Assembly (NCBI GenBank): GCA_963707215.1
Contig: CAVPPB010000003.1
Location: forward strand, 1,120,001-1,184,000
DNA length: 64,000 nt
DNA from: an uncultured Chloroflexia bacterium
GTDB taxonomy: Bacteria > Chloroflexota > Limnocylindria > Limnocylindrales > CSP1-4
Reading direction: 5' to 3'
The notes beneath the pieces were generated by a model that did not search any database, had not been told where the DNA came from, and saw only the letters and a program-made list of their open reading frames with translations. Shown one piece after another: positions 1 through 64,000 of this stretch. Both the position numbers and the translations under genes were made by a program. How positions within the stretch are numbered: the first letter of the stretch is position 1; the number at the start of each line of letters is the position of its first letter.

Positions 1-873
1 CGCCGCGGCCGTGTAGGGGTACTGGTCGGCGGCGACGTCGAGGCCCTCGTCGCGGGCCCGCTCGAGTCGACCGACGGCCTCGGCGGCCCGCCCATGGACC
101 GAGCGCGACGCGGCCTTGAGGTGGCTGACCTGGAGGCGGGCGCCCTGGCCGGCCGTCCGAACCGCCTCGATCGCCTCGTCGAGCGAGTCGAAGAGGCCGT
201 TGGCCTCGTTCCGCATGTGGGTCGCGTAGAGCCCGCCGGCGCGGGCCGCCACGGTCACGAGCGCGGCGATCTCGTCGGGGCGGGCGTGCATCCCGGGGGC
301 GTAGATGAGCCCGGACGAGAGGCCGAGGGCACCGGCGTCCATCGCCGCCTCGACCTCGCGGCGCATGGCGGCAAGCTCCCCGTCGTCGGGCGCCCGGGCC
401 GAGGGGCCCAGGACCGCCCCGCGGATGGTCCCGTGGCCGACCAGGAAGGCGACGTTGATGGAGAGGCGCTGGGCGTCGACGGCGTCGAGGTACTCGGCGA
501 AGGTCGTCCAGGCCGGCGGCTCCGGGAGCTCGCGGAGCGACGCCTCGACGAGGTCGCGGTTGCGGTCGTTGATCGGCGCCGCCGAGTCGCCGCAGTTGCC
601 GGACAGCTGGGTCGTGAAGCCCTGGCGGAGATGGCTCGCGAGCCCGCCGTCGACCAGCAGCGACGCGTCGCTGTGGCCGTGCGGATCGACGAAGCCGGGG
701 CAGACGACCCGTCCGCGGGCGTCGAGGACGAGCGCCACCGAGCTCGCGTCCACGGCCGAGAGATCCCCGACCGCCACGATCCGATCGCCGGCGACGCCGA
801 CGTCGGCCCGCCGTCCCGGCGCCCCCGTCCCGTCGACGAGCGTCCCGCCCCGCAGCAGGATGTCGAGGTTCAC
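1..873 (-). CDS. N-acyl-D-amino-acid deacylase (D-aminoacylase) family amidohydrolase, 3' end outside window
   Basis: Manual translation from GTG 873: MNLDILLRGGTLVDGTGAPGRRADVGV...PGFVDPHGHSD...QGFTTQLSGNCG; GTGA overlap with upstream stop. Confidence 0.88.
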   Translation of the reverse strand, partial: MNLDILLRGGTLVDGTGAPGRRADVGVAGDRIVAVGDLSAVDASSVALVLDARGRVVCPGFVDPHGHSDASLLVDGGLASHLRQGFTTQLSGNCGDSAAPINDRNRDLVEASLRELPEPPAWTTFAEYLDAVDAQRLSINVAFLVGHGTIRGAVLGPSARAPDDGELAAMRREVEAAMDAGALGLSSGLIYAPGMHARPDEIAALVTVAARAGGLYATHMRNEANGLFDSLDEAIEAVRTAGQGARLQVSHLKAASRSVHGRAAEAVGRLERARDEGLDVAADQYPYTAAA

Positions 874-1622
874 CTCGACCTCGCGCTGGCCGCCGCGGCT
901 CGGGCTTGGGCGGCCCGGGTCGCCCGGACCGCGTCGAGGAAGGTAGGGTCCTGCGGCTGGAGCGCCGGCAGCGCTCCCCCGACCGCCAGCTCCAGCAGGT
1001 GGTCCGCCAGACCTGGGTTCCAGGCCAGGAGCGGCCCGTGCAGGTAGGTCGCCACGATCCGCCCCGACCACGCCCCGTCGGTCGCCGGGGTCCCGCCGTT
1101 GCCGGTCCCGACCCCCAGCGTCGCCAGCGGCCGCAGCCCTGGACCCAGCTGGGTCCTGCCGGCGTGGCTCTCGTAGCCGACGACCTCGGGGAGCCCGAGC
1201 TCGGGGTCGAGCGCTCCCAGCACGGGTCCCTCGACGAACGACCCGAGCGTCGAGCGCGCGTCGAGCAGCCCGAGGCCGGGGTGGGTCGCCCCGTCGGCCC
1301 CCTCGAAGCGCTCCCCGACGACCTGGAAGCCGACGTCGATAGCCAGCAGGGCCGCCCCGGCCACGACCGCCCCGGCCAGGACGCCGTCGTCGCGCAGCCG
1401 CCGGGCGAGCTCCGGCAGGTCCTCGTCCTCGGCTCCCGCCACCTGGTACAGATGGGCCGTGGGCAGCGGATCGCCCGGCTGGACGACGAGGGTCCGGGCG
1501 GCGATGCCCCGGGCCCGGGCGCGGGCCTCCAGGACACGGAGGTTGCCGCCGTCAGCCTGGGGCATCGAGAGCGTCGGGTAGACGTCGACGAGGACCAGCT
1601 CCGTGTCGGCCACGGGGCTCAC
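870..1622 (-). CDS. gatD: GatD/CobQ-like type 1 glutamine amidotransferase (catalytic Cys replaced by Asp)
   Basis: C-terminal part of ORF 870..2963: VDVYPTLSMPQADGGN, GYESHAGRT, ATYLHGPLL; directly downstream of murT with GTGA overlap. Confidence 0.8.
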   Translation of the reverse strand: MSPVADTELVLVDVYPTLSMPQADGGNLRVLEARARARGIAARTLVVQPGDPLPTAHLYQVAGAEDEDLPELARRLRDDGVLAGAVVAGAALLAIDVGFQVVGERFEGADGATHPGLGLLDARSTLGSFVEGPVLGALDPELGLPEVVGYESHAGRTQLGPGLRPLATLGVGTGNGGTPATDGAWSGRIVATYLHGPLLAWNPGLADHLLELAVGGALPALQPQDPTFLDAVRATRAAQARAAAASARSR

Positions 1623-2911
1623 CCTCCCAACCGCGCTGCCAGGGCGAGGAACGCCGGGTAGTTCGCGGCGACGTCGACCGGGCCGACCGGCTGGCTGCGG
1701 ATCGCCTCCAGCGGGTCGCGGACGATGCTGACGTCGAGACCGGCGACCTGGAGGCGCAGGGCGGCGTCCTCGGCCCGGTTGCCGGCCACGACCGCACGTC
1801 GGCCGGCCAGCCGCTCGAACGGAGCATCCCAGAGGAACGCGGCGTCTTTGCCGGTTCCCCCGCGAGCCTCCATGACGACGACGAGGGGCCGGGCCTCGCC
1901 GGCCTGCAGCTCGACGATCTCGGTCCAGGACGACGGGTTCTTGGAGAGCAGCAGGCGGACCTGGCGCCCGTCGATGCCCCGGGCCCGGTAGCGGCCGTCC
2001 ACGTCGTCGACCGCGGCGATGGCCCGGGCGGCGGCGGCCGGCTCGGCGCCGAGCTCGACGGCTCCGGCCAGGGCGAAGAGGGCGTTCGAGGCGGTCGTCC
2101 GGCCCGGCAGCCGGAGGTCGAGGGGGACCTCGGTCCCGGGGCCGTGGGCGACGGATCCGTCGAGCCACCAGTCGGGCGTCGGGCGCTCCATCCCGCACGA
2201 GCCGCACCACCAGCGATCGCCGTCCCGCTCCAGGCGGACCAGGCAGGTCCGGCAGATCTCCCCGTCGACGGACCACCACATCCCGCCGGCGACCCAGCGG
2301 ACGTCGCCGTGCCTGCGAACGGCCCAGGCGACGAGGGGGTCGTCGGCGTTGGCCACGATCGTGCAGGGCCAGTCGATGGCGGCGGCGGTCTCGCGCCAGT
2401 GCCGGGCCAGCTTCTTGGTCCGGACCCCGCGCTCGAGGTAGTCCCGGCTGAGGTTCATCAGGACGACGACCCTGGCCCGCGTCGCGGTGGCGATCGGGCC
2501 CAGGTAGGCCTCGTCGGTCTCGAGGACGCCGTAGGGGGCGGCGCGATCGGCGTCGAGCGCCCAGACCAGGCCCTCGGCCATGTTCGCGCCGGTGTCGTTG
2601 AAGGCGACCCGTCCGCGGGTGGCGACGCCGGCGGCCAGGAGCCAGCTGGTCGTGCTCTTGCCGTTGGTCGCCGAGACCAGGGCGAGGGCTCGTCCGGCGG
2701 ACAGCCGCTCCAGGGCCCGTGGCTCGATCGCCAGGGCGACGCCCCCGCTGACTGTGGCGCCACGCCCACGGCCGAGCCGCCGCGACAGCCAGCCCGCCGA
2801 GCGGCCGGCCCCGAGCGCGAGCCGGGTCCGGAGCGGCAGTCCGGGGGGCGGGGCCGGTGGAGCGGAGGTGGACGGGGGCCCGACCGGCGCCGGGCGGGAC
2901 TCGGGGGACAT
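1619..2911 (-). CDS. murT: MurT-like Mur ligase (DUF1727), lipid II isoglutaminyl synthase subunit
   Basis: SATNGKSTT P-loop, GANMAEG, ETDE, NLSRD, NADDP, CxxC...CxxC zinc finger, KNP motif; TACACT -10 box 8 nt before ATG 2911. Confidence 0.85.
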   Translation of the reverse strand: MSPESRPAPVGPPSTSAPPAPPPGLPLRTRLALGAGRSAGWLSRRLGRGRGATVSGGVALAIEPRALERLSAGRALALVSATNGKSTTSWLLAAGVATRGRVAFNDTGANMAEGLVWALDADRAAPYGVLETDEAYLGPIATATRARVVVLMNLSRDYLERGVRTKKLARHWRETAAAIDWPCTIVANADDPLVAWAVRRHGDVRWVAGGMWWSVDGEICRTCLVRLERDGDRWWCGSCGMERPTPDWWLDGSVAHGPGTEVPLDLRLPGRTTASNALFALAGAVELGAEPAAAARAIAAVDDVDGRYRARGIDGRQVRLLLSKNPSSWTEIVELQAGEARPLVVVMEARGGTGKDAAFLWDAPFERLAGRRAVVAGNRAEDAALRLQVAGLDVSIVRDPLEAIRSQPVGPVDVAANYPAFLALAARLGG

Positions 2912-3032
2912 CGTCGCGGAGTGTACGCGCGCCGGCTCCGGGTGGCCTGCGGGGAGGGGACATGCGACGATGCGCCGATCAGCCGCGGCGCGCATCGATC
3001 CAGCGTCCCGGGCAGCCGATGGGAGTGACGTG

Positions 3033-3236
3033 ATGTTCAACCTGGAGGTCCAGCTTCGCCACCTGCACGGCGGGACGTCCGAGCCGATGGTCCGCCGCGA
3101 CCACCACGATGCCGCCGACCACGACCTCGAGCGCGCTCTGGCGAGGGGCGGCCAGATCTGGCGCTGCGAGCGCTGTCAGGACGAGGTCGTCGTGGTGCCG
3201 AGCTCCGGGGAGGCCACGGCGGAGCCGGAGCGGTAG
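3033..3236 (+). CDS. Small hypothetical His-rich/CxxC protein (67 aa)
   Basis: GGGAG RBS then MFNLEVQLRHLHGG...WRCERCQDEVVV; divergent from murT. Confidence 0.65.
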   Translation: MFNLEVQLRHLHGGTSEPMVRRDHHDAADHDLERALARGGQIWRCERCQDEVVVVPSSGEATAEPER

Positions 3237-3366
3237 CTTCCGGCCGGACGCCCTGGACCGGCGCGGCCATCATCGGCTGCCAGGACGGGCATGGGGGATC
3301 GCATCGGCGGCACGTGCTCCTTCAGGCGAAGTGGGACACTTCCCGCCCCTGGCGCATCTACCTCGC

Positions 3367-3912
3367 ATGACGGACATCGCCGTGACAGACGTCCCCGCGG
3401 TCGAAGGTTCGGTCCGGCGCTCGGCCGACGGTGATGAGGTCGCCTTCGCTCGATTGATCGGCGAGCACAACTCGTCGATGGCCCGGGTCGCCTACGCGAT
3501 CACCGGCGACCGGGATTCCGCAGGCGACGCGGTCCAATCGGCCTGGGCGATCGCCTGGCGACGGCTCGGCAGCCTGCGGGATCCCGCCCAGGTGCACCCA
3601 TGGCTGGTCGCGATCGCCGCCAACGAGGCCCGACAAGCGCTGCGCCGGCAGCGTGTGCGGCGAGTCGTCGACATCTCCACGACGATCGCGGCCGGCGCCG
3701 GCGGCGACCCGGCCGATCGGATCGCCACCATCGATCTCGACCGGGTGCTGATCCGACTGGCGCCCGACGACCGGACGCTCCTCGCGCTCCGCTTCGTGGC
3801 CGGGCTCGACTCATCAGAGATCGCGGCCCAGCTGGGCCTGTCCGCCTCGGGCGTGCGCAGCCGCCTCTCGCGCCTCATCGAGCGTCTCCGAAGGGAGCTC
3901 GACCATGCCTGA
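3367..3912 (+). CDS. ECF sigma-70 factor
   Basis: GDEVAFARLI, AGDAVQSAWAIAW, WLVAIAANEAR, region 4 EIAAQLGLSASGVRSRLSR. Confidence 0.92.
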   Translation: MTDIAVTDVPAVEGSVRRSADGDEVAFARLIGEHNSSMARVAYAITGDRDSAGDAVQSAWAIAWRRLGSLRDPAQVHPWLVAIAANEARQALRRQRVRRVVDISTTIAAGAGGDPADRIATIDLDRVLIRLAPDDRTLLALRFVAGLDSSEIAAQLGLSASGVRSRLSRLIERLRRELDHA

Positions 3913-5131
3913 GCCGCCGACCTTCGAGGCCCGCCTCGCCGACGCCTTCGACCGGTATGTCGCGCCAGCGCCGGTCGAGGTCGACACACGCGCCCTGGCG
4001 CGCTCCGTGGTGGCCGGCGCCGCGGGCCGGCGCTGGCAGGCGAGTGACCTCGCCCCAACCGGACGGCGACTCCTGTTGCTCGCGGCGGCGCTGCTCGTCG
4101 CGAGCCTGGCCGCGATCGTGGTGGGCGGCCGACTCGTCGATCCACCGCCGCCACCGACGCCGTTCCGGGGCGAGCTCCTGCCCGCTGGCTCGCTCATCCA
4201 GCCGCGGATCGGGGCTGCGCTCGTCCCGCTGCAGGATGGGCGGGTCCTGGTCGTCGGTGGCCTGCCGGACCCGACGGAGTCGACGGACGAGACCGGCTCC
4301 GGTCTCACCCCGCCGGAGATCTGGGACCCAGCGACGGGGCGCTTCAGTCCGGTCGACGGCTACGCACATGCCATGCGTGCGGCGACCATCTTGCAGGATG
4401 GGCGCGTCCTGACCCTGGGTGCGGACCGCACCTACGCCGTGTTCGACCCGTCGACCGGCGCGGTCTCGGCTCGCAACGGCATGGCCGCGGATCGATCGAG
4501 CCCGGCAGCCGCCCTGCTTCGGGACGGACGGGTGCTGGTCGTGGGCGGCACCGCCGACGCGACGGCCGAGTTGTTCGACCCGATGTCGAACCGGTTCGCA
4601 CCGACCGGCTCGATGACCCAAGGTCGACAGGCGCCGATCGCGGTGGGCCTACGGGACGGGCGGGCGCTCATCGTCGGGGGCGGGATCGCGACCGCCGAAG
4701 TGTACGACCCGGCGACCGGCGAGTTCGTCGACCTCGGACCGACCGGTCTGACGGCCGACCCCGTAGCTGCGAACCGACTATCCGACGGGCGTGTGCTGGT
4801 GATCGGCACCGCCCGCTTCCAGGCCACCGCCCCGGCGGTCATCTTCGACCCAACGACCGAACGCTTCGACCCGACGGTCGACGTGCCGAGCCATGTCGCC
4901 GGGGCGGCGGCGACATGGGACGGACCAGCCGTCCTGGTCGGCGACCATGAGAGGGGCGGTGGCACCTTCGCCGTGCTGTTCGATCCCGCGGTCGGGGTGG
5001 TCCGTGAGCTGCCTTCGCCGACCGCGTACCACCCGAGTGTCGCAGCGCTCCCGGATGGAGGGGTGCTCCTCGTCGGCGGCTACGACATCGACGACGGTGC
5101 GAGGCTTAGGGTCGCCGAGATCTACCGCTGA
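3905..5131 (+). CDS. Membrane-anchored kelch/galactose-oxidase-repeat protein, probable anti-sigma factor
   Basis: Overlaps the sigma stop; N-terminal TM helix; repeated L.DGRVLVVGG...AE.YDP.TG.F motifs. Confidence 0.8.
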   Translation: MPEPPTFEARLADAFDRYVAPAPVEVDTRALARSVVAGAAGRRWQASDLAPTGRRLLLLAAALLVASLAAIVVGGRLVDPPPPPTPFRGELLPAGSLIQPRIGAALVPLQDGRVLVVGGLPDPTESTDETGSGLTPPEIWDPATGRFSPVDGYAHAMRAATILQDGRVLTLGADRTYAVFDPSTGAVSARNGMAADRSSPAAALLRDGRVLVVGGTADATAELFDPMSNRFAPTGSMTQGRQAPIAVGLRDGRALIVGGGIATAEVYDPATGEFVDLGPTGLTADPVAANRLSDGRVLVIGTARFQATAPAVIFDPTTERFDPTVDVPSHVAGAAATWDGPAVLVGDHERGGGTFAVLFDPAVGVVRELPSPTAYHPSVAALPDGGVLLVGGYDIDDGARLRVAEIYR

Positions 5132-5151
5132 GGCGAACGAGAGGGACTGGG

Positions 5152-6246
5152 ATGGACGGACGACGATCGACCCTGGCAGGTGCGCTCATCGCGAGCCTCG
5201 CGGTCGCGGTCGGAGCTTGCGGAGGTGCGACATCGCCGGCTCCCACGAGCCCTTCGCCTTCAGCAGTGGTGACCAGCGCCAGCCCCAGGGGGTCGTCGAG
5301 TCCCACGGTCTCGCCCACGCCGACGCCCAGCCCGGCGATGGCCGACGGCGAGGCCTGGCTCGCGTTCCAGGCGAGCGGCCCCGCAGGATACGGCATCTAC
5401 CTCGTCCGTCCGGACGGCACCGGCTTCCACGCTCCGATCGCGGGCGTCGGGTCCGGCACGCAGCTGCACCCGGACTGGTCGCCCGATGGCTCGAGCCTGA
5501 CCTTCGACATGGAGGAGTCGGGCGATGTCTGGCTCGTCCGCGTCGACGGGTGGGAACCGGAGCGGCTCGTCGATTGCGAGGCGCCGTGCGCCTGGGCGAG
5601 TGAGGCAGCATGGGCGCCGGACGGGGCCTCGGTCGCGTTCCAGCGGTACGCAGAGGTGGACGGGAAGACCGTGTCCGCGCTCGAGGTGCTCGACATCACG
5701 ACGCGCGAGGTCCGGACCGTGCTCAGCGCGCCCGAGGGCCTCGTCATGTTCGCGCCGCGCTGGTCGCCCGACGGTCGCTCGGTCGTCGTCGAGGTGGCGA
5801 GGTTCGAGGGCGGCACGCCGCGCGGCCAGATCGTCGGCGATTCGCTCGGCGTGATCGACCTGACGGCGGCGATGCCCGAGATCCGCACGATCGTGCCCTT
5901 CGAGTGGTTCGCCAACAACCCTGACTGGAGCCCTACCGGCGCGCTTCTGGTCTTCTCCGCCCCGTCGGCGGGTGGGGAGCCCGGCGGAGCGAAGAGCGAC
6001 CTGTGGACCGTGAACCCCGACGGCAGTGGCCTGACGCGCCTCACCGATGTCGCCGCCTCGGGCGGCACGGCGATCCACCCGGCCTTCGCACCCGATGGCG
6101 AGGGGGTCCTCTTCGTCCTGACGGACCCAGCCTCGGGCGCGTTCGACGCGATGGCGACGATCGGCCTGGACGGCACCGGCCTAGCGCCGGCGACGTCGTC
6201 GGGCTACACACCGGGCACCCATCCCCGACTGCGGCCGACACCGTAG
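5152..6246 (+). CDS. Lipoprotein with TolB-like/PD40 beta-propeller
   Basis: Signal peptide ending VGAC, Ser/Pro/Thr linker, repeated P.WSPDG motifs. Confidence 0.85.
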   Translation: MDGRRSTLAGALIASLAVAVGACGGATSPAPTSPSPSAVVTSASPRGSSSPTVSPTPTPSPAMADGEAWLAFQASGPAGYGIYLVRPDGTGFHAPIAGVGSGTQLHPDWSPDGSSLTFDMEESGDVWLVRVDGWEPERLVDCEAPCAWASEAAWAPDGASVAFQRYAEVDGKTVSALEVLDITTREVRTVLSAPEGLVMFAPRWSPDGRSVVVEVARFEGGTPRGQIVGDSLGVIDLTAAMPEIRTIVPFEWFANNPDWSPTGALLVFSAPSAGGEPGGAKSDLWTVNPDGSGLTRLTDVAASGGTAIHPAFAPDGEGVLFVLTDPASGAFDAMATIGLDGTGLAPATSSGYTPGTHPRLRPTP

Positions 6247-6274
6247 GGCCCGGCCGCTCCCACCGACCCTGCGC

Positions 6275-6280
6275 TATACT
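6275..6280 (+). promoter_or_regulatory. -10 element (TATACT) of tRNA-Ala promoter
   Basis: Near-consensus hexamer 13 nt before the tRNA in GC-rich context. Confidence 0.6.
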
Positions 6281-6293
6281 CCCCCTCCGGCGT

Positions 6294-6369
6294 GGGGCTA
6301 TAGCTCAGCTGGGAGAGCGTCTGAATGGCATTCAGAAGGTCCGGGGTTCGAATCCCCGTAGCTCCACCA
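6294..6369 (+). tRNA. tRNA-Ala (GGC)
   Basis: GGGGCTATAGCTCAGCTGGGAGAGCG...TCTGA-ATGGCAT-TCAGA...GGTTCGAATCC...TAGCTCCACCA; G3:U70 pair; encoded CCA; 76 nt. Confidence 0.98.
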
Positions 6370-6393
6370 AGCCACTGACACGCCGACCACCTC

Positions 6394-6428
6394 GACCCCC
6401 TGCCGGTTCGGCGGGGGGTCTTCGTTTC
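6394..6428 (+). terminator. Probable intrinsic terminator after tRNA
   Basis: Hairpin GACCCCCTGCCG-GTT-CGGCGGGGGGTC followed by TTCGTTT. Confidence 0.65.
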
Positions 6429-6470
6429 GACCGGCGACCGACGCCGAGCAGGAGCCGCAGGGAACCGATC

Positions 6471-9052
6471 GTGACCGACACCGCCGAGCCGCGACTCCCG
6501 GCACCGGCGCCGCTGGGCGCGGGCGCATCGACCGCTACGAGCCGACCGCCATCGAGCCGCGCTGGCAGGCCCGCTGGGACGAGCTGAGGCTGTAGCGGAC
6601 GGACCTCCACGACGCGTCGCGGCCCCATTACTACCTGCTCACGATGTACGACTACCCGTCGGGCGACCTCCACATCGGGCACTGGTACGTCAAGACCCCG
6701 ACCGACGCCCTGGGCCGCTTCCGGCGGATGCAGGGCCACGATGTCTTCATGCCGGTGGGCTTCGACGCCTTCGGCCTGCCGGCCGAGAACGCGGCCATCA
6801 AGAGCGGTCGCCACCCGGTCGAGTGGACGATGCGCAACATCCAGAACATGCGGCGTCAACTGCGCTCGATGGGGGCCGCCTGGGACTGGGACGCCGAGGT
6901 CGTCACCTGCGACCCGTCGTACTACCGCTGGAACCAGTGGCTGTTCCTGCGCTTCCTGGAGGCCGGGCTGGCCTACCGCTCGGTCTCGGCGGTGGACTGG
7001 TGCCCCAACGACGGGACCCTGGCCCGCGAGCAGGTCGAGGGAGCCGACCGCCACTGCTGGCGCTGCGGGGCCAAGGTCGAGAAGCGCGAGCTGCCCCAGT
7101 GGTACCTGCGGACGACCGCCTACGCCGACGAGCTGCTCGACTTCACTGGCATCGACTGGCCCGAGCCGATCCGCGTCATGCAGACCAACTGGATCGGCCG
7201 TTCGGAGGGCGGCGAAGTCGTCTTCACCTCGGCCCCCGACCAGCACCAGCCGGGCGGTGACGAGATCCGGGTCTTCACGACCCGCCCGGACACGCTCTTC
7301 GGGGCGACGTTCATGGTCCTGGCGCCCGAGCACCCGCTGGTCGAGAAGCTGACCGCGCCGGGTCAGCGGGGGGTCGTCCGGGCCTACGTCGAGCAGGCCG
7401 CCAGCGAGACCGAGATCGAGCGCCTCTCCACCGAGCGCGAGAAGACCGGCGTCCCGATCGGCGCCGACGCCATCAACCCGGTCAACGGCGAGCGCATCCC
7501 GATCTGGGTCGCCGACTACGTCCTGGCCGGCTACGGCACCGGGGCGATCATGGCCGTGCCGGCCCACGACGAGCGCGACTTCGCCTTCGCCAGGGAGTTC
7601 GGGCTGGAGATCCGCGAGGTCATCCGGCCGATGGACCGGGTCGGCCACGAGGGAGAGCTGGCAGAGGCCTACGTCAGCAAGGCCGACACCGACGTCCTGG
7701 TCAACTCGGGCCGCTACAACGGCATGTCCTCGCCCGACGCGATCCGGGCCATCGTCGCCGACCTGGAGGAGCGCGGCCTGGGCAAGGCCGCCGTCACCTA
7801 CCGCCTCCGCGACTGGCTCATCAGCCGCCAGCGCTACTGGGGCACGCCGTTCCCGATCGTCTACTGCGAGACCGACGGCATCGTCCCGGTCCCCGACGAC
7901 CAGCTGCCGGTCCTCCTGCCCGAGACCGTCGACTACAAGGGGAGCGGCGTCAACCCGCTGACCCACGACGAGGCCTTCCTGGCGGCGACCTGCCCGCGCT
8001 GCGGGGGCCCGGCCCGCCGCGAGACCGACACGATGGACACCTTCATGGATTCGTCGTGGTACTGGTTCCGCTACCTCTCGCCCGCCAAGGACGACGGAGC
8101 GGTCGACCGGGCGATGACCGACGCCTGGACCCCGGTCGACCAGTACACCGGCGGCGCCGAGCACGCGGTCATGCACCTGCTCTACAGCCGCTTCTTCACC
8201 AAGGCCATGGCCGACTGCGGCCTCGTCGGCCACCGCGAGCCGTTCCGCCGGCTGTTCAACCAGGGCCAGATCCTGGGCGCCGACGGCGAGCGGATGAGCA
8301 AGAGCCGGGGCAACGTCCAGGACCCCGACGACCTGGTGGGGCGGTACGGCGCCGACACGGTCCGGCTCTTCCTGATGTTCATGGGTCCCTGGGACCAGGG
8401 CGGTCCCTGGAGCCAGACCGGGGTCGGTGGCGTGCACCGCTTCCTGAACCGGGTCTGGACGCTGACCCTGGACCCGCACGGGGTCGAGCCGTCCGATCCT
8501 GAGGCCGGCCGGCTGCCGGCCGGCGAGGATGCCGGGGCCGCCGAGCGGACGCTCCGGGCAGCCGCCCACCGGACCCTCCGCGACGTCACCGCCGACTACG
8601 AGGGCTTCCGGTTCAACGTCATGGTCGCCAAGCTCATGGAGCTGTCCAACGTCCTCTACCGCTACCGCGGCACCGAGGTCGCCGGCGGGGCGGCCTGGGA
8701 CGAGGCGGTCCGGCTGCTCCTGCTGATGCTGGCCCCGGCGGCCCCGCACGTCGCCGAGGAGCTCTGGTCGCGCCGCCAGGCGGCAGCCGGCGTCGAATGG
8801 TCGTCGATCCATCTCGAGACCTGGCCGGCCGTCGACGAGGGGGCCGCGGCCGAGGAGACCCGCGAGGTCCCCGTCCAGGTGAACGGCAAGCTCCGCGACA
8901 AGGTCGTCGTGCCGGCCGACATCTCGCAGGCGGAGCTCGAGGCGATCGTCCTGGCCCGGCCGAAGGTCGAGGCCGCGCTGGCCGGTCGCACCCCGGACCG
9001 GGTCATCCACGCCGGCGGCGGCAAGCTCGTCAACATCGTCGTCCGGGGATGA
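6471..9052 (+). CDS. leuS: Leucine--tRNA ligase (5' end has a frameshift near 6490 and an in-frame TAG at 6593)
   Basis: [31 protein letters not shown] editing domain, [16 protein letters not shown]; upstream frame gives [15 protein letters not shown]. Confidence 0.95.
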
Positions 9053-9603
9053 GCGACGGGACCGACCGGGTCGGCGAGGCGATCGCCGCCTGGGCCGAGA
9101 TGACCGCTCCCCCCGACCCGTCGACGGGGGCCCGGAGCCGCCCGATGCGCCCGGTGCGCGACGGCGCGGTCGTCGAGCTCCGCGAGATCACCGAGCCGAT
9201 CGTTCGCGACGTCCTGCGGCTCCAGGTGGCGCCGTCCCAGCGCGGCCACGTCGCCCCGAACGCCGTCTCGCTCGCCGAGGCGCTCTTCGAGCCGAAGGCC
9301 TGGTACCGGGTCATCGTGGCCGACGATCGGCCGGTCGGGTTCGCCATGCTGTCCGTCGACACCGCCAAGCCCGAGTACTACCTCTGGCGCCTGATGGTGG
9401 CCGAGCCGTACCAGGGCCTGGGCTACGGCCGACGGGCCGTCGAGCTGCTGGTCGAGCACGTCCGGGGCCTGCCGAACGCGACCGAGCTGGTGGTGAGCTG
9501 GGTGCCCGGCGAGGCCGGACCCGAGCGCTTCTATCGCGACCTCGGCTTCGAGCCGACGGGCGAGGTCGACGAGGGCGAGGTCGTCGCGAGGCTCACGCTG
9601 TGA
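9049..9603 (+). CDS. GNAT N-acetyltransferase (diamine acetyltransferase-like)
   Basis: [16 protein letters not shown] acetyl-CoA motif, FYRDLGF; ATGA overlap with leuS. Confidence 0.85.
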
Positions 9604-10022
9604 GAGGCGGCGTCGATCGAGCGCGAGGTGCTTCGGCGACGCTGGCGCTCGCCGCGCTCGTCGGCGCCGTCGCCCTCGCCTCGGCTGGCTGCGCCGGCTT
9701 CACCAGCGACCCGGCCCTGACCCTCGGCCTGGCCAACGAGACCGACCGGCCGGTGCTCGTCTACGTCAACGACGAGTGGGTCGGCACCTTCCCGGTCGAC
9801 GCGGACCGCGACGACATCACGACGAGCGCGCACGGCGGGCCGCCCTGGCGGGTCGAGGTCCGGACCGACGCGGGCACGGTCCTGGCAGCCTTCGAGGCGG
9901 ACACCGCGACCGTGCCGACCGGGATCGAGGCCGAGACGACCTGCGGGGACCTCGCCGCCTGGGCCGGCGACGCGCGTCCGCCCGAGCTGGAGATCGCTCC
10001 GGGCACCGTCCCCTGCGAGTAG
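9600..10022 (+). CDS. Hypothetical lipoprotein
   Basis: Hydrophobic signal ending SAGC; GTGA overlap with GNAT. Confidence 0.6.
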   Translation: MRGGVDRARGASATLALAALVGAVALASAGCAGFTSDPALTLGLANETDRPVLVYVNDEWVGTFPVDADRDDITTSAHGGPPWRVEVRTDAGTVLAAFEADTATVPTGIEAETTCGDLAAWAGDARPPELEIAPGTVPCE

Positions 10023-10068
10023 GCTCCGGCGATCTCGAGGCTCGGCCGACGGTCGGAGCCGAGCTCGG

Positions 10069-10154
10069 TGCTGGGGGTGTCCCGGTCGACGGCTGACCGC
10101 CGAGCCGCCTCGTGAGTCGGTACGGCGACGGCTGGTTCGTCGGTGATGTCGACG
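10069..10154 (+). repeat. Degenerate copy (74/87 identities) of 14065-14151, the 5' region of the class III aminotransferase gene
   Basis: Manual alignment: 12 substitutions (10 transitions, including TGG>TGA) and a 1-bp gap. Confidence 0.9.
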
Positions 10155-10182
10155 AGGCCTCCCCGTTCGCCGATCCCCGCGG

Positions 10183-10782
10183 TCAGGCGCCCGCACGCTT
10201 CGGATCGGCCCCCGCTCCGGTGTCCTCCGCGGCCTCCCACTCGTCCCGGGTGAGCTCGTACTCGACGTCGCCGTACTCCTCGCCCTCGATGCGGTCCGGC
10301 CATGGCTGGTGGAACACGCGGACGCGACGCAGCCCGGCCTTCTCCATGACCCGCCACGAGGCGACGTTCACGACCATGGTCGTGGCGTACACGCGCCGGA
10401 CATCAAGGTCGGAGAAGGCCTTCCGGACGAGTGCCCGGCTCCCCTCGGTCGCGTAGCCCTGGCCCCAGGCCGAGGCGACCAGCCGGTAGCCCATCTCCGG
10501 CTCGTCGTCCGCGTCACCGCGTTGCGGGCGCAAGTGGAACCAGCCGAGGAAGGCACCGGTCCCCTTCTCGACCGCCGCCCAGAAACCGTACCGGTCGCCC
10601 TCCGCGTAGTAGGCCAGCCAGAACGGCAGGTGGTCGTCGCGGATCTCGTCCCGCGGCGTCGGCCGGCCGCCGGTGATGTAGCGCATGACCGCGGGGTCGG
10701 CGTCGAGCGCCACGATGTCGTCGAGGTCGTCGGGCGTGAGCCGGCGGAGGACTAGGCGGTCGGTCTCGAGGTAGACGTGCAC
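10183..10782 (-). CDS. GNAT N-acetyltransferase, RimJ/RimL family
   Basis: LETDRLVLRR, EMGYRL..SAWGQGYATEG, N.ASWRVMEKAGL; TACCAT 6 nt before GTG. Confidence 0.9.
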   Translation of the reverse strand: MHVYLETDRLVLRRLTPDDLDDIVALDADPAVMRYITGGRPTPRDEIRDDHLPFWLAYYAEGDRYGFWAAVEKGTGAFLGWFHLRPQRGDADDEPEMGYRLVASAWGQGYATEGSRALVRKAFSDLDVRRVYATTMVVNVASWRVMEKAGLRRVRVFHQPWPDRIEGEEYGDVEYELTRDEWEAAEDTGAGADPKRAGA

Positions 10783-10847
10783 CGCGCGATGGTAGCGGCC
10801 CGCCCGTGGCCCTCCGTGCGCAGCTGGCGCCGAGCGGACCGTTGAGC

Positions 10848-11516
10848 TCAGGCGCTCCGCGCGCCCGCCGACGCGAACGCCATGGCCCGCTGAAGGGCCG
10901 CCTCGCGCATGGCCTCCGGGATCGGCACGGCCCCGCCGACGAGCGACGCGTGGAGCGCCGCCTGCGCGGCCTCCTCCACGACGCCACCGACGAGCACGGC
11001 CAGCTCCGGCGATCGATGGAAGACGAGGACGCCGTGGTTGGCGAGCAGCACCGCCGGCACGCCGGGCCGGGCCGCCGCATCGATGTTCGCGACGGCCTCG
11101 GCCGAGCCGCGGGGCCCGTAGCCGGCCACCGGGATCCCGTCGGCCAGCCCGAACATCGCCAGCGCCTCGATCCAGCACTCGATCGGCCGCTGGGCGACGG
11201 CGAAGGCGGTCGCGAACGGCGAGTGGGTATGGAGGACGCACTGGACCTCCTCGCTCGCCCGGTACCGCGACGTGTGCATGTCGACGACGGCAGCCTGGAT
11301 CGGGGGCAGCTGGCCCTCGATCAGGGTCCCGTCGAGGCGGACGCGGGCGACCCCCTCCGCGGTCAGGCCCTGGAGCGACGCGGCCGAGGTGAAGTACATC
11401 TCGTCGGCGCCGGCGACCCGCAGGCTGACGTTGCCGTGGCCGTTCGACCCGATCGCGCCGCTGGCGAGCACCCGCTGGGTGGTGTCGATGAGCCCGTCGA
11501 TGTAGTGGGGATCCAC
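10848..11516 (-). CDS. Class II aldolase/adducin family protein
   Basis: GNVS, MH...Y, VLHTHSPFAT, VLLANHGV zinc motifs; GGAGGAG RBS. Confidence 0.9.
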   Translation of the reverse strand: MDPHYIDGLIDTTQRVLASGAIGSNGHGNVSLRVAGADEMYFTSAASLQGLTAEGVARVRLDGTLIEGQLPPIQAAVVDMHTSRYRASEEVQCVLHTHSPFATAFAVAQRPIECWIEALAMFGLADGIPVAGYGPRGSAEAVANIDAAARPGVPAVLLANHGVLVFHRSPELAVLVGGVVEEAAQAALHASLVGGAVPIPEAMREAALQRAMAFASAGARSA

Positions 11517-11610
11517 GGGGCGCTCCTCCGGTGCGGTGGTCGGGCGACCGGCCCATCGTGGCACGTCCTGGCCACCCCCTGCGCCGCAGCGCTGCCGGCC
11601 CAGGGACCGC

Positions 11611-11643
11611 TTGACAGGGTCTCTGTACAACCGTATGGTTGTA
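11611..11643 (+). promoter_or_regulatory. Sigma-70 promoter TTGACA-N17-TATGGT overlapped by operator palindrome TACAACC-N4-GGTTGTA
   Basis: Exact motifs at 11611-11616, 11634-11639 and 11626-11643. Confidence 0.85.
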
Positions 11644-11645
11644 TG

Positions 11646-11978
11646 ATGCAAGTCGCTCTCGACCACGACCGCATCTTCGGGGCCCTGTCCGACGCCACGC
11701 GCCGCGACATCGTGCGCCGGGCGATCGACGGGCGCGAAGGCGTCGCCGAGCTGGCCACCCACTACTCCATGAGCTTCGCGGCGGTGCAGAAGCACGTCGC
11801 CATCCTCGAGCGAGCGGGGCTGGTCACGAAGCGGCGGATCGGGCGGCGCAAGGTCGTCCACACCAACCTCGAAGGGCTCCGCACGGCGCGACGACTGCTC
11901 GATCGCTACGAGGACATGTGGCGCGAGCGCGTCGAACGGATGACCCAGCTCATCAGCGAACAGGAGGCGTCCCGATGA
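11646..11978 (+). CDS. ArsR/SmtB family transcriptional regulator
   Basis: IFGALSDATRRDIV, SFAAVQKHVAILERAGLV. Confidence 0.9.
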   Translation: MQVALDHDRIFGALSDATRRDIVRRAIDGREGVAELATHYSMSFAAVQKHVAILERAGLVTKRRIGRRKVVHTNLEGLRTARRLLDRYEDMWRERVERMTQLISEQEASR

Positions 11979-12478
11979 CCGTCACTGCCGTCCGCAAGGA
12001 CCCCCAGAACCGCACCATGGTGCTCGAGGCCGAGTTCGAGGCCTCCCCCGACCGGGTGTGGCAGCTCTGGGCCGACCCGCGCCAGCTCGAGCGTTGGTGG
12101 GGTCCGCCGACCTACCCCGCCACCGTGACCGCTCACGATCTTCGGGCGGGTGGCCGCGTCGAGTACCACATGACCGGCCCCGAGGGAGATCAGCCCAAGG
12201 GCTACTGGGAGGTGGACGAGGTCGAGCCGCCGCGTCGTCTCGTCTTCCGCGATGGCTTCGCGAACGACGACGGGACGCCGAACCCGGCGTTCCCCGAGTC
12301 GACCGGTCGCGTCAGCATCGAGGCGATCGGCGGCGGCAGGACCCGCATGACGATCGAGAGCGAGTTCCCGACCGTCGAGGCCATGGAGCAGGTCCTGGCC
12401 ATGGGCATGGAGGAAGGGCTCACCCAGGCCGTCGGCCAGATCGACGCGATCCTGGCCGAGGCCGGCGTCCGGTCCTGA
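11975..12478 (+). CDS. SRPBCC/AHSA1 domain protein
   Basis: ASPDRVWQLWADPRQLERWWGP; typical ArsR-SRPBCC pair; ATGA overlap. Confidence 0.9.
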   Translation: MTVTAVRKDPQNRTMVLEAEFEASPDRVWQLWADPRQLERWWGPPTYPATVTAHDLRAGGRVEYHMTGPEGDQPKGYWEVDEVEPPRRLVFRDGFANDDGTPNPAFPESTGRVSIEAIGGGRTRMTIESEFPTVEAMEQVLAMGMEEGLTQAVGQIDAILAEAGVRS

Positions 12479-12523
12479 GCCGACCCCGAGGCCCTCTTGA
12501 GCCCACCCCGCAAGGAGGACACC

Positions 12524-13405
12524 GTGACCATGGCATCGATCCAGCCGCGGACCGGGACCCTGGCGGTCCCAGGCGCGACGCTGACCTACGACATCCGACC
12601 CGGCGAGCAGAGCACGGAGCCGGCCCTTCTCCTCATCGGCTCGCCGATGGGCGCCGCCGGCTTCGCCAGCCTGGCCGGCCGCTTCGCCGACCGGACGATC
12701 GTCACCTACGACCCGCGCGGAGTCGAGCGCAGCACCAAGGACGACCCGTCGAGCCCGTCGACCCCGGACGAGCACCTCGACGATCTCCATCGGATCATCG
12801 AGGTCATCGGCGGCGGCCCGGTCGACCTGTTCGCCAGCAGCGGCGGGGCGGTGAACGCCCTGGCCCTCGTCGCCCGGCACCCGGAGGACGTGCGGACGCT
12901 GGTCGCCCACGAGCCGCCGGTGGTGAGCGACCTGCCCGATGCCGAGGCCGCGTCGAAGGCCTCCCGCTCCGTCGAGGACGCCTATCGGCGCGACGGGTTC
13001 GGGGCCGGCATGGCCCGGTTCATCCAGCTCGTCAGCCACCAGGGCCCGTTCCCGGACGACTGGGCCGACGCCCCCGCCCCGGATCCGGCGATGTTCGGCC
13101 TCCCGGCCGAGGACGACGGCTCCCGCGACGACCCGCTGCTGGGCCAGAACATGGGCACGAGCCCGCATCATCGGCTCGACTACGAGGTCCTGCGGGCGGC
13201 CCCGACGCGCATCGTCATCGCCGCCGGCGTCGAGTCGGGCGAGACGCTGGCCGCCCGGGCGGCCGTCGCGGTCGCGGAGCGCCTGGGCGTCGAGCCGGTC
13301 ATGTTCCCGAGTCACCACGGCGGCTTCCTGGGCGGCGAGTACGGCCAGGTGGGCGATCCCGACGCCTTCGCGGCCCGGCTGCGCGAGGTCCTGGGCGAGG
13401 GCTGA
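12524..13405 (+). CDS. Alpha/beta hydrolase
   Basis: TYDPRG, FASSGGA nucleophile elbow, AHEPP, HGGF; AAGGAGG RBS. Confidence 0.88.
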   Translation: MTMASIQPRTGTLAVPGATLTYDIRPGEQSTEPALLLIGSPMGAAGFASLAGRFADRTIVTYDPRGVERSTKDDPSSPSTPDEHLDDLHRIIEVIGGGPVDLFASSGGAVNALALVARHPEDVRTLVAHEPPVVSDLPDAEAASKASRSVEDAYRRDGFGAGMARFIQLVSHQGPFPDDWADAPAPDPAMFGLPAEDDGSRDDPLLGQNMGTSPHHRLDYEVLRAAPTRIVIAAGVESGETLAARAAVAVAERLGVEPVMFPSHHGGFLGGEYGQVGDPDAFAARLREVLGEG

Positions 13406-13431
13406 CGCGGCCCTCGCCAGCGTCGCAGCGG

Positions 13432-13725
13432 TCAGGGCAGCTGTCTGATGACCGTGGCCCTGAACGGTGCGGCGAGCAGCTCGGCCAGCGGCGCGTAGAC
13501 ACCGGTGGCCGCGGCCGCCTGCATGTGCTCCGTCCGCGCCTCGGCGGACTCCCAGTCGGCGATCTCGATCAGCACGTCGGGGTCATCCGGGACCTCGTAG
13601 CGGGTGCTGCCGAGGTAGCCGCGCTGGCCGGGTCCGTGCTCCGCCGTGAGGGCCTCGACCAGGCCCTCGAGCTCGGGCCGTCGGCCGGGCTTGGCCCGCA
13701 GCTCCACGATCACCTTGATGGCCAC
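13432..13725 (-). CDS. Antibiotic biosynthesis monooxygenase (ABM) family protein
   Basis: IKVIVELRAKPGRR...GYLGS...EIADWESAEA..H. Confidence 0.82.
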   Translation of the reverse strand: MAIKVIVELRAKPGRRPELEGLVEALTAEHGPGQRGYLGSTRYEVPDDPDVLIEIADWESAEARTEHMQAAAATGVYAPLAELLAAPFRATVIRQLP

Positions 13726-13979
13726 CGCGTGCGCGCCTTCCTGCTGTCGCCGAGCGAGGCCCCTCCGACCCCTCCCGGCCGCGGCTGCTGGCGCGCAGCA
13801 TCGCCGAACGGGTGGGCGGCCAGTGTGCCGAACCGGGCGACTGCCCCAGCCACGTTGACGGCGGTCCACCCGGCGTGCGACCGTCCGAAGGGACCGCTGC
13901 ACCGACCGGCGCAGTCGGCGGGCACGGCGCGGCACCACGGCGTTGGGGCGCGGCGTCGGCCCCCCACAGGAGGCAAGCG

Positions 13980-15365
<1,386 letters not shown>

Positions 15366-15405
15366 TCCTCTCCGTCCGGCCGACGCGATCGGCGCCCGAT
15401 CGCGG

Positions 15406-16644
15406 CTAGTTGAGCTGGCGGACGTCCTTGCGAGTGACGATCATCTCGCGGCGCCCCATCTCGGCGATGAAGGCATCGCGGACGGCCCGATCCAGCAGCT
15501 CCGGGGCGATGACGCCAGGCTCGGCGATCCGCCCGTCGAGGAGGAACTCGGCGTAGATCGAAGCGGGCGTCGAGGTCCCGTACGACACCGACGTGGCGCC
15601 CGGGATCAGCTCGTTGGCGCGCTTGATGTCCGGACCCACGACCGAGTGGTGGATCGTGTGCGGCTTGCCGTCCTTCTCGCCGATGCAGTCGACGAGCTGG
15701 ATGCCGATGTCGAGGATCTCACCCGTAGCAGCCACCTTCGCCAGCTCGTCCGCCGGCGGATTCGGTGGCAGCGTGGCGACGTAGACGTCGATCGGCCGGA
15801 CCCGGGTCCCGTCCCTCAGGGCGACGGGCTCCTTGCTGGCCATGCCGGAGCCCACGAACGCGGCGTCGGCGCGGAGGGAGGCCTCGTCGGTGCCCATCTT
15901 GAAGTCGACGTAGCGGAGCCCCTTGTCGCCGAACCTCTTCGGCAGCAGGCGCGGCAGGGTCGTGACCTCCTCGTGGTCGTGGGCGATGCAGAGCCCGCGA
16001 CCGAACGGCTCGGGGAACTCGTACCACTCCTCCAGGCCGAAGATCTCGACCCGCTTGAACTGCCCGTCCTCGTACAGCAGAGGCGGCTGGGCACAGTCCG
16101 TGTAGTAGGTCTCCTGCGACCAGACCTGGAGCGGCACCGGCGACTCGAAGAGGGCGAAGTCCTTGATCCGGATCTCGGTGCACCGGTCGAGGTCCTCGTA
16201 GGCGTTGGCAGCGAACGTGTTCGTCACGCCCGGGTCCATGCCGGTGCTTTGGAGGGCACACAGCCCGGCGGCCCGGAACTCGGGATCGAGGGCGGACTGC
16301 TCGAGCCAGGCCTCGTCGATCGTCTGGGTCGGCGTCTGGCCCGAGGCCATGTCGAGGTAGTTCGCGCCGGCCTTCAGGCAGGCCCGCATGATCGACATGT
16401 TGAACTGCGGGACCACGGCGTTGACGACCAGGTTGGTGCCGGCGGCGGCCGCGGCGACGGCGTCGGTGTCCGAGGCGTCGATCCTGATCGCCGTCGCCTT
16501 CCCGGCCCCGACCTGTCCGGCCACGAACCGGGCCCGTGCCGCGTCGTAGTCGGCCACCACGATCTCGGTCACGACCGGGCTCCGACCCAGGTTCCAGGTC
16601 AGGACCTGGCCCTGCATGCCTGCGCCGACCACGAGCACCTTCAT
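15406..16644 (-). CDS. Saccharopine dehydrogenase-family protein (carboxyspermidine/lysine dehydrogenase-like)
   Basis: MKVLVVGAGMQG Rossmann fold, NYLDMA, GMDPGVTN, HEEV. Confidence 0.88.
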   Translation of the reverse strand: MKVLVVGAGMQGQVLTWNLGRSPVVTEIVVADYDAARARFVAGQVGAGKATAIRIDASDTDAVAAAAAGTNLVVNAVVPQFNMSIMRACLKAGANYLDMASGQTPTQTIDEAWLEQSALDPEFRAAGLCALQSTGMDPGVTNTFAANAYEDLDRCTEIRIKDFALFESPVPLQVWSQETYYTDCAQPPLLYEDGQFKRVEIFGLEEWYEFPEPFGRGLCIAHDHEEVTTLPRLLPKRFGDKGLRYVDFKMGTDEASLRADAAFVGSGMASKEPVALRDGTRVRPIDVYVATLPPNPPADELAKVAATGEILDIGIQLVDCIGEKDGKPHTIHHSVVGPDIKRANELIPGATSVSYGTSTPASIYAEFLLDGRIAEPGVIAPELLDRAVRDAFIAEMGRREMIVTRKDVRQLN

Positions 16645-16889
16645 GGATCCGCTCCCCTCACGACGTTCGAGCCTCGCCGACCGGCGGTCGCCGGCTGTCC
16701 CCGGGACACAGGGTGGACCGATGACGGCCCCGCGGAGACCCGCCGATCGTAGGCTCCCGCAGGTCGTCCTGCGACCCACCGGTCCGGCCCGCGGGCCGAC
16801 CGTCCCGACCTGGCCCGCCGCCGGGCGAGCGCTGACAGGCCGGGACGCGCGAGTCCATAGTTGGGGTCCACAGTCACCCGGGAGGGATC

Positions 16890-17027
16890 ATGGCGGACAT
16901 CAAGCTCGGCGCACTCTGCTGGAACCAGTACTCCGACTGGGCGGGCCTCCGCGAGGCGGGCATCCGGGCCGACCGACTCGGCTTCGACACGCTCTGGACC
17001 TGGGATCAGCGGGAAGCTGGGTCGTGA
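16890..17027 (+). pseudogene. Truncated 5' duplicate of the LLM oxidoreductase gene (45-aa [14 protein letters not shown]...TWDQREAGS)
   Basis: GGAGG RBS, ATG 16890; codons 4-39 match 17764-17870. Confidence 0.85.
16899..17005 (+). repeat. 107-bp exact direct repeat, copy 1
   Basis: Base-for-base identical to 17764-17870. Confidence 0.97.
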
Positions 17028-17722
17028 CGGAGGCGGAACCGGGTGACCTCAGCGTGCGACGGGCTATCGACGTCCGCTTCCGCGTGACACGACCGGTGCG
17101 TGCGGCGACCCGACGGCTCTGGCTGGAACAGGACCGCCATCCCGGGGACCGGTCTCGGCTCTATCGGGCCATCAGCGAGGAGGTCGCCGCACGGAACATC
17201 CTCTATCCCGGGTCCTACGTCGACGTCGCGGCCTCGTTTGTCTTCCCCAGGGTCACCTACGTGGACGTCGACCGCCGGGCGGCGCAGTTCTTCGGTGACG
17301 TCGAGGGCGTGGCAGAACTGATCGCAGAATGGCCGGACTCACCAGTCGATGCTGAGGTCCGGTTCGTCAACCAGGACTACGCCGAGGGCCTCGGCCTGCC
17401 AGAGGCGTCGTTCGACCTGCTTGTCTCCCTGTACGCCGGGTTTGTCTCGGAGCACTGCACGAAGTACCTTCGGATCGGCGGCACGCTTCTCGTCAACCCG
17501 AGCCACGGGGACGCCGCCTTGGCCTCGATCGATCCCCGCTATCAGCTATCGGGTGTCGTCGTGTCCCACTCGGGCAGGTACTCCGTGCGAACATCAAACC
17601 TCGACCGGTATCTCGTGCCGAAGCGCGACATACAGGTCACGAGCGAGCTCATCCACAGGACTGGCCGCGGGGTCCCCTACACGCGTTCGCCGTTCGCATA
17701 CTTGTTCACGCGGGTCGGCTAG
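17024..17722 (+). CDS. Putative class I SAM-dependent methyltransferase-like protein (start may be GTG 17084 or 17096)
   Basis: ILYPGSYVDV, VTYVDVD, SFDLLVSLYAG, YLRIGGTLLVN; somewhat more A/T-rich codon usage than neighbours. Confidence 0.75.
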   Translation: MTEAEPGDLSVRRAIDVRFRVTRPVRAATRRLWLEQDRHPGDRSRLYRAISEEVAARNILYPGSYVDVAASFVFPRVTYVDVDRRAAQFFGDVEGVAELIAEWPDSPVDAEVRFVNQDYAEGLGLPEASFDLLVSLYAGFVSEHCTKYLRIGGTLLVNPSHGDAALASIDPRYQLSGVVVSHSGRYSVRTSNLDRYLVPKRDIQVTSELIHRTGRGVPYTRSPFAYLFTRVG

Positions 17723-17754
17723 GCTCCGGCGCGTCACACGACAACGGAGAAACG

Positions 17755-18693
17755 ATGAGCGAAATCAAGCTCGGCGCACTCTGCTGGAACCAGTACTCCG
17801 ACTGGGCGGGCCTCCGCGAGGCGGGCATCCGGGCCGACCGACTCGGCTTCGACACGCTCTGGACCTGGGACCACCTCTACCCCATCGTCGGCGACTCGAA
17901 CGGACCGATGTTCGAGGGCTGGCTGACCCTGGCCGCCTGGGCGGAAGCTACGGCGAACGCCCGGCTCGGTCTCATGGTCGGGGCGAACACCTTCAGGAAC
18001 CCGGCCATGGTGGCCAAGATGGCCACGACGCTCGACCACATCTCGGGCGGGAGGGCCATCGTCGGGATCGGCGGCGCCTGGTTCGAGGAGGAGCACGAGG
18101 CGTTCGGCATCGACTTCGGCTCCGGCTTCCCGGAACGACTGCGCTGGCTCAGCGAGGCCCTGCCGATCATGCGCGGGATGCTCGACGGTACCGAGCCGAC
18201 GGCCAGCGGGCCGCGCTATGCCGCGAAGAGCGTCCGCAACCTGCCGGCCCCGGTCCAGGCGCACCTGCCCATCGTCGTCGGCGGTGGCGGCGAGCAGGTC
18301 ACCCTCAAGCTCGTGGCGAAGTACGCGGACATGAACAACGTCGGAGGCACGATCGACGACGTCCGCCGCAAGGAGGAGGTCCTCCTGCGCCACTGCGAGA
18401 CGGTCGGCCGGGACCCCGCCACGATCGAACGATCCACCGGGCTCGGGGTCGTCATGATCCGCGACGACCGCGAGGAAGCCGAGCGGATCAACCGCGAGGC
18501 CTTCGAGCACAACGGTGGTGCCGAGGTGTGGCGACACCAGAAGATCGGGACGCCCGAGGACGTGGCCGAGCTCATCGCGCCGTTCGTCGAGCTCGGGTAC
18601 CGCCATCTCATCATGGGCGTGCCAGCGCCGTATGACGAGGAGTCCATGAGTCGCCTCGTCACCGAGGTGAAGCCGCTCCTCGAGCGGATCTAG
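17755..18693 (+). CDS. LLM-class (luciferase-like, probably F420-dependent) oxidoreductase
   Basis: [47 protein letters not shown]. Confidence 0.93.
17764..17870 (+). repeat. 107-bp exact direct repeat, copy 2
   Basis: Identical to 16899-17005. Confidence 0.97.
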
Positions 18694-19100
18694 GGCAGGC
18701 GCTCCCAGTCGACCCAGCGCTCGCCGTCCCACCAGCGGTGCCAGACGGCGCCGTCGCGACCCGGCGCGAGGACGTCGAGGCGGTCGGCCGACCACGAGGA
18801 CGCGGCGGGCTGGCCCGCCAGCTCGCCGCCGAGCGATTCCCACGGGTGCCAGGAATCGCCATCCCAGTAGCGGTTCCAGAGCTGCCCATCGTCGAAGACG
18901 CCGAACACCTCGAGCTGGTCGGCAGCCCAGGCAGTCACGGCCGGCGCGAAGGCCAGCGCGCCGCCGAGGTCGCCGACCGCGGTCCACGCGGTGCCGTTCC
19001 AGGAACGGTGTCGGAGACCCCGGTCGGCACCGAGCCAGAACAGGTCGATGCGATCGGGTCCCCAGGAGACGGCCGTCAGGCCGTCGGGCGCGTCGGGCAT
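18690..19100 (-). CDS. Small Trp-rich repeat protein (PLL/fucose-lectin-like propeller blades)
   Basis: Three repeats of SW..DR(I/L)D(L/V)F...DG.(L/V)W(H/N)R.W.G..W..W..LGG. Confidence 0.75.
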
Positions 19101-19165
19101 CGGTCGAACCTCCCGGGACCCATGGTCTCCCATCGCGGGTCGCCGGTCCACCGGAGGCCGCCGGC

Positions 19166-19408
19166 TCAGCTCAGCGTCGACTCGGCCGAAGGCCCGTCCA
19201 CGGCCTGTTCGTAGACCGCCCGGGCGACCGAGGCCGCGCCGGCGCTGATCGCCAGCGCACCACGGGCCACGGTCCGGCGGACCCGTCCCGGGCGGGCGAC
19301 GACGACCGGGGCGTTGTGTCGCTCACGGCGCTCGGCGTTGCGGCGGGCCTCGTCGCGATGGCGCTCGCGGACGAGGTCGATGGCGTAGTAGGCGTGGATC
19401 GGCAGCAT
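19166..19408 (-). CDS. Hypothetical 80-aa Arg-rich protein
   Basis: GAGGA RBS; [23 protein letters not shown]...; downstream of a strong minus-strand promoter. Confidence 0.65.
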
Positions 19409-19466
19409 GGCGGTTCCTCTGCTTTCGCTGCTGAGGCAGCTTGCGCTGCGTTGATGGGTCGAGGTA

Positions 19467-19595
19467 TCAGCGCCGATCGTCGTCGGCGATCGTCGGGCTT
19501 GGGTCGGCGCCCCAGTGGATCGACGCGGCCGCGAGGGCGGCGAGGCCGAGCACAGCGGACGGGACGAGCCCCAGGGACGCGCTCGGGGCTTCCAC
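19467..19595 (-). CDS. Small single-TM protein (42 aa, MEAPSASLGLVPSAVLGLAALAAASIHWGADPSPTIADDDRR)
   Basis: GGAGGT RBS 5 nt before GTG; hydrophobic core followed by WGAD; not in ORF track (<60 aa). Confidence 0.6.
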   Translation of the reverse strand: MEAPSASLGLVPSAVLGLAALAAASIHWGADPSPTIADDDRR

Positions 19596-19611
19596 GTCGG
19601 ACCTCCGAGGC

Positions 19612-19692
19612 TAACTGCTTCATACGATTTCAGCGGTTACTAGGGGATGATACGAGGCTTGCACTAACCTGTCAAGTTGTCTATGGTGGTTA
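19612..19692. promoter_or_regulatory. Overlapping divergent promoters with two 28-bp TAAC-N20-GTTA operators
   Basis: + strand TTGCAC(19659)-N17-TATGGT; - strand TTGACA(19675)-N17-TATCAT; operators 19612-19639 and 19665-19692. Confidence 0.75.
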
Positions 19693-19696
19693 TGCC

Positions 19697-20326
19697 ATGA
19701 CCTCCGATGGCCACCGACACGCCGCCACCCTCGACGACACACTCGACTTCGTGAACACGCTCGAGCACACGGCGGACGCCCCGATCGAGCACCTGGGGAC
19801 CCTCGATACCGCCCTGGACTGGCTCGTCTCGCGGGAGCTCCTTCACCCCGATGCCGCCGCCGCCGAGGCACGGTCCGCGGGCCTGGGTCGAGGCGCCGCC
19901 GGGCGCCTGGCTGGCATGCATCGGGTTCGCGATGCCCTGCGCGAGGTCGCCGACGCGGTCGCGGTCGAGCGTCCCGCCGACGCCGAGGCCGTCGAGATCG
20001 TCAACCGGACGCTCCGTGCCCGCGAGGTCGTCGAGCTGGCGCCGTCGGCTGATGGCATCAGCGTCCGCGATCGCGACGCCGTCGATGCCGTGGGCGATGC
20101 CCTCGCCCGGCTCGTCGAACCGCTGGCCGAGACCGTCGTCTCGGGCCGGGCCGACCGCCTGCGGGTCTGCGAGAACGAGACCTGCCGCTGGGTCTTCTTC
20201 GATCGCTCCCGGGCCGGGCGACGGCGCTGGTGCGACATGCGGACCTGCGGCAACCGGGTCAAGGCGAGGCGCCACCGCGAGCGGATCCGCGAGGCACGCG
20301 GCGGCTCGGACGCCGCCCAGGCCTGA
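19697..20326 (+). CDS. ABATE/CGNR zinc-finger domain regulator
   Basis: LDFVNT, RLRVCENETCRWVFFDRSRAGRRRWCDMRTCGNR. Confidence 0.93.
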   Translation: MTSDGHRHAATLDDTLDFVNTLEHTADAPIEHLGTLDTALDWLVSRELLHPDAAAAEARSAGLGRGAAGRLAGMHRVRDALREVADAVAVERPADAEAVEIVNRTLRAREVVELAPSADGISVRDRDAVDAVGDALARLVEPLAETVVSGRADRLRVCENETCRWVFFDRSRAGRRRWCDMRTCGNRVKARRHRERIREARGGSDAAQA

Positions 20327-20409
20327 GCACCGGATGGACCGCCGGTCCCAGGAGCGCGACCACTCGTAGCTGGGTCACCGTTCGCGGAATGCCGGTCGAT
20401 CGGGGTACG

Positions 20410-20682
20410 TCAGCGGCGCACGTAGACGGCGATCGGCTGGCCATGACGGGCGGGCTTCCTGGCAGGCTCCCCCTCGTCCTCGACGATCGGCCTGACCCGC
20501 TCGACGTACAGATCGGCGATGGCGTCCGGCGTCTCCCAGAGGTTGACGGAGGTCACTTCCCCGTCACCGGAGGCCCAGGCGATCGAGGCGAGCAATCCGG
20601 TGGGCGGATCGGAGACGAGGCGGATGCGCTCGTTCCAGCGCTCCCACTCGTCACGAGGTGCGGTGATCGTCTCGACGAACAT
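20410..20682 (-). CDS. Hypothetical protein, ABM-like alpha/beta barrel
   Basis: PPTGLLASIAW...VNLWET; TAGTCT 7 nt before ATG. Confidence 0.65.
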   Translation of the reverse strand: MFVETITAPRDEWERWNERIRLVSDPPTGLLASIAWASGDGEVTSVNLWETPDAIADLYVERVRPIVEDEGEPARKPARHGQPIAVYVRR

Positions 20683-20804
20683 GGGGCAGAGACTAGCGCA
20701 GCCGGCAAGGACAGGGGTCGGGACACGCCGCGATGTCGGACGTCGCGCGTCCCGGACGCGGGGCGTCGAGCCACGTGGCAGCGCCTCCGTCCGGTGGCGG
20801 GCCG

Positions 20805-21254
20805 CTACCCCCCGGGAGTCTGGCTGAAGATGCCGGCGACCACGCTCGCGAGCGTGGTCACGAGCACCGCCCCGATCGGAGCCACGATCGCCCAGACCGG
20901 CAGCGACGTCGGATCGGTCCCGGTCTCCCAGACCGGGGCGACGACGCTCAGGGCGGTGGCGATGCCCCAGGTCGCCGCGACCGCGACGACGAGGCCGATC
21001 CAGAGGGGGCGCCGGCTCGCTGCGCCGCGGAGCTTCGACATCCCCCACAGGTAGCCGATCGAGCCGATCAGGCCCCAGATCCAGGTGAGGAACAGGGCGA
21101 GCGGTAGCCGCTCCTGCTGACTCCCGGATACGAGATCCGGCGACGCCAGGCTGATCACGATGACCGCGACCCAGATGATCGCGAGGCCGGCCAGGGTCCA
21201 GGTCATCCACGAGCGGTCGGCTGTCTCGACGGCTCGAGGCACGTGCTCGGTCAT
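20805..21254 (-). CDS. Hypothetical 4-TM membrane protein
   Basis: Four hydrophobic segments; GGAGG RBS. Confidence 0.7.
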   Translation of the reverse strand: MTEHVPRAVETADRSWMTWTLAGLAIIWVAVIVISLASPDLVSGSQQERLPLALFLTWIWGLIGSIGYLWGMSKLRGAASRRPLWIGLVVAVAATWGIATALSVVAPVWETGTDPTSLPVWAIVAPIGAVLVTTLASVVAGIFSQTPGG

Positions 21255-21568
21255 CTCACCCTCCGAAGCGTGACCCCAAGTATCGACCGCGTGTCGACCG
21301 TGACGACCCAGTCCCAGCCCCGGTGGGTCCGGCACGACCGGAGGCCCCGGCGTGGAGGGGTCGGGCTTCGGATCGCTGGGCGCGGCTGTCCCCGACCGGA
21401 GACGCACCGACCCACCGGGTAAGTCCCGACGAAGACCGGTCACGTAGCGTCCGATCCGGACGTCCCGTCCGCGCCAGAGGTGCCCCTCGCGCGGCGGGTC
21501 GTCCCCAGCCCGGTCCCGTCACCTGCGCTGGCCTGTTCCCGCCGGTCGATCCCGCCGGGGAGATAGCG

Positions 21569-22303
21569 ATGGAACCAGGATCGGCGCCCTGGCGGGTGCT
21601 CGGCACGGCGTCGGAGCCGACCATCGGGCTTGAGCACGAGGGTGACCAGCCGGCGCCCGACGACCGTGGGTCCGGCCCGCGCACGGCGTGGATCGTCGCC
21701 GGCCTCGCCGTCGCCGGAGCGCTCGGCATCGTCGGCTTCGGCCTGTGGGGCTCGGCGCCAGTGGATCCGCTCGGTGGCGCCGACGGGACGGTCGTGGTGG
21801 TGGCGTCCGCCGGCGCAGACGAGGCGGCCGCGGGCGGGACCGCCGCGGGGACGGTCGTGGTGGTGGATGTCGCCGGCGCGGTCCGACGACCGGGCCTCGT
21901 GGAGCTGCCGACGGGAAGCCGCCTGGCCGACGCGATCGCGGCCGCCGGCGGGTACAGCCCCGCCGTCGATCCGACGGCGGTGGTCGGGCTCAACCTCGCC
22001 GCCACGCTCACCGACGGCCAGCAGATCATCGTGCCGACTCGGAGCGCCGCCGGCGGGGCAGGTGCCACGAGCTCCGACCCGGCCGGGCAAGGAGGCGGAG
22101 GCGGCGGGGCAGGTCCCGTCGATCTGAACCGGGCCACGGCCGATCAGCTGGACGCCCTGCCGGGGATCGGGCCGGTCACCACGGAGAAGATCCTCGCCGC
22201 CCGGGCCGAGCGACCGTTCACCACGCTCGAGGAGCTCGTCGCGCGGAAGGTCATCGGGCGGGCGACCATGGAGAAGCTCGACGGCCTCGTCGTGGTCCGC
22301 TGA
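21569..22303 (+). CDS. comEA: Competence DNA-binding protein ComEA
   Basis: TM, VVVDVAGAVRRPG SLBB domain, DLNRAT..QLDALPGIGP HhH. Confidence 0.93.
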   Translation: MEPGSAPWRVLGTASEPTIGLEHEGDQPAPDDRGSGPRTAWIVAGLAVAGALGIVGFGLWGSAPVDPLGGADGTVVVVASAGADEAAAGGTAAGTVVVVDVAGAVRRPGLVELPTGSRLADAIAAAGGYSPAVDPTAVVGLNLAATLTDGQQIIVPTRSAAGGAGATSSDPAGQGGGGGGAGPVDLNRATADQLDALPGIGPVTTEKILAARAERPFTTLEELVARKVIGRATMEKLDGLVVVR

Positions 22304-22306
22304 CCC

Positions 22307-24860
22307 GTGCCGCGAGCCGGATGGGCCGCCCTCGGTGCCGCGCTCGCCGCGTCGGTCGCCACCGAGGTCGGACGCGGCGCCGCGCTCATGGTCGTGGCGC
22401 TCGCCTTGGTGGCGGGGACGCTGACCGGGACGGCCCCGCGACCGTGGGCGCCGCGCCTGGCGACGTGGCGTGTGGCCGCGGTCGCTACCCTCGCCGGCTC
22501 CATGCTCATCGCCATTCAGCTGGTCGTCGCGCCGCCGGCCAGCGTCCCGGCGTCCGACGTCGTCGGCTCGGAGGGCACCTGGGACGCTGTCGTGACGACC
22601 GTGTCGGCTCCGCTCGACGGCCGGCAGCGGGCGGTCGTCCGGCTCGCCGACGGACGACTCGTCGCGCTCACGGCGCCCCGCTACCCGCAACTGCGGATCA
22701 CCGACCGGATCCACGTCAGCGGTGCGCCCGAATCGCCGCCGGAGGGCCCATACGGCGACCACCTTCGGCGGATCGGCGTGACCGCCACGTTGCGCAGCCG
22801 GACCCTCGAGCGGATCGGCAGCGCCGACGACCCGATGGCCGCGATCGAGTCGATCCGGGCCGGTGCGGATCGCGCCCTGTCGCTGGTCCTGCCCGAGCCC
22901 GAGGCTGGGCTGGCGAGCGGCATCCTGGTCGGCCTCCGCGACCGGGTCGATCGGGAGCTGGCCACCGACTTCACGACCGCCGGCGTCAGCCACGTCGTGG
23001 CGATCTCGGGCTGGAACATCGCCGTGGTCGCCGCCGCCGTGGGCGCTCCCCTGCGGGGCCTCCAGCGGGGACGCCGGGCGCTCGTCATCCTCGTCGTCAT
23101 CGCCGCCTACACGCTGGTCGCCGGGGCGTCGCCATCGGTGGTTCGGGCCGCCCTCATGGCCGGCGTGGCGCTGACGGCCCGGGAGCTCGGGCGACCGGGA
23201 CGGGCCGCGAGCTTCCTGGCGATCGCCGCCCTGGCGATGCTCCTGCTCGATCCGGCCGTCATCTCGGACGCGGGCTTCCGGCTCTCGGTCGCCGCGACCG
23301 CGGGCCTGCTCGTCTGGGCGAGTCCGCTCGCGCGCCGCCTCTCGTCCGCTCGCGGGGTCCGGCTGCCCGGATGGCTGAGCGAGACGCTCGCACTGTCGCT
23401 GGCGGCCCAGCTCGCGACCCTGCCGATCGTGCTCGGCTCGTTCGGGCGCCTCTCACTCGTTGCGCCCCTCGCCAACCTGGTGGTCGCGCCCCTCGTCCCG
23501 CCGGCGATGGCCGCGGGCGTGGTCGCGCTCACGGCAGGGGCGGCCGCCTCGATCGGGATCGGCGGCCCGCTGGCCGCGGCACTCGCCGCGCCTGGGTGGG
23601 CGCTCCTGGCGACGCTGGTCGGATCGGTCCGGGTCCTGGCGGACGTTCCGGCCGCGTCGATCGACCTTGCGCCGCCCCTCGACCTGCTCGCCGCCGGGCT
23701 GGCCGCAGGGTGCGTCGCCCTGGCCCTGCCATCGGTCGCCGGGCGGCTCGGGGCTGCTTGGCGGCGAGGCACGCTCGCCCGGGCGCGCCGACGGCGGATC
23801 GACCAGGACCGCAGCAGTCGCAACCGCCCGGGCCCTGGCGGTCCCGGGGCCGGCGGACCGGGGCGTGGACCCGGCGGACGCCGGACGGGCCTCGCCCTCG
23901 TCACCGTCCTCGTCCTGGCCGTCGTCGGCGGCACGGCCGTCGCTCGGAGCGCCGATGGCGAGGTTCGCGTCGTCGTCCTCGACGTCGGGCAGGGCGATGC
24001 CATCCTCCTCGAGGGCGACCGAGGGGGGCGGTTGCTCGTCGACGGCGGCCCCGACCCGGAGCGGCTGCTCCCCGCGCTCGACGCCCGCGTCCCCCCATGG
24101 GACCGCCATCTCGACGTCGTCCTCGTCTCGCACCCCCACGAGGACCACGTCGGCGGCCTGCCCGCGCTCCTCGAGCGCTACCGCGTGGACCGGGTGCTCG
24201 AGACGGGGATGACCGGACCCGGCCCGGCCGACCGGGCGCTCCGGGACATCCTCGGCACGCAGGGGCGGGCTCCGGAGCGGCTCGGCACCGGTGACAGGAT
24301 CCGCCTCGATTCGGTCGAGCTGCAGGTCCTCTGGCCCGACCGTGCGTCCGTTCCCGAAGTGGCTCCGGACGATGGCTCGGAGGTCAACGACCGGTCGCTG
24401 GTGCTGCTCGGGACGGTCGGGCCGACCCGCTTCCTGCTGACCGGGGACGCCGAGGAGGGCGTGGACCCGGCCCTGCTGGCCCGCGGCCTGCCGCCGGTCG
24501 ACCTCCTCAAGGTCGCCCATCACGGGAGCCGGACCGCCACGAGCGGCACGCTCCTGGCCGCCATCCGACCGCGCCTGGCGATGATCTCGGTCGGCGAGGA
24601 CAACCCCTACGGCCACCCGGCTCCCGAGACCCTCGCGCGGCTCGTCTCGATCGGGGCAACGACGTACCGGACCGACCTCCACGGGACGATCGTGGCGGCC
24701 TTCGACGGCCGAGCCTGGGCCGTGACGACCGAGCGCGACCGGGCAGCTTCGGCCGGGTCGGATCGCAGGTCGGCGACGGAGGCCGGCCGCGGGCTGTGGC
24801 CCGGCCCCGTCAGCCGAGCGTCTGGATCGCTGACAGCCGGGCTCGGCTACCATCGGATCG
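22307..24860 (+). CDS. comEC: ComEC/Rec2 DNA-uptake channel (no in-frame stop; frame continues to 26620)
   Basis: SHVVAISGWNI, SVVRAALM, LDVGQGDA, SHPHEDH, LTGDAE, KVAHHGS, NPYGHP; end coordinate approximate. Confidence 0.9.
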
Positions 24861-25544
24861 ATGTCGGTCCCGAGCCGCGCCGAGGCCGCGGCGATCCTCC
24901 GGTCGTTCGATCCGCCGCCGTGGTTCCTGCGTCACTCGCGGGCCGTCGCCGAGGTGGCAGGCTGGCTCGCGGCGCGGGCGGCCGCCAGCGGTCGACCGAT
25001 CGACCGCCCGCTCGTCGAAGCCGCCGCCCTGCTCCACGACATCGACAAGCTCCTCGACCCCGCGGACCCGGTCCGCCGGCTGCCCCACGGAGAGGCGGCC
25101 GCGGCCTGGCTCGACGCCGCCGGGCACCCGGAGCTGGCAGGGGCGATCGCCGCGCACCCGGTCACCCGCCTCGCCGACGGTCCGGCCGCCGACGCATGGC
25201 TGCGCGATGCCTCCCTCGAGGAGCGCGTCGTGGCCTACGCCGACAAGCGCGCGGGGCAGCGCCTCGAGCCGGTCGCCGCTCGCTTCGCTTCCTGGGAGCG
25301 ACGCTACCCGCCGACGGATCGTGGCACGGACGTGACCCCTGCCCGGACCGGCAGCGGCTGGGACTCGGTCACCATCGAGATCGTGCGGGACCGCGTCGGC
25401 AAGCTCGAGCGCGACGTCTGCGCCGCCGCCGCCGTCCGGCCCGAGCAGGTCCGGCGCCTCGCCTGGACCGGGGCGGCCCTCCGGTCGGCGGCGGCCGGCG
25501 ACGGGCCATGGCGACCGGCGCCGGGCACCGAGCCGCATCCATGA
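24861..25544 (+). CDS. HD domain-containing phosphohydrolase
   Basis: HSRAV, AALLHDIDK, HGE, H, YADKR; TACCAT 7 nt before ATG; ATGA overlap with holA. Confidence 0.88.
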   Translation: MSVPSRAEAAAILRSFDPPPWFLRHSRAVAEVAGWLAARAAASGRPIDRPLVEAAALLHDIDKLLDPADPVRRLPHGEAAAAWLDAAGHPELAGAIAAHPVTRLADGPAADAWLRDASLEERVVAYADKRAGQRLEPVAARFASWERRYPPTDRGTDVTPARTGSGWDSVTIEIVRDRVGKLERDVCAAAAVRPEQVRRLAWTGAALRSAAAGDGPWRPAPGTEPHP

Positions 25545-26620
25545 CCCGGGGTGGTCCGGTCCGGGGCGACGGTCCTCCGGCCGGATCGAGCGGCCCCGCC
25601 CTGGGATACTTCCGGGGCGACGACGGCTACGAGCTCGAGCGCGCGGCCGACCGGATCGCCGGACGGCTCGAGGCGACCTCCGGGATCGCGCCCGAGCGGC
25701 GTCGCATCGACGGCGCCGCGACCACGGCGGGGCGGATCGCCGAGTGGGTCGCCACGGCACCGCTCTTCGGTGGCGGGACGCTGGTCGTCGTGGTCGAACC
25801 GGGGCCGCTCATCCGATCCGCTGCCGACCGGGCAGCTCTCCAGGCGGTGATGACCGGCCTGGCTCCCGGCAACGGCCTCGTGTTCCTCGACCCGACCGAC
25901 GGCACGGCGCGCCGCTCGGCGTCCTCGGACGCCCTCCGCGACGCGGTCGCGGCTGCGGGAGGCCAGACGGCCGAGCACCGGGCGCCAAGCGAGGGTCGCC
26001 TGGCGGCCTGGATCGAGGCCCGGGCAGCCGAGCGGCGCATCCCGCTCGAGCCCGGGGCGGCCAGGGTGCTCGGCGAGCGGGTCGGTGGCTACGTCCGCGA
26101 GGGCGACATCGACCGTCGCCGTATGGGCATCCAGGCGGTCAACGAGCTCGAGAAGCTGGCGCTGTACCGGGACGGTGAGCCGATCCGCCCGGTCGATGTC
26201 GAGGCGCTCGTCGCCGAGTCCGTCCCGACCTCGACCTGGGCGTTCCTCGACGCCCTCGGCGAGCGCCGGATCACCGTCGCCGTCGGGGCCCTCGATCGGC
26301 TTCTGGCCACCACCCCGGAGCCGCTCCTGCTCGCGCTCCTCCATCGCCGCCTGCGCGAGATCCTCGAGGTGGCCGATCGGCTGGCCGCCGGCATGTCGCT
26401 CCAGGCCGCGGCCCGCGAGCTCAAGCTCAAGCCGTTCCGGGCGGAGCGTCTCGCCGCCCAGGCCCGGCGCTGGGAGCTGGCCGAGCTCGATGCCGCGATC
26501 GTCGGCCTCGCCGAACTGGATGCCCGGGTCAAGGGCGTGCCGCCGGCCTCGGCCGCGCAGCGGCGAGCGGCGTTCGTCCTCTGGCTCAGGGAGCGGGTCG
26601 GGACAGCGCCGGCCCGATAG
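25541..26620 (+). CDS. holA: DNA polymerase III delta subunit
   Basis: GDDGY, TAPLFGG, ELEKLALY, WAFLDALGER; conserved position after comEC. Confidence 0.88.
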   Translation: MTRGGPVRGDGPPAGSSGPALGYFRGDDGYELERAADRIAGRLEATSGIAPERRRIDGAATTAGRIAEWVATAPLFGGGTLVVVVEPGPLIRSAADRAALQAVMTGLAPGNGLVFLDPTDGTARRSASSDALRDAVAAAGGQTAEHRAPSEGRLAAWIEARAAERRIPLEPGAARVLGERVGGYVREGDIDRRRMGIQAVNELEKLALYRDGEPIRPVDVEALVAESVPTSTWAFLDALGERRITVAVGALDRLLATTPEPLLLALLHRRLREILEVADRLAAGMSLQAAARELKLKPFRAERLAAQARRWELAELDAAIVGLAELDARVKGVPPASAAQRRAAFVLWLRERVGTAPAR

Positions 26621-26674
26621 CGGTCCCGGCGACCGCCGATGTCGCGGCGACCGCCCGAGCGCCCGGCGAGCGGG

Positions 26675-26920
26675 TCAGCTCGACCAGGCCTGCTCCTGGA
26701 CGACCAGGTCGCTCTCGATCGCGAAGACGCAGCGCCCTCGGCCCAGATCCATCAGCTCGATGAGATCGGGGTCGATGTAGAGCTGGTGGCACTCCTCGCA
26801 GAGGCGTCCCGGGATGCCGAAGCAGAGTCGCTCCGTCCTGTCGGGCATCCGGAACGTCGTGTCGAACCGGGACGCGATCAGGCGGCGGGAGCAGCTCGGG
26901 CAGCGCTCGAACTGGGTCAT
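26675..26920 (-). CDS. YgiT-type zinc-finger small protein (81 aa)
   Basis: CPSC...IPGRLCEEC...YID pattern; GAGGA RBS. Confidence 0.7.
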   Translation of the reverse strand: MTQFERCPSCSRRLIASRFDTTFRMPDRTERLCFGIPGRLCEECHQLYIDPDLIELMDLGRGRCVFAIESDLVVQEQAWSS

Positions 26921-27142
26921 CGTCCGGCTCGATCCTCTGCGGTCGGTCGGGGTCGTGCGACCTCGATCCGGAGGGCATCCTAGGCTCGCGCCCGGCTCCA
27001 CCGACATGACCCGACGGTACCGACCCGGAGGTACCGTCCTACGCGGAGCCGGCGCTGCGACGACCCTCGGTCGTGGAGGGACGGTGCCCGCAGGGACCGG
27101 TCGTGGAGCCCGGGGTCGCCCCGCCCGCGTCGCCGAGCGTGG

Positions 27143-27574
27143 CTACTGGACGCGAAGGATCGTCTTCGCCTGGGACCAGTGCCGCTCCAGCTGGTAGTAA
27201 TCGCGCTCGGGCGGCGTGAAGACGTGGACCACGACCCCGCCGAAGTCGAGCAGGATCCAGTGCGACCCGGCGATCCCCTCCCGCCCGATCGCCTGGACGC
27301 CCTCCTTCTTGAGCCCCTCCACGACGGCGTCGGCGATCGCGTCGATCTGACGCTCGGACCCGCCGGAGCAGATGACGAAGTGGTCGGCGACCGTCGTGAG
27401 GCCGCCGAGGTCGAGGAGGACGATGTCGGCGGCCTTTTTGTCCTCGACCAGCTCGACCACGCGGCGGGCGACCTCCAGCGAGGGCTGCTCGGCGGCCGGC
27501 ACCGGCTCGCTTCGCTCGGGCAGGCCGTCGGGACGAGGATGGGCGGGCGCCGGCTGGTCGATGGGGTCGGTCAC
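27143..27574 (-). CDS. rsfS: Ribosome silencing factor
   Basis: DKKAADI, DHFVICSG, WILLDFG.VVVHVF, RDYYQLE. Confidence 0.95.
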   Translation of the reverse strand: MTDPIDQPAPAHPRPDGLPERSEPVPAAEQPSLEVARRVVELVEDKKAADIVLLDLGGLTTVADHFVICSGGSERQIDAIADAVVEGLKKEGVQAIGREGIAGSHWILLDFGGVVVHVFTPPERDYYQLERHWSQAKTILRVQ

Positions 27575-28299
27575 GATGGTCGGTCCTCCTGTCGGGGTGG
27601 ACGATACAGCCCGTGCTCCAGGATGTACGCCTCGACGGCGGCGGGCACGAGGTAGCGGATGGACCGGCCGACCCGGACCCTGGCCCGGATCGCCGTCCCC
27701 GAGATGTCGAGGCGGGGCGCGTCGAGGAGGACCACCCGGTCGGCGGCCCCCGGAACGATCGCTTCGAGCGCTCCAGGGTCGAACGGCGCGGCGCCGGGTC
27801 GCGGGACGACCGCCAGGCGACACCCGGCCAGGAGACGGTCGGGTCGTTGCCAGGTCGCGAGGCCGCGGGCGGCCTCGGTCGAGAGGATGAACCACAGGTC
27901 CGGATCGCGGCCGGCCGCCCGGTCGGCGGTCGCCAACGCCTCGATGGTGTCGACCGAGTACGACGGCCCGGGCCGCTCAAGCTCGATCGCCGACGAACGG
28001 AACCACCGGTTCCCCTCGATGGCCAGCTCGAGCATCGCCAGGCGGTCCGCTCCGGCGCTGACCGGTCGGCCCGTCTTCTGCCAGGGGACCCCGGTCGGGA
28101 TGAAGACCACCTCCTCAAGGCCCAGCTGCTCGCGCGCCTCCTCGGCCGCCGCCAGGTGCCCCAGGTGGATGGGATCGAAGGTCCCGCCGAGGATCCCCAG
28201 CCGGCCGGGCCGTGTCGCCAGCGGGGCCGGGGGGTCGAGCGGGTCGAGTGGCCGGTCCGGCTGGGTCGCGCTCGGATCCGGTCGACGCTCGGCGGTCAT
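27571..28299 (-). CDS. nadD: Nicotinate-nucleotide adenylyltransferase
   Basis: GILGGTFDPIHLGHL, SYSVDT, ISGTAIR, YILEHGLY. Confidence 0.95.
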   Translation of the reverse strand: MTAERRPDPSATQPDRPLDPLDPPAPLATRPGRLGILGGTFDPIHLGHLAAAEEAREQLGLEEVVFIPTGVPWQKTGRPVSAGADRLAMLELAIEGNRWFRSSAIELERPGPSYSVDTIEALATADRAAGRDPDLWFILSTEAARGLATWQRPDRLLAGCRLAVVPRPGAAPFDPGALEAIVPGAADRVVLLDAPRLDISGTAIRARVRVGRSIRYLVPAAVEAYILEHGLYRPPRQEDRPS

Positions 28300-28312
28300 G
28301 GACGGCGGCCGC

Positions 28313-29611
28313 TCAAGGACGGTCCTCGAACACGTCGGGCTCCCATTCGAGCTCCTGGCGGCCGATCCGGACGGCGTCGCCGGGTGCGACCCCGTGCCGC
28401 CGCAGCTCGGCCTCGATGCCGAGGCGCGCCAGGTCGCGCTGGAAGCGGGCGGCCGACTCCTCGTTCTCGAAGTCCGTCTGGGCGACGATCCGCTCGATCC
28501 GCCGACCGCGGACCCGGTAGACACCGGCCTCCTCTCGCTCGACGGAGAAGGCGTCCCGGGCCGCCTCCAGGCGGTGGACCACGACGCCGGACGGCTCGGG
28601 CGGGGCATCGAGCTCCGCGGCCGAGGGCAGCAGGCTGGCCAGGCGAGCGCGCAGGCCGGGCAGCCCGTCGCCTTTGGCCGCGGAGATGCCGACGCACTCG
28701 AGCCCATCCCGCTCACGGGCTCGCCGGAAGTCGTCCCAGGCGGCTGCAGCCGCGGGCACGTCGAGCTTGTTGAAGGCCACCAGCATCGGCTTGGCCAGCA
28801 GGGCGGGGTCATGGGCCTCGAGCTCGTCTCGGACGACCTCGAAGTCCCAACCGGGGTCGCGTGACGAGCCGTCGACCACGTGGACGAGGATGCGGGTCCG
28901 CTCGACATGCCGGAGGAAGGCGTGACCGAGGCCGGCGCCCTGGCTGGCGCCTTCGATGAGCCCGGGCACGTCGGCGATCGTCGGACGCCGCGGGTCGTCG
29001 TCACCGAGGTCGAGGACGCCGAGGTTCGGCTCGAGGGTGGTGAAGGGGTAGTCGGCGATCTTGGGTCGCGCCGCAGTGAGGGCCGCCAGCAGGGTGGACT
29101 TTCCGGCGTTCGGCAGCCCCACGAGCCCGACGTCGGCGATGAGGCGGAGCTCGAGCCGCAGCCAGTGCTCCTCGCCGGGCTCGCCCTTCTGGGCATGGCG
29201 CGGCGTCCGGTGGGTCGCGGTGGCGAAGTGGACGTTGCCCAGGCCGCCCCGTCCGCCCTTTGCCACCATCGCCGTCTGCTCGGTCGCCACGAGGTCGGCC
29301 AGCAGGGCATCGGCGGCATCGTCGTAGACAGCCGTGCCTGGGGGCACCGCGAGGGTGAGGTCGCGCCCGGCCTTGCCGTGACGGCGGGAGCGCTCGCCCC
29401 GGCCACCGCTCTCGGCCCGGAAGTGGTGCTTGTACTGGAAGTCGCGAAGGGTCGTCAGCCCCGGGTCCACGGTGAGGTGGACCGAACCGCCACGACCGCC
29501 GTCGCCACCGTCGGGGCCGCCCCGCGGGACATGGGCCTCCCGGCGGAACGTGGCCGCGCCGTCACCGCCGGCGCCGGCTCGGACGAGGATCTTCACTCGA
29601 TCAAGGAACAT
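28313..29611 (-). CDS. obgE: GTPase ObgE/CgtA
   Basis: MFLDRVKI, GGPDGGDGGRGG, GLPNAGKSTL, IADYPFTT, DVPGLIEGA, NKLD. Confidence 0.97.
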   Translation of the reverse strand: MFLDRVKILVRAGAGGDGAATFRREAHVPRGGPDGGDGGRGGSVHLTVDPGLTTLRDFQYKHHFRAESGGRGERSRRHGKAGRDLTLAVPPGTAVYDDAADALLADLVATEQTAMVAKGGRGGLGNVHFATATHRTPRHAQKGEPGEEHWLRLELRLIADVGLVGLPNAGKSTLLAALTAARPKIADYPFTTLEPNLGVLDLGDDDPRRPTIADVPGLIEGASQGAGLGHAFLRHVERTRILVHVVDGSSRDPGWDFEVVRDELEAHDPALLAKPMLVAFNKLDVPAAAAAWDDFRRARERDGLECVGISAAKGDGLPGLRARLASLLPSAAELDAPPEPSGVVVHRLEAARDAFSVEREEAGVYRVRGRRIERIVAQTDFENEESAARFQRDLARLGIEAELRRHGVAPGDAVRIGRQELEWEPDVFEDRP

Positions 29612-29737
29612 CACGCTCGATTGTCCCATGACCGGGCCTCGGGACCGGGCCCCATCGAGCGGAGGATCGCGCGCCCCGGAACGCGACGACGACGGGCGCG
29701 GGGCCCGGCGTCGTCAGCGGTGGATCGAGCGGTCGGC

Positions 29738-31090
29738 CTAGTAGTAGGCCAGCGGGTTGACCCGGTTGTCGCGGCCGTTGGCCCACGGGTAGCCGCGGGT
29801 GACCTCGAAGTGGAGGTGCGGGCCGTACGCCCAGCCGGTCGAGCCGGCGCGGCCGACGGCCTGCCCACGGGCGACACCCTGGCCCCGCGAGACGAGGACC
29901 CGCGACAGGTGGTTGTAGGTCGTGTAGAGGCCGTTGCCGTGATTGACCCAGACGACGTAGCCGCCGCCGTTGTTCTTCCAGCCGGCATAGACGACCGTCC
30001 CGGCTGCCGCCGAGTAGACCTTGTCACCGGTCTTGGCGGCGATGTCGAGCCCGTGGTGACCGGCCCGGTAGTACTGGATGATCCGGTGGCCGGGCATCGG
30101 CCAGGCGAGTCGGCCGCCTGAGTAGGACGGCGCCGAACCACCACCACCACTGCCGCCGCCGGAGCTGGATGTGCGCGGCCGGGCCGTCGGCTTCGGCGTG
30201 GGCTTGGGCGTGGGCGTGGCGATCGCCTCGCCTCGCGCGCCGGGCAGGATCAGGACCTGGTCCACGACCAGATCGGCGTCGATGAGGCCGTTGTAGGCGA
30301 TGATCTCGCCAACCTCGACCTTGTGGGCCGCGGCCAGTGAGTCAAGCGTGTCGCCGGCCTTGACCGTCACGACGAGGCCGTCGACGGGTGGGATGATCAG
30401 GTCCTGGCTCTGCTTGAGGTCCTTGGTCTTGAGGTCGTTCGCCCACCAGATCGTCATCATCGAGACGCCGAACCTGTTGGCGATGCCGGTCAGCGTGTCG
30501 CCGGCCTTCACCTCGTAGGTCTGAAGACGCTCGCTGGCGTCGGGGACCGTCGGATCGACGGCGATCGGCTTCAGCAGCGTGCCGTCGGCCAGGAACTGGC
30601 TCATCGGGAAGGACTCGGGTTCGTCCGCCGCATCGGCGGCAAGGGCGTTCGCCGGGGCGCCGAGCGCTTCCTGGGACCCGGCCTCGGCGACCAGATCGGC
30701 GGTGCCGTCTCCCGTGGCGGCCTCGGCCGGACCGATGACGCCGCCACCGATGACGATCCGCGGGCTGGTCTGGTCGACCTTCGTGGGGGCGCCGGTCGTC
30801 GGCGCGACGCTCAGGATCGAGGCGGCGACCACGAGGCCGGCGACGGCCACGGGGAGGGCACGTTCTCGACCCGAGAGGCCGGCGATGGAACCAGCCAACC
30901 GGCGGGACGCCGTACGGGTGGTCTCGGCGATCGCGGCGGGGTCGCTGCGGCGGACCGACCGGAGCCGGTCCAGGGGGGTCACGGGATGGGCAGCATCACG
31001 GCTGCGGGAGGGGGCGCCGTCGGGCGTACTCGGGGGAGCGGGACGCAAGCGTGCCAGTGCGCGGCGCACGCCGATGATCACGTTCGGCAA
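29738..31090 (-). CDS. LysM-domain M23 family metallopeptidase (start TTG 31090 or 31102)
   Basis: Two LysM repeats (VKAGDTL), HHGLDI, YNHL, GSTG..YGPHLHFE. Confidence 0.9.
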   Translation of the reverse strand: MPNVIIGVRRALARLRPAPPSTPDGAPSRSRDAAHPVTPLDRLRSVRRSDPAAIAETTRTASRRLAGSIAGLSGRERALPVAVAGLVVAASILSVAPTTGAPTKVDQTSPRIVIGGGVIGPAEAATGDGTADLVAEAGSQEALGAPANALAADAADEPESFPMSQFLADGTLLKPIAVDPTVPDASERLQTYEVKAGDTLTGIANRFGVSMMTIWWANDLKTKDLKQSQDLIIPPVDGLVVTVKAGDTLDSLAAAHKVEVGEIIAYNGLIDADLVVDQVLILPGARGEAIATPTPKPTPKPTARPRTSSSGGGSGGGGSAPSYSGGRLAWPMPGHRIIQYYRAGHHGLDIAAKTGDKVYSAAAGTVVYAGWKNNGGGYVVWVNHGNGLYTTYNHLSRVLVSRGQGVARGQAVGRAGSTGWAYGPHLHFEVTRGYPWANGRDNRVNPLAYY

Positions 31091-31390
31091 TGCAATCTCC
31101 AAGGAGGACGGCCAGGGCGCGGGGCGGGGCGCTGGAGTGGCTCGGGAGGCCGTCCGGTCGCGGTATTGAGCTGGGGTCTCGATACTGCGTGTTGGCGCCT
31201 GGGCTGGCGTATGACGTCGGAACGCTACCAGACGGTGACACGCCGCGCAAACGGCCAGCGGGCGAGTACATCCGTCACGGCTTCCGGGCCGAATGGACCT
31301 AGTCGGGGTCGGAGCCTCGTCCCGGCCGGGCGGCCGACCCGCCGACGGCAGGCCCCGCGACGCCGTCCAGCGCCCCGGCTCCGGGAGGGT

Positions 31391-32776
31391 TCAGGCGTCG
31401 AGGCTCTTGGTCAGGCCCGCCAGGAACTCGACGTTGGTCTGGGTCTTGGCGAGGCGGTTGAGGAGCAGCTCGATGCCCTCGTTGGTGCCGACAGCCGAGA
31501 GCATCCGGCGCATCGTCCAGACCATCTTGAGGGTGCCGTCCTCGAGGAGCAGCTCCTCGCGCCGGGTCCCCGAGCGCTGGACGTCGATGGCCGGGAAGAT
31601 GCGCTTCTCGGCCAGCTTGCGATCGAGGATGAGCTCGCTGTTGCCGGTGCCCTTGAACTCCTCGTAGATGACGTCGTCCATCCGCGACCCGGTGTCGACG
31701 AGGCAGGTGGCGACGATCGTCAGCGAGCCGCCCTCCTCGATGTTCCGGGCTGCGCCGAAGAAGCGCTTCGGAGGATACAGGGCGATGGGGTCGATGCCGC
31801 CCGACAACGTCCGTCCGGACGGGGGCAGGGCCAGGTTGTAGGCTCGCGCCAGCCGGGTGATGGAGTCCAGGAGGATGACCACGTCGCGGCCGGTCTCGAC
31901 CTGGCGCTTGGCGATCTCCAGGGCCATCTCGGCCACATGGGTGTGGTTCTCGGTCGGCTCGTCGAACGTCGAGCTGATGACCTCGCCCTTCACCGACCGG
32001 CGCATGTCGGTGACTTCCTCGGGTCGCTCGCCGATGAGGGCGACCATGAGGAGGATCTCCGGGTAGTTGGCCGTGATGCCGTTGGCGATGTTCTTGAGGA
32101 GCATCGTCTTGCCGGCCTTCGGCGGGGAGACGATGAGCGCTCGCTGGCCCTTGCCGATCGGGTTGACCAGGTTGACCAACCGCTGGCTGAGGTTCTTGGG
32201 ATCGCTCTCGAGGTTGATGAGGTCGTCCGGGTGGACCGGGGTCAGGTCGTTGAAGACCGGCCGGCGGCGGGCCGTCTCGAGGTCGACACCGTTGACCGAG
32301 TCGACACGGACGAGGCCCCAGTACTTCTCGCCGTCGCGCGGCGCCCGCACGGCCCCGGTGAGCCGATCGCCGATCCGCAGCGAGTAGCGGCGCACCTGAC
32401 TCGAGCTGACGTACGCATCGTCTGCGCTCGGCAGCAGGCCGTGGCGTCGCAGGAAGCCGTAGCCCTCGTCGACGATGTCGAGGATGCCGATGGCGTAGGA
32501 AAGCCCGGCCCGCTCGGTCTGGCGGCGCAGGATCTGGTCGACCAGGTCGTCCTTGCCGTCAGCGCCGGCGACGTCGACCTCGAGCTCCTTGCCCACCGAC
32601 CGGAGCTGGGTGACGGACATCGCCTGCAGCTCGGAGACTGCCAGGTCGTTGCGTTCGCGGGCGGCCTCGGCCTCCAGCTGCTCGTCGTGATCGGTCGACG
32701 GCAGCCGGCCCTGCTGGGAACGGCGACGGGGGCGGCGACGGGAGCGCTGGTCGCGCTGCTGGTCAGGACCGGCCAT
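31391..32776 (-). CDS. rho: Transcription termination factor Rho
   Basis: [52 protein letters not shown]. Confidence 0.98.
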
Positions 32777-32953
32777 GGGCTCGGATACCTACCTCGTGGG
32801 GAAACGGACCGGGATGGGGCCCCACGGACGGCCGGCAGCGCGCACGGTATGCGCCGGGTCGGGCCCAAGCCGGTGGGGATGGCGGGAGCATAGAGGGAGG
32901 GCAGGCCACCGTCAAGGTGGCGGGCGGGGATGGGCAGCCGTGGTCGTTCCGTG

Positions 32954-33817
32954 TCACGGCGCCCGGCGTCTGGGTTCGGGCGGGGACGGATGAGCCGGCG
33001 ACCGGATGGCCAGCTGGGCCGCGATCTCGGCAGCGGCCGACCGGAGCACGGGGCCCAGGGCCACCAGGACGCCGCGACCTCCGAGCCGACCGGCCGACCC
33101 GCTGATGCCGATGGCTGCGATGGCCTCGCCGGTCGCCGTGCGGACCGGGGCCGCGACCCCGGCGGTGTCCTCGAGCCAGCCCCTCACGTTGACCGCATAG
33201 CCGCGCAGGCGGACCTCGTCGAGCTGTCGGCGGAACGCGGCAGGATCGGCGATCGTGGCGTCGGTCCAGCGCTGCAGGCCGGCCTCGAGGATCGCGTCGG
33301 CGACCTCGGGGTGATAGGCGAGCAGGGCCAGCCCGACCGCAGTGGCGTGCGCCGGGACGCGCGCGCCGACGGGATGGCTGTCGGGCGCCGCCAGCGGTCC
33401 AGCGACATGGTCGAGCGCCAGGACCCCGAGCCCGTCGAGCACGACGAGATGGACGGCCTCACCGGTCCGCTGGGCGAGCCGGTCCAGCACCGGGCGAGCG
33501 GCGTCCCGGAGAAGTGGCGGCGTGGCCGACCGACCTGCAGTCAGTCGGAACAGGGCGGGGCCGCGTCGATAGCGGCGCTCGACGTCGTCCCGCCGGAGGT
33601 AGCCCTCGCGGACGAGGACCCCGAGCAGGCGATGGGTCGTGGATGGGGCCAGGTCGAGCTTGCGGGCCAGCTCGGTGACCCCGACCGAGCCGGATGCCGT
33701 CGCCATGGCATCGAGCACCCGGAGCGCCCTGGACACGGCGAGCAGGGGCGTCGCCCGCGGTACCCGCCGCCGCCAGGGAGGGCCAGGGCCCTGCTCGCGG
33801 CCGGTTCGAGTCGTCAT
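32954..33817 (-). CDS. IclR family transcriptional regulator
   Basis: VSRALRVL, GVTELARKLDLAPSTTHRLL, HATAVG, VRLRGYA. Confidence 0.92.
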   Translation of the reverse strand: MTTRTGREQGPGPPWRRRVPRATPLLAVSRALRVLDAMATASGSVGVTELARKLDLAPSTTHRLLGVLVREGYLRRDDVERRYRRGPALFRLTAGRSATPPLLRDAARPVLDRLAQRTGEAVHLVVLDGLGVLALDHVAGPLAAPDSHPVGARVPAHATAVGLALLAYHPEVADAILEAGLQRWTDATIADPAAFRRQLDEVRLRGYAVNVRGWLEDTAGVAAPVRTATGEAIAAIGISGSAGRLGGRGVLVALGPVLRSAAAEIAAQLAIRSPAHPSPPEPRRRAP

Positions 33818-33818
33818 G

Positions 33819-33837
33819 CATTCCATCTTACGGAATG
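33819..33837. promoter_or_regulatory. IclR-type operator CATTCC-N7-GGAATG overlapping the iclR -10 (TAAGAT)
   Basis: Perfect 6-bp inverted repeat between divergent iclR and the catabolic operon. Confidence 0.7.
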
Positions 33838-33933
33838 TCGTTGACACCACACCGTGGGACCGCTTCCGTGGGCGGGGGCGGGCCTGGTGGCGCCGGCTCC
33901 CGGTGGACGTATGGATGAGCGGAGCCAACGACG

Positions 33934-36045
33934 GTGATGGAAGCGACACGCCGCTACACGATCGGCGTCGACATCGGTGGGACGTTCACCGACGTGGTCG
34001 CCCTTGCCGGCGACGGGACCGCCAGCGTCGGAAAGGCGCCGACGACGCCGCCGGAGTTCGCGGTCGGGGTCCTCGACGCCCTCCGGGCCGTGGCCGAGGA
34101 CCTGGGCTTCGACCTCGAGGGCCTGCTCGCGGTCACCGACCTCGTCAAGCACGGCTCGACGGTCGCGACCAACGCCCTGTTGACCCGCAGCGGCGTCCGG
34201 GCCGGCCTCATCACCACCCGCGGCTTCGAGGACACGCCGCTGATCATGCGGGCGGTCGGGCGGGTGGACGGCCTTCCCGACGAGGAGGTCCGCCGGATCA
34301 CCACCGTGACCAAGCCGGAACCACTGGTCCCGCCGGAGCTGATCCGTGGGGTCCGCGAGCGGATCGACGTCGACGGAGCCGTGGTCGTCCCACTGGACGA
34401 GGAAGACGTCCACGAGGCGCTCGACGAGCTCGTCGATGGACTCGGTGTCGAGGCCCTCGCGGTGAGCCTCCTTCACGCCTGGCGCGACCCCTCCCATGAG
34501 CGCCGGATCCGGGCGCTCGTGGCCGGGCGCTATCCGGCCGACCGGGTCTTCGTCAGCCTCGGCAGCGACCTGAGCCAGGTCGCGGGGGAGTACGCCCGAA
34601 CCAACACGGCCATCGCCGACGCGTTCGTCGGTCCGACGGTCCGTCGCTACCTCGATGGGCTCGACGCTCGCCTCCGTGCGGCCGGCTTCCGTGGTCGGGT
34701 CCTCGCGATGCAGGGAAACGGCGGGCTCACCACCCACGACCGGGTGGCCCCGATCTCGACGCTCCAATCCGGGCCGGCCGGCGGGATGCTCGCTTCGGCC
34801 GACATGTCCGAGCGCCTCGAACACGTCCGGGCGATCACCGCCGACATGGGCGGTACCAGCTTCGACGTGGGGGTGATCGACGGCGGCTACTGGCGCTACG
34901 CGGACGAGCCGATCTTCGAGCGCTTCCGGATCCTCCAGCCGATCACCGACATCACCTCCATCGGCGCCGGGGGCGGCACCATCGCCCGGATCGACGCGGC
35001 AACGCAGCGGCTGATGGTCGGACCGGCATCCGCGGGCGCTGCACCGGGCCCGGTCGCCTACGGCCTTGGCGGGACCGAGCCGACGGTCACCGACGCAGAC
35101 CTGGTCCTGGGCTACCTCGACCCGGACTTCTTCCTGGGCGGCCGTCGGCATCTGGATCTCGAGGCAGCCCGAGCGGCCATCGACGAGCGGATCGCCCGGC
35201 CGCTGGGAATCGATCCGGTCGAGGCGGCTGCCGGGATCGCCCGGATCGTCGACAGCAAGATGTCCGACCTGATCCGTCGCGAGGTGGTCCGGAGCGGCCG
35301 GCACCCCGAGGATTTCGTCCTCTACGCCTTCGGCGGCGCCAGCCCGGTCCACGCGGTCGGCTATGCCCGCGACCTCGGAGTGCGAGAGATCGTCGTCTTC
35401 CCGACCTCGTCCGTCTTCTCAGCCTTCGGTGTGGCGTCGGCCGACGTCGTCCACACGCGTCTGGCGACCCGGACGATCCCCCTGCCGGCCGACCCTGCCG
35501 TCCTGAACGCGGATCTGGAGACCCTGGAGGCCGAGCTGCTGGCGGAGGTCGACCGGTCCGTGCTGACCGCCGAGCCGGTCTTCCGTCGCTACCTGACCCT
35601 GCGCTTCCGGCGCCAGACGACCGGCGAGGAGATCGCCCTGCCCTGGGACCGCTTCGACGAGGCCCGGATGACCGACCTCGAGCGCCGGTTCGTGGAGCAC
35701 TACGAGACCCTCTACGGCCGGGGCGTCGCATACCCCGAGGCCGGTCTCGACATCGCCCGGCTGCGGGTCGACCTGGTGGGACCGGTCGCCAAGCCGGAGC
35801 TGCGCGCCGACGCCGCCGAGGGCAGCGATCCCGGGGCGCTCGCCGAAGCCGCCCGCAAGGGCCGCCGCTCGGCCTGGTTCGACGGCAGACGCCTCGAGAC
35901 CACGGTCTATGACGAGGGCCGCCTCGAGCCCGGCGCGGCCGTGGCCGGCCCGGTCATCGTCGAATCGCCGTTCACGACCGTCGTCGTTCCGCCCGGGGCC
36001 TCGCTCCGCGTCGACCGCTTCCGCAACCTGGTGCTCCGCCCATGA
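33934..36045 (+). CDS. Hydantoinase/oxoprolinase A family (acetone carboxylase beta-like) ATP-binding subunit
   Basis: GVDIGGTFTD, HGSTVATN, SGPAGG, DMGGTSFD, IGAGGG, GPASAGA.PGP. Confidence 0.93.
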   Translation: MMEATRRYTIGVDIGGTFTDVVALAGDGTASVGKAPTTPPEFAVGVLDALRAVAEDLGFDLEGLLAVTDLVKHGSTVATNALLTRSGVRAGLITTRGFEDTPLIMRAVGRVDGLPDEEVRRITTVTKPEPLVPPELIRGVRERIDVDGAVVVPLDEEDVHEALDELVDGLGVEALAVSLLHAWRDPSHERRIRALVAGRYPADRVFVSLGSDLSQVAGEYARTNTAIADAFVGPTVRRYLDGLDARLRAAGFRGRVLAMQGNGGLTTHDRVAPISTLQSGPAGGMLASADMSERLEHVRAITADMGGTSFDVGVIDGGYWRYADEPIFERFRILQPITDITSIGAGGGTIARIDAATQRLMVGPASAGAAPGPVAYGLGGTEPTVTDADLVLGYLDPDFFLGGRRHLDLEAARAAIDERIARPLGIDPVEAAAGIARIVDSKMSDLIRREVVRSGRHPEDFVLYAFGGASPVHAVGYARDLGVREIVVFPTSSVFSAFGVASADVVHTRLATRTIPLPADPAVLNADLETLEAELLAEVDRSVLTAEPVFRRYLTLRFRRQTTGEEIALPWDRFDEARMTDLERRFVEHYETLYGRGVAYPEAGLDIARLRVDLVGPVAKPELRADAAEGSDPGALAEAARKGRRSAWFDGRRLETTVYDEGRLEPGAAVAGPVIVESPFTTVVVPPGASLRVDRFRNLVLRP

Positions 36046-38282
36046 CCGCCATCGACGAGCCGCGTCTCGACCCGATCGACTTCGAGATCTTCGCCCATCG
36101 GCTGTGGGCGGTCGGCGAGGAGGGTCGGATCGCCCTCCAGCGAGTCACCGCCTCGCCGATCGTCGCCCAGGGCGGTGAGTGCATGTGCTCGTTCTACGAT
36201 GCCGACGGGACCATGATCCTGGCCTGCTCGGGGCACCTTCGGTTCGCTGCCGCGACATCGGACGCCATCCGGCGGATGATCGAGTGGTTCGAGGAAGACC
36301 CCGGGATCCACGAGGGCGACGAGTTCATCTTCAACGACCCCTACGTGGCCGGATCGCACACCTACGACATCATGCAGATCGCGCCCGTGTTCTGGCAGGG
36401 CAGACGCGTGGCCTGGGTCGCCTCGAGCAGTCACACGGCGGACACCGGCGGCGTGCTGCGAGGTGCCGCCACCGAGATCTTCCACGAGGGGATCCGATTG
36501 CTTGGCCTCAAGATCGTCGACGGCGGCGTCTTCCGCCAGGACGTCTTCAAGACGATCGTCGAGCAGTGCCGCGACCCGCACTACGTGGGCCTCGACCTCA
36601 AGAGCCGGACGGCCGCCAACACGGTCTGCTCCCGCGGGCTGGCGGCGCTGATCGAACGGTTCGGCATCGACTTCGTCGAGGCAGCCGGCCAGAAGCTGAT
36701 CAGCGACGCCGAGGCGATGGCCCGGGAGCGTCTCCGCTCGATCCCCGACGGGACCTGGCGGAGCCGGATCTACGGCTCGGCCCGGGAACCGGTGACCCGA
36801 GAGGCACTCCCCTACCAGGTCGTCGTGGCGGCCCGCAAGGAGGGCGACGAGCTGACCCTGGACTTCAGCGGCTCGTCGCCCCAGCTGGCCAGCGACCAGA
36901 ACTCGACGCGGCCGTCGACCATGGCCCACGTCGCCATCGCCCTGACCAACCAGCTGTTCTGGGATGTCCCCTGGAGTGACGGTCGTCTGGCGCCGGTCAG
37001 GGTCGTGGTGCCGGAAGGCTCGGCTCTCAACTGCCGGTTCCCGGCGGCCTGCGGCCGCTCGCCGCGGATCGGCCAGTACGTCGTCGAGGCGGTCCGCGAT
37101 TGCCTGGCCAAGATGCTCTACGCCTCGGGCGTCAGGACCGGGATCAACGCGTCGTGGGGGGCGTTCTGGTACCTCGGCGGTCCCGGCTTCTTCTACGGGG
37201 GCCACGACCGACGGGGCCTGCCCGTTCCCCAGGGGCTCTACGACATCCACGGGGGCGGGCTGGGCGCCGCTCCCGACCGGGACGGTGTCCCGACCGGTGG
37301 CCAGACCAACATCCCGTCCGGCGGGATCAGCGACGTCGAGCGGATCGAGCTCCAGTACCCGTTCCTCTACTTCGCCCGCAACCACCTGACCGACGGCGGT
37401 GGCGCCGGCCGCTGGAACGGCGGCACCGGCAGCAGCCGCCTGGTGATGGTCCACGGCTCGCAGGACCTGAGCGTCGACTTCGCGCCGTACGCCGGCTGGC
37501 CCCATGGAGCCGCGGGGCTGTTCGGCGGCTACCCGGTCGGGACCGGCGGGACGCGAGCCATCCTCGAGCCGCCGCCGGGGCTCGAGGAGCGGCTGATCGG
37601 GGGCGACTACCCATCGACCGTGGATGAGGCCCTGGCGGCCGGGGCGACGGTCGTGCCGACCGGGGGCGCCGGGCGACAGCCGGTCCCGGAGGGGCGCCTG
37701 GTCGCCGATTTCACCCAGGGTGGCGGGGGATTCGGCGACCCCCTCGAGCGCCCGCCGGGATCGGTGGCCGACGACGTCGCCCGCCACGCCGTCAGCCGCC
37801 GTAGCGCCGCCCTCGTCTACGGGGTCGCCCTGGCCGACGATGGGGCCGTCGACCTGGCGGCGACCGATCGTCGCCGTGCCGAGATCCGCGCCGAACGCCT
37901 TGGCGGCGAGCGACGATCGACCTCCACCGTGGCGAGCGCCTCGCCCGTGGACACCACGGCCGGTGCGTGGACGACGCTGGTCCGCTTCCACGCGATGCTC
38001 GAGGTGGCCCGCTCGGCTCACGGTCCCGCAGTCATCCGCTGCGTCGGCTGCGGCACGGTCCTCTGCGCCGCCGACGAGCCCTACAAGCTCCACTGTGTGC
38101 GCCGCGACCGGGACCTCGCCGAGCTGGCCGGTCGATCGATGCCGGACGACCGGCCGTACCAGGCCGTCCTGCGCGAGTACGCCTGCCCCGGATGTGCGAC
38201 GCTGCTCGCCGTGGACCCGTGGCTGGCAGCCCTCGGCGGCGAGGAGGACCTCTGCGACATCCAGGTGACGGTCCCGCGATGA
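36042..38282 (+). CDS. Hydantoinase B/acetone carboxylase alpha-like subunit fused to a gamma-subunit-like zinc domain
   Basis: ASPIV, NDPY..GSH..D, SHTADTG, GGGGFGDPLER; C-terminal RCVGCG...REYACPGCATLL. Confidence 0.88.
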   Translation: MTAIDEPRLDPIDFEIFAHRLWAVGEEGRIALQRVTASPIVAQGGECMCSFYDADGTMILACSGHLRFAAATSDAIRRMIEWFEEDPGIHEGDEFIFNDPYVAGSHTYDIMQIAPVFWQGRRVAWVASSSHTADTGGVLRGAATEIFHEGIRLLGLKIVDGGVFRQDVFKTIVEQCRDPHYVGLDLKSRTAANTVCSRGLAALIERFGIDFVEAAGQKLISDAEAMARERLRSIPDGTWRSRIYGSAREPVTREALPYQVVVAARKEGDELTLDFSGSSPQLASDQNSTRPSTMAHVAIALTNQLFWDVPWSDGRLAPVRVVVPEGSALNCRFPAACGRSPRIGQYVVEAVRDCLAKMLYASGVRTGINASWGAFWYLGGPGFFYGGHDRRGLPVPQGLYDIHGGGLGAAPDRDGVPTGGQTNIPSGGISDVERIELQYPFLYFARNHLTDGGGAGRWNGGTGSSRLVMVHGSQDLSVDFAPYAGWPHGAAGLFGGYPVGTGGTRAILEPPPGLEERLIGGDYPSTVDEALAAGATVVPTGGAGRQPVPEGRLVADFTQGGGGFGDPLERPPGSVADDVARHAVSRRSAALVYGVALADDGAVDLAATDRRRAEIRAERLGGERRSTSTVASASPVDTTAGAWTTLVRFHAMLEVARSAHGPAVIRCVGCGTVLCAADEPYKLHCVRRDRDLAELAGRSMPDDRPYQAVLREYACPGCATLLAVDPWLAALGGEEDLCDIQVTVPR

Positions 38283-39472
38283 ACGGCCGGGCGGGGATGC
38301 CACCGCTGGCGGGCATCCGGGTCGTCGAGCTGGCCAACTACGTCACCGGACCCTACGCCGCCGCCCTGCTGGCCGACATGGGCGCCTCGGTCGTCAAGGT
38401 CGAGGAGCCGCATCGCGGCGACCCCTTCCGGGGCTGGGGCCGCGGGGGCTACAGCCCGACCTTCAGGTCGGTCAACCGGGGCAAGCGCAGCGTCGGCCTC
38501 GACGTCCGCTCACCGGATGGCCGAGGGATCCTGCTGGACCTGATCGGCCGAGCCGACGTGTTCATCGAGAACCTCCGACCCGGCGCGGTCGATCGGCTCG
38601 GTGCCGGCTGGTCGATCCTCCATGACCGCGATCCCCGGCTGGTCATGTGCTCGATCTCCGGCTTCGGCTCGAGCGGTCCGTACCGCGACCGGCCCGGCTA
38701 CGACACCGTGGGCCAGGCGATGAGCGGCTTGCTCGGCCTGCTGACCGACTTCGAACGGCCCGAGCCGATGGGCATCTCGCTGTCCGACCACGTCACGGGC
38801 CTGTACGCGGCGGTCGGTATCCTGACCGCCCTCGTCGGGCGCGCGGCCACCGGCCTGGGCCGTCGGGTCGAGACCTCGCTGCTCCAGGCCACGACGGCCT
38901 TCGTGGCCGAGAACGCGGCCCGCTACTTCGACGACGACAACGTCCCCACTCGGGCCACCCGGGCCCACATCGCCCAGGCGTACGCCTTCACTGCTGCCGA
39001 CGGGGCACCGTTCGTGGTCCATCTCTCGTCGCCGCCCAAGTTCTGGGAGGGGCTCACGGCGACGGTCGGGCGGCCGGATCTCCGGGAGGACCCGCGGTTC
39101 GTGGACCGGGCCGCCCGGGTGGAGCACTACGACGAGCTCCAGGCCATCCTCTCGGAGCGGTTCGCCACGGCCGACCGAGCCACCTGGCTCGCCCGCCTCG
39201 ACGCCAACGACGTGCCGGCCGGACCGATCAACCGGTTCGACGAGGTCTTCGCCGATCCCGGCATCGAGACCCTGGGGCTGGTCCATGAGCTCGAGCATCC
39301 GGTCGCCGGGCCGATGCGCCTGCTGGGGGCAGCCTTCTCCATCGAGGGCCACGATGACCACGCCATCACGCCGCCGCCACTGCTCGGCGAGCATACGGAC
39401 GACGTGCTCCGGGAGCTCGGCCTCGACGAGACGTCGATCGGTCGGCTCCGCGAACAGGAGGTGATCCGCTGA
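38279..39472 (+). CDS. CaiB/BaiF family III CoA-transferase
   Basis: PLAGIRVVEL, LADMGA.VVKVE, NRGKRS, ENLRPG, RPGYD, PLLGEHT. Confidence 0.93.
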   Translation: MNGRAGMPPLAGIRVVELANYVTGPYAAALLADMGASVVKVEEPHRGDPFRGWGRGGYSPTFRSVNRGKRSVGLDVRSPDGRGILLDLIGRADVFIENLRPGAVDRLGAGWSILHDRDPRLVMCSISGFGSSGPYRDRPGYDTVGQAMSGLLGLLTDFERPEPMGISLSDHVTGLYAAVGILTALVGRAATGLGRRVETSLLQATTAFVAENAARYFDDDNVPTRATRAHIAQAYAFTAADGAPFVVHLSSPPKFWEGLTATVGRPDLREDPRFVDRAARVEHYDELQAILSERFATADRATWLARLDANDVPAGPINRFDEVFADPGIETLGLVHELEHPVAGPMRLLGAAFSIEGHDDHAITPPPLLGEHTDDVLRELGLDETSIGRLREQEVIR

Positions 39473-40299
39473 TGGCCGACGGACTGCGTCGCCCGTCGAC
39501 AGAGGGCGAGCCACCGATGCGGACCCATCTCGGCAAGGCCGAGCTCGACCGGGTCCTGGTCCGCGGCGTCGACCTCACCGGCGAGCTGCTGGGTCGGACC
39601 ACGTACACCGAGATGCTGGGGATCGTCCTCCTCGGCCGCCGACCGGCCCCGGAGGAGACGAGGATGCTCGACGCCCTGCTGGTCGTCCTCGTGGAGCACG
39701 GGCTGGTCAAGCCGGTGGTGACGGCCCGGTTCGTCTACTCGAATGCCCCGGAATCGCTCCAGGCCGCGGTGGCGGCCTCGATCCTGGGCGCTGGCAGCCG
39801 GCACCTGGGCTCATCGGAATGGTGCGCCGAGGTCCTCCAGACGGCGATGCCCCGCGACGTCGCCGCGCCGCTCGAGGGGCCGCCACCAGGCCCGGAGGTC
39901 ATCGAAGCCCTCGCGGCGGCCATCGTCGAGGATCACGCGAGCCGGCAGGCCCGGGTGCCCGGGATCGGTCACCGGACCCACGCCGAGGGCGACCCGCGGG
40001 CCGTGCGGCTGTTCGAGATCGCCGGGGAGACCGGGACCTACGGCCCCTATTGCCGGCTGCTGGACCGGGTCGCCGAGCTCGCCGGACAGCGGGCCGGCCG
40101 TCCCCTGCCGGTCAACGTCACCGGCGCCATCGCGGCGATCGCCAGCGACATGGGCTTCCGCTGGGAGATCACCCGTGGGTTCGCCCTGATCGGGCGCGTC
40201 CTTGGGGCCCTGGGCCACATCCAGGAGGAGATGGACGAGCCCATCGCCGATCGGCTCATCCGCCAGATCCAGCGCTCGGTGGAGTACGACCCCGAGTAA
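39472..40299 (+). CDS. Citryl-CoA lyase-like (citrate synthase family) protein
   Basis: VRGVDLT.ELLG, LVEHG, PGIGH..H..GDPR, LPVNVTGA; alternative start 39517. Confidence 0.85.
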   Translation: MADGLRRPSTEGEPPMRTHLGKAELDRVLVRGVDLTGELLGRTTYTEMLGIVLLGRRPAPEETRMLDALLVVLVEHGLVKPVVTARFVYSNAPESLQAAVAASILGAGSRHLGSSEWCAEVLQTAMPRDVAAPLEGPPPGPEVIEALAAAIVEDHASRQARVPGIGHRTHAEGDPRAVRLFEIAGETGTYGPYCRLLDRVAELAGQRAGRPLPVNVTGAIAAIASDMGFRWEITRGFALIGRVLGALGHIQEEMDEPIADRLIRQIQRSVEYDPE

Positions 40300-40356
40300 C
40301 CCGGCGGATCTGCCGACCGCTGACCGGTCGTGGGCCCGCGGCCAGCCCCGGACCGC

Positions 40357-41034
40357 TCAGCCGTCCAGGATGCGGCCGGCTACCGCCGCGAACAGGTCGG
40401 CTGGTATGGCTGCCAGCCCGCTGGCGTCGGCCACCACGACGTCGCCCGGAAGCACCTGGACCCCGCCGATCTCGACCGGTCCATTGATCTCGACGGCCTC
40501 GATCCTGCCCCGACCGGTCAGCGGGGTCCGCAGACGAGCCCACGTCGGCAGACCGCTGGCGTCGATCTCGTCGAGGTCCCGTATGGCGCCGTCGACGATG
40601 CAGCCGGCCAGGCCCGCAGCGACCGCCGCGGCGGCGGCCCGACCTCCCAGCGCCGAACCCGTGGAGCCCGCCGGGCAGGCGATCACGGCGACGTCGCCGG
40701 CCGAGGCAGACCCGAACAGGGTCAGGTGGGCCAGCCGGCCGACTCCCGTTCCAGGCCGTCGGGTCGGCAGGTAGCGGAGCGTTACGGCCCGGCCGATCGC
40801 CACGTCGGCCGGCCGGAGCGGGCTCAGCTGGCCAGCCGGGACCGTGGTCCGCACCCCCAGTCGGTCGAGCTCGTCGGCGACCGCCGAGGACAGCCCCGAC
40901 ACCGCCCGGAGCGAGGCCACCAGGCCAGGGTCGGGCGGAGCGACATCGATCTGCGCCATCCGAGGCGGGACGTAGGCGCCGATCGGGCCTGTCGGCTCGG
41001 AGGGGACGGTGGTGGTCGGATCGGACACGGGCAT
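40357..41034 (-). CDS. RraA family / HMG aldolase-like protein
   Basis: VADELD, GRAVTLRY, IVDGAIRD, GGVQVLPGDVVVAD.SG. Confidence 0.85.
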   Translation of the reverse strand: MPVSDPTTTVPSEPTGPIGAYVPPRMAQIDVAPPDPGLVASLRAVSGLSSAVADELDRLGVRTTVPAGQLSPLRPADVAIGRAVTLRYLPTRRPGTGVGRLAHLTLFGSASAGDVAVIACPAGSTGSALGGRAAAAAVAAGLAGCIVDGAIRDLDEIDASGLPTWARLRTPLTGRGRIEAVEINGPVEIGGVQVLPGDVVVADASGLAAIPADLFAAVAGRILDG

Positions 41035-41864
41035 CACTCCTTCGGCAGGCGATCGAGATGGTCGAGCAGGATCGACGTCAGCGGCCCGGGCGCCTCGACG
41101 GGCACGAGATGGCTGACGCCCGGGAGGAGCTCCAGCCGGAGTCGCGGCACGGACGCTCGGTAGAGTGCCGCGGCGCGGGCCGGATCGGCCGGGTCGTCGA
41201 GCCCACCCACGAAGAGCACCGGCATCGTCAGCTCGGCGAGACGGGCCTGGCAGTCGCGATCCGCATTGGCCCGGCTGGCCCTGGAGAAGGCCACCGGATC
41301 GGTCGCCAGGACGGTGCGGGTCGTCGCCCGGATCTCGTCGGGGTGGCTCTCCGCGAAGGCCGGCGTGAACCAGCGCGGCACGGTCTCGTCGACGACCGCA
41401 GCCATCCCGTCCCGCTCTGCCCGCGCCGCCCGCTCGAGGAATCGTCGCCGGGTCGCCCCCGGGAAGGACGGCGAGGTGGATACGAGGACCAGTGCCCTGA
41501 GCCGGCCCGGATCGGCCAGGGCGACGTACTGGGCGATGCCGCCGCCCATCGACAGCCCAGCCAGGACGGGTCGCGGAGCACCCCCCGACGCCGCTAGCTG
41601 GTCGAGCAGGCCGCCGACGCGACCCGCGAACCAACCGATGTCCGCCCCTTCCGGGATCGGTCCGGAGCGGCCGTGTCCCGGGAGGTCGACGGCGGCGACT
41701 TCGAAGCGTGGCGCCAGGAGCGGCACGACGTGACGCCACAACCGATGGTCGTCGGCAAGCCCGTGGAGCAGCACCAGCCGGGGACCACGGCCCGCCTCGA
41801 CCACGTGGAACTCGACATCGTCGACGACGAGCGACCGGGAGACCGCTGGGGGAGCGGCGGTCAT
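41034..41864 (-). CDS. Alpha/beta hydrolase (3-oxoadipate enol-lactonase-like)
   Basis: LLHG, DLPGHGRS, GLSMGG, RWFTP, SHL. Confidence 0.88.
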   Translation of the reverse strand: MTAAPPAVSRSLVVDDVEFHVVEAGRGPRLVLLHGLADDHRLWRHVVPLLAPRFEVAAVDLPGHGRSGPIPEGADIGWFAGRVGGLLDQLAASGGAPRPVLAGLSMGGGIAQYVALADPGRLRALVLVSTSPSFPGATRRRFLERAARAERDGMAAVVDETVPRWFTPAFAESHPDEIRATTRTVLATDPVAFSRASRANADRDCQARLAELTMPVLFVGGLDDPADPARAAALYRASVPRLRLELLPGVSHLVPVEAPGPLTSILLDHLDRLPKE

Positions 41865-41911
41865 GACGTCCGGGCCCGCCTGGCCAAGCGCTCGGCGCGC
41901 AGCTCGGGCCC

Positions 41912-42568
41912 CTAGCCGGCCGCCGCCCGGGCCGCCTCCCAGTCCTTCTTGAACTGGGCGATCCCCTTGTCGGTCAGTGGATGACGGACCATCTGCCCGA
42001 AGACCTTGAACGGCACGGTCGCGACGTGAGCCCCGGCCAGCGCGGACTCGGTGACGTGGCGCGGATGGCGGATCGAGGCCGAGAGAACCTCGGCATCGAG
42101 CTCATGGAACCGGATGATCTCGGCCAGCTCGCGAATAACGGTCATCCCATCCTCGTTGATGTCATCGAGGCGACCGACGAACGGCGAGAGCAGGCTGGCC
42201 CCGGCCTTGGCCGCCAGGAGTCCCTGGTTGGCACTGAAGATCAGGGTGCAGTTGGTGCGGATCCCCTCGGCCTTGAACCGGCTGATCGTCTCCAGCCCGA
42301 GCTCGGTCATGGGAACCTTGACGACGATGTTGTCGGCGAGCTTGGCGAAGTGGCGGCCCTCGCGGAGCATCCCCTCGACGTCGTCGGCGATGACCTCTGC
42401 CGAGACGGGACCCGGCGTGATCGCGCAGATCTCCTTGAGGACGTCGTCGTAGGAGGCGCCTCCGACCTTGGCATAGAGGGTCGGATTGGTGGTCACACCG
42501 TCGAGGACCCCCCAGCGGGCGACGGTCCGGATCTCGTCGACGTCGGCGGTGTCGATGAAGAGCTTCAT
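41912..42568 (-). CDS. fsa: Transaldolase / fructose-6-phosphate aldolase
   Basis: MKLFIDTA, GVTTNP, VVKVP, NCTLIFS, SPFVGRLDD, SASIRHP, HPLTDKG. Confidence 0.95.
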   Translation of the reverse strand: MKLFIDTADVDEIRTVARWGVLDGVTTNPTLYAKVGGASYDDVLKEICAITPGPVSAEVIADDVEGMLREGRHFAKLADNIVVKVPMTELGLETISRFKAEGIRTNCTLIFSANQGLLAAKAGASLLSPFVGRLDDINEDGMTVIRELAEIIRFHELDAEVLSASIRHPRHVTESALAGAHVATVPFKVFGQMVRHPLTDKGIAQFKKDWEAARAAAG

Positions 42569-42750
42569 GGGCAGGCTCCTTGGGGCGGCTCGACGGCCGC
42601 TAGGGGTACGGCCCGGGCCGGGCGGACCGGCCGGCGACGATCGGTCGGCTGTCCGCGCATCGTATCGCGGCCGGCGCATCCCACGGGCCTGACGGCGTTC
42701 CCTCCCGGCGGGACGCCGAGGGTGGTCGAGTCGTGCGCCGGTCCGGGCGA

Positions 42751-43404
42751 TCAGAAGCCGAGTGGTTCGGCGACCAGGATCACGGTCGTCCGACCCGGAG
42801 CGTCGGCGCTCATCACCAACCTGGTGTGGATCGCGCTGCCGCGCCCGTACGCCTCGCGAGCACGAGCATCCTCGAGGGGCAGGACATGCCGTTCGATCCG
42901 CTCGAAGGCTGCGTCGAGGTCGGGCACGATCTTCTGGGCGCCCACGACCACGATGACCCGGGCCGCACCGGCCGCGATCGGTCCGAGCTGGGTCCCCGAC
43001 CGGGACGCCCAGACGAGCTGGCCATCCTCGGTCACCGCATTGGCGCTGTTGACGAAGACTTCTGGGGCAGCCCGGAGGCGCCGGATCTCCGCGGCCTGGG
43101 TCGCCCGGTCCAGGGCCATCATCCTGGGTCGCACCGGATCGTAGCGGCCGGAGGTCTCGAGCTCGGCGCGGATCCCGGACGCTTCCAGGGTCACCGAGGA
43201 GCCGGAGTGGACCTCAGTGCCGGCCGGCACAAGGTCGAGGACCAGTGCCTTCGCCTCCTCGGCGTCGGCGGCCACGCGCCCGTCGATACCGCGGGCACCC
43301 ATCGCCTCGGCGACGCGCTTCAGGAGCGCACGTGAGGCTGGTGTGGTGAATGGTCCGGTCGGCGGCGAGGTCGTCGGCGTCGGCATGTTCATTGGGGTCG
43401 GCAT
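42751..43404 (-). CDS. LUD domain (lactate utilization-like) protein
   Basis: GSSVTL, NAVTEDGQLV.AS.SG.QL, VVGAQKIV.DL. Confidence 0.85.
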   Translation of the reverse strand: MPTPMNMPTPTTSPPTGPFTTPASRALLKRVAEAMGARGIDGRVAADAEEAKALVLDLVPAGTEVHSGSSVTLEASGIRAELETSGRYDPVRPRMMALDRATQAAEIRRLRAAPEVFVNSANAVTEDGQLVWASRSGTQLGPIAAGAARVIVVVGAQKIVPDLDAAFERIERHVLPLEDARAREAYGRGSAIHTRLVMSADAPGRTTVILVAEPLGF

Positions 43405-43422
43405 CCGTTCTCATCACCTCAG

Positions 43423-43440
43423 TCGTTGCGTGCGCAACGA
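43423..43440. promoter_or_regulatory. Perfect palindrome TCGTTGCG-TG-CGCAACGA, probable repressor operator of the LUD gene
   Basis: 8-bp arms, 18 nt upstream of the LUD start codon. Confidence 0.65.
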
Positions 43441-43496
43441 TATCAGACGCGCCTGCATCCGTCGAGGGCAAGGGATCGGATCCAGGCGGCGCCGCG

Positions 43497-45206
<1,710 letters not shown>

Positions 45207-45267
45207 GGGCCTGGAGTCCTCCGGGGTTTTTCGATGCTACCGAATCCGAAGGTCCGGCGGCAACCGG

Positions 45268-46083
45268 CTAGCCCTCGAACGCGCCCGGCGGCGGGTCCCA
45301 GAGTCCCTCGCCCCAGGCTTCCGGGCCACAGAAGAAGGGCCGCCGGACCGGTCCCGGCAGCGACGCCGGGTCGATCGCCCAGGCTGCCAGCGCCTCGGCC
45401 AGCCAGGCCTCGATCTCGGCGAACTCTGTCCACCGCTCGAAGGGCCAGCCGTGCTCGAGACAGAGCCGGACAAGGGCCCGCTTGGCGAAGACGATGTCGG
45501 CATAGCCGGCGGCGTAGCGGTCACTCTCGCCGTCCCCGATGAAGACGACCGTCCGGCCGGCGGCCTGATGGGCGAGCACCCGGGCTCGCTTGCAGGTCCC
45601 ACAGACGAAGCACCGCAGGTGGCCGTTCGGGAACTCGATCCGCGGCGCCGATGTCCGATCGAAGCGCATCCTCGCGGTGACGATTGGGACGTCGGCCAGG
45701 CCCAGCCGTGCCAGGGCAGGCTCGATGAAGAAGCCGAAGCCGTCGCTGACGACCTCCACCGGGATCCCGGCCGCCCGGGCCCGGGCGACGAAGGCCGGGA
45801 AGGTCGGATCGGTCGGCTGGGCGGCCGCCGTCGCCAGGAGCGCGGCCGGGTCGGCCGGCATCCGGGCGACCTCGTCGATCATCAGCCGGCGCGAGCCAGC
45901 GAGGCCGGCGTCGTAGGCGGCGGCCTCGGCCTCCCAGACGGCCGGCGTGTGCTCGGCCAGGAGGACATCGCCGACGTCGGTCAGGGCGATGGTGCCGTCG
46001 AAGTCGACGAGGATCGCCAGGGGGACGGACGGAAGCTCGGCCGTTCGGTTCGGCGACGGGCGGCTCGGCGGCGGCTCGGTCAC
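45268..46083 (-). CDS. MtnX-like HAD-IB phosphatase
   Basis: DFDGTI, VVSDG, CGTCK, FIGDGESD..AA..AD.VFAK. Confidence 0.88.
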   Translation of the reverse strand: MTEPPPSRPSPNRTAELPSVPLAILVDFDGTIALTDVGDVLLAEHTPAVWEAEAAAYDAGLAGSRRLMIDEVARMPADPAALLATAAAQPTDPTFPAFVARARAAGIPVEVVSDGFGFFIEPALARLGLADVPIVTARMRFDRTSAPRIEFPNGHLRCFVCGTCKRARVLAHQAAGRTVVFIGDGESDRYAAGYADIVFAKRALVRLCLEHGWPFERWTEFAEIEAWLAEALAAWAIDPASLPGPVRRPFFCGPEAWGEGLWDPPPGAFEG

Positions 46084-47081
46084 ACCGGCGAGGATACCCG
46101 GCGCCGGATGGCCAGCGGCACGACCCGGTCGCGACGGGTCATCAGGACGCCGGCCACGATGACCGCGCCACCCACCACCTGGACGGCCCGGATCGGCTCG
46201 GCCAGGACCAGCGCAGCGACGACGAGGGTGAAGGCTGGCACGAGGAACTGGAAGGCCGTCACCCGGCTTGGCCCCAACAGCTTGACCCCGTGGAAGACGA
46301 CGACGTTGGGCAGCCCGGCGGACAGCACGCCGGAGTAGAGGATCATCGGCGCCGTGGCCAGGATCGCAGGTCCCGGCTCGGCGACCCCCGCCAGCTGGAC
46401 GATCCCGAGCGGGAGGAGCACGAGCGTCCCGAAGAGGATGTTCCAGGTCGTCGTCCGCAGGGGCGAGTAGCGGCGCAGGATCCGGGCACCCCAGGCCGTG
46501 TAGATCGCCCAGCACAGCGCAGCCCCGAGGGTCAGCAGGTCGCCGAAGAGCGATGAGCCGAGCGACAGCCCCCCTTCGCCCACGATGAGGGCAACGCCGG
46601 CGAAGGCGACGAGGGCACCGACGAGCTTCGCGGGGGTCAGCGTGTCGGTTCCGGCCGCAACGGCCAGCAGCGCCGTGAGGACCGGAGTCGTGGCGATCAG
46701 GAGCGACGAGTCTCCCGCGGGGATCGTCTCGAGCGCGGTCATCCAGAGGATCTGGTAGAGGCCGAAACCGACGACGCCCAGGGCGGCCATGGCGGGGACG
46801 TCCCGGCGAGGCAGCCCGATGGATCCCTCGGCGACCCGGAGGATCGCCAGGAGGACGACGCCGGCAAGGGCGAACCGGAGTGCCCCGAAGGCGACGGGCG
46901 GGAGCGTCGCCACGGCCGACTTGGCGACGACGAAGTTGCCCGCCCAGAGCAGGACGACGACGAGGAGGCCGAGCTCGGCCAGCCGCCGCCCGGACGGCGG
47001 CGCCTCCGCGGTGACAGCGATGGAGCCCGCCGGTGCTCCGGCGGGCTCCTCGACTGCGGATCCCTCGGGATCGGGGCTCAG
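46080..47081 (-). CDS. DMT/EamA family transporter (probable CTG start)
   Basis: First TM (LLWAGNFVVAK) lies upstream of the ORF-track GTG; AGGAGG RBS plus CTG overlapping the upstream TGA. Confidence 0.85.
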   Translation of the reverse strand: MSPDPEGSAVEEPAGAPAGSIAVTAEAPPSGRRLAELGLLVVVLLWAGNFVVAKSAVATLPPVAFGALRFALAGVVLLAILRVAEGSIGLPRRDVPAMAALGVVGFGLYQILWMTALETIPAGDSSLLIATTPVLTALLAVAAGTDTLTPAKLVGALVAFAGVALIVGEGGLSLGSSLFGDLLTLGAALCWAIYTAWGARILRRYSPLRTTTWNILFGTLVLLPLGIVQLAGVAEPGPAILATAPMILYSGVLSAGLPNVVVFHGVKLLGPSRVTAFQFLVPAFTLVVAALVLAEPIRAVQVVGGAVIVAGVLMTRRDRVVPLAIRRRVSSPV

Positions 47082-47233
47082 AAGTCCTCCTGCTCCAGCT
47101 CGAGGGCCTCCTCGTCGGCCTCCTCGGTCAGCTTGAGCCAGATGAAGAGTCCGGCCAGCACGACGAGCGGGACGATGACGAGGGCGGCGATCAGCACGCC
47201 CAGGGCGATGCCGAGGACCTTCAGGGCTTTCAT
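47078..47233 (-). CDS. Small single-TM protein with acidic tail (51 aa)
   Basis: AAGGAG RBS; MKALKVLGIALGVLIAALVIVPLVVLAGLFIWLKLTEEADEEALELEQEDF. Confidence 0.75.
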   Translation of the reverse strand: MKALKVLGIALGVLIAALVIVPLVVLAGLFIWLKLTEEADEEALELEQEDF

Positions 47234-47258
47234 GGTCGGTCTCCTTGTGCGGCGGCGG

Positions 47259-47822
47259 TCAGCTCGCTTCGGTCGGGGTCCCGGCGGCCGGCGTCGGCGC
47301 GGGCGCGGTCGCGGGACGACCCAGGTTCGTGCCGCGCAGGCTCGGCGCCGAGGCGATCAGGCGGTCGAGGTCGTCGGTGGTGAACTCGACGAGCTCGTGG
47401 TGGCGGCCGGTCTGGCCGGCCATGAGCAGCCGGACGACGAACGCCCCGCCCTGCTCGAAGAAGAAGATATCGGTGGGATGCCGCTCGTCGAGGTAGCGCC
47501 CGATGACCCGGAAGGCCTGCTCGTGGCGGCCGCCCTCGGCCGGCGTCCCGTCGGGCCCGGGGCGGCTCCGTCGGGTCAGCGCCTCCTCCATGAACCGGGC
47601 GATGTCCTCGTCGAGGAAGGTCAGCGTCTCCTTGGTCTCCACGCCGATCGACTCCGACCAGGCCCCGCCGGCTGCCCCGGCCGTGACCAGTCCCTGGACG
47701 ATGAACCCGTCAGGGGCCTCGAGGAGGAGGACATCGCGCATCCCCCGCTGGTCGATGAACGCGCCGATCGACCGGAGGACCTCCTCGAAGTCCTGGCGCG
47801 GCGCCCCGTCGTAGATGCGCAT
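47259..47822 (-). CDS. Hypothetical protein with tandem internal duplication
   Basis: GGAGG RBS; two similar halves (EEVLRSIGAFID / EQAFRVIGRYLD). Confidence 0.75.
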   Translation of the reverse strand: MRIYDGAPRQDFEEVLRSIGAFIDQRGMRDVLLLEAPDGFIVQGLVTAGAAGGAWSESIGVETKETLTFLDEDIARFMEEALTRRSRPGPDGTPAEGGRHEQAFRVIGRYLDERHPTDIFFFEQGGAFVVRLLMAGQTGRHHELVEFTTDDLDRLIASAPSLRGTNLGRPATAPAPTPAAGTPTEAS

Positions 47823-47858
47823 CCGGCCTCCCCTCGAGCCTCGCTCGTCGATGGCGGA

Positions 47859-48851
47859 TCAGGACCCGGTCGTTCGGTCGATGAGGCCCAGATCCTTCGC
47901 CCGGCGTTCGCTCATCCGGAACACGACCGCCGCGACGAGTGTACCGACGGCCCCGGTCACCAGCAAGGCTCCTAGGATCACGGACGGCTCCGGGGCCGGT
48001 GTTCCGGAGATCGCCGCCCAGGCCGAGCCCGGACCCCCGATGCCGGAGACCGGATCGACGAAGAGTGCCCGCCTGGTCCCCTCCACCCACCAGGCCAGGG
48101 GCGTGAGCAGACCCACGACCTGGAGCGCGAACGGCAGGACGGCGAGGGGGAAGATCGCACCCGAGACGAGGAAGAGCCCACCGGCCACGGCCTCCGAGTA
48201 CGACCAGGCCTCCTGGCGGGTCTGGAGGACGATCGCCGCCATCAGGACGCCGATCGAGACGACCACGACGACGCCGACCGCGCTCACCAGGCCGAGGCCG
48301 ACCCAGTCCACGGCCGCGGGATCGAACGCCACCCCCAGGAGGACCACGCCGAAGGCGAGCGTGATGACCGCGCCGACCGCTCCCACGAGCGCCCGGGCGA
48401 CGGCCCGGCCGACGAGGAAGAGCAGGAAGTCGGAGGAGCTCACGTAGACGTACTTGACCATCCGGTAGCGCTCACGGTCGTCGAGGATCGACCAGGCCAG
48501 GCCGGCGATGCCCGACACGACGAAGGCCCAGAGGGCGCTGCCGGTGACGACGTAGCTGCGGTATTCGCGGGTAGAGGCGCCGCCCACGACCTCGAGCATC
48601 GCGACCAGGATCAGGGCTCCGGACACCGGCTTGGCGACCGAGTAGATGAAGAACAGGACCGGATCGGTCCAGTTCGCCTCCATCGACCAGCCCAGGCGGA
48701 CCGCCGTGGCGAAGGTCCGCCAGGCCTCGCGCGGTCCGCCGCCCCGTGTCCGGTCGGGCGAGAAGCCTCCGCGGGAGCCGAGCGCCCCACCTGCGTCGAG
48801 CGGGGCGCCGGGGATCGCCGGCGACATGGTCGGGGAGCCGAGGTCCGTCAC
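47859..48851 (-). CDS. ABC-2 type transporter permease
   Basis: Multiple TMs, SGAIFPLAVLP, TPLAWW; GTGA overlap. Confidence 0.88.
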   Translation of the reverse strand: MTDLGSPTMSPAIPGAPLDAGGALGSRGGFSPDRTRGGGPREAWRTFATAVRLGWSMEANWTDPVLFFIYSVAKPVSGALILVAMLEVVGGASTREYRSYVVTGSALWAFVVSGIAGLAWSILDDRERYRMVKYVYVSSSDFLLFLVGRAVARALVGAVGAVITLAFGVVLLGVAFDPAAVDWVGLGLVSAVGVVVVVSIGVLMAAIVLQTRQEAWSYSEAVAGGLFLVSGAIFPLAVLPFALQVVGLLTPLAWWVEGTRRALFVDPVSGIGGPGSAWAAISGTPAPEPSVILGALLVTGAVGTLVAAVVFRMSERRAKDLGLIDRTTGS

Positions 48852-49795
48852 TGCCAGCGCACCGTCAGCCGACCGGCCTGCCGAGCCCGCCGCTCGAGCG
48901 ATCGGAGGCTGAAGCGGGCCGCCGCCACGAAGACGACCACCATGCCGACCAGGATGAGCGCCTCGATGGCCGGCGAGAGCAGGCCGAAGGTCTCGCCCCC
49001 GGCGAAGGCCAGCTGGCGCATCGCGTCGAGCCCGACGGCCAGCGGGATCGTGGCCACGGCCAGGGCGCCGAGCGCCCCGAGGCGGGCGACAGGGAAGTTC
49101 AGGCCGGAGACGAAGTAGACCGGCTCGACCATGGCCTGGGTCATGTGCCAGGCCTCGCGGCCCCACATCAGGAAGAACGAGGCCAGGACCATGCCCAGGC
49201 CGTAGAGGGCGGCCAGGGTCAACCCGAAGACCGCCAGCAGGAGGGCCCACTGGTCGACCGAGAAGCTGACCCCGAAGACCAGCGTGGCGATGACCAGGAC
49301 GGCCAGCGCCCGGCTCGAGCTCATGACCAGGCCGCCGATGGCCATCCCCAGGAGGACGCTCATGAGGTCCATCGGGGCGGCGAAGTAGAGCTCCAGGTTG
49401 CCCTGGTCGCGCTCCCAGTACAGCTGGGCGGCCATCATCCAGACCACGTTGAGCCAGAAGGCCGTCATCGCCCCGCCCAGGACGACGAAGCCGACGAACT
49501 CCTCGGGTGCCTGGAGGGCCCGGTAGACGAAGACGAAGGCCGATGTCGTCAGGAACGGCAGGAGGATCTCGAAGAAGACCCAGGACTTTTCGCGCAGCAG
49601 GCCGGTGATGCGCGGGTAGGCGCGTCCGCGGACGCTGCGCAGCTCGGTCAGCAGGATGTGGCGACGCGTCCAGTCGGCCGACGCTCTGGGGTCACCGGGC
49701 CCCTGCCGACGGAACGCCGGTCGCACCTCGGGTGGCATCGCCGGCCCGGGCGCGGTCGCGCCCGACGCCGACCGGCGGGTGGCGGAGGACGTCAT
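48848..49795 (-). CDS. ABC-2 type transporter permease
   Basis: ERDQGNLE, SGLNFPV, GLDAMR; six TMs. Confidence 0.88.
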   Translation of the reverse strand: MTSSATRRSASGATAPGPAMPPEVRPAFRRQGPGDPRASADWTRRHILLTELRSVRGRAYPRITGLLREKSWVFFEILLPFLTTSAFVFVYRALQAPEEFVGFVVLGGAMTAFWLNVVWMMAAQLYWERDQGNLELYFAAPMDLMSVLLGMAIGGLVMSSSRALAVLVIATLVFGVSFSVDQWALLLAVFGLTLAALYGLGMVLASFFLMWGREAWHMTQAMVEPVYFVSGLNFPVARLGALGALAVATIPLAVGLDAMRQLAFAGGETFGLLSPAIEALILVGMVVVFVAAARFSLRSLERRARQAGRLTVRWQ

Positions 49796-50901
49796 GGGCG
49801 ATCCTCGTCGCGGGTCGGCGGCTCCGTCCCGTGCGGTTCCTCGGCGACCGTCGGCGCCCGCCGGACCGTCGGCTCGGGCCCGGGAACCGCCTCGTCGGAC
49901 TCCTCGAAGCCCCGGCCGACCAGCTCGACGAAGACGTCCTCGAGCGATGGCTCGGACTTCTGCAGCGACACGATGCTGGAGCCCAGCGGGCCGAGCGAGG
50001 CGACGACGTTCCCCAGCGCGGCATCGTCGGCCAGGGCGAGGTTGACGACGACCGTCTGGCGGGCCTCGTCCGGCGCGCCGCCGGCGTCGGTCGCCGCGAG
50101 CGTCGCGCTGACCACGCCGGGGAGCGCTCCGAGCGCCACCGGCCCCCCATCGAGGCGGTCCACCTCGAGCCGGAAGATGGACTCACGCTGGACCCGGCGC
50201 TTGAGCTCGGCCGGGGTGCCGATCGCCAGGATCCGGCCATGGTCGACGATGGCCAGGCGGTCGCAGAGCTCATCGGCCTCGGCCATGTAGTGGGTCGTCA
50301 GGAGGATCGTCCGGCCGGCGACGACGCCGTGCCACTCGCGGACGAGCTTGCGCACCGAGCGGGCCGCCGCGACGTCGAGGCCCAGGGTCGGCTCGTCGAG
50401 GAAGAGGATCCACGGGTCGTTGAGGAGGCCCCGGGCGAAGTTCATCTTCTGGCGCTGGCCGGTCGACAGGGTCCCGACCTTCTGGAGCCGCTGGTCGGCC
50501 AGGCCGACCGCGTCGATGAGCTCGTCGACCCGGCTCCAGCCCTCCCGGCCGGGCAGGCCGTAGAACTGGGTGAACATCCAGAGCTGCTCGCGGACGGTCA
50601 GGATCCCGTAGCCGGACTGCTCCCCGCCGGCGACCATGTTCATGATCCGGCGGATCCGCTTCGTCTCCTCCACGACGTCGAAGCCGAAGACGCGGGCCGA
50701 CCCGGCGCTCGGTGCCAGCAGGGTGGTCAGGATCTTGATGAGCGTCGTCTTGCCCGCCCCGTTGGGACCGAGCAGGCCGAAGAACTCACCCGCGCCCACC
50801 TGCAGGTCGACCCCGTCGAGGGCGACGACGGGCCGCGGCTTGGCGTCGTAGACCCGGCGGATGCCGACGGCGTCGATGGCGGGCGGGCTCGTTTGGTCCA
50901 T
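49792..50901 (-). CDS. ABC transporter ATP-binding protein (DrrA-like)
   Basis: GPNGAGKTT, LSTGQRQK, LDEPT, LTTHYM.EAD, PSLEDVF. Confidence 0.93.
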   Translation of the reverse strand: MDQTSPPAIDAVGIRRVYDAKPRPVVALDGVDLQVGAGEFFGLLGPNGAGKTTLIKILTTLLAPSAGSARVFGFDVVEETKRIRRIMNMVAGGEQSGYGILTVREQLWMFTQFYGLPGREGWSRVDELIDAVGLADQRLQKVGTLSTGQRQKMNFARGLLNDPWILFLDEPTLGLDVAAARSVRKLVREWHGVVAGRTILLTTHYMAEADELCDRLAIVDHGRILAIGTPAELKRRVQRESIFRLEVDRLDGGPVALGALPGVVSATLAATDAGGAPDEARQTVVVNLALADDAALGNVVASLGPLGSSIVSLQKSEPSLEDVFVELVGRGFEESDEAVPGPEPTVRRAPTVAEEPHGTEPPTRDEDRP

Positions 50902-51111
50902 GGATCTCGGTTCGCGGAGCGGATCCGGCAGCGGTGCCCGCTGGGCTGCGGGTCGTCGTGCCGAGGCGGCGGGCGACATCGGGGCACTCGAGCGACCGAT
51001 CCCCCCATACGCCGGTCGCTCCGCACGATGGTGACAGCCAGGACGCGGATCCGACCCGGCCGTCCGGCCGGCGAAGCCTACGTCATCCGTCGCGTCGCGC
51101 CCACCCGGAGG

Positions 51112-52056
51112 TCACCCGCGGAGGGCGACCGCGAGCTCGCCGGCGACCCGGGCGTCCTCCTCGATGAGCGCCGTGTTCGCCCGAACGGAGGCACCGCCGG
51201 TCAGCTCGGCCACCCGGGCCAGCAGCCACGGCGTGAGGGCAGGTCCGGCGACCGCGGCCCGATCAGCTTCGCCGATGGCCCGCTCGACGGCGGCTTGGGT
51301 CACCTCGGCGGGCACGGCCACGGCCTCCGGGACGGGTGTACAAACGAGGATGCCGGAGTCGAGCCCGAGCTCGAGGTGGGTCCGGACGAGCCTGGCCGCG
51401 CCGGGGACGTCGGGGACACTGGCCGGGGCCGCGACGCCGCTCGAGCGACTGATGAAGCCGGGGACGTCGGCCTGCCCCACGGCCACCACCGGCACCCCGT
51501 GGGTCTCGAGGTACTCGAGGGTGAGAGGCACGTCGAGGATCGCTTTCGGTCCGGCACAGACCACAGCCATCGGGGTGCGGGCCAGCTCCTGGAGGTCCGA
51601 CGAGACGTCGAGCGTGGCCGCCCGGTCGCCGCTGCCGGGCCCCCCGAAAGCGCCTCGATGGACGCCGCCGATCCCACCGGTGGCGAAGACACGGATGCCG
51701 GCCGCGGCGGCCGCGATCATCGTGGCCGAGACCGTGGTCGCGGCCCAGCCACCGGCCGCCAGGGCTGCGGCGAGGGACGGCCGGGCAGCCTTGCGGACCG
51801 AGCCGGCCGGTGCGGTCGCCAAGGTCTGGAGCGCCGCCTCGTCGAGCCCGACGAGGATGGCGCCGTCGCGGATCGCCACGGTGGCCGGGACGGCCCCTGC
51901 CGCCCGGACAGCCGCCTCGGAGGCCTGGGCGACCTCGAGGTTGGCCGGATACGGAAGGCCGTGGCTGATGAGCGTGGACTCGAGCGCAACGATGGGATGC
52001 CAGCTGCCGATCGCACCGGCGACCTCGGGAGCGAGTCGGAGGCGGTCCGTCAGCAT
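51112..52056 (-). CDS. psuG: Pseudouridine-5'-phosphate glycosidase
   Basis: VALESTLISHGLPYP, ATTVSATM, FATGGIGGVHRG, GPKAILD, TPWLL. Confidence 0.95.
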   Translation of the reverse strand: MLTDRLRLAPEVAGAIGSWHPIVALESTLISHGLPYPANLEVAQASEAAVRAAGAVPATVAIRDGAILVGLDEAALQTLATAPAGSVRKAARPSLAAALAAGGWAATTVSATMIAAAAAGIRVFATGGIGGVHRGAFGGPGSGDRAATLDVSSDLQELARTPMAVVCAGPKAILDVPLTLEYLETHGVPVVAVGQADVPGFISRSSGVAAPASVPDVPGAARLVRTHLELGLDSGILVCTPVPEAVAVPAEVTQAAVERAIGEADRAAVAGPALTPWLLARVAELTGGASVRANTALIEEDARVAGELAVALRG

Positions 52057-52148
52057 GGGGCAAGGGTAGCCGGGCCGGCGAGGTCCGGGGGGCGCTCGGT
52101 CCGCGCGACGGGGCTGCGTGGCCCATCGGGCGCGTCTACGCTGCGGCC

Positions 52149-54290
52149 ATGAGCCGACCCGATGCCGCCTCCGTCGTCGTCCCCGTCGTCGTTCCCGGCC
52201 GACCCGGCCGCCCGTACGCCCCGTCGGTCGTCCACCGCCAGGTCGTCCTCGAGGAGCACGACACCAGCCCGGACGGGCGCCACGCCGTCGTCGTCCGGCG
52301 GTCGGTCCGCGGCGACGACTACGCCTCGCAGCTGTGGCTCGTCCCGCTCGATGGTGGTCGGCCCCGGGCGCTGACGTCAGGGGCCGTCCGCGACACGCAC
52401 CCGCGATACCGGCCCGACGGCCGGGCGATCGTCTTCAAACGCTCGAAGGTCGGCGGCCCGCACCCGGCCGACCATGCCCACGAGGGCGGCCGCCTGCTGA
52501 TCCTCCACCTCGACGCCTCCGGCCGGCCCGACGGCGATCCGGTCGTGGTCCTCGGCGGCGAGCGGAGCATCGGCGAGCTCGCCTGGTCGCCCGACGGCCG
52601 CCGGCTGGCGTTCACGGCCGAGGTCGATCCGCCGCGGTTCCTCATCGGAGCCGAAGGCCGACGGCGAGCGAGGGCGGGGAGCGATGGCCATGCCAGGGAG
52701 CGGACGCCGCTCGGTCGCCACATCCGGCGGATCGACTGGCGCTACGACGGCACCGGCCACGTCGATCGCTGGGAGCACCTCTTCGTCGTCGCTGCACGCA
52801 AGGGCGCCCGAGCGCGCCAGCTGACCCGTGGCGACTTCGGCGTGAGCGGGATCGAGTGGGCGCCGGACGGCGCGTCGATCGCCTACGCCGCCGACCCACG
52901 CCCCGACGCCGATCTGCGACCGCGGACCTCGATCTGGCGGATCCCGGCCGAGAGAGGCGAGCCCAGGGAGGTCCTCGCCCTCGGCGGCAGCGCGTCGGCT
53001 CCGGCGCACTCGCCCGACGGTCGCTGGCTGGCGGCGGTCGGGGTGGTCGAGAGCGATCCGCTCGACGACGTGAGCCCGACCCTGGTCGTCGGGCCGGCCG
53101 ACGGCTCCACGCCGGCCCGTGCGCTGGCGCAAGACCTGGACCGTCCCGTGGGCGCCTGGCACGACTCCGACCTCAACGGTTGGGTGACGAGCGGCCAGTC
53201 GCGCCCGGTCTGGGCCGACGAGGCGACGATCATCGCGCTCGTCTCCGACCGGGGTCGGACGGTGCCCTGGCGGTTCCGGGTCGACCCGGCGACCGGCCGA
53301 CCGGCCGCCCGACCGGAGCCCGCCGTGACCGGCCCATCGGCTGACGCGGCTTGCTGGACGGTCCGAGCCGCCGGCGGCCGGACGACGGCGCTGGGGCTGC
53401 TCGGCGGCCGAGCGCAGGAGCTCCTCGCGGTCGAGGGCGAGGGGCATCGCACGCGCTTCAGGACCGTGACCTCCCTTGGTTCGGCCTGGCAGCGCGGCCT
53501 GGTCGCGCCCGAGCTGCGCAGGTTGGAGGCGCCCGGCGAGGGGGGCGCCATCGAGACCTGGGTCGCCTCGCCGCCGGACGCCGGGGACCGGGCTCTGCCC
53601 ACGGTGGTGGACGTCCACGGCGGGCCGCTCGGCGCCTGGGCACCGACGCCCTCGCTCGAGGTCTTCCTGCTCGTCTCGCGCGGCTACCGGGTCGTCCTCC
53701 CGAACATCCGGGGCTCGGCGACCTACGGCCGCGACTGGATCCGGCCCCAGCTCGGCGACTGGGGCGGGGTCGACGCCGCCGACGTCCACGCCGCGCTCGA
53801 CGCCGTCGTCGCGACCGGGCTGGCCGATCCGGACCGACTCGGCGTCCTCGGCCTCTCGTACGGCGGCTTCATGGTCCACTGGCTCATCGGCACCTCGGGC
53901 CGTTTCGCCGCGGCCGTCTCGGAGAACGGCGTCGTCAACCAGGTCGGCGCCTGGGCCAACAGCGACACCGGGCCCGAGTACTGCCGGACCTCGCTCCTCG
54001 GCGACCCGTTCACCCCGGAAGGCGTCGAGAAGCTCTGGCGCCAGAGCCCGCTTCGGAACGTCGGCGCCATCCGGACGCCGCTGCTGATGCTCCAGGCCGA
54101 GGCCGACCGGCGCTGCCCGCAGGGCGACAACGAGCAGCTCTTCATCGCGCTCCGGCTGCTGGGTCGGACGGTCGAGTACGTCCTCTACCCGGACGAGTAC
54201 CACGTCTACGCGACGACCGGCCGACCCGACCGGCGGATCGACCGGATGACCCGCATGCTCGACTGGTTCGACCGCTACCTGAAGGGCTAG
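52149..54290 (+). CDS. S9 family (acylaminoacyl) peptidase
   Basis: PD40 propeller, HGGP, GLSYGG, DRRCP, H near C-terminus. Confidence 0.92.
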   Translation: MSRPDAASVVVPVVVPGRPGRPYAPSVVHRQVVLEEHDTSPDGRHAVVVRRSVRGDDYASQLWLVPLDGGRPRALTSGAVRDTHPRYRPDGRAIVFKRSKVGGPHPADHAHEGGRLLILHLDASGRPDGDPVVVLGGERSIGELAWSPDGRRLAFTAEVDPPRFLIGAEGRRRARAGSDGHARERTPLGRHIRRIDWRYDGTGHVDRWEHLFVVAARKGARARQLTRGDFGVSGIEWAPDGASIAYAADPRPDADLRPRTSIWRIPAERGEPREVLALGGSASAPAHSPDGRWLAAVGVVESDPLDDVSPTLVVGPADGSTPARALAQDLDRPVGAWHDSDLNGWVTSGQSRPVWADEATIIALVSDRGRTVPWRFRVDPATGRPAARPEPAVTGPSADAACWTVRAAGGRTTALGLLGGRAQELLAVEGEGHRTRFRTVTSLGSAWQRGLVAPELRRLEAPGEGGAIETWVASPPDAGDRALPTVVDVHGGPLGAWAPTPSLEVFLLVSRGYRVVLPNIRGSATYGRDWIRPQLGDWGGVDAADVHAALDAVVATGLADPDRLGVLGLSYGGFMVHWLIGTSGRFAAAVSENGVVNQVGAWANSDTGPEYCRTSLLGDPFTPEGVEKLWRQSPLRNVGAIRTPLLMLQAEADRRCPQGDNEQLFIALRLLGRTVEYVLYPDEYHVYATTGRPDRRIDRMTRMLDWFDRYLKG

Positions 54291-54372
54291 CCGATGCGAA
54301 GCGGCCGCACGCCGAGGCGCATGGTCGTGGGCCGGTCGACGGCCGGCGGATGGCCGGCCGGCCAGTGACCGG

Positions 54373-55345
54373 CTAGCCGAGCGGCAGCTCCGGTCGCGGT
54401 CCGCCGAGGTGACGCGCCGCTGCGCGATGGCCACCGAGGGCGGCCCGGTGGAGCGCGGCCGGCAGCGGCAGCTCGCCGAGCCGGGCTGCGTGCCAGGCCA
54501 CCAGGAAGCCGGCATCGAAGGCGTCGCCGGCGCCCGTCGAATCGGTCGTGACGACCGCCCTGGTCGCGACCTCGAAGCGCAGCCGCTCACCATCGGCCTG
54601 CCGGGCCAGGACGGTCGCCCCCTGGGCACCTCGCTTCACGACCGCGATCGGCGCGTACTCCAGCAGGTCGTCGACCGCGTAGCGGCCCAGGAGGGCCTCG
54701 GTCTCGGCGGCCGTGGCGAAGAGGACGTCCGCCCCGATCCGGGTCACCAGCGCGCGAGCTGCCCGGCGACCGCGGGCCAGCAGCGGCGCGATCGAGGCGA
54801 GGTCGAGGCTGATGACCGCCCCGGCGGTTCGACCGAGGTCGACGGCCTTCTGGCCGGCCAGCCCGAGCGGCTCGCCGAGTAGCGAGTAGGCCGGCAGGTG
54901 GACGATGTCGGCAGACGCGAACCAGGCTTCCTTCAGGTCCTCCGGCCGCAGCTCGTCCGCCGCCCCCCGGTCGGCGACGAAGGAACGCTCGCCGCCGGCC
55001 CCGACCACCACGCCGATCCGTCCGCTCGGCCGGCCGGGCACCCGGACGACCCGCGCGGTGACGCCGTCCTCCCTGATCGCGGCGACGAGCGCCCGTCCGA
55101 TCGGGTCGCGGCCTATCGCCGCGACGAGCGAGGTCCGAGCGCCCAGCCGAGCGAGCCAGCGGGCCGTGTTGGCCGCCGAACCGCCCTGGCGGAGCGTGAC
55201 CCGGCCCGGCACGTCGGTGCCCGGTCTCCAGGGGTCGACCGGGGGCCAGCACCGCATCGAGGACCAGGTCGCCGACCACGATGACCCGGGCGGCCCGGGT
55301 CCGGGTCGGCCGTCGCGGGCGCCTCGGGGGTCGGATGGTCGGCAT
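54373..55345 (-). CDS. PfkB family carbohydrate/nucleoside kinase (frameshift near 55220)
   Basis: [10 protein letters not shown] in one frame; [21 protein letters not shown] in the other. Confidence 0.88.
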
Positions 55346-55468
55346 GGGTCGAGGATACCGAGCGCCGGGGCCCGCGCCCAGCCCCCGTCGCCGGTCGTGC
55401 GCCCGCGGCCCGTACAATCGACTCGAGCGTCGACCCCGATCCAGCGACCGAACGGAGGGCCCACCCGG

Positions 55469-57543
55469 ATGACCATCGGCCCCGCCTCGAAGCCCGACCT
55501 CGACCGCCTGGCGATCGACACGATCCGGACCCTGTCGATCGATGCCGTCCAGCGAGCGAACTCCGGGCACCCCGGCGCCCCGATGGGCATGGCCCCGATG
55601 GCCTACGTGCTGTGGACCCGGTTCCTCCGCCACGCGCCGACGCATCCCGAGTGGCCCGATCGCGACCGCTTCGTCCTGTCCGCCGGGCACGCCTCGATGC
55701 TCCTCTACTCGCTCCTCCACCTCACCGGCTACGCCGTGTCGCTCGACGACCTGAAGGCCTTCCGCCAGTGGGGCTCGATCACCCCCGGTCACCCCGAGCA
55801 CGGCTTGACGCCCGGCGTCGAGGCGACCACCGGCCCGCTCGGCCAGGGGTTCGCGAATGCCGTCGGCATGGCCATCGCCGAGCGTCGCCTGGCGACCGAG
55901 TTCGACCGCCCCGGCCACGACGTGATCGACCACTGGACATACGGCATCTGCTCCGACGGCGATCTGCAGGAGGGGATCGCGGCCGAGGCCGCCTCGCTGG
56001 CCGGCCATCTCCGCCTGGGACGGCTGGTCATGCTGTACGACGACAATCGGATCCAGCTCGACGGGCCGACGGCGATGGCCTTCACCGAGGACGTCCCGGC
56101 CCGCTTCGCGGCCTACGGCTGGCACGTCCAGCGGGTCGAGGACGGCAACGACGTCGAGGCGATCGCGGCGGCCATCGACGCCGCCCGGGCCGACCCTCGG
56201 CCGTCGCTCATCGCCGTCCGGACCCACATCGGCTACGGCAGCCCCAACAAGCAGGACAGTCAGAAGGCCCACGGCGCGCCGCTCGGCGAGGACGAGGTCC
56301 GGCTGACCAAAGAGGCCTACGGCTGGGATCCCGACGGCCACTTCGTCGTCCCCGACGAGGCGTCGGGGGTCTTCCGGGTCGCCGCCGCACGGCGGCGAGG
56401 CGCTGGTCGCCGATTGGGAAGCAGCGATGGACCGCTACGCAGCGGCCTACCCGGACCTGGCCGCCGAGCTCCGACGACGGCTGGCCGGCGAGCCGGCGCC
56501 CGGGCTCGCGACGCCCCTCCCGAGCTGGACTCCCGGCGACGAGCTGGCGACTCGCAACGCCAGCCAGGCCGTGCATCAACGCCGTCGCCCCGGTCGTGCC
56601 CGAGCTCTTCGGTGGAGCCGCCGACCTGTCGGAGTCCAACCTGACCGACGTCAAGGGCGCGGGCGACTTCAGCGCGGTCGAGGCCGGTCGCAACCTCCGC
56701 TTCGGGGTCCGCGAGCATGCCATGGGCGGGATCGCCAACGGCATCGCCTACCACGGCGGCTTCATCCCGTACGTGGGCACGTTCCTGACCTTCAGCGACT
56801 ACATGCGCGGCTCGGTCCGGATCGCCGCCCTGATCGAGCTCCACGTCGTCTACGTCTGGACCCACGACTCGGTCGGCCTGGGCGAGGACGGCCCCACCCA
56901 CCAGCCGGTCGAGCAGGTCGCCGCCCTGCGGGCGATCCCCGGGCTGTGGGTCGTCCGACCCGGCGACGCCAACGAGACGGCCGCCGCCTGGGCCCTGGCC
57001 ATCGAGCGCCGCGACGGGCCCGTCGCCCTGGCCCTCTCGCGGCAGAAGCTGCCGACCCTGCCGGGCACCGCGGAGCTGGCCGCCGACGGGATCCGTCGCG
57101 GCGGCTACGTCCTGCGCGCGGCGATCCGGCGAGGCGGACGGGCGGCGACCCGCGGTCGTCCTGATCGCGACCGGCTCGGAGCTGTCGCTGGCCGCCGAGG
57201 CTGCCGAAGTCCTCGAAGGCGGATGGCATCGGCCCGCGTCGTCAGCCTGCCCTGCTGGGAGCGCTTCGAGGCCCAGGACACCGACCTACCGCGACAAGGT
57301 CCTGCCGCCGTCCGTGGTCGCCCGCGCGTCGGCGATCGAGGCCGGCGTGACGCCTCGGCTGGGAGCGCTGGGTCGGCGACGATGGGGCGATCGTCGGGCT
57401 CGATCGCTTCGGCGCCTCGGCGCCCGGCCGACGGTCATGCGCGAGCTCGGCTTCTCGCCCGAGCACGGGTCGCCGAGGTGCGCCGCCGAGGTCGTCGCCG
57501 GTGGCTTGCGGGGCCGGGTGCCGGCGCCGGATCGGGCCACTGA
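55469..57543 (+). CDS. tkt: Transketolase (multiple apparent frameshifts)
   Basis: [55 protein letters not shown]. Confidence 0.93.
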
Positions 57544-57556
57544 GGAGGCGAGCGCC

Positions 57557-58073
57557 ATGCGGATCGCCTTCGCAGCGGACCACGCCGGCTCGGCGCTCAA
57601 GGACGAGCTGCTCCGACGGAGCCGGCGCGGCCGACGCCGGCCACGAGCTCATCGACCTCGGCGGCGACGGCAGCGACCCGACCGACGACTACCCGGACTT
57701 CGCCCGGCGACTCGGCGGAGCGATGCGGAGCGGCGCGGCCGACCGCGGCGTGCTGGTCTGCGGCAGCGGCGTCGGCGCCTCGATCGCGGCCTCCAAGCTG
57801 CGCGGCGTCCGGGCGGCCGTCTGTCACGACACCTACTCGGCCCGCCAGGGCGTCGAGCACGACGACATGAACGTGCTCTGCCTCGGCGCCGGGTCATCGG
57901 GCCGGAGACGGCCCACGAGTGCGTGCCGCGCCTTCCTCGGCGCCACCTTCAGCAACGAGCCGCGCCATGCCGCGCCGGCTCGGCAAGGTCCTCGCGATCG
58001 AGGCCGACGAGACCGGGACGGGGAGCGACGAGCGATCCGGAGGCGAGCCAGACGACCGGGGCGACCGGGATGA
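57557..58073 (+). CDS. rpiB: Ribose-5-phosphate isomerase B (frameshifted)
   Basis: [33 protein letters not shown]. Confidence 0.88.
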
Positions 58074-59828
58074 CCATCACGCACGGGGGACGCGACGCGA
58101 CGCGCCTCGCGGTCGCGACCGCGACTCGATCGGGCCACCCGCGAGCGGTGGGCGGCCCGGCTGTCCGACCGCGACACGTCGCTCTGGACGACGGTCCCGA
58201 CGGTGGCGAGCCGAGATCGACGACCGGCTCGGCTGGCTCGACGCGCCGGCCCGGTTCGCGCCCAGATCCCGGCCCTCGAGGAGTTCGGGGAGCGGATCCG
58301 GGAGCCGGCTTCCGGGCGGTCGTCGTGGCCGGCATGGGCGGCAGCAGCCTGGCGCCCGACGTCCTCGTCCGGGTCTTCGGCACGACCGACGACTGGCTGG
58401 AGCTGCGCGTCCTCGATTCGACCGACCCGGCGGCCGTGGCCGCGACGGTCGACGATCTGGACCCGCTCTCCACCCTGTTCATCGTGTCGAGCAAGTCGGG
58501 CACGACGACCGAGACGGCGGCGTTCCAGGCCGACGCCTGGGCACGGACGCGGGGCGCCCTCGAGGCCCGCGGCAGCGACGAGTCGCCGGGCATGCTGATG
58601 GTGGCGATCACCGATCCAGGCCGGTCGCTCTACGCGATCGCCCACCACGACGACCTGCGCGAGGTCTTCCTCAACCCGCCGGACATCGGCGGACGCTACT
58701 CGGCGCTGACCTACGTCGGCCTCATCCCCGCCTCGCTCATCGGCATCGACCTCGACCCGCTCCTCGAGTCCGCCGGCTCGATGCTCGGAGCGCTGCCGGA
58801 TCGACGATGCCGGAGCGAACCCCGGCCTGGCCCTGGGCGTCGTCCTGGGGACGCTCGCTCGTGCTCGGCCGCGACAAGCTCACCCTGGTGGCCGATCCGG
58901 CGATCGCGCCGTTCGGCTCCTGGCTCGAGCAGCTCGTCGCCGAGAGCACCGGCAAGCACGGGAGCGGGATCGTGCCGGTCGACCTCGAGCCGCTCGGCGG
59001 CAGCGCCGTCTACGGATCCGACCGCGTCTTCGTCCGGCTCGCCTGGCCGGCGCCGAGCCCTCCGCGCCGGCTCCGGACGGGACCTCCGCCGACGACCTCA
59101 TGGCGGCCCTGGAGGCGGCGGGCATCCCGTGATCCGCATCGCGCTCGAGGACCCCATGGACCTCGGCGGGGAGTTCGTCCGCTGGGAGGTCGCGACGGCC
59201 ATGGCGGGAGCCGTCCTGGGGATCGATCCCTTCGACCAGCCCGACGTCGAGAGCGCCAAGGAGGCGACCCGACGACTCCTTGAGAACCACGGGCGGGGCG
59301 CCGACCTGCCGGAGCCCTTGGCGACGACCGCCGACGGCCTGTCGCTCTATGCGGGTCCGGGGCTTGCGTCCGTCGGCGGGGACGCGGCCCGCATCCTGGC
59401 CGCCCACCTGGCCCGGCTCCCGGCCAGCGGCTACCTCGCCGTCCAGGCGTTCGTCGCCCCGGGCCCGGCTCGCGACGCGGCCATCGAGCAGGTCCGCCGG
59501 GCCGTCCGCGACCGCACCGGGCGGGCGACGACGGCCGGCTATGGCCCGCGCTTCCTCCACTCCACCGGCCAGCTCCACAAGGGCGGCCCGCCGAATCGGC
59601 TGCTTCCTCCAGCTGACCGCCGATCACCGCGTCGACCGCGAGATCCCGGGCTGGCCGCACACCTTCGGCCAGCTCATCGACGCCCAGGCTGCGGGCGACC
59701 GAGCGGTGCTGGTGGAGCGGCATCTGCCGATCCTCCGGATCCATCTCGGGCACGACACCGACGCCGGCTTCGGGGCACTCGAGCGGCTGACCGCAGCGGC
59801 GCTCGATCGACTCGAGCGAGGCGCCTAG
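58070..59828 (+). CDS. pgi: Glucose-6-phosphate isomerase (Tal-Pgi-type Pgi domain; frameshifted)
   Basis: [59 protein letters not shown]. Confidence 0.88.
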
Positions 59829-59857
59829 GACACCGACCACCAACGGGAGGCGCGACG

Positions 59858-60762
59858 ATGCGGATCGGCTTCATCGGACTCGGCCGGATGGGCGCCAACA
59901 TGGTCCGCCGTCTGCTCCGCGACGGCCACGAGGTGGTCGCCTACAACCGGAGCCCGGAGAAGACCCGCGAGATCGCGACCGAGGGCGCGGAACCGGCCTT
60001 CGACATGGCGGAGCTGGTCGGAAGCCTGGCAGACGCCTCGGCACCGTCTGGATCATGGTCCCGGCGGCGAGCGCCGACGGAGGCGCAGATCGACGAGCTG
60101 CATCGAGCATCTCGAGCCGGGCGACACGATCATCGACGGCGGCAACACGAACTTCCACGACGACGTCCGGCGGCACGCCAGGCTCGCCGAGCTCGGCATC
60201 CGCTACGTGGACGCCGGTGTCTCGGGCGGCGTCTGGGGCCTCCAGGTCGGCTACTGCCTGATGGTCGGCGGCGACCGGGACGCGGTCGAGCCGCTGGAGC
60301 CGGTCTTCCGCAGCCTGGCCCCCCAGGACGGCTATCTCCACGTTGGTGGGCCCGGGGCGGGCCACTACGTGAAGATGGTCCACAACGGCATCGAGTACGG
60401 CCTGATGCAGGCCTACGCCGAGGGCTTCGAGATCATGCACGCCAGCGACTACGACCTCGACCTGGCGGCGGTCGCCGGCCTCTGGAACCACGGCTCGGTC
60501 GTCCGATCGTGGCTGCTGGAGCTCGCCGAGCGGGCGTTCCGGGCCGATGGCCAGGACCTGGCGGAGCTCAAGGGCTGGGTCGCCGACTCGGGCGAGGGCC
60601 GCTGGACGGTCCAGGAGGCGATGGACCGCGACGTGCCCAGCGCCGGTCATCACGCTCTCGCTCCAGGCCCGCTTCCGGTCCCGCCAGGACGACTCGTACG
60701 GGGCGAAGGTGCTGGCCGCCCTGCGCAACCAGTTCGGCGGACACGCGGTCAAGAAGGACTGA
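59858..60762 (+). CDS. gnd: 6-phosphogluconate dehydrogenase, short type (frameshifted)
   Basis: IGLGRMG, DAGVSGG, VKMVHNGIEYG, DSGEGRW, LRNQFGGHAV. Confidence 0.92.
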
Positions 60763-60813
60763 CGAGTGAGGTCCGTGCCGGCCATCCGCCGACGTCCCGC
60801 GAAGGAGGCAGCG

Positions 60814-61518
60814 ATGACGAGCGTCAGCGAGGTCATGGCCCAGCTGGAGGCGGCCGGCACCGAGCAGAACCGCAAGGTCTACCGTCGCCACGGGGCCCGG
60901 GAGCCGCTCTTCGGCGTCGCCTTCGGGGTGCTCCGGCCGCTGGCCAAGGCGTACGGGCGCGACGACGAGCTGGCCCGCGGCCTCTGGAGGACCGGCAACA
61001 CCGACGCCCGCCTCCTGGCCTGCATGGTCGCCGACCCGGCGGCGATGACCGAGGCGGACCTCGACGCCTGGCTGGCCGACATCGACTACTACGTCCTCGT
61101 CGACACCTTCGTCGGCGAGGTCGCCTCCAAGGTCCCCGGCGTCCGGGAACGCTGGCGCCGCTGGGCGGCCTCCGGCCGCGACTGGACCGCGCAGGCCGGC
61201 TGGGACCTGCTCGGCTTCCTGGCCATGCGCGATCGCGACCTCGGCGACGAATTCTTCGCCGAGCAGCTGGCACGGATCGAGCGCGAGCTGCCGGCTGCGG
61301 GCAACCGGACGCGGCATGCGATGAACGGAGCCGTCATCGCCATCGGCATCCGCGATGACCGGCTGCGGGTCGAGGCGATCGAGGCGGCCCGGCGGATCGG
61401 CCCGGTCGAGGTCGACCACGGCGAGACCGGCTGCACCACGCCGGCGGCCGAGCCGTACATCGAACGGACCTGGGCTCGCCAGCGGGACAGCGCGGCACGG
61501 GCCGGGACGGCCAGGTGA
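60814..61518 (+). CDS. DNA alkylation repair (AlkD-like HEAT) protein
   Basis: RHGA..PLFGV, LA..LW.TGN.DAR.LA, IG.VEVDHG.TGC.TP.A; AAGGAGG RBS. Confidence 0.82.
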   Translation: MTSVSEVMAQLEAAGTEQNRKVYRRHGAREPLFGVAFGVLRPLAKAYGRDDELARGLWRTGNTDARLLACMVADPAAMTEADLDAWLADIDYYVLVDTFVGEVASKVPGVRERWRRWAASGRDWTAQAGWDLLGFLAMRDRDLGDEFFAEQLARIERELPAAGNRTRHAMNGAVIAIGIRDDRLRVEAIEAARRIGPVEVDHGETGCTTPAAEPYIERTWARQRDSAARAGTAR

Positions 61519-63163
61519 GCCCGACCCGGCGACCGATCGTCGCTGGCGAGTCCCGCCCGCCGGCTCTGCCCGAGCCGGCCACGATGCGCGAGGCGCGCCT
61601 GGCTCGGCGGGGCCGTCGGGCCCGCCGGCCGAGCGGTCCTCCCAACCCGCTGCGCGAGGGCCTTCGCCTGGAACGGATGCCCGACCCCTGCGCCTTCGTC
61701 CTGTTCGGGGGGACGGGCGACCTGGCCCATCGGAAGGTGCTTCCGGCACTGCTCCAGCTCTGGCGGACCCACCTGCTGCCCCAGGAGTTCGTCGTCGTCG
61801 CCATCGGCCGACGGCCGTTCGACGACGACTCGTTCCGGGCGGAGCTCCGGGCCACGCTCGAGAAGCACTCGCGGGTCGAGGTCGAGCCGACCATCCTGGA
61901 CGACTTCCTGGGCCATGTCGTCTACCTCCGTGGCGACCTCGCCGACGACGCGACCTATGGGCATCTCGAGGAGCGCCTGGGAGACCTGGACGGGACGTTC
62001 GGGACGGCCGGCAACTACCTCTTCTACCTGGCGACCCAGCCGTCGGCGTTCGCCCCGATCGTCGGTCAGCTGGGCCGCGTCGGCCTCGACCATGAGACCC
62101 GGGCCGGCGGCTGGCGGCGCATCGTCATCGAGAAACCGTTCGGCCGCGACCTCGAGTCGGCCCGCCGCCTCAACCGGGAGGTGGCCAAGGTCTTCCGGGA
62201 GTCGCAGGTCTATCGCATCGACCACTACCTGGGCAAGGAGACCGTCCGGAACCTGCTGGTCTTCCGCTTCGCCAACGGGATCTTCGAGCCCATCTGGAAC
62301 CGTCGGTACGTCGACCACGTCCAGATCACCGTTGCCGAGTCGATCGGCGTCGAGACGCGAGGCAGCTTCTACGAGGAGACCGGGGCGTCCCGGGACTTCC
62401 TCCAGAACCACCTGATGCAGCTCCTCTCCCTCGTCGCGATGGAGCCGCCGGCCTCCCTCGACGCCGACGCCCTGCGCGACGAGAAGGTCAAGGTGATCCG
62501 GGCCATCGCCCCGATGGCGCCGGCGGCGGTCGCCCGGGACGTGGTCCGTGGCCAGTACGGGTCCGGGCTGGGTCGCCGGACGGCCCGTGTCAAGGCTTCC
62601 GCGAGGAGGCAGAGGTGGATCCGCGCTCCGAGACCGAGACCTACGTGGCCGCCCGCCTGCTCGTCGACACCTGGCGCTGGTCCGGCGTCCCGTTCTACGT
62701 TCGGACCGGCAAGCGCCTGCCCAAGCGGGCGACGGAGATCGCCATCGGCTTCCGCGAGGTCCCGCATCGGCTGTTCCGGGACGTCGCCGTGGCCCCCGAG
62801 CCGAACCTGCTGGCGATGCGCATCCAGCCGGACGAGGGCATCCTCCTGCGGTTCGAGGCCAAGGTCCCCGGCCTGGGGCTCGACGTCCGGGCGGTCAACA
62901 TGGACTTCTCGTACGGCTCGTCATTCAGCGTCGACTCGCCGGACGCCTACGAGACGCTGATCCTCGACGCCCTGCTCGGGGATGCGTCGCTGTTCACCCG
63001 GGCCGACGAGGTCGAGGCGGCCTGGGGCGTCGTCACCCCGATCGTCGACGCCTGGCTCGACCAGCCCGCGCCGGGGTTCCCCGACTACGAGGCCGGGACC
63101 TGGGGCCCTGCGGCGGCCGACGCCCTGGTCGCCCGCGACGGCCGGCGCTGGCGGCGGATCTGA
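61515..63163 (+). CDS. zwf: Glucose-6-phosphate 1-dehydrogenase (frameshifts near 62570-62615)
   Basis: [48 protein letters not shown]. Confidence 0.93.
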
Positions 63164-64000
63164 TGCGTGGGACCGACGGCGTCGCGGCGGTCGGAGCCGC
63201 TCAGGCTGCCGAAGCCGGCCCGACCCTTCACTGGACGGCCCGGGCCGGTTCGGTCGACGAGGTGGAGCGCGAGCTGGGTCGCATCTGGGCAGCGGCCGAC
63301 CTGGAGGTCCAGACCCCGGACGGCCCGGAGCGTCGGATCGCCGCCCGCTCGAGCGTCCTCAACCTCGTCGTCGTCGCCCGCCGGCCGGAGCTGGGCGTGC
63401 GGGCGGCGGCCACGGTCGCCGGGCTGACCGGTCGCCACCCCTCACGGACGCTCATCCTGGCGGCTGTCGATCCCGATGGCCCGAGCTCGCTCGATGCCCG
63501 GGTGGAGGCGGCTTGTCGACTGCCCACGCCGGAGACGTTCGAGTCGTGCACCGAGGTCATCCACCTCGCCCTGGGGGGCGAGGCCGGTCGACACCTCGCC
63601 GCCAGCGTGGCACCGCTCCTTGTCCACGACCTGCCGGTCGTCGTCTGGTGGCCAGGCGACCCGCCGCTCGGCTCCGACCAGGCGAGGGACCTGCTGGATC
63701 TCGCGGACCGCCTTGTCGTAGACGGCTCGCGCTGGTCGGGCGACGGCCTGGCCCGGCTCGCCGAGCTGGCCAGGCTCACGGCTCGCGGCGAGCCGTCGGT
63801 CTTCGACTTCGCCGTGGTCCGCCAGGCTCGCTGGCGCGAGGCCATCGCCGCCGTCTTCGACCGGTCCGAGTTCCTGCCATTCCTCCGGTCGATCCGAGCC
63901 ATCGACATCAGCTACGCGAGCCGAACCGACACACCAGTCGGCACGACGAACATCGTGAAACCGATCTACCACGTCGCCTGGTTGGCCTCGCGGCTGGGGA
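63163..64000 (+). CDS. opcA: G6PD assembly protein OpcA (3' end outside window)
   Basis: Manual translation: ARSSVLNLVVV, HPSR, PLLVHDLPVVVWWPG, LVVD, WREAIA; TGATG overlap after zwf. Confidence 0.85.
   Translation, partial: MRGTDGVAAVGAAQAAEAGPTLHWTARAGSVDEVERELGRIWAAADLEVQTPDGPERRIAARSSVLNLVVVARRPELGVRAAATVAGLTGRHPSRTLILAAVDPDGPSSLDARVEAACRLPTPETFESCTEVIHLALGGEAGRHLAASVAPLLVHDLPVVVWWPGDPPLGSDQARDLLDLADRLVVDGSRWSGDGLARLAELARLTARGEPSVFDFAVVRQARWREAIAAVFDRSEFLPFLRSIRAIDISYASRTDTPVGTTNIVKPIYHVAWLASRLG

Follow-up and report, generated by a model that had tools for sequence, protein, structure and literature searches.

The two long direct repeats between leuS and comEA in a Limnocylindria (Chloroflexota) genome are probably scars of gene-end displacement, in other words insertions with long target duplication. 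A rare illegitimate join would have come first, the host's own homologous recombination then producing and spreading the insertions. At both repeats a 5' gene stub is followed by cargo and then by the intact gene, as an earlier note on this DNA had described. That note saw in them a candidate for an undescribed system, a view that does not hold, as the layout matches published insertions with long target duplication, single-crossover duplications and the displacement models for rhs and T6SS loci. The events are of a kind already published, recurring here at one gene in many related Chloroflexota.

The genome (G000) is a MAG of 5 contigs, with a 3.26-Mb assembly that is 85% complete. The window is the whole stretch of DNA that was analysed, 64,000 nt of contig CAVPPB010000003.1, and the repeats and their cargo sit in the spacer running from leuS to comEA. 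This interval is a variable spacer between two conserved genes, leuS on the left (6644..9052, plus strand; Pfam tRNA-synt_1_2, tRNA-synt_1 and Anticodon_1) and the gene of an LLM-family (luciferase-like) oxidoreductase on the right (17755..18693, plus strand; Pfam Bac_luciferase, 1.2e-42), called LLM below. An LLM orthologue is located between leuS and comEA/comEC in the genome's own family and in a small-genome sister family. Of 87 loci, 62 have leuS ahead of LLM in the same orientation, and the gap between them is 29 to 8706 nt over 62 related loci, the largest being that of the window. The adjacency of comEA and comEC had been taken as a pointer to natural transformation; however, because this gene order is kept in 87 of the relatives' loci irrespective of stubs, it is uninformative on transformation.

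The 12.5 kb from leuS to comEA had been seen as one accessory block. Cargo is indeed present, but only ~10023-17754 differs from the nearest relatives. Outside this variable part, a GNAT acetyltransferase gene (~9067-9603, plus strand; Pfam) and a hypothetical gene (9600-10022, plus strand) are common to the window and genome G001, where a DNA match on contig C27 extends as far as window position 9990; by tblastn the hypothetical gene is also present in the close relatives G018 and G012. To the right, LLM and a DUF346 gene (18690-19151, minus strand; Pfam) are common to the window, G001 and G018. Small unknown genes then follow toward comEA (21323-22303, plus strand; Pfam), and tblastn finds 18690..22303 to be mostly common to relatives.

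The first repeat, D1, has an exact run of 107 nt (16899-17005 = 17764-17870) with a period of 865, within an alignment of 16896-17008 and 17761-17873 that is identical at 111 of 113 positions by repeat search, MAFFT and blastn. The duplications proposed earlier are both real: 30 first-order Markov surrogates of 9049-21568 gave exact direct repeats of at most 13-17 nt, against 107 exact nt at D1, while D2 is identical at 74 of 87 positions. The downstream copy of D1 corresponds to nt 10-116 of LLM. The upstream copy, D1a, is a dead LLM 5' stub with an ORF of 45 codons (16890..17027, plus strand) and LLM homology over 16890-17008; a blastn search of the whole 3.26-Mb assembly gave the gene directly downstream as its best non-self match.

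Between stub and intact gene lies a single cargo gene, X (17054..17722, plus strand), encoding a class I SAM-methyltransferase-like protein of a ~208-aa family. It has no Pfam match and a lower GC3 (~0.82). A search gave 1725 homologues at E<=0.001, the closest being 80-84% identical, and the name is taken from NCBI records of Actinomycetota MAGs. Gene X was not found in any of 87 other LLM loci. It is followed by a putatively imported leader (17723..17763, plus strand), comprising a Shine-Dalgarno sequence and new first three codons (ATG AGC GAA) for LLM. In the MAFFT alignment this leader and these codons are unlike those of the stub, and the next 107 nt are identical. As the D1 copies are identical in the window, the crossover cannot be placed within D1, and the 107/107 identity implies either that the donor was very close or that gene conversion followed. 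Upstream of the stub is a predicted sigma-70-like promoter (CTGACA-18-CATAGT; 16832..16861, plus strand), the only such match in 16700-17800, with a mean of 0.0 in shuffles.

D2 (10069-10154 and 14065-14151, one gap, period 3996-3997) copies nt 86-172 of a class-III aminotransferase gene (13980..15365, plus strand; Pfam Aminotran_3, 2.3e-79). Its stub (10069..10154, plus strand) is dead, with TGA at a Trp codon, and lies in a 160-nt gap between convergent genes; here too the best non-self match in the whole assembly (blastn, 3.26 Mb) is the gene directly downstream. The D2 cargo block (10155..13979, mixed strands), delimited by Pfam and frame-specific GC3, contains genes for a GNAT/RimJ-like protein (10183-~10800, minus), a class II aldolase (10848-~11560, minus), an ArsR-type HTH protein (~11640-11978, plus), an AHSA1/SRPBCC protein (~12010-12478, plus), an alpha/beta hydrolase (12497-13405, plus) and an ABM monooxygenase (13432-~13740, minus), all assigned by Pfam. 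Relatives have the ArsR-AHSA1-hydrolase block, the aldolase and the GNAT genes elsewhere on the chromosome. The aminotransferase gene and the convergent saccharopine dehydrogenase-like gene (15406..16779, minus strand; Pfam Sacchrp_dh_NADP and Sacchrp_dh_C) are themselves cargo at this site, neither having been found in the other 86 LLM loci; the former has 89% DNA identity to a gene on contig C124 of G001, where its neighbour is an orthologue of the region at 205-206 kb on contig C2 of G000. No empty site for D2 was found among the relatives' loci examined, nor a parallel in other genomes. That D1 and D2 record the same process at two ages is plausible, but D2 is the less clear case, since its mismatches (4/4/3 at codon positions 1/2/3) show no codon bias.

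The genome-wide search for similar scars that had been suggested returned one more and no others, a ~130-nt duplicated end of another gene on contig C2, where the stub is a 3' one. With just one further scar in the genome, the process is therefore rare and hotspot-bound rather than general. The similar length of this third scar points to a length scale rather than a sequence-specific site.

It is at LLM that the arrangement recurs. Of 80 sampled relatives' loci, 14 have an LLM 5' stub ahead of cargo, and a profile search finds one in 17 of 88 loci, although these are related genomes and hence not independent samples. Nine cargo types are found over the 17 stub-bearing loci, with periods of 468-4485 nt. 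The stubs end at profile positions 113-131 of the 936-nt LLM gene in 16 of the 17, the full spread being 79-131, and in 14 of 16 loci the sequence past the stub end has no significant likeness to LLM. The duplicated pieces are always 5' and ~115 nt; other parts of LLM were never found in the 80- and 88-locus surveys. Nor are there two full-length tandem LLM or aminotransferase genes among 88 loci, apart from a distant paralogue in locus L065. All six small cargo types that have a supported gene are co-oriented with LLM. This, together with the sole promoter-like site upstream of the stub, supports the displacement reading.

Comparison of alleles in the relatives suggests where the two copies came from. 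In eight loci the stub differs from its own intact copy by 42, 28 and 111 mismatches at codon positions 1, 2 and 3 (111 of 181 at the third), and therefore the two copies appear to have diverged as working genes in different lineages before being united. In all five loci tested the stub is nearer to the nearest relative's allele than to a donor-like allele. For locus L075, the identities to the nearest-relative and donor-like alleles are 87% and 71% for the stub, 28% and 92% for the intact leader, 72% and 92% for nt 13-112, and 91% and 80% for nt 150-930; both alleles were chosen by best match, so that the stub alone is an independent comparison. The switch from donor to resident allele in relatives falls between nt 112 and 150. 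On these comparisons the stub in relatives appears to be the resident allele, and the leader and first ~112 nt of the intact gene appear to be imported. This bears out the earlier suggestion that incoming DNA ended in a homologous gene start.

The finished units also seem to have moved. A cupin cassette with one common left junction follows no fewer than three types of resident leader, and a membrane-protein cassette follows two. Units are stacked in loci L047 and L061, where the right end of the cupin cassette precedes the stub, and L047 retains the final 28 nt of an earlier stub with its junction. Leaders and an 'M patch' occur in free combination, with allele switches between nt 15 and 88.

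Assembled contigs from four metagenome runs (X1-X4) contain both states of the site. An exact contig from X1 (17649-17834) runs across gene X, leader and LLM and bridges the D1 right junction, and the same run has exact contigs of gene X. In X2 a 95% contig bridges this junction, with an allele switch at ~nt 89 of LLM. This switch and the recombined leaders and 'M patch' indicate that breakpoints probably fall inside the repeat. The empty sites that had been called for were seen in X3 and X4. A contig from X3 joins 16840-16898 to 17764-18101, skipping 865 nt with a joint that is ambiguous over exactly 107 nt, and one from X4 covers 16866-17005 and continues as LLM nt 117-137; in both, the DNA upstream of the stub is joined straight to LLM. 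D1 is polymorphic in nature, an occupied form and a precise empty form both existing. None of the X1-X4 contigs examined bridges the left junction (17005|17006).

Under the displacement reading, incoming DNA would have brought cargo followed by a replacement leader and ~40 opening codons of the downstream gene, and this short gene-start homology would have let it recombine with the resident gene. What stays behind as the stub would be the resident promoter with the first ~116 nt of the gene, and transcription from that old promoter would pass through the cargo into an intact gene that begins with imported sequence. Each cassette would go back to a first illegitimate join of HFIR (homology-facilitated illegitimate recombination) or NHEJ type. 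Once formed, the unit of stub, cargo, leader and gene start would need no more than the host's homologous recombination, presumably RecA-dependent, to invade a naive gene, either as a circular copy through one crossover or by a staggered double crossover. Recombination of one repeat with the other could excise it precisely. A dedicated recombinase would not be required. Against this, recombination at random positions does not predict stub ends at 113-131 in 16 of 17 loci with nine cargo types; such clustering needs common descent with cargo turnover, selection (long repeats being unstable) or a preferred breakpoint.

The reported absence of recombinases from the interval was confirmed, as a Pfam scan of its 22 ORFs found no integrase, transposase or resolvase domain. 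All tyrosine recombinase (PF00589) matches in the assembly are outside the window, and the 85%-complete assembly has no Resolvase (PF00239) match. An integron does not fit, there being no tyrosine recombinase in the window and the repeats being coding sequence of the target gene. Nor does an IS or transposon insertion, for want of a transposase domain and flanking inverted repeats, with duplications of 87-113 nt, or a site-specific integrative element, for want of a recombinase in the window, a fixed stub end and conserved inverted ends.

Site-specific integration, in which small integrative elements with a recombinase of their own or in trans used an att site at ~nt 113-131 of LLM and carried a substitute gene start, the single-gene cassettes being decayed or mobilised remnants, would account for the clustered stub ends. 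Phage 21 and e14 bring a substitute icd gene end on integration. In L047 the 4-kb cargo includes a large serine recombinase (Resolvase, 2.4e-28, and Recombinase domains) next to the intact gene start. Ahead of its imported leader L047 has a ~35-nt motif in common with L078, a locus whose 114-nt repeats enclose restriction-type cargo (EcoRI-like methylase, GmrSD/HNH). GTCGT lies 17-21 nt after TGGAC at left junctions of six different cargo types, and could be a recombinase half-site or a relic of LLM sequence. Yet the recombinase is present in just 1 of 17 stub-bearing loci, searches of the other 87 loci and of G000 gave no homologue, and of 12 loci tested for terminal inverted repeats only one had p<=0.03, the other 11 being negative. 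Serine integrases are not known to leave a ~115-nt duplication. The ends do not fall at one nucleotide, alleles switch within the repeat (~nt 89, and between nt 15 and 88), and two other genes in G000 have the same layout with similar stub lengths. This reading is unlikely. One-step HFIR, in substance the proposal of the earlier note, with each cargo type having its own anchor and illegitimate join from linear DNA without later spread, fits the one-sided homology and the presence of Ku and DprA genes in G000, and has been proposed for similar arrays (PMC5361080). It is an unlikely account: the same left junction behind different resident leaders fits spread of a finished unit, nine independent joins within ~20 nt are improbable, the usual HFIR outcome is deletion of recipient DNA, and 56 of 60 duplication clones in an E. 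coli assay were single crossovers of circles (PMC3240628).

The lack of codon bias in the D2 mismatches leaves room for an in-situ origin of that repeat, and with the stop codon in its stub resembles neutral decay of a local copy. As a general account, however, tandem duplication of a gene or gene start followed by deletion and decay, with cargo arriving later and no foreign allele, is very unlikely. Identical D1 copies would suit it, but the D1 leader and first three codons differ sharply beside them, mismatches in relatives are mainly at third positions, stubs are resident-like where intact starts are foreign, and only ~115-nt 5' pieces are duplicated. That strain variants were mis-joined in the metagenome bin is hardly credible, despite the 5-contig MAG and the unbridged left junction of D1, given the X1 and X2 contigs across the right junction, the exact contigs of gene X and the same layout in 16 other assemblies from other projects.

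Gene-end displacement, the preferred reading, has several known relatives. HFIR resembles it in a one-sided anchor without a recombinase and is a candidate for the first event. Work by de Vries and Wackernagel (2002) and Prudhomme et al. (2002) reportedly established that one homologous anchor admits foreign DNA in this way. Unlike the present case, HFIR typically replaces or deletes recipient DNA without duplicating the anchor, and would not lead one to expect the same junctions behind different leaders. In the minimal mobile elements of Neisseria, which are integrase-free hotspots, a variable cassette between conserved genes is exchanged via flanking homology. The site between two conserved genes is alike, but a duplicated gene end is not needed there, whereas here one flank copies the start of the other.

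C-terminal displacement and orphan modules at rhs/cdi-type loci are said to have been described by Jackson et al. in 2009. At rhs/T6SS effector loci, as Kirchberger et al. (2017) present them, successive insertions at the edge of the conserved gene part push the old gene end aside, and the relic arrays spread by homologous recombination (PMC5361080). Those described are 3' ends, with toxin tips and immunity genes, whereas here it is the 5' end of a metabolic enzyme gene that is pushed aside, with mixed cargo and capture of the promoter. The by-products of the E. coli HFIR assay, single-crossover duplications of 109-950 bp (PMC3240628), are alike in their Campbell-type order of native promoter with truncated 5' copy, insert, and full gene headed by the fragment's start; that assay used a laboratory plasmid, whereas for the present case a circular intermediate in nature is an inference. 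Furuta, Abe and Kobayashi (2010) described insertions with long (46-423 bp), variable target duplication, without a mobility gene and with an empty site in a related genome (PMC2853133). D1 is like these in its direct repeat of >30 bp, the single copy in the X3 and X4 empty forms and the lack of a mobility gene, as is L078 in its restriction-type cargo between 114-nt repeats. The cases in that report are pairwise and come from a screen for restriction-modification cargo, whereas most cargo here is of other kinds, the LLM stubs are always the 5' end of the same gene, a foreign allele appears to be imported together with a leader of its own, and reuse of the site extends across a bacterial class.

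The two direct repeats that an earlier note had described between leuS and comEA were confirmed, in a window with a G+C content of 72.8% taken from an assembly of 3.26 Mb in 5 contigs. For D1, repeat search, alignment and blastn give 111 of 113 identical nucleotides between 16896-17008 and 17761-17873, with an exact core of 107 nt (16899-17005 and 17764-17870) at a period of 865. For D2, 74 of 87 nucleotides are identical between 10069-10154 and 14065-14151, at a period of about 3997. The longest exact repeats in 30 first-order Markov surrogates of the interval are 13-17 nt. When the entire assembly is searched, the best non-self match of either upstream copy is the gene immediately downstream, which is a luciferase-like oxidoreductase of the Bac_luciferase family (LLM) for D1 and a class-III aminotransferase for D2. 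The upstream copies are here called stubs, that is, dead leftover gene starts, and the genes between a stub and its intact gene are called cargo.

The gene map is based on frame-specific GC3 and Pfam. On the forward strand, leuS (6644-9052) is followed by a GNAT gene (~9067-9603), a hypothetical gene, hyp (9600-10022), and the aminotransferase stub (10069-10154). The cargo of D2 comprises a GNAT/RimJ-like gene (10183-~10800, reverse), a class II aldolase (10848-~11560, reverse), an ArsR-type regulator (~11640-11978, forward), an AHSA1/SRPBCC gene (~12010-12478, forward), an alpha/beta hydrolase (12497-13405, forward) and an ABM monooxygenase (13432-~13740, reverse). The intact aminotransferase (13980-15365, forward) and a saccharopine-dehydrogenase-like gene (15406-16779, reverse) come next, and then, all forward, the LLM stub ORF (16890-17027), gene X (17054-17722) and the intact LLM gene (17755-18693). 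DUF346 (18690-19151, reverse) and small unknown genes mapped without strand (19151-21322) precede comEA (21323-22303) and comEC (22307 onward), both forward. The region 22307-26620 is a single open frame of 1437 codons with Competence and Lactamase_B (ComEC) domains and a DNA_pol3_delta_C (HolA) domain near its end; it could be a fusion, reflect a frameshift that was missed, or simply be GC-rich DNA with a long run free of stops.

The D1 stub begins with its own ATG (ATG GCG GAC), and the only sigma-70-like promoter match within 16700-17800 lies ahead of it, at 16832-16861. The intact LLM gene begins ATG AGC GAA, behind a different leader that has a Shine-Dalgarno sequence. From codon 4 onward the copies are identical for 107 nt, after which the stub enters unrelated sequence and ends at a stop. 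A very close donor or gene conversion could either of them account for the 107/107 identity. Gene X, between the D1 copies, is on the same strand as LLM and has a lower GC3. Its family, of about 208 residues, is widespread (1725 homologues at E<=0.001) and named class I SAM-dependent methyltransferase by NCBI; the best homologues are 80-84% identical and most of those listed about 58-68%. Gene X is absent from the LLM loci of the relatives, where it was searched for. The 11 substitutions in D2 are spread 4/4/3 over the codon positions, the pattern expected of neutral decay, and D2 has no parallel in the other genomes compared. A 12-mer, TAGGCTCCGGCG, is present exactly twice in the 64 kb. The copy at 10020-10031 starts at the stop codon of hyp, the gene ahead of the aminotransferase stub, and the copy at 17720-17731 at that of X, the gene ahead of the intact LLM gene. 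With one mismatch there are 3 matches against 0.78 expected, and 3 were reached in 4 of 100 shuffles.

LLM is also located between leuS and comEA/comEC in the relatives, including a sister family with 1.0-1.4-Mb genomes. In the 62 of 87 loci for which both genes could be located, leuS ends between 29 and 8706 nt ahead of the start of LLM. The maximum is that of the window, and the hotspot that had been proposed is therefore real and class-wide. Since GNAT and hyp on the left side and LLM-DUF346 on the right are common to the nearest relatives, the variable block is approximately 10023-17754. The aminotransferase/saccharopine-dehydrogenase pair was found in none of the 86 other LLM loci; in a genome of the same genus it adjoins the orthologue of a gene at 205-206 kb of contig C2 of the source assembly. 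When 13855-16779 is compared with contigs C124 and C111 of that genome, the pair is 89-92% identical but at another chromosomal place. The ArsR-AHSA1-hydrolase block, the aldolase and the GNAT gene are located elsewhere in relatives. The spacer has thus gathered genes out of the family's own pool.

The LLM stub is a recurrent feature. A tblastn search with the LLM protein of the source assembly identified an additional N-terminal LLM fragment, upstream and on the same strand, in 14 of 80 relatives' loci (70 of the 80 with more than 1 kb of upstream flank). The fragments are 16-67 residues, mostly residues 1 to ~40. After the set had been widened by the window, G021 (locus L017) and G057 (locus L104), a profile of the first 150 nt of LLM identified stubs in 17 of 88 loci. 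Stub ends fall at profile positions 113-131 in 16 of the 17, though the profile extends to 150, and the stub-to-intact periods are 468-4485 nt. Short-open-frame candidates from the family search were mostly frameshifted or contig-end copies, with one further stub (that of G057). In two genomes, two LLM starts are on separate contigs, one of them at a contig end (G115, end of C162 and C19; G226, end of C234 and C285). These assemblies may be broken at the LLM repeat, in which case counts from short-read MAGs may be too low an estimate of how common stubs are.

Nine unrelated cargo types are present across the stub-bearing loci: gene X in the window, YecM, a cupin (7 loci), a membrane protein (2 loci), a short ORF (2 loci of one lineage), GNAT, a WapI-like immunity gene, a 4-kb block with a large serine recombinase (L047:3001-7000) and a 4.5-kb defence-type block with an EcoRI-like methylase, a GmrSD/HNH nuclease and DUF3800 (L078:2516-7000). 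All six of the small cargo types with a supported gene have the same orientation as LLM. The L078 cargo is flanked by 114-nt repeats that are 96.5% identical, and the L047 recombinase, of 448 residues, is directly beside the intact LLM start. A motif of ~35 nt (ACGCTAAC...ACACNTGTCC) is common to the imported leaders of L078 and L047 (L047:6900-7000). A search for a hidden continuation of the stub past nt ~120 gave no significant result in 14 of 16 loci; the exceptions, L044 and L048, have p ~0.01. Multi-stub arrays (nhmmer, E<=1) were not found, except for a weak match in L078 (E=0.17) and a 28-nt relic in L047.

The stubs of nine cargo types may end within ~20 nt of each other for one of several possible reasons: common descent with turnover of the cargo, counterselection of long repeats as unstable, or a length rule of mechanical origin. 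The sequence GTCGT, 17-21 nt past TGGAC, is common to six cargo types, and a TGG-to-TGA change at one and the same Trp codon is present in 7 stubs with 4 cargo types. These shared features hint at common descent of the stub end.

Comparison of stubs with their own intact copies (8 loci) gives 42/28/111 mismatches at codon positions 1/2/3. This third-position excess shows that, before they came together, the two copies were working genes evolving in different lineages. In all five loci tested, the stub is nearer to the allele of the closest relative than to the allele like the intact start (87 vs 71, 81 vs 77, 86 vs 77, 61 vs 59 and 86 vs 76% identity); the nearest relative was picked by nt 150-930 and both alleles are best matches, so that only the stub comparison is independent, and related genomes are non-independent samples. 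The intact LLM genes of stub-bearing loci are chimeras. For example, the leader of the L075 intact gene is 28% identical to that of its relative L060 and 92% to that of L032, which has the same cargo; the values are 72% and 92% for nt 13-112, and 91% and 80% for nt 150-930. A low-GC 'M patch' at LLM nt ~88-108 (TTGGATACACAAGTCT, Tyr-Thr-Ser replacing Tyr-Asp-Thr/Ser) accompanies the imported gene starts and reduces the similarity of the two repeats. The patch is found at 7 of the 17 stub-bearing loci, in the intact copy, at 3 of 71 stub-less loci and in none of the 17 stubs; its carriers overall are L029, L032, L035, L044, L047, L048, L050, L054, L072 and L075.

Cassettes have also spread and stacked. 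The cupin cassette, with one common left junction, is behind stubs of at least three leader types, and the membrane-protein cassette is behind stubs of two. In L047 and L061 the 3' end of the cupin gene and its leader are ahead of the stub, so a later insertion pushed aside the start brought with the cupin cassette. The sequence upstream of the L047 stub retains a cupin cassette with part of it deleted, and of an older stub it keeps the final 28 nt along with their junction. The cupin gene is the ordinary upstream neighbour of LLM in many stub-less loci, as would be expected if a donor arrangement had met a recipient one.

Natural polymorphism was seen in four metagenome runs, X1 to X4, as contigs only, with 17010-17151, including the left junction of D1, without cover. 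Run X1, which may be the source sample, has exact contigs within X and a further one over 17649-17834 (X, leader and LLM). X2 has X at 95% identity and then LLM switching to the M-patch allele at ~nt 89. In X3, 16840-16898 is joined straight to 17764-18101, a skip of 865 that is ambiguous over 107 nt, and in X4, 16866-17005 is followed by CCACCTCTACCCCATCGTCGG, the LLM sequence following the repeat. The empty site asked for in the earlier note is present in the X3 and X4 contigs. The DNA upstream of the stub is thus the native LLM upstream region, and related populations either have the 865-nt unit or lack it precisely.

Insertion at one gene start might be the work of a dedicated recombinase. 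The interval contains no recombinase or transposase domain by Pfam, in agreement with the first reading of it as free of integrase and transposase. Tyrosine-recombinase matches in the source assembly are at 168 kb, 220 kb and 400 kb of contig C3, all outside the window, and there is no Resolvase match in this assembly, which is 85% complete. A recombinase is present in 1 of the 17 stub-bearing loci. The serine recombinase of L047 was considered as a shared tool and rejected, with 0 homologues in the other 87 loci or the source assembly, as were terminal inverted repeats as a general cargo feature, with only L047 reaching p=0.03 among 12 loci (local alignment, 300 shuffles). Breakpoints fall within the repeat, as seen in the X2 allele switch and the distribution of the M patch. 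The same layout, with similar lengths, is found at two other genes of the source assembly. One is D2, where the stub ends at ~nt 172 of the aminotransferase gene. The other is a mirrored scar with a 3' stub, at C2:463994-464123 and 465931-466060 (L110 1995-2124 and 3932-4061), where a stretch of 130 nt, made up of the last ~120 nt of a 302-codon ORF and the 10 nt beyond it, recurs 1.9 kb further along (86%), with a 595-codon thiamine-enzyme-like gene between the copies. A genome-wide search for such scars, as the earlier note had proposed, was run in the source assembly and returned 192 local repeat pairs. Screening was applied to 25 of these and frame analysis to 15; those that fit are D1, D2 and the C2 3' stub, so that the search added one further scar and none besides. 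The single recombinase locus, the lack of inverted repeats, the breakpoints inside the repeat and the other genes with the same layout count against a dedicated recombinase.

A layout of the D1 type would be the product of a single crossover between the chromosome and a circle bearing the 5' fragment of the gene. Where a stub already exists, two ordinary crossovers, one in the stub on the left and one deeper in the gene on the right, could bring a fragment of stub, cargo, leader and gene into a naive gene. The first join of every cassette would have to be illegitimate, and homology-facilitated illegitimate recombination (HFIR) is the usual proposal for it (PMC5361080). In an E. coli HFIR assay, single-crossover duplications of 109-950 bp were sequenced, with 56 of 60 clones of this kind (PMC3240628). 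Genes for Ku and DprA were found in the source assembly; they are not diagnostic, the DprA search matching 11 of 14 control genomes too. It is conceivable, if rather unlikely, that stub and intact start form a RecA-run, recombinase-free, integron-like gene-sampling platform. Promoterless cassettes, ending in a substitute leader and ~115 nt of LLM, would then loop out as circles, re-enter naive LLM genes class-wide by single crossover, be expressed from the captured LLM promoter and be stabilised by the divergent low-GC patch in the imported copy. The preference for a breakpoint at nt 113-131 would follow from how short-homology recombination works mechanically.

The LLM loci provide many natural replicates of gene addition at a fixed chromosomal place without visible mobile-element machinery. 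The start of a conserved gene would act as both landing pad and promoter donor, and the scar would ease the next transfer. With its 17 occupied loci and 9 cargo types, and with stacking and both occupied and empty metagenome forms, the dataset could serve to measure how often short-homology recombination occurs in uncultured Chloroflexota and which length rules it obeys. In annotation, such stubs should be treated as recombination scars, rather than as small genes or new elements.

The suggestion of an undescribed system is not borne out. The layout here matches the category 'insertion with long target duplication' (PMC2853133), which was described in many bacteria for restriction-modification genes; its repeats are 46-423 bp, and mobility genes are lacking. 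The LLM case is the mirror image of the C-terminal displacement at rhs and T6SS loci (PMC5361080). The LLM locus is therefore another case of an established category, gene-end displacement, also termed insertion with long target duplication. The new element is how widely, within one class, displacement recurs at a single gene start, with direct evidence that the stubs are resident and the starts imported, and likewise of stacking and of the two allelic states.
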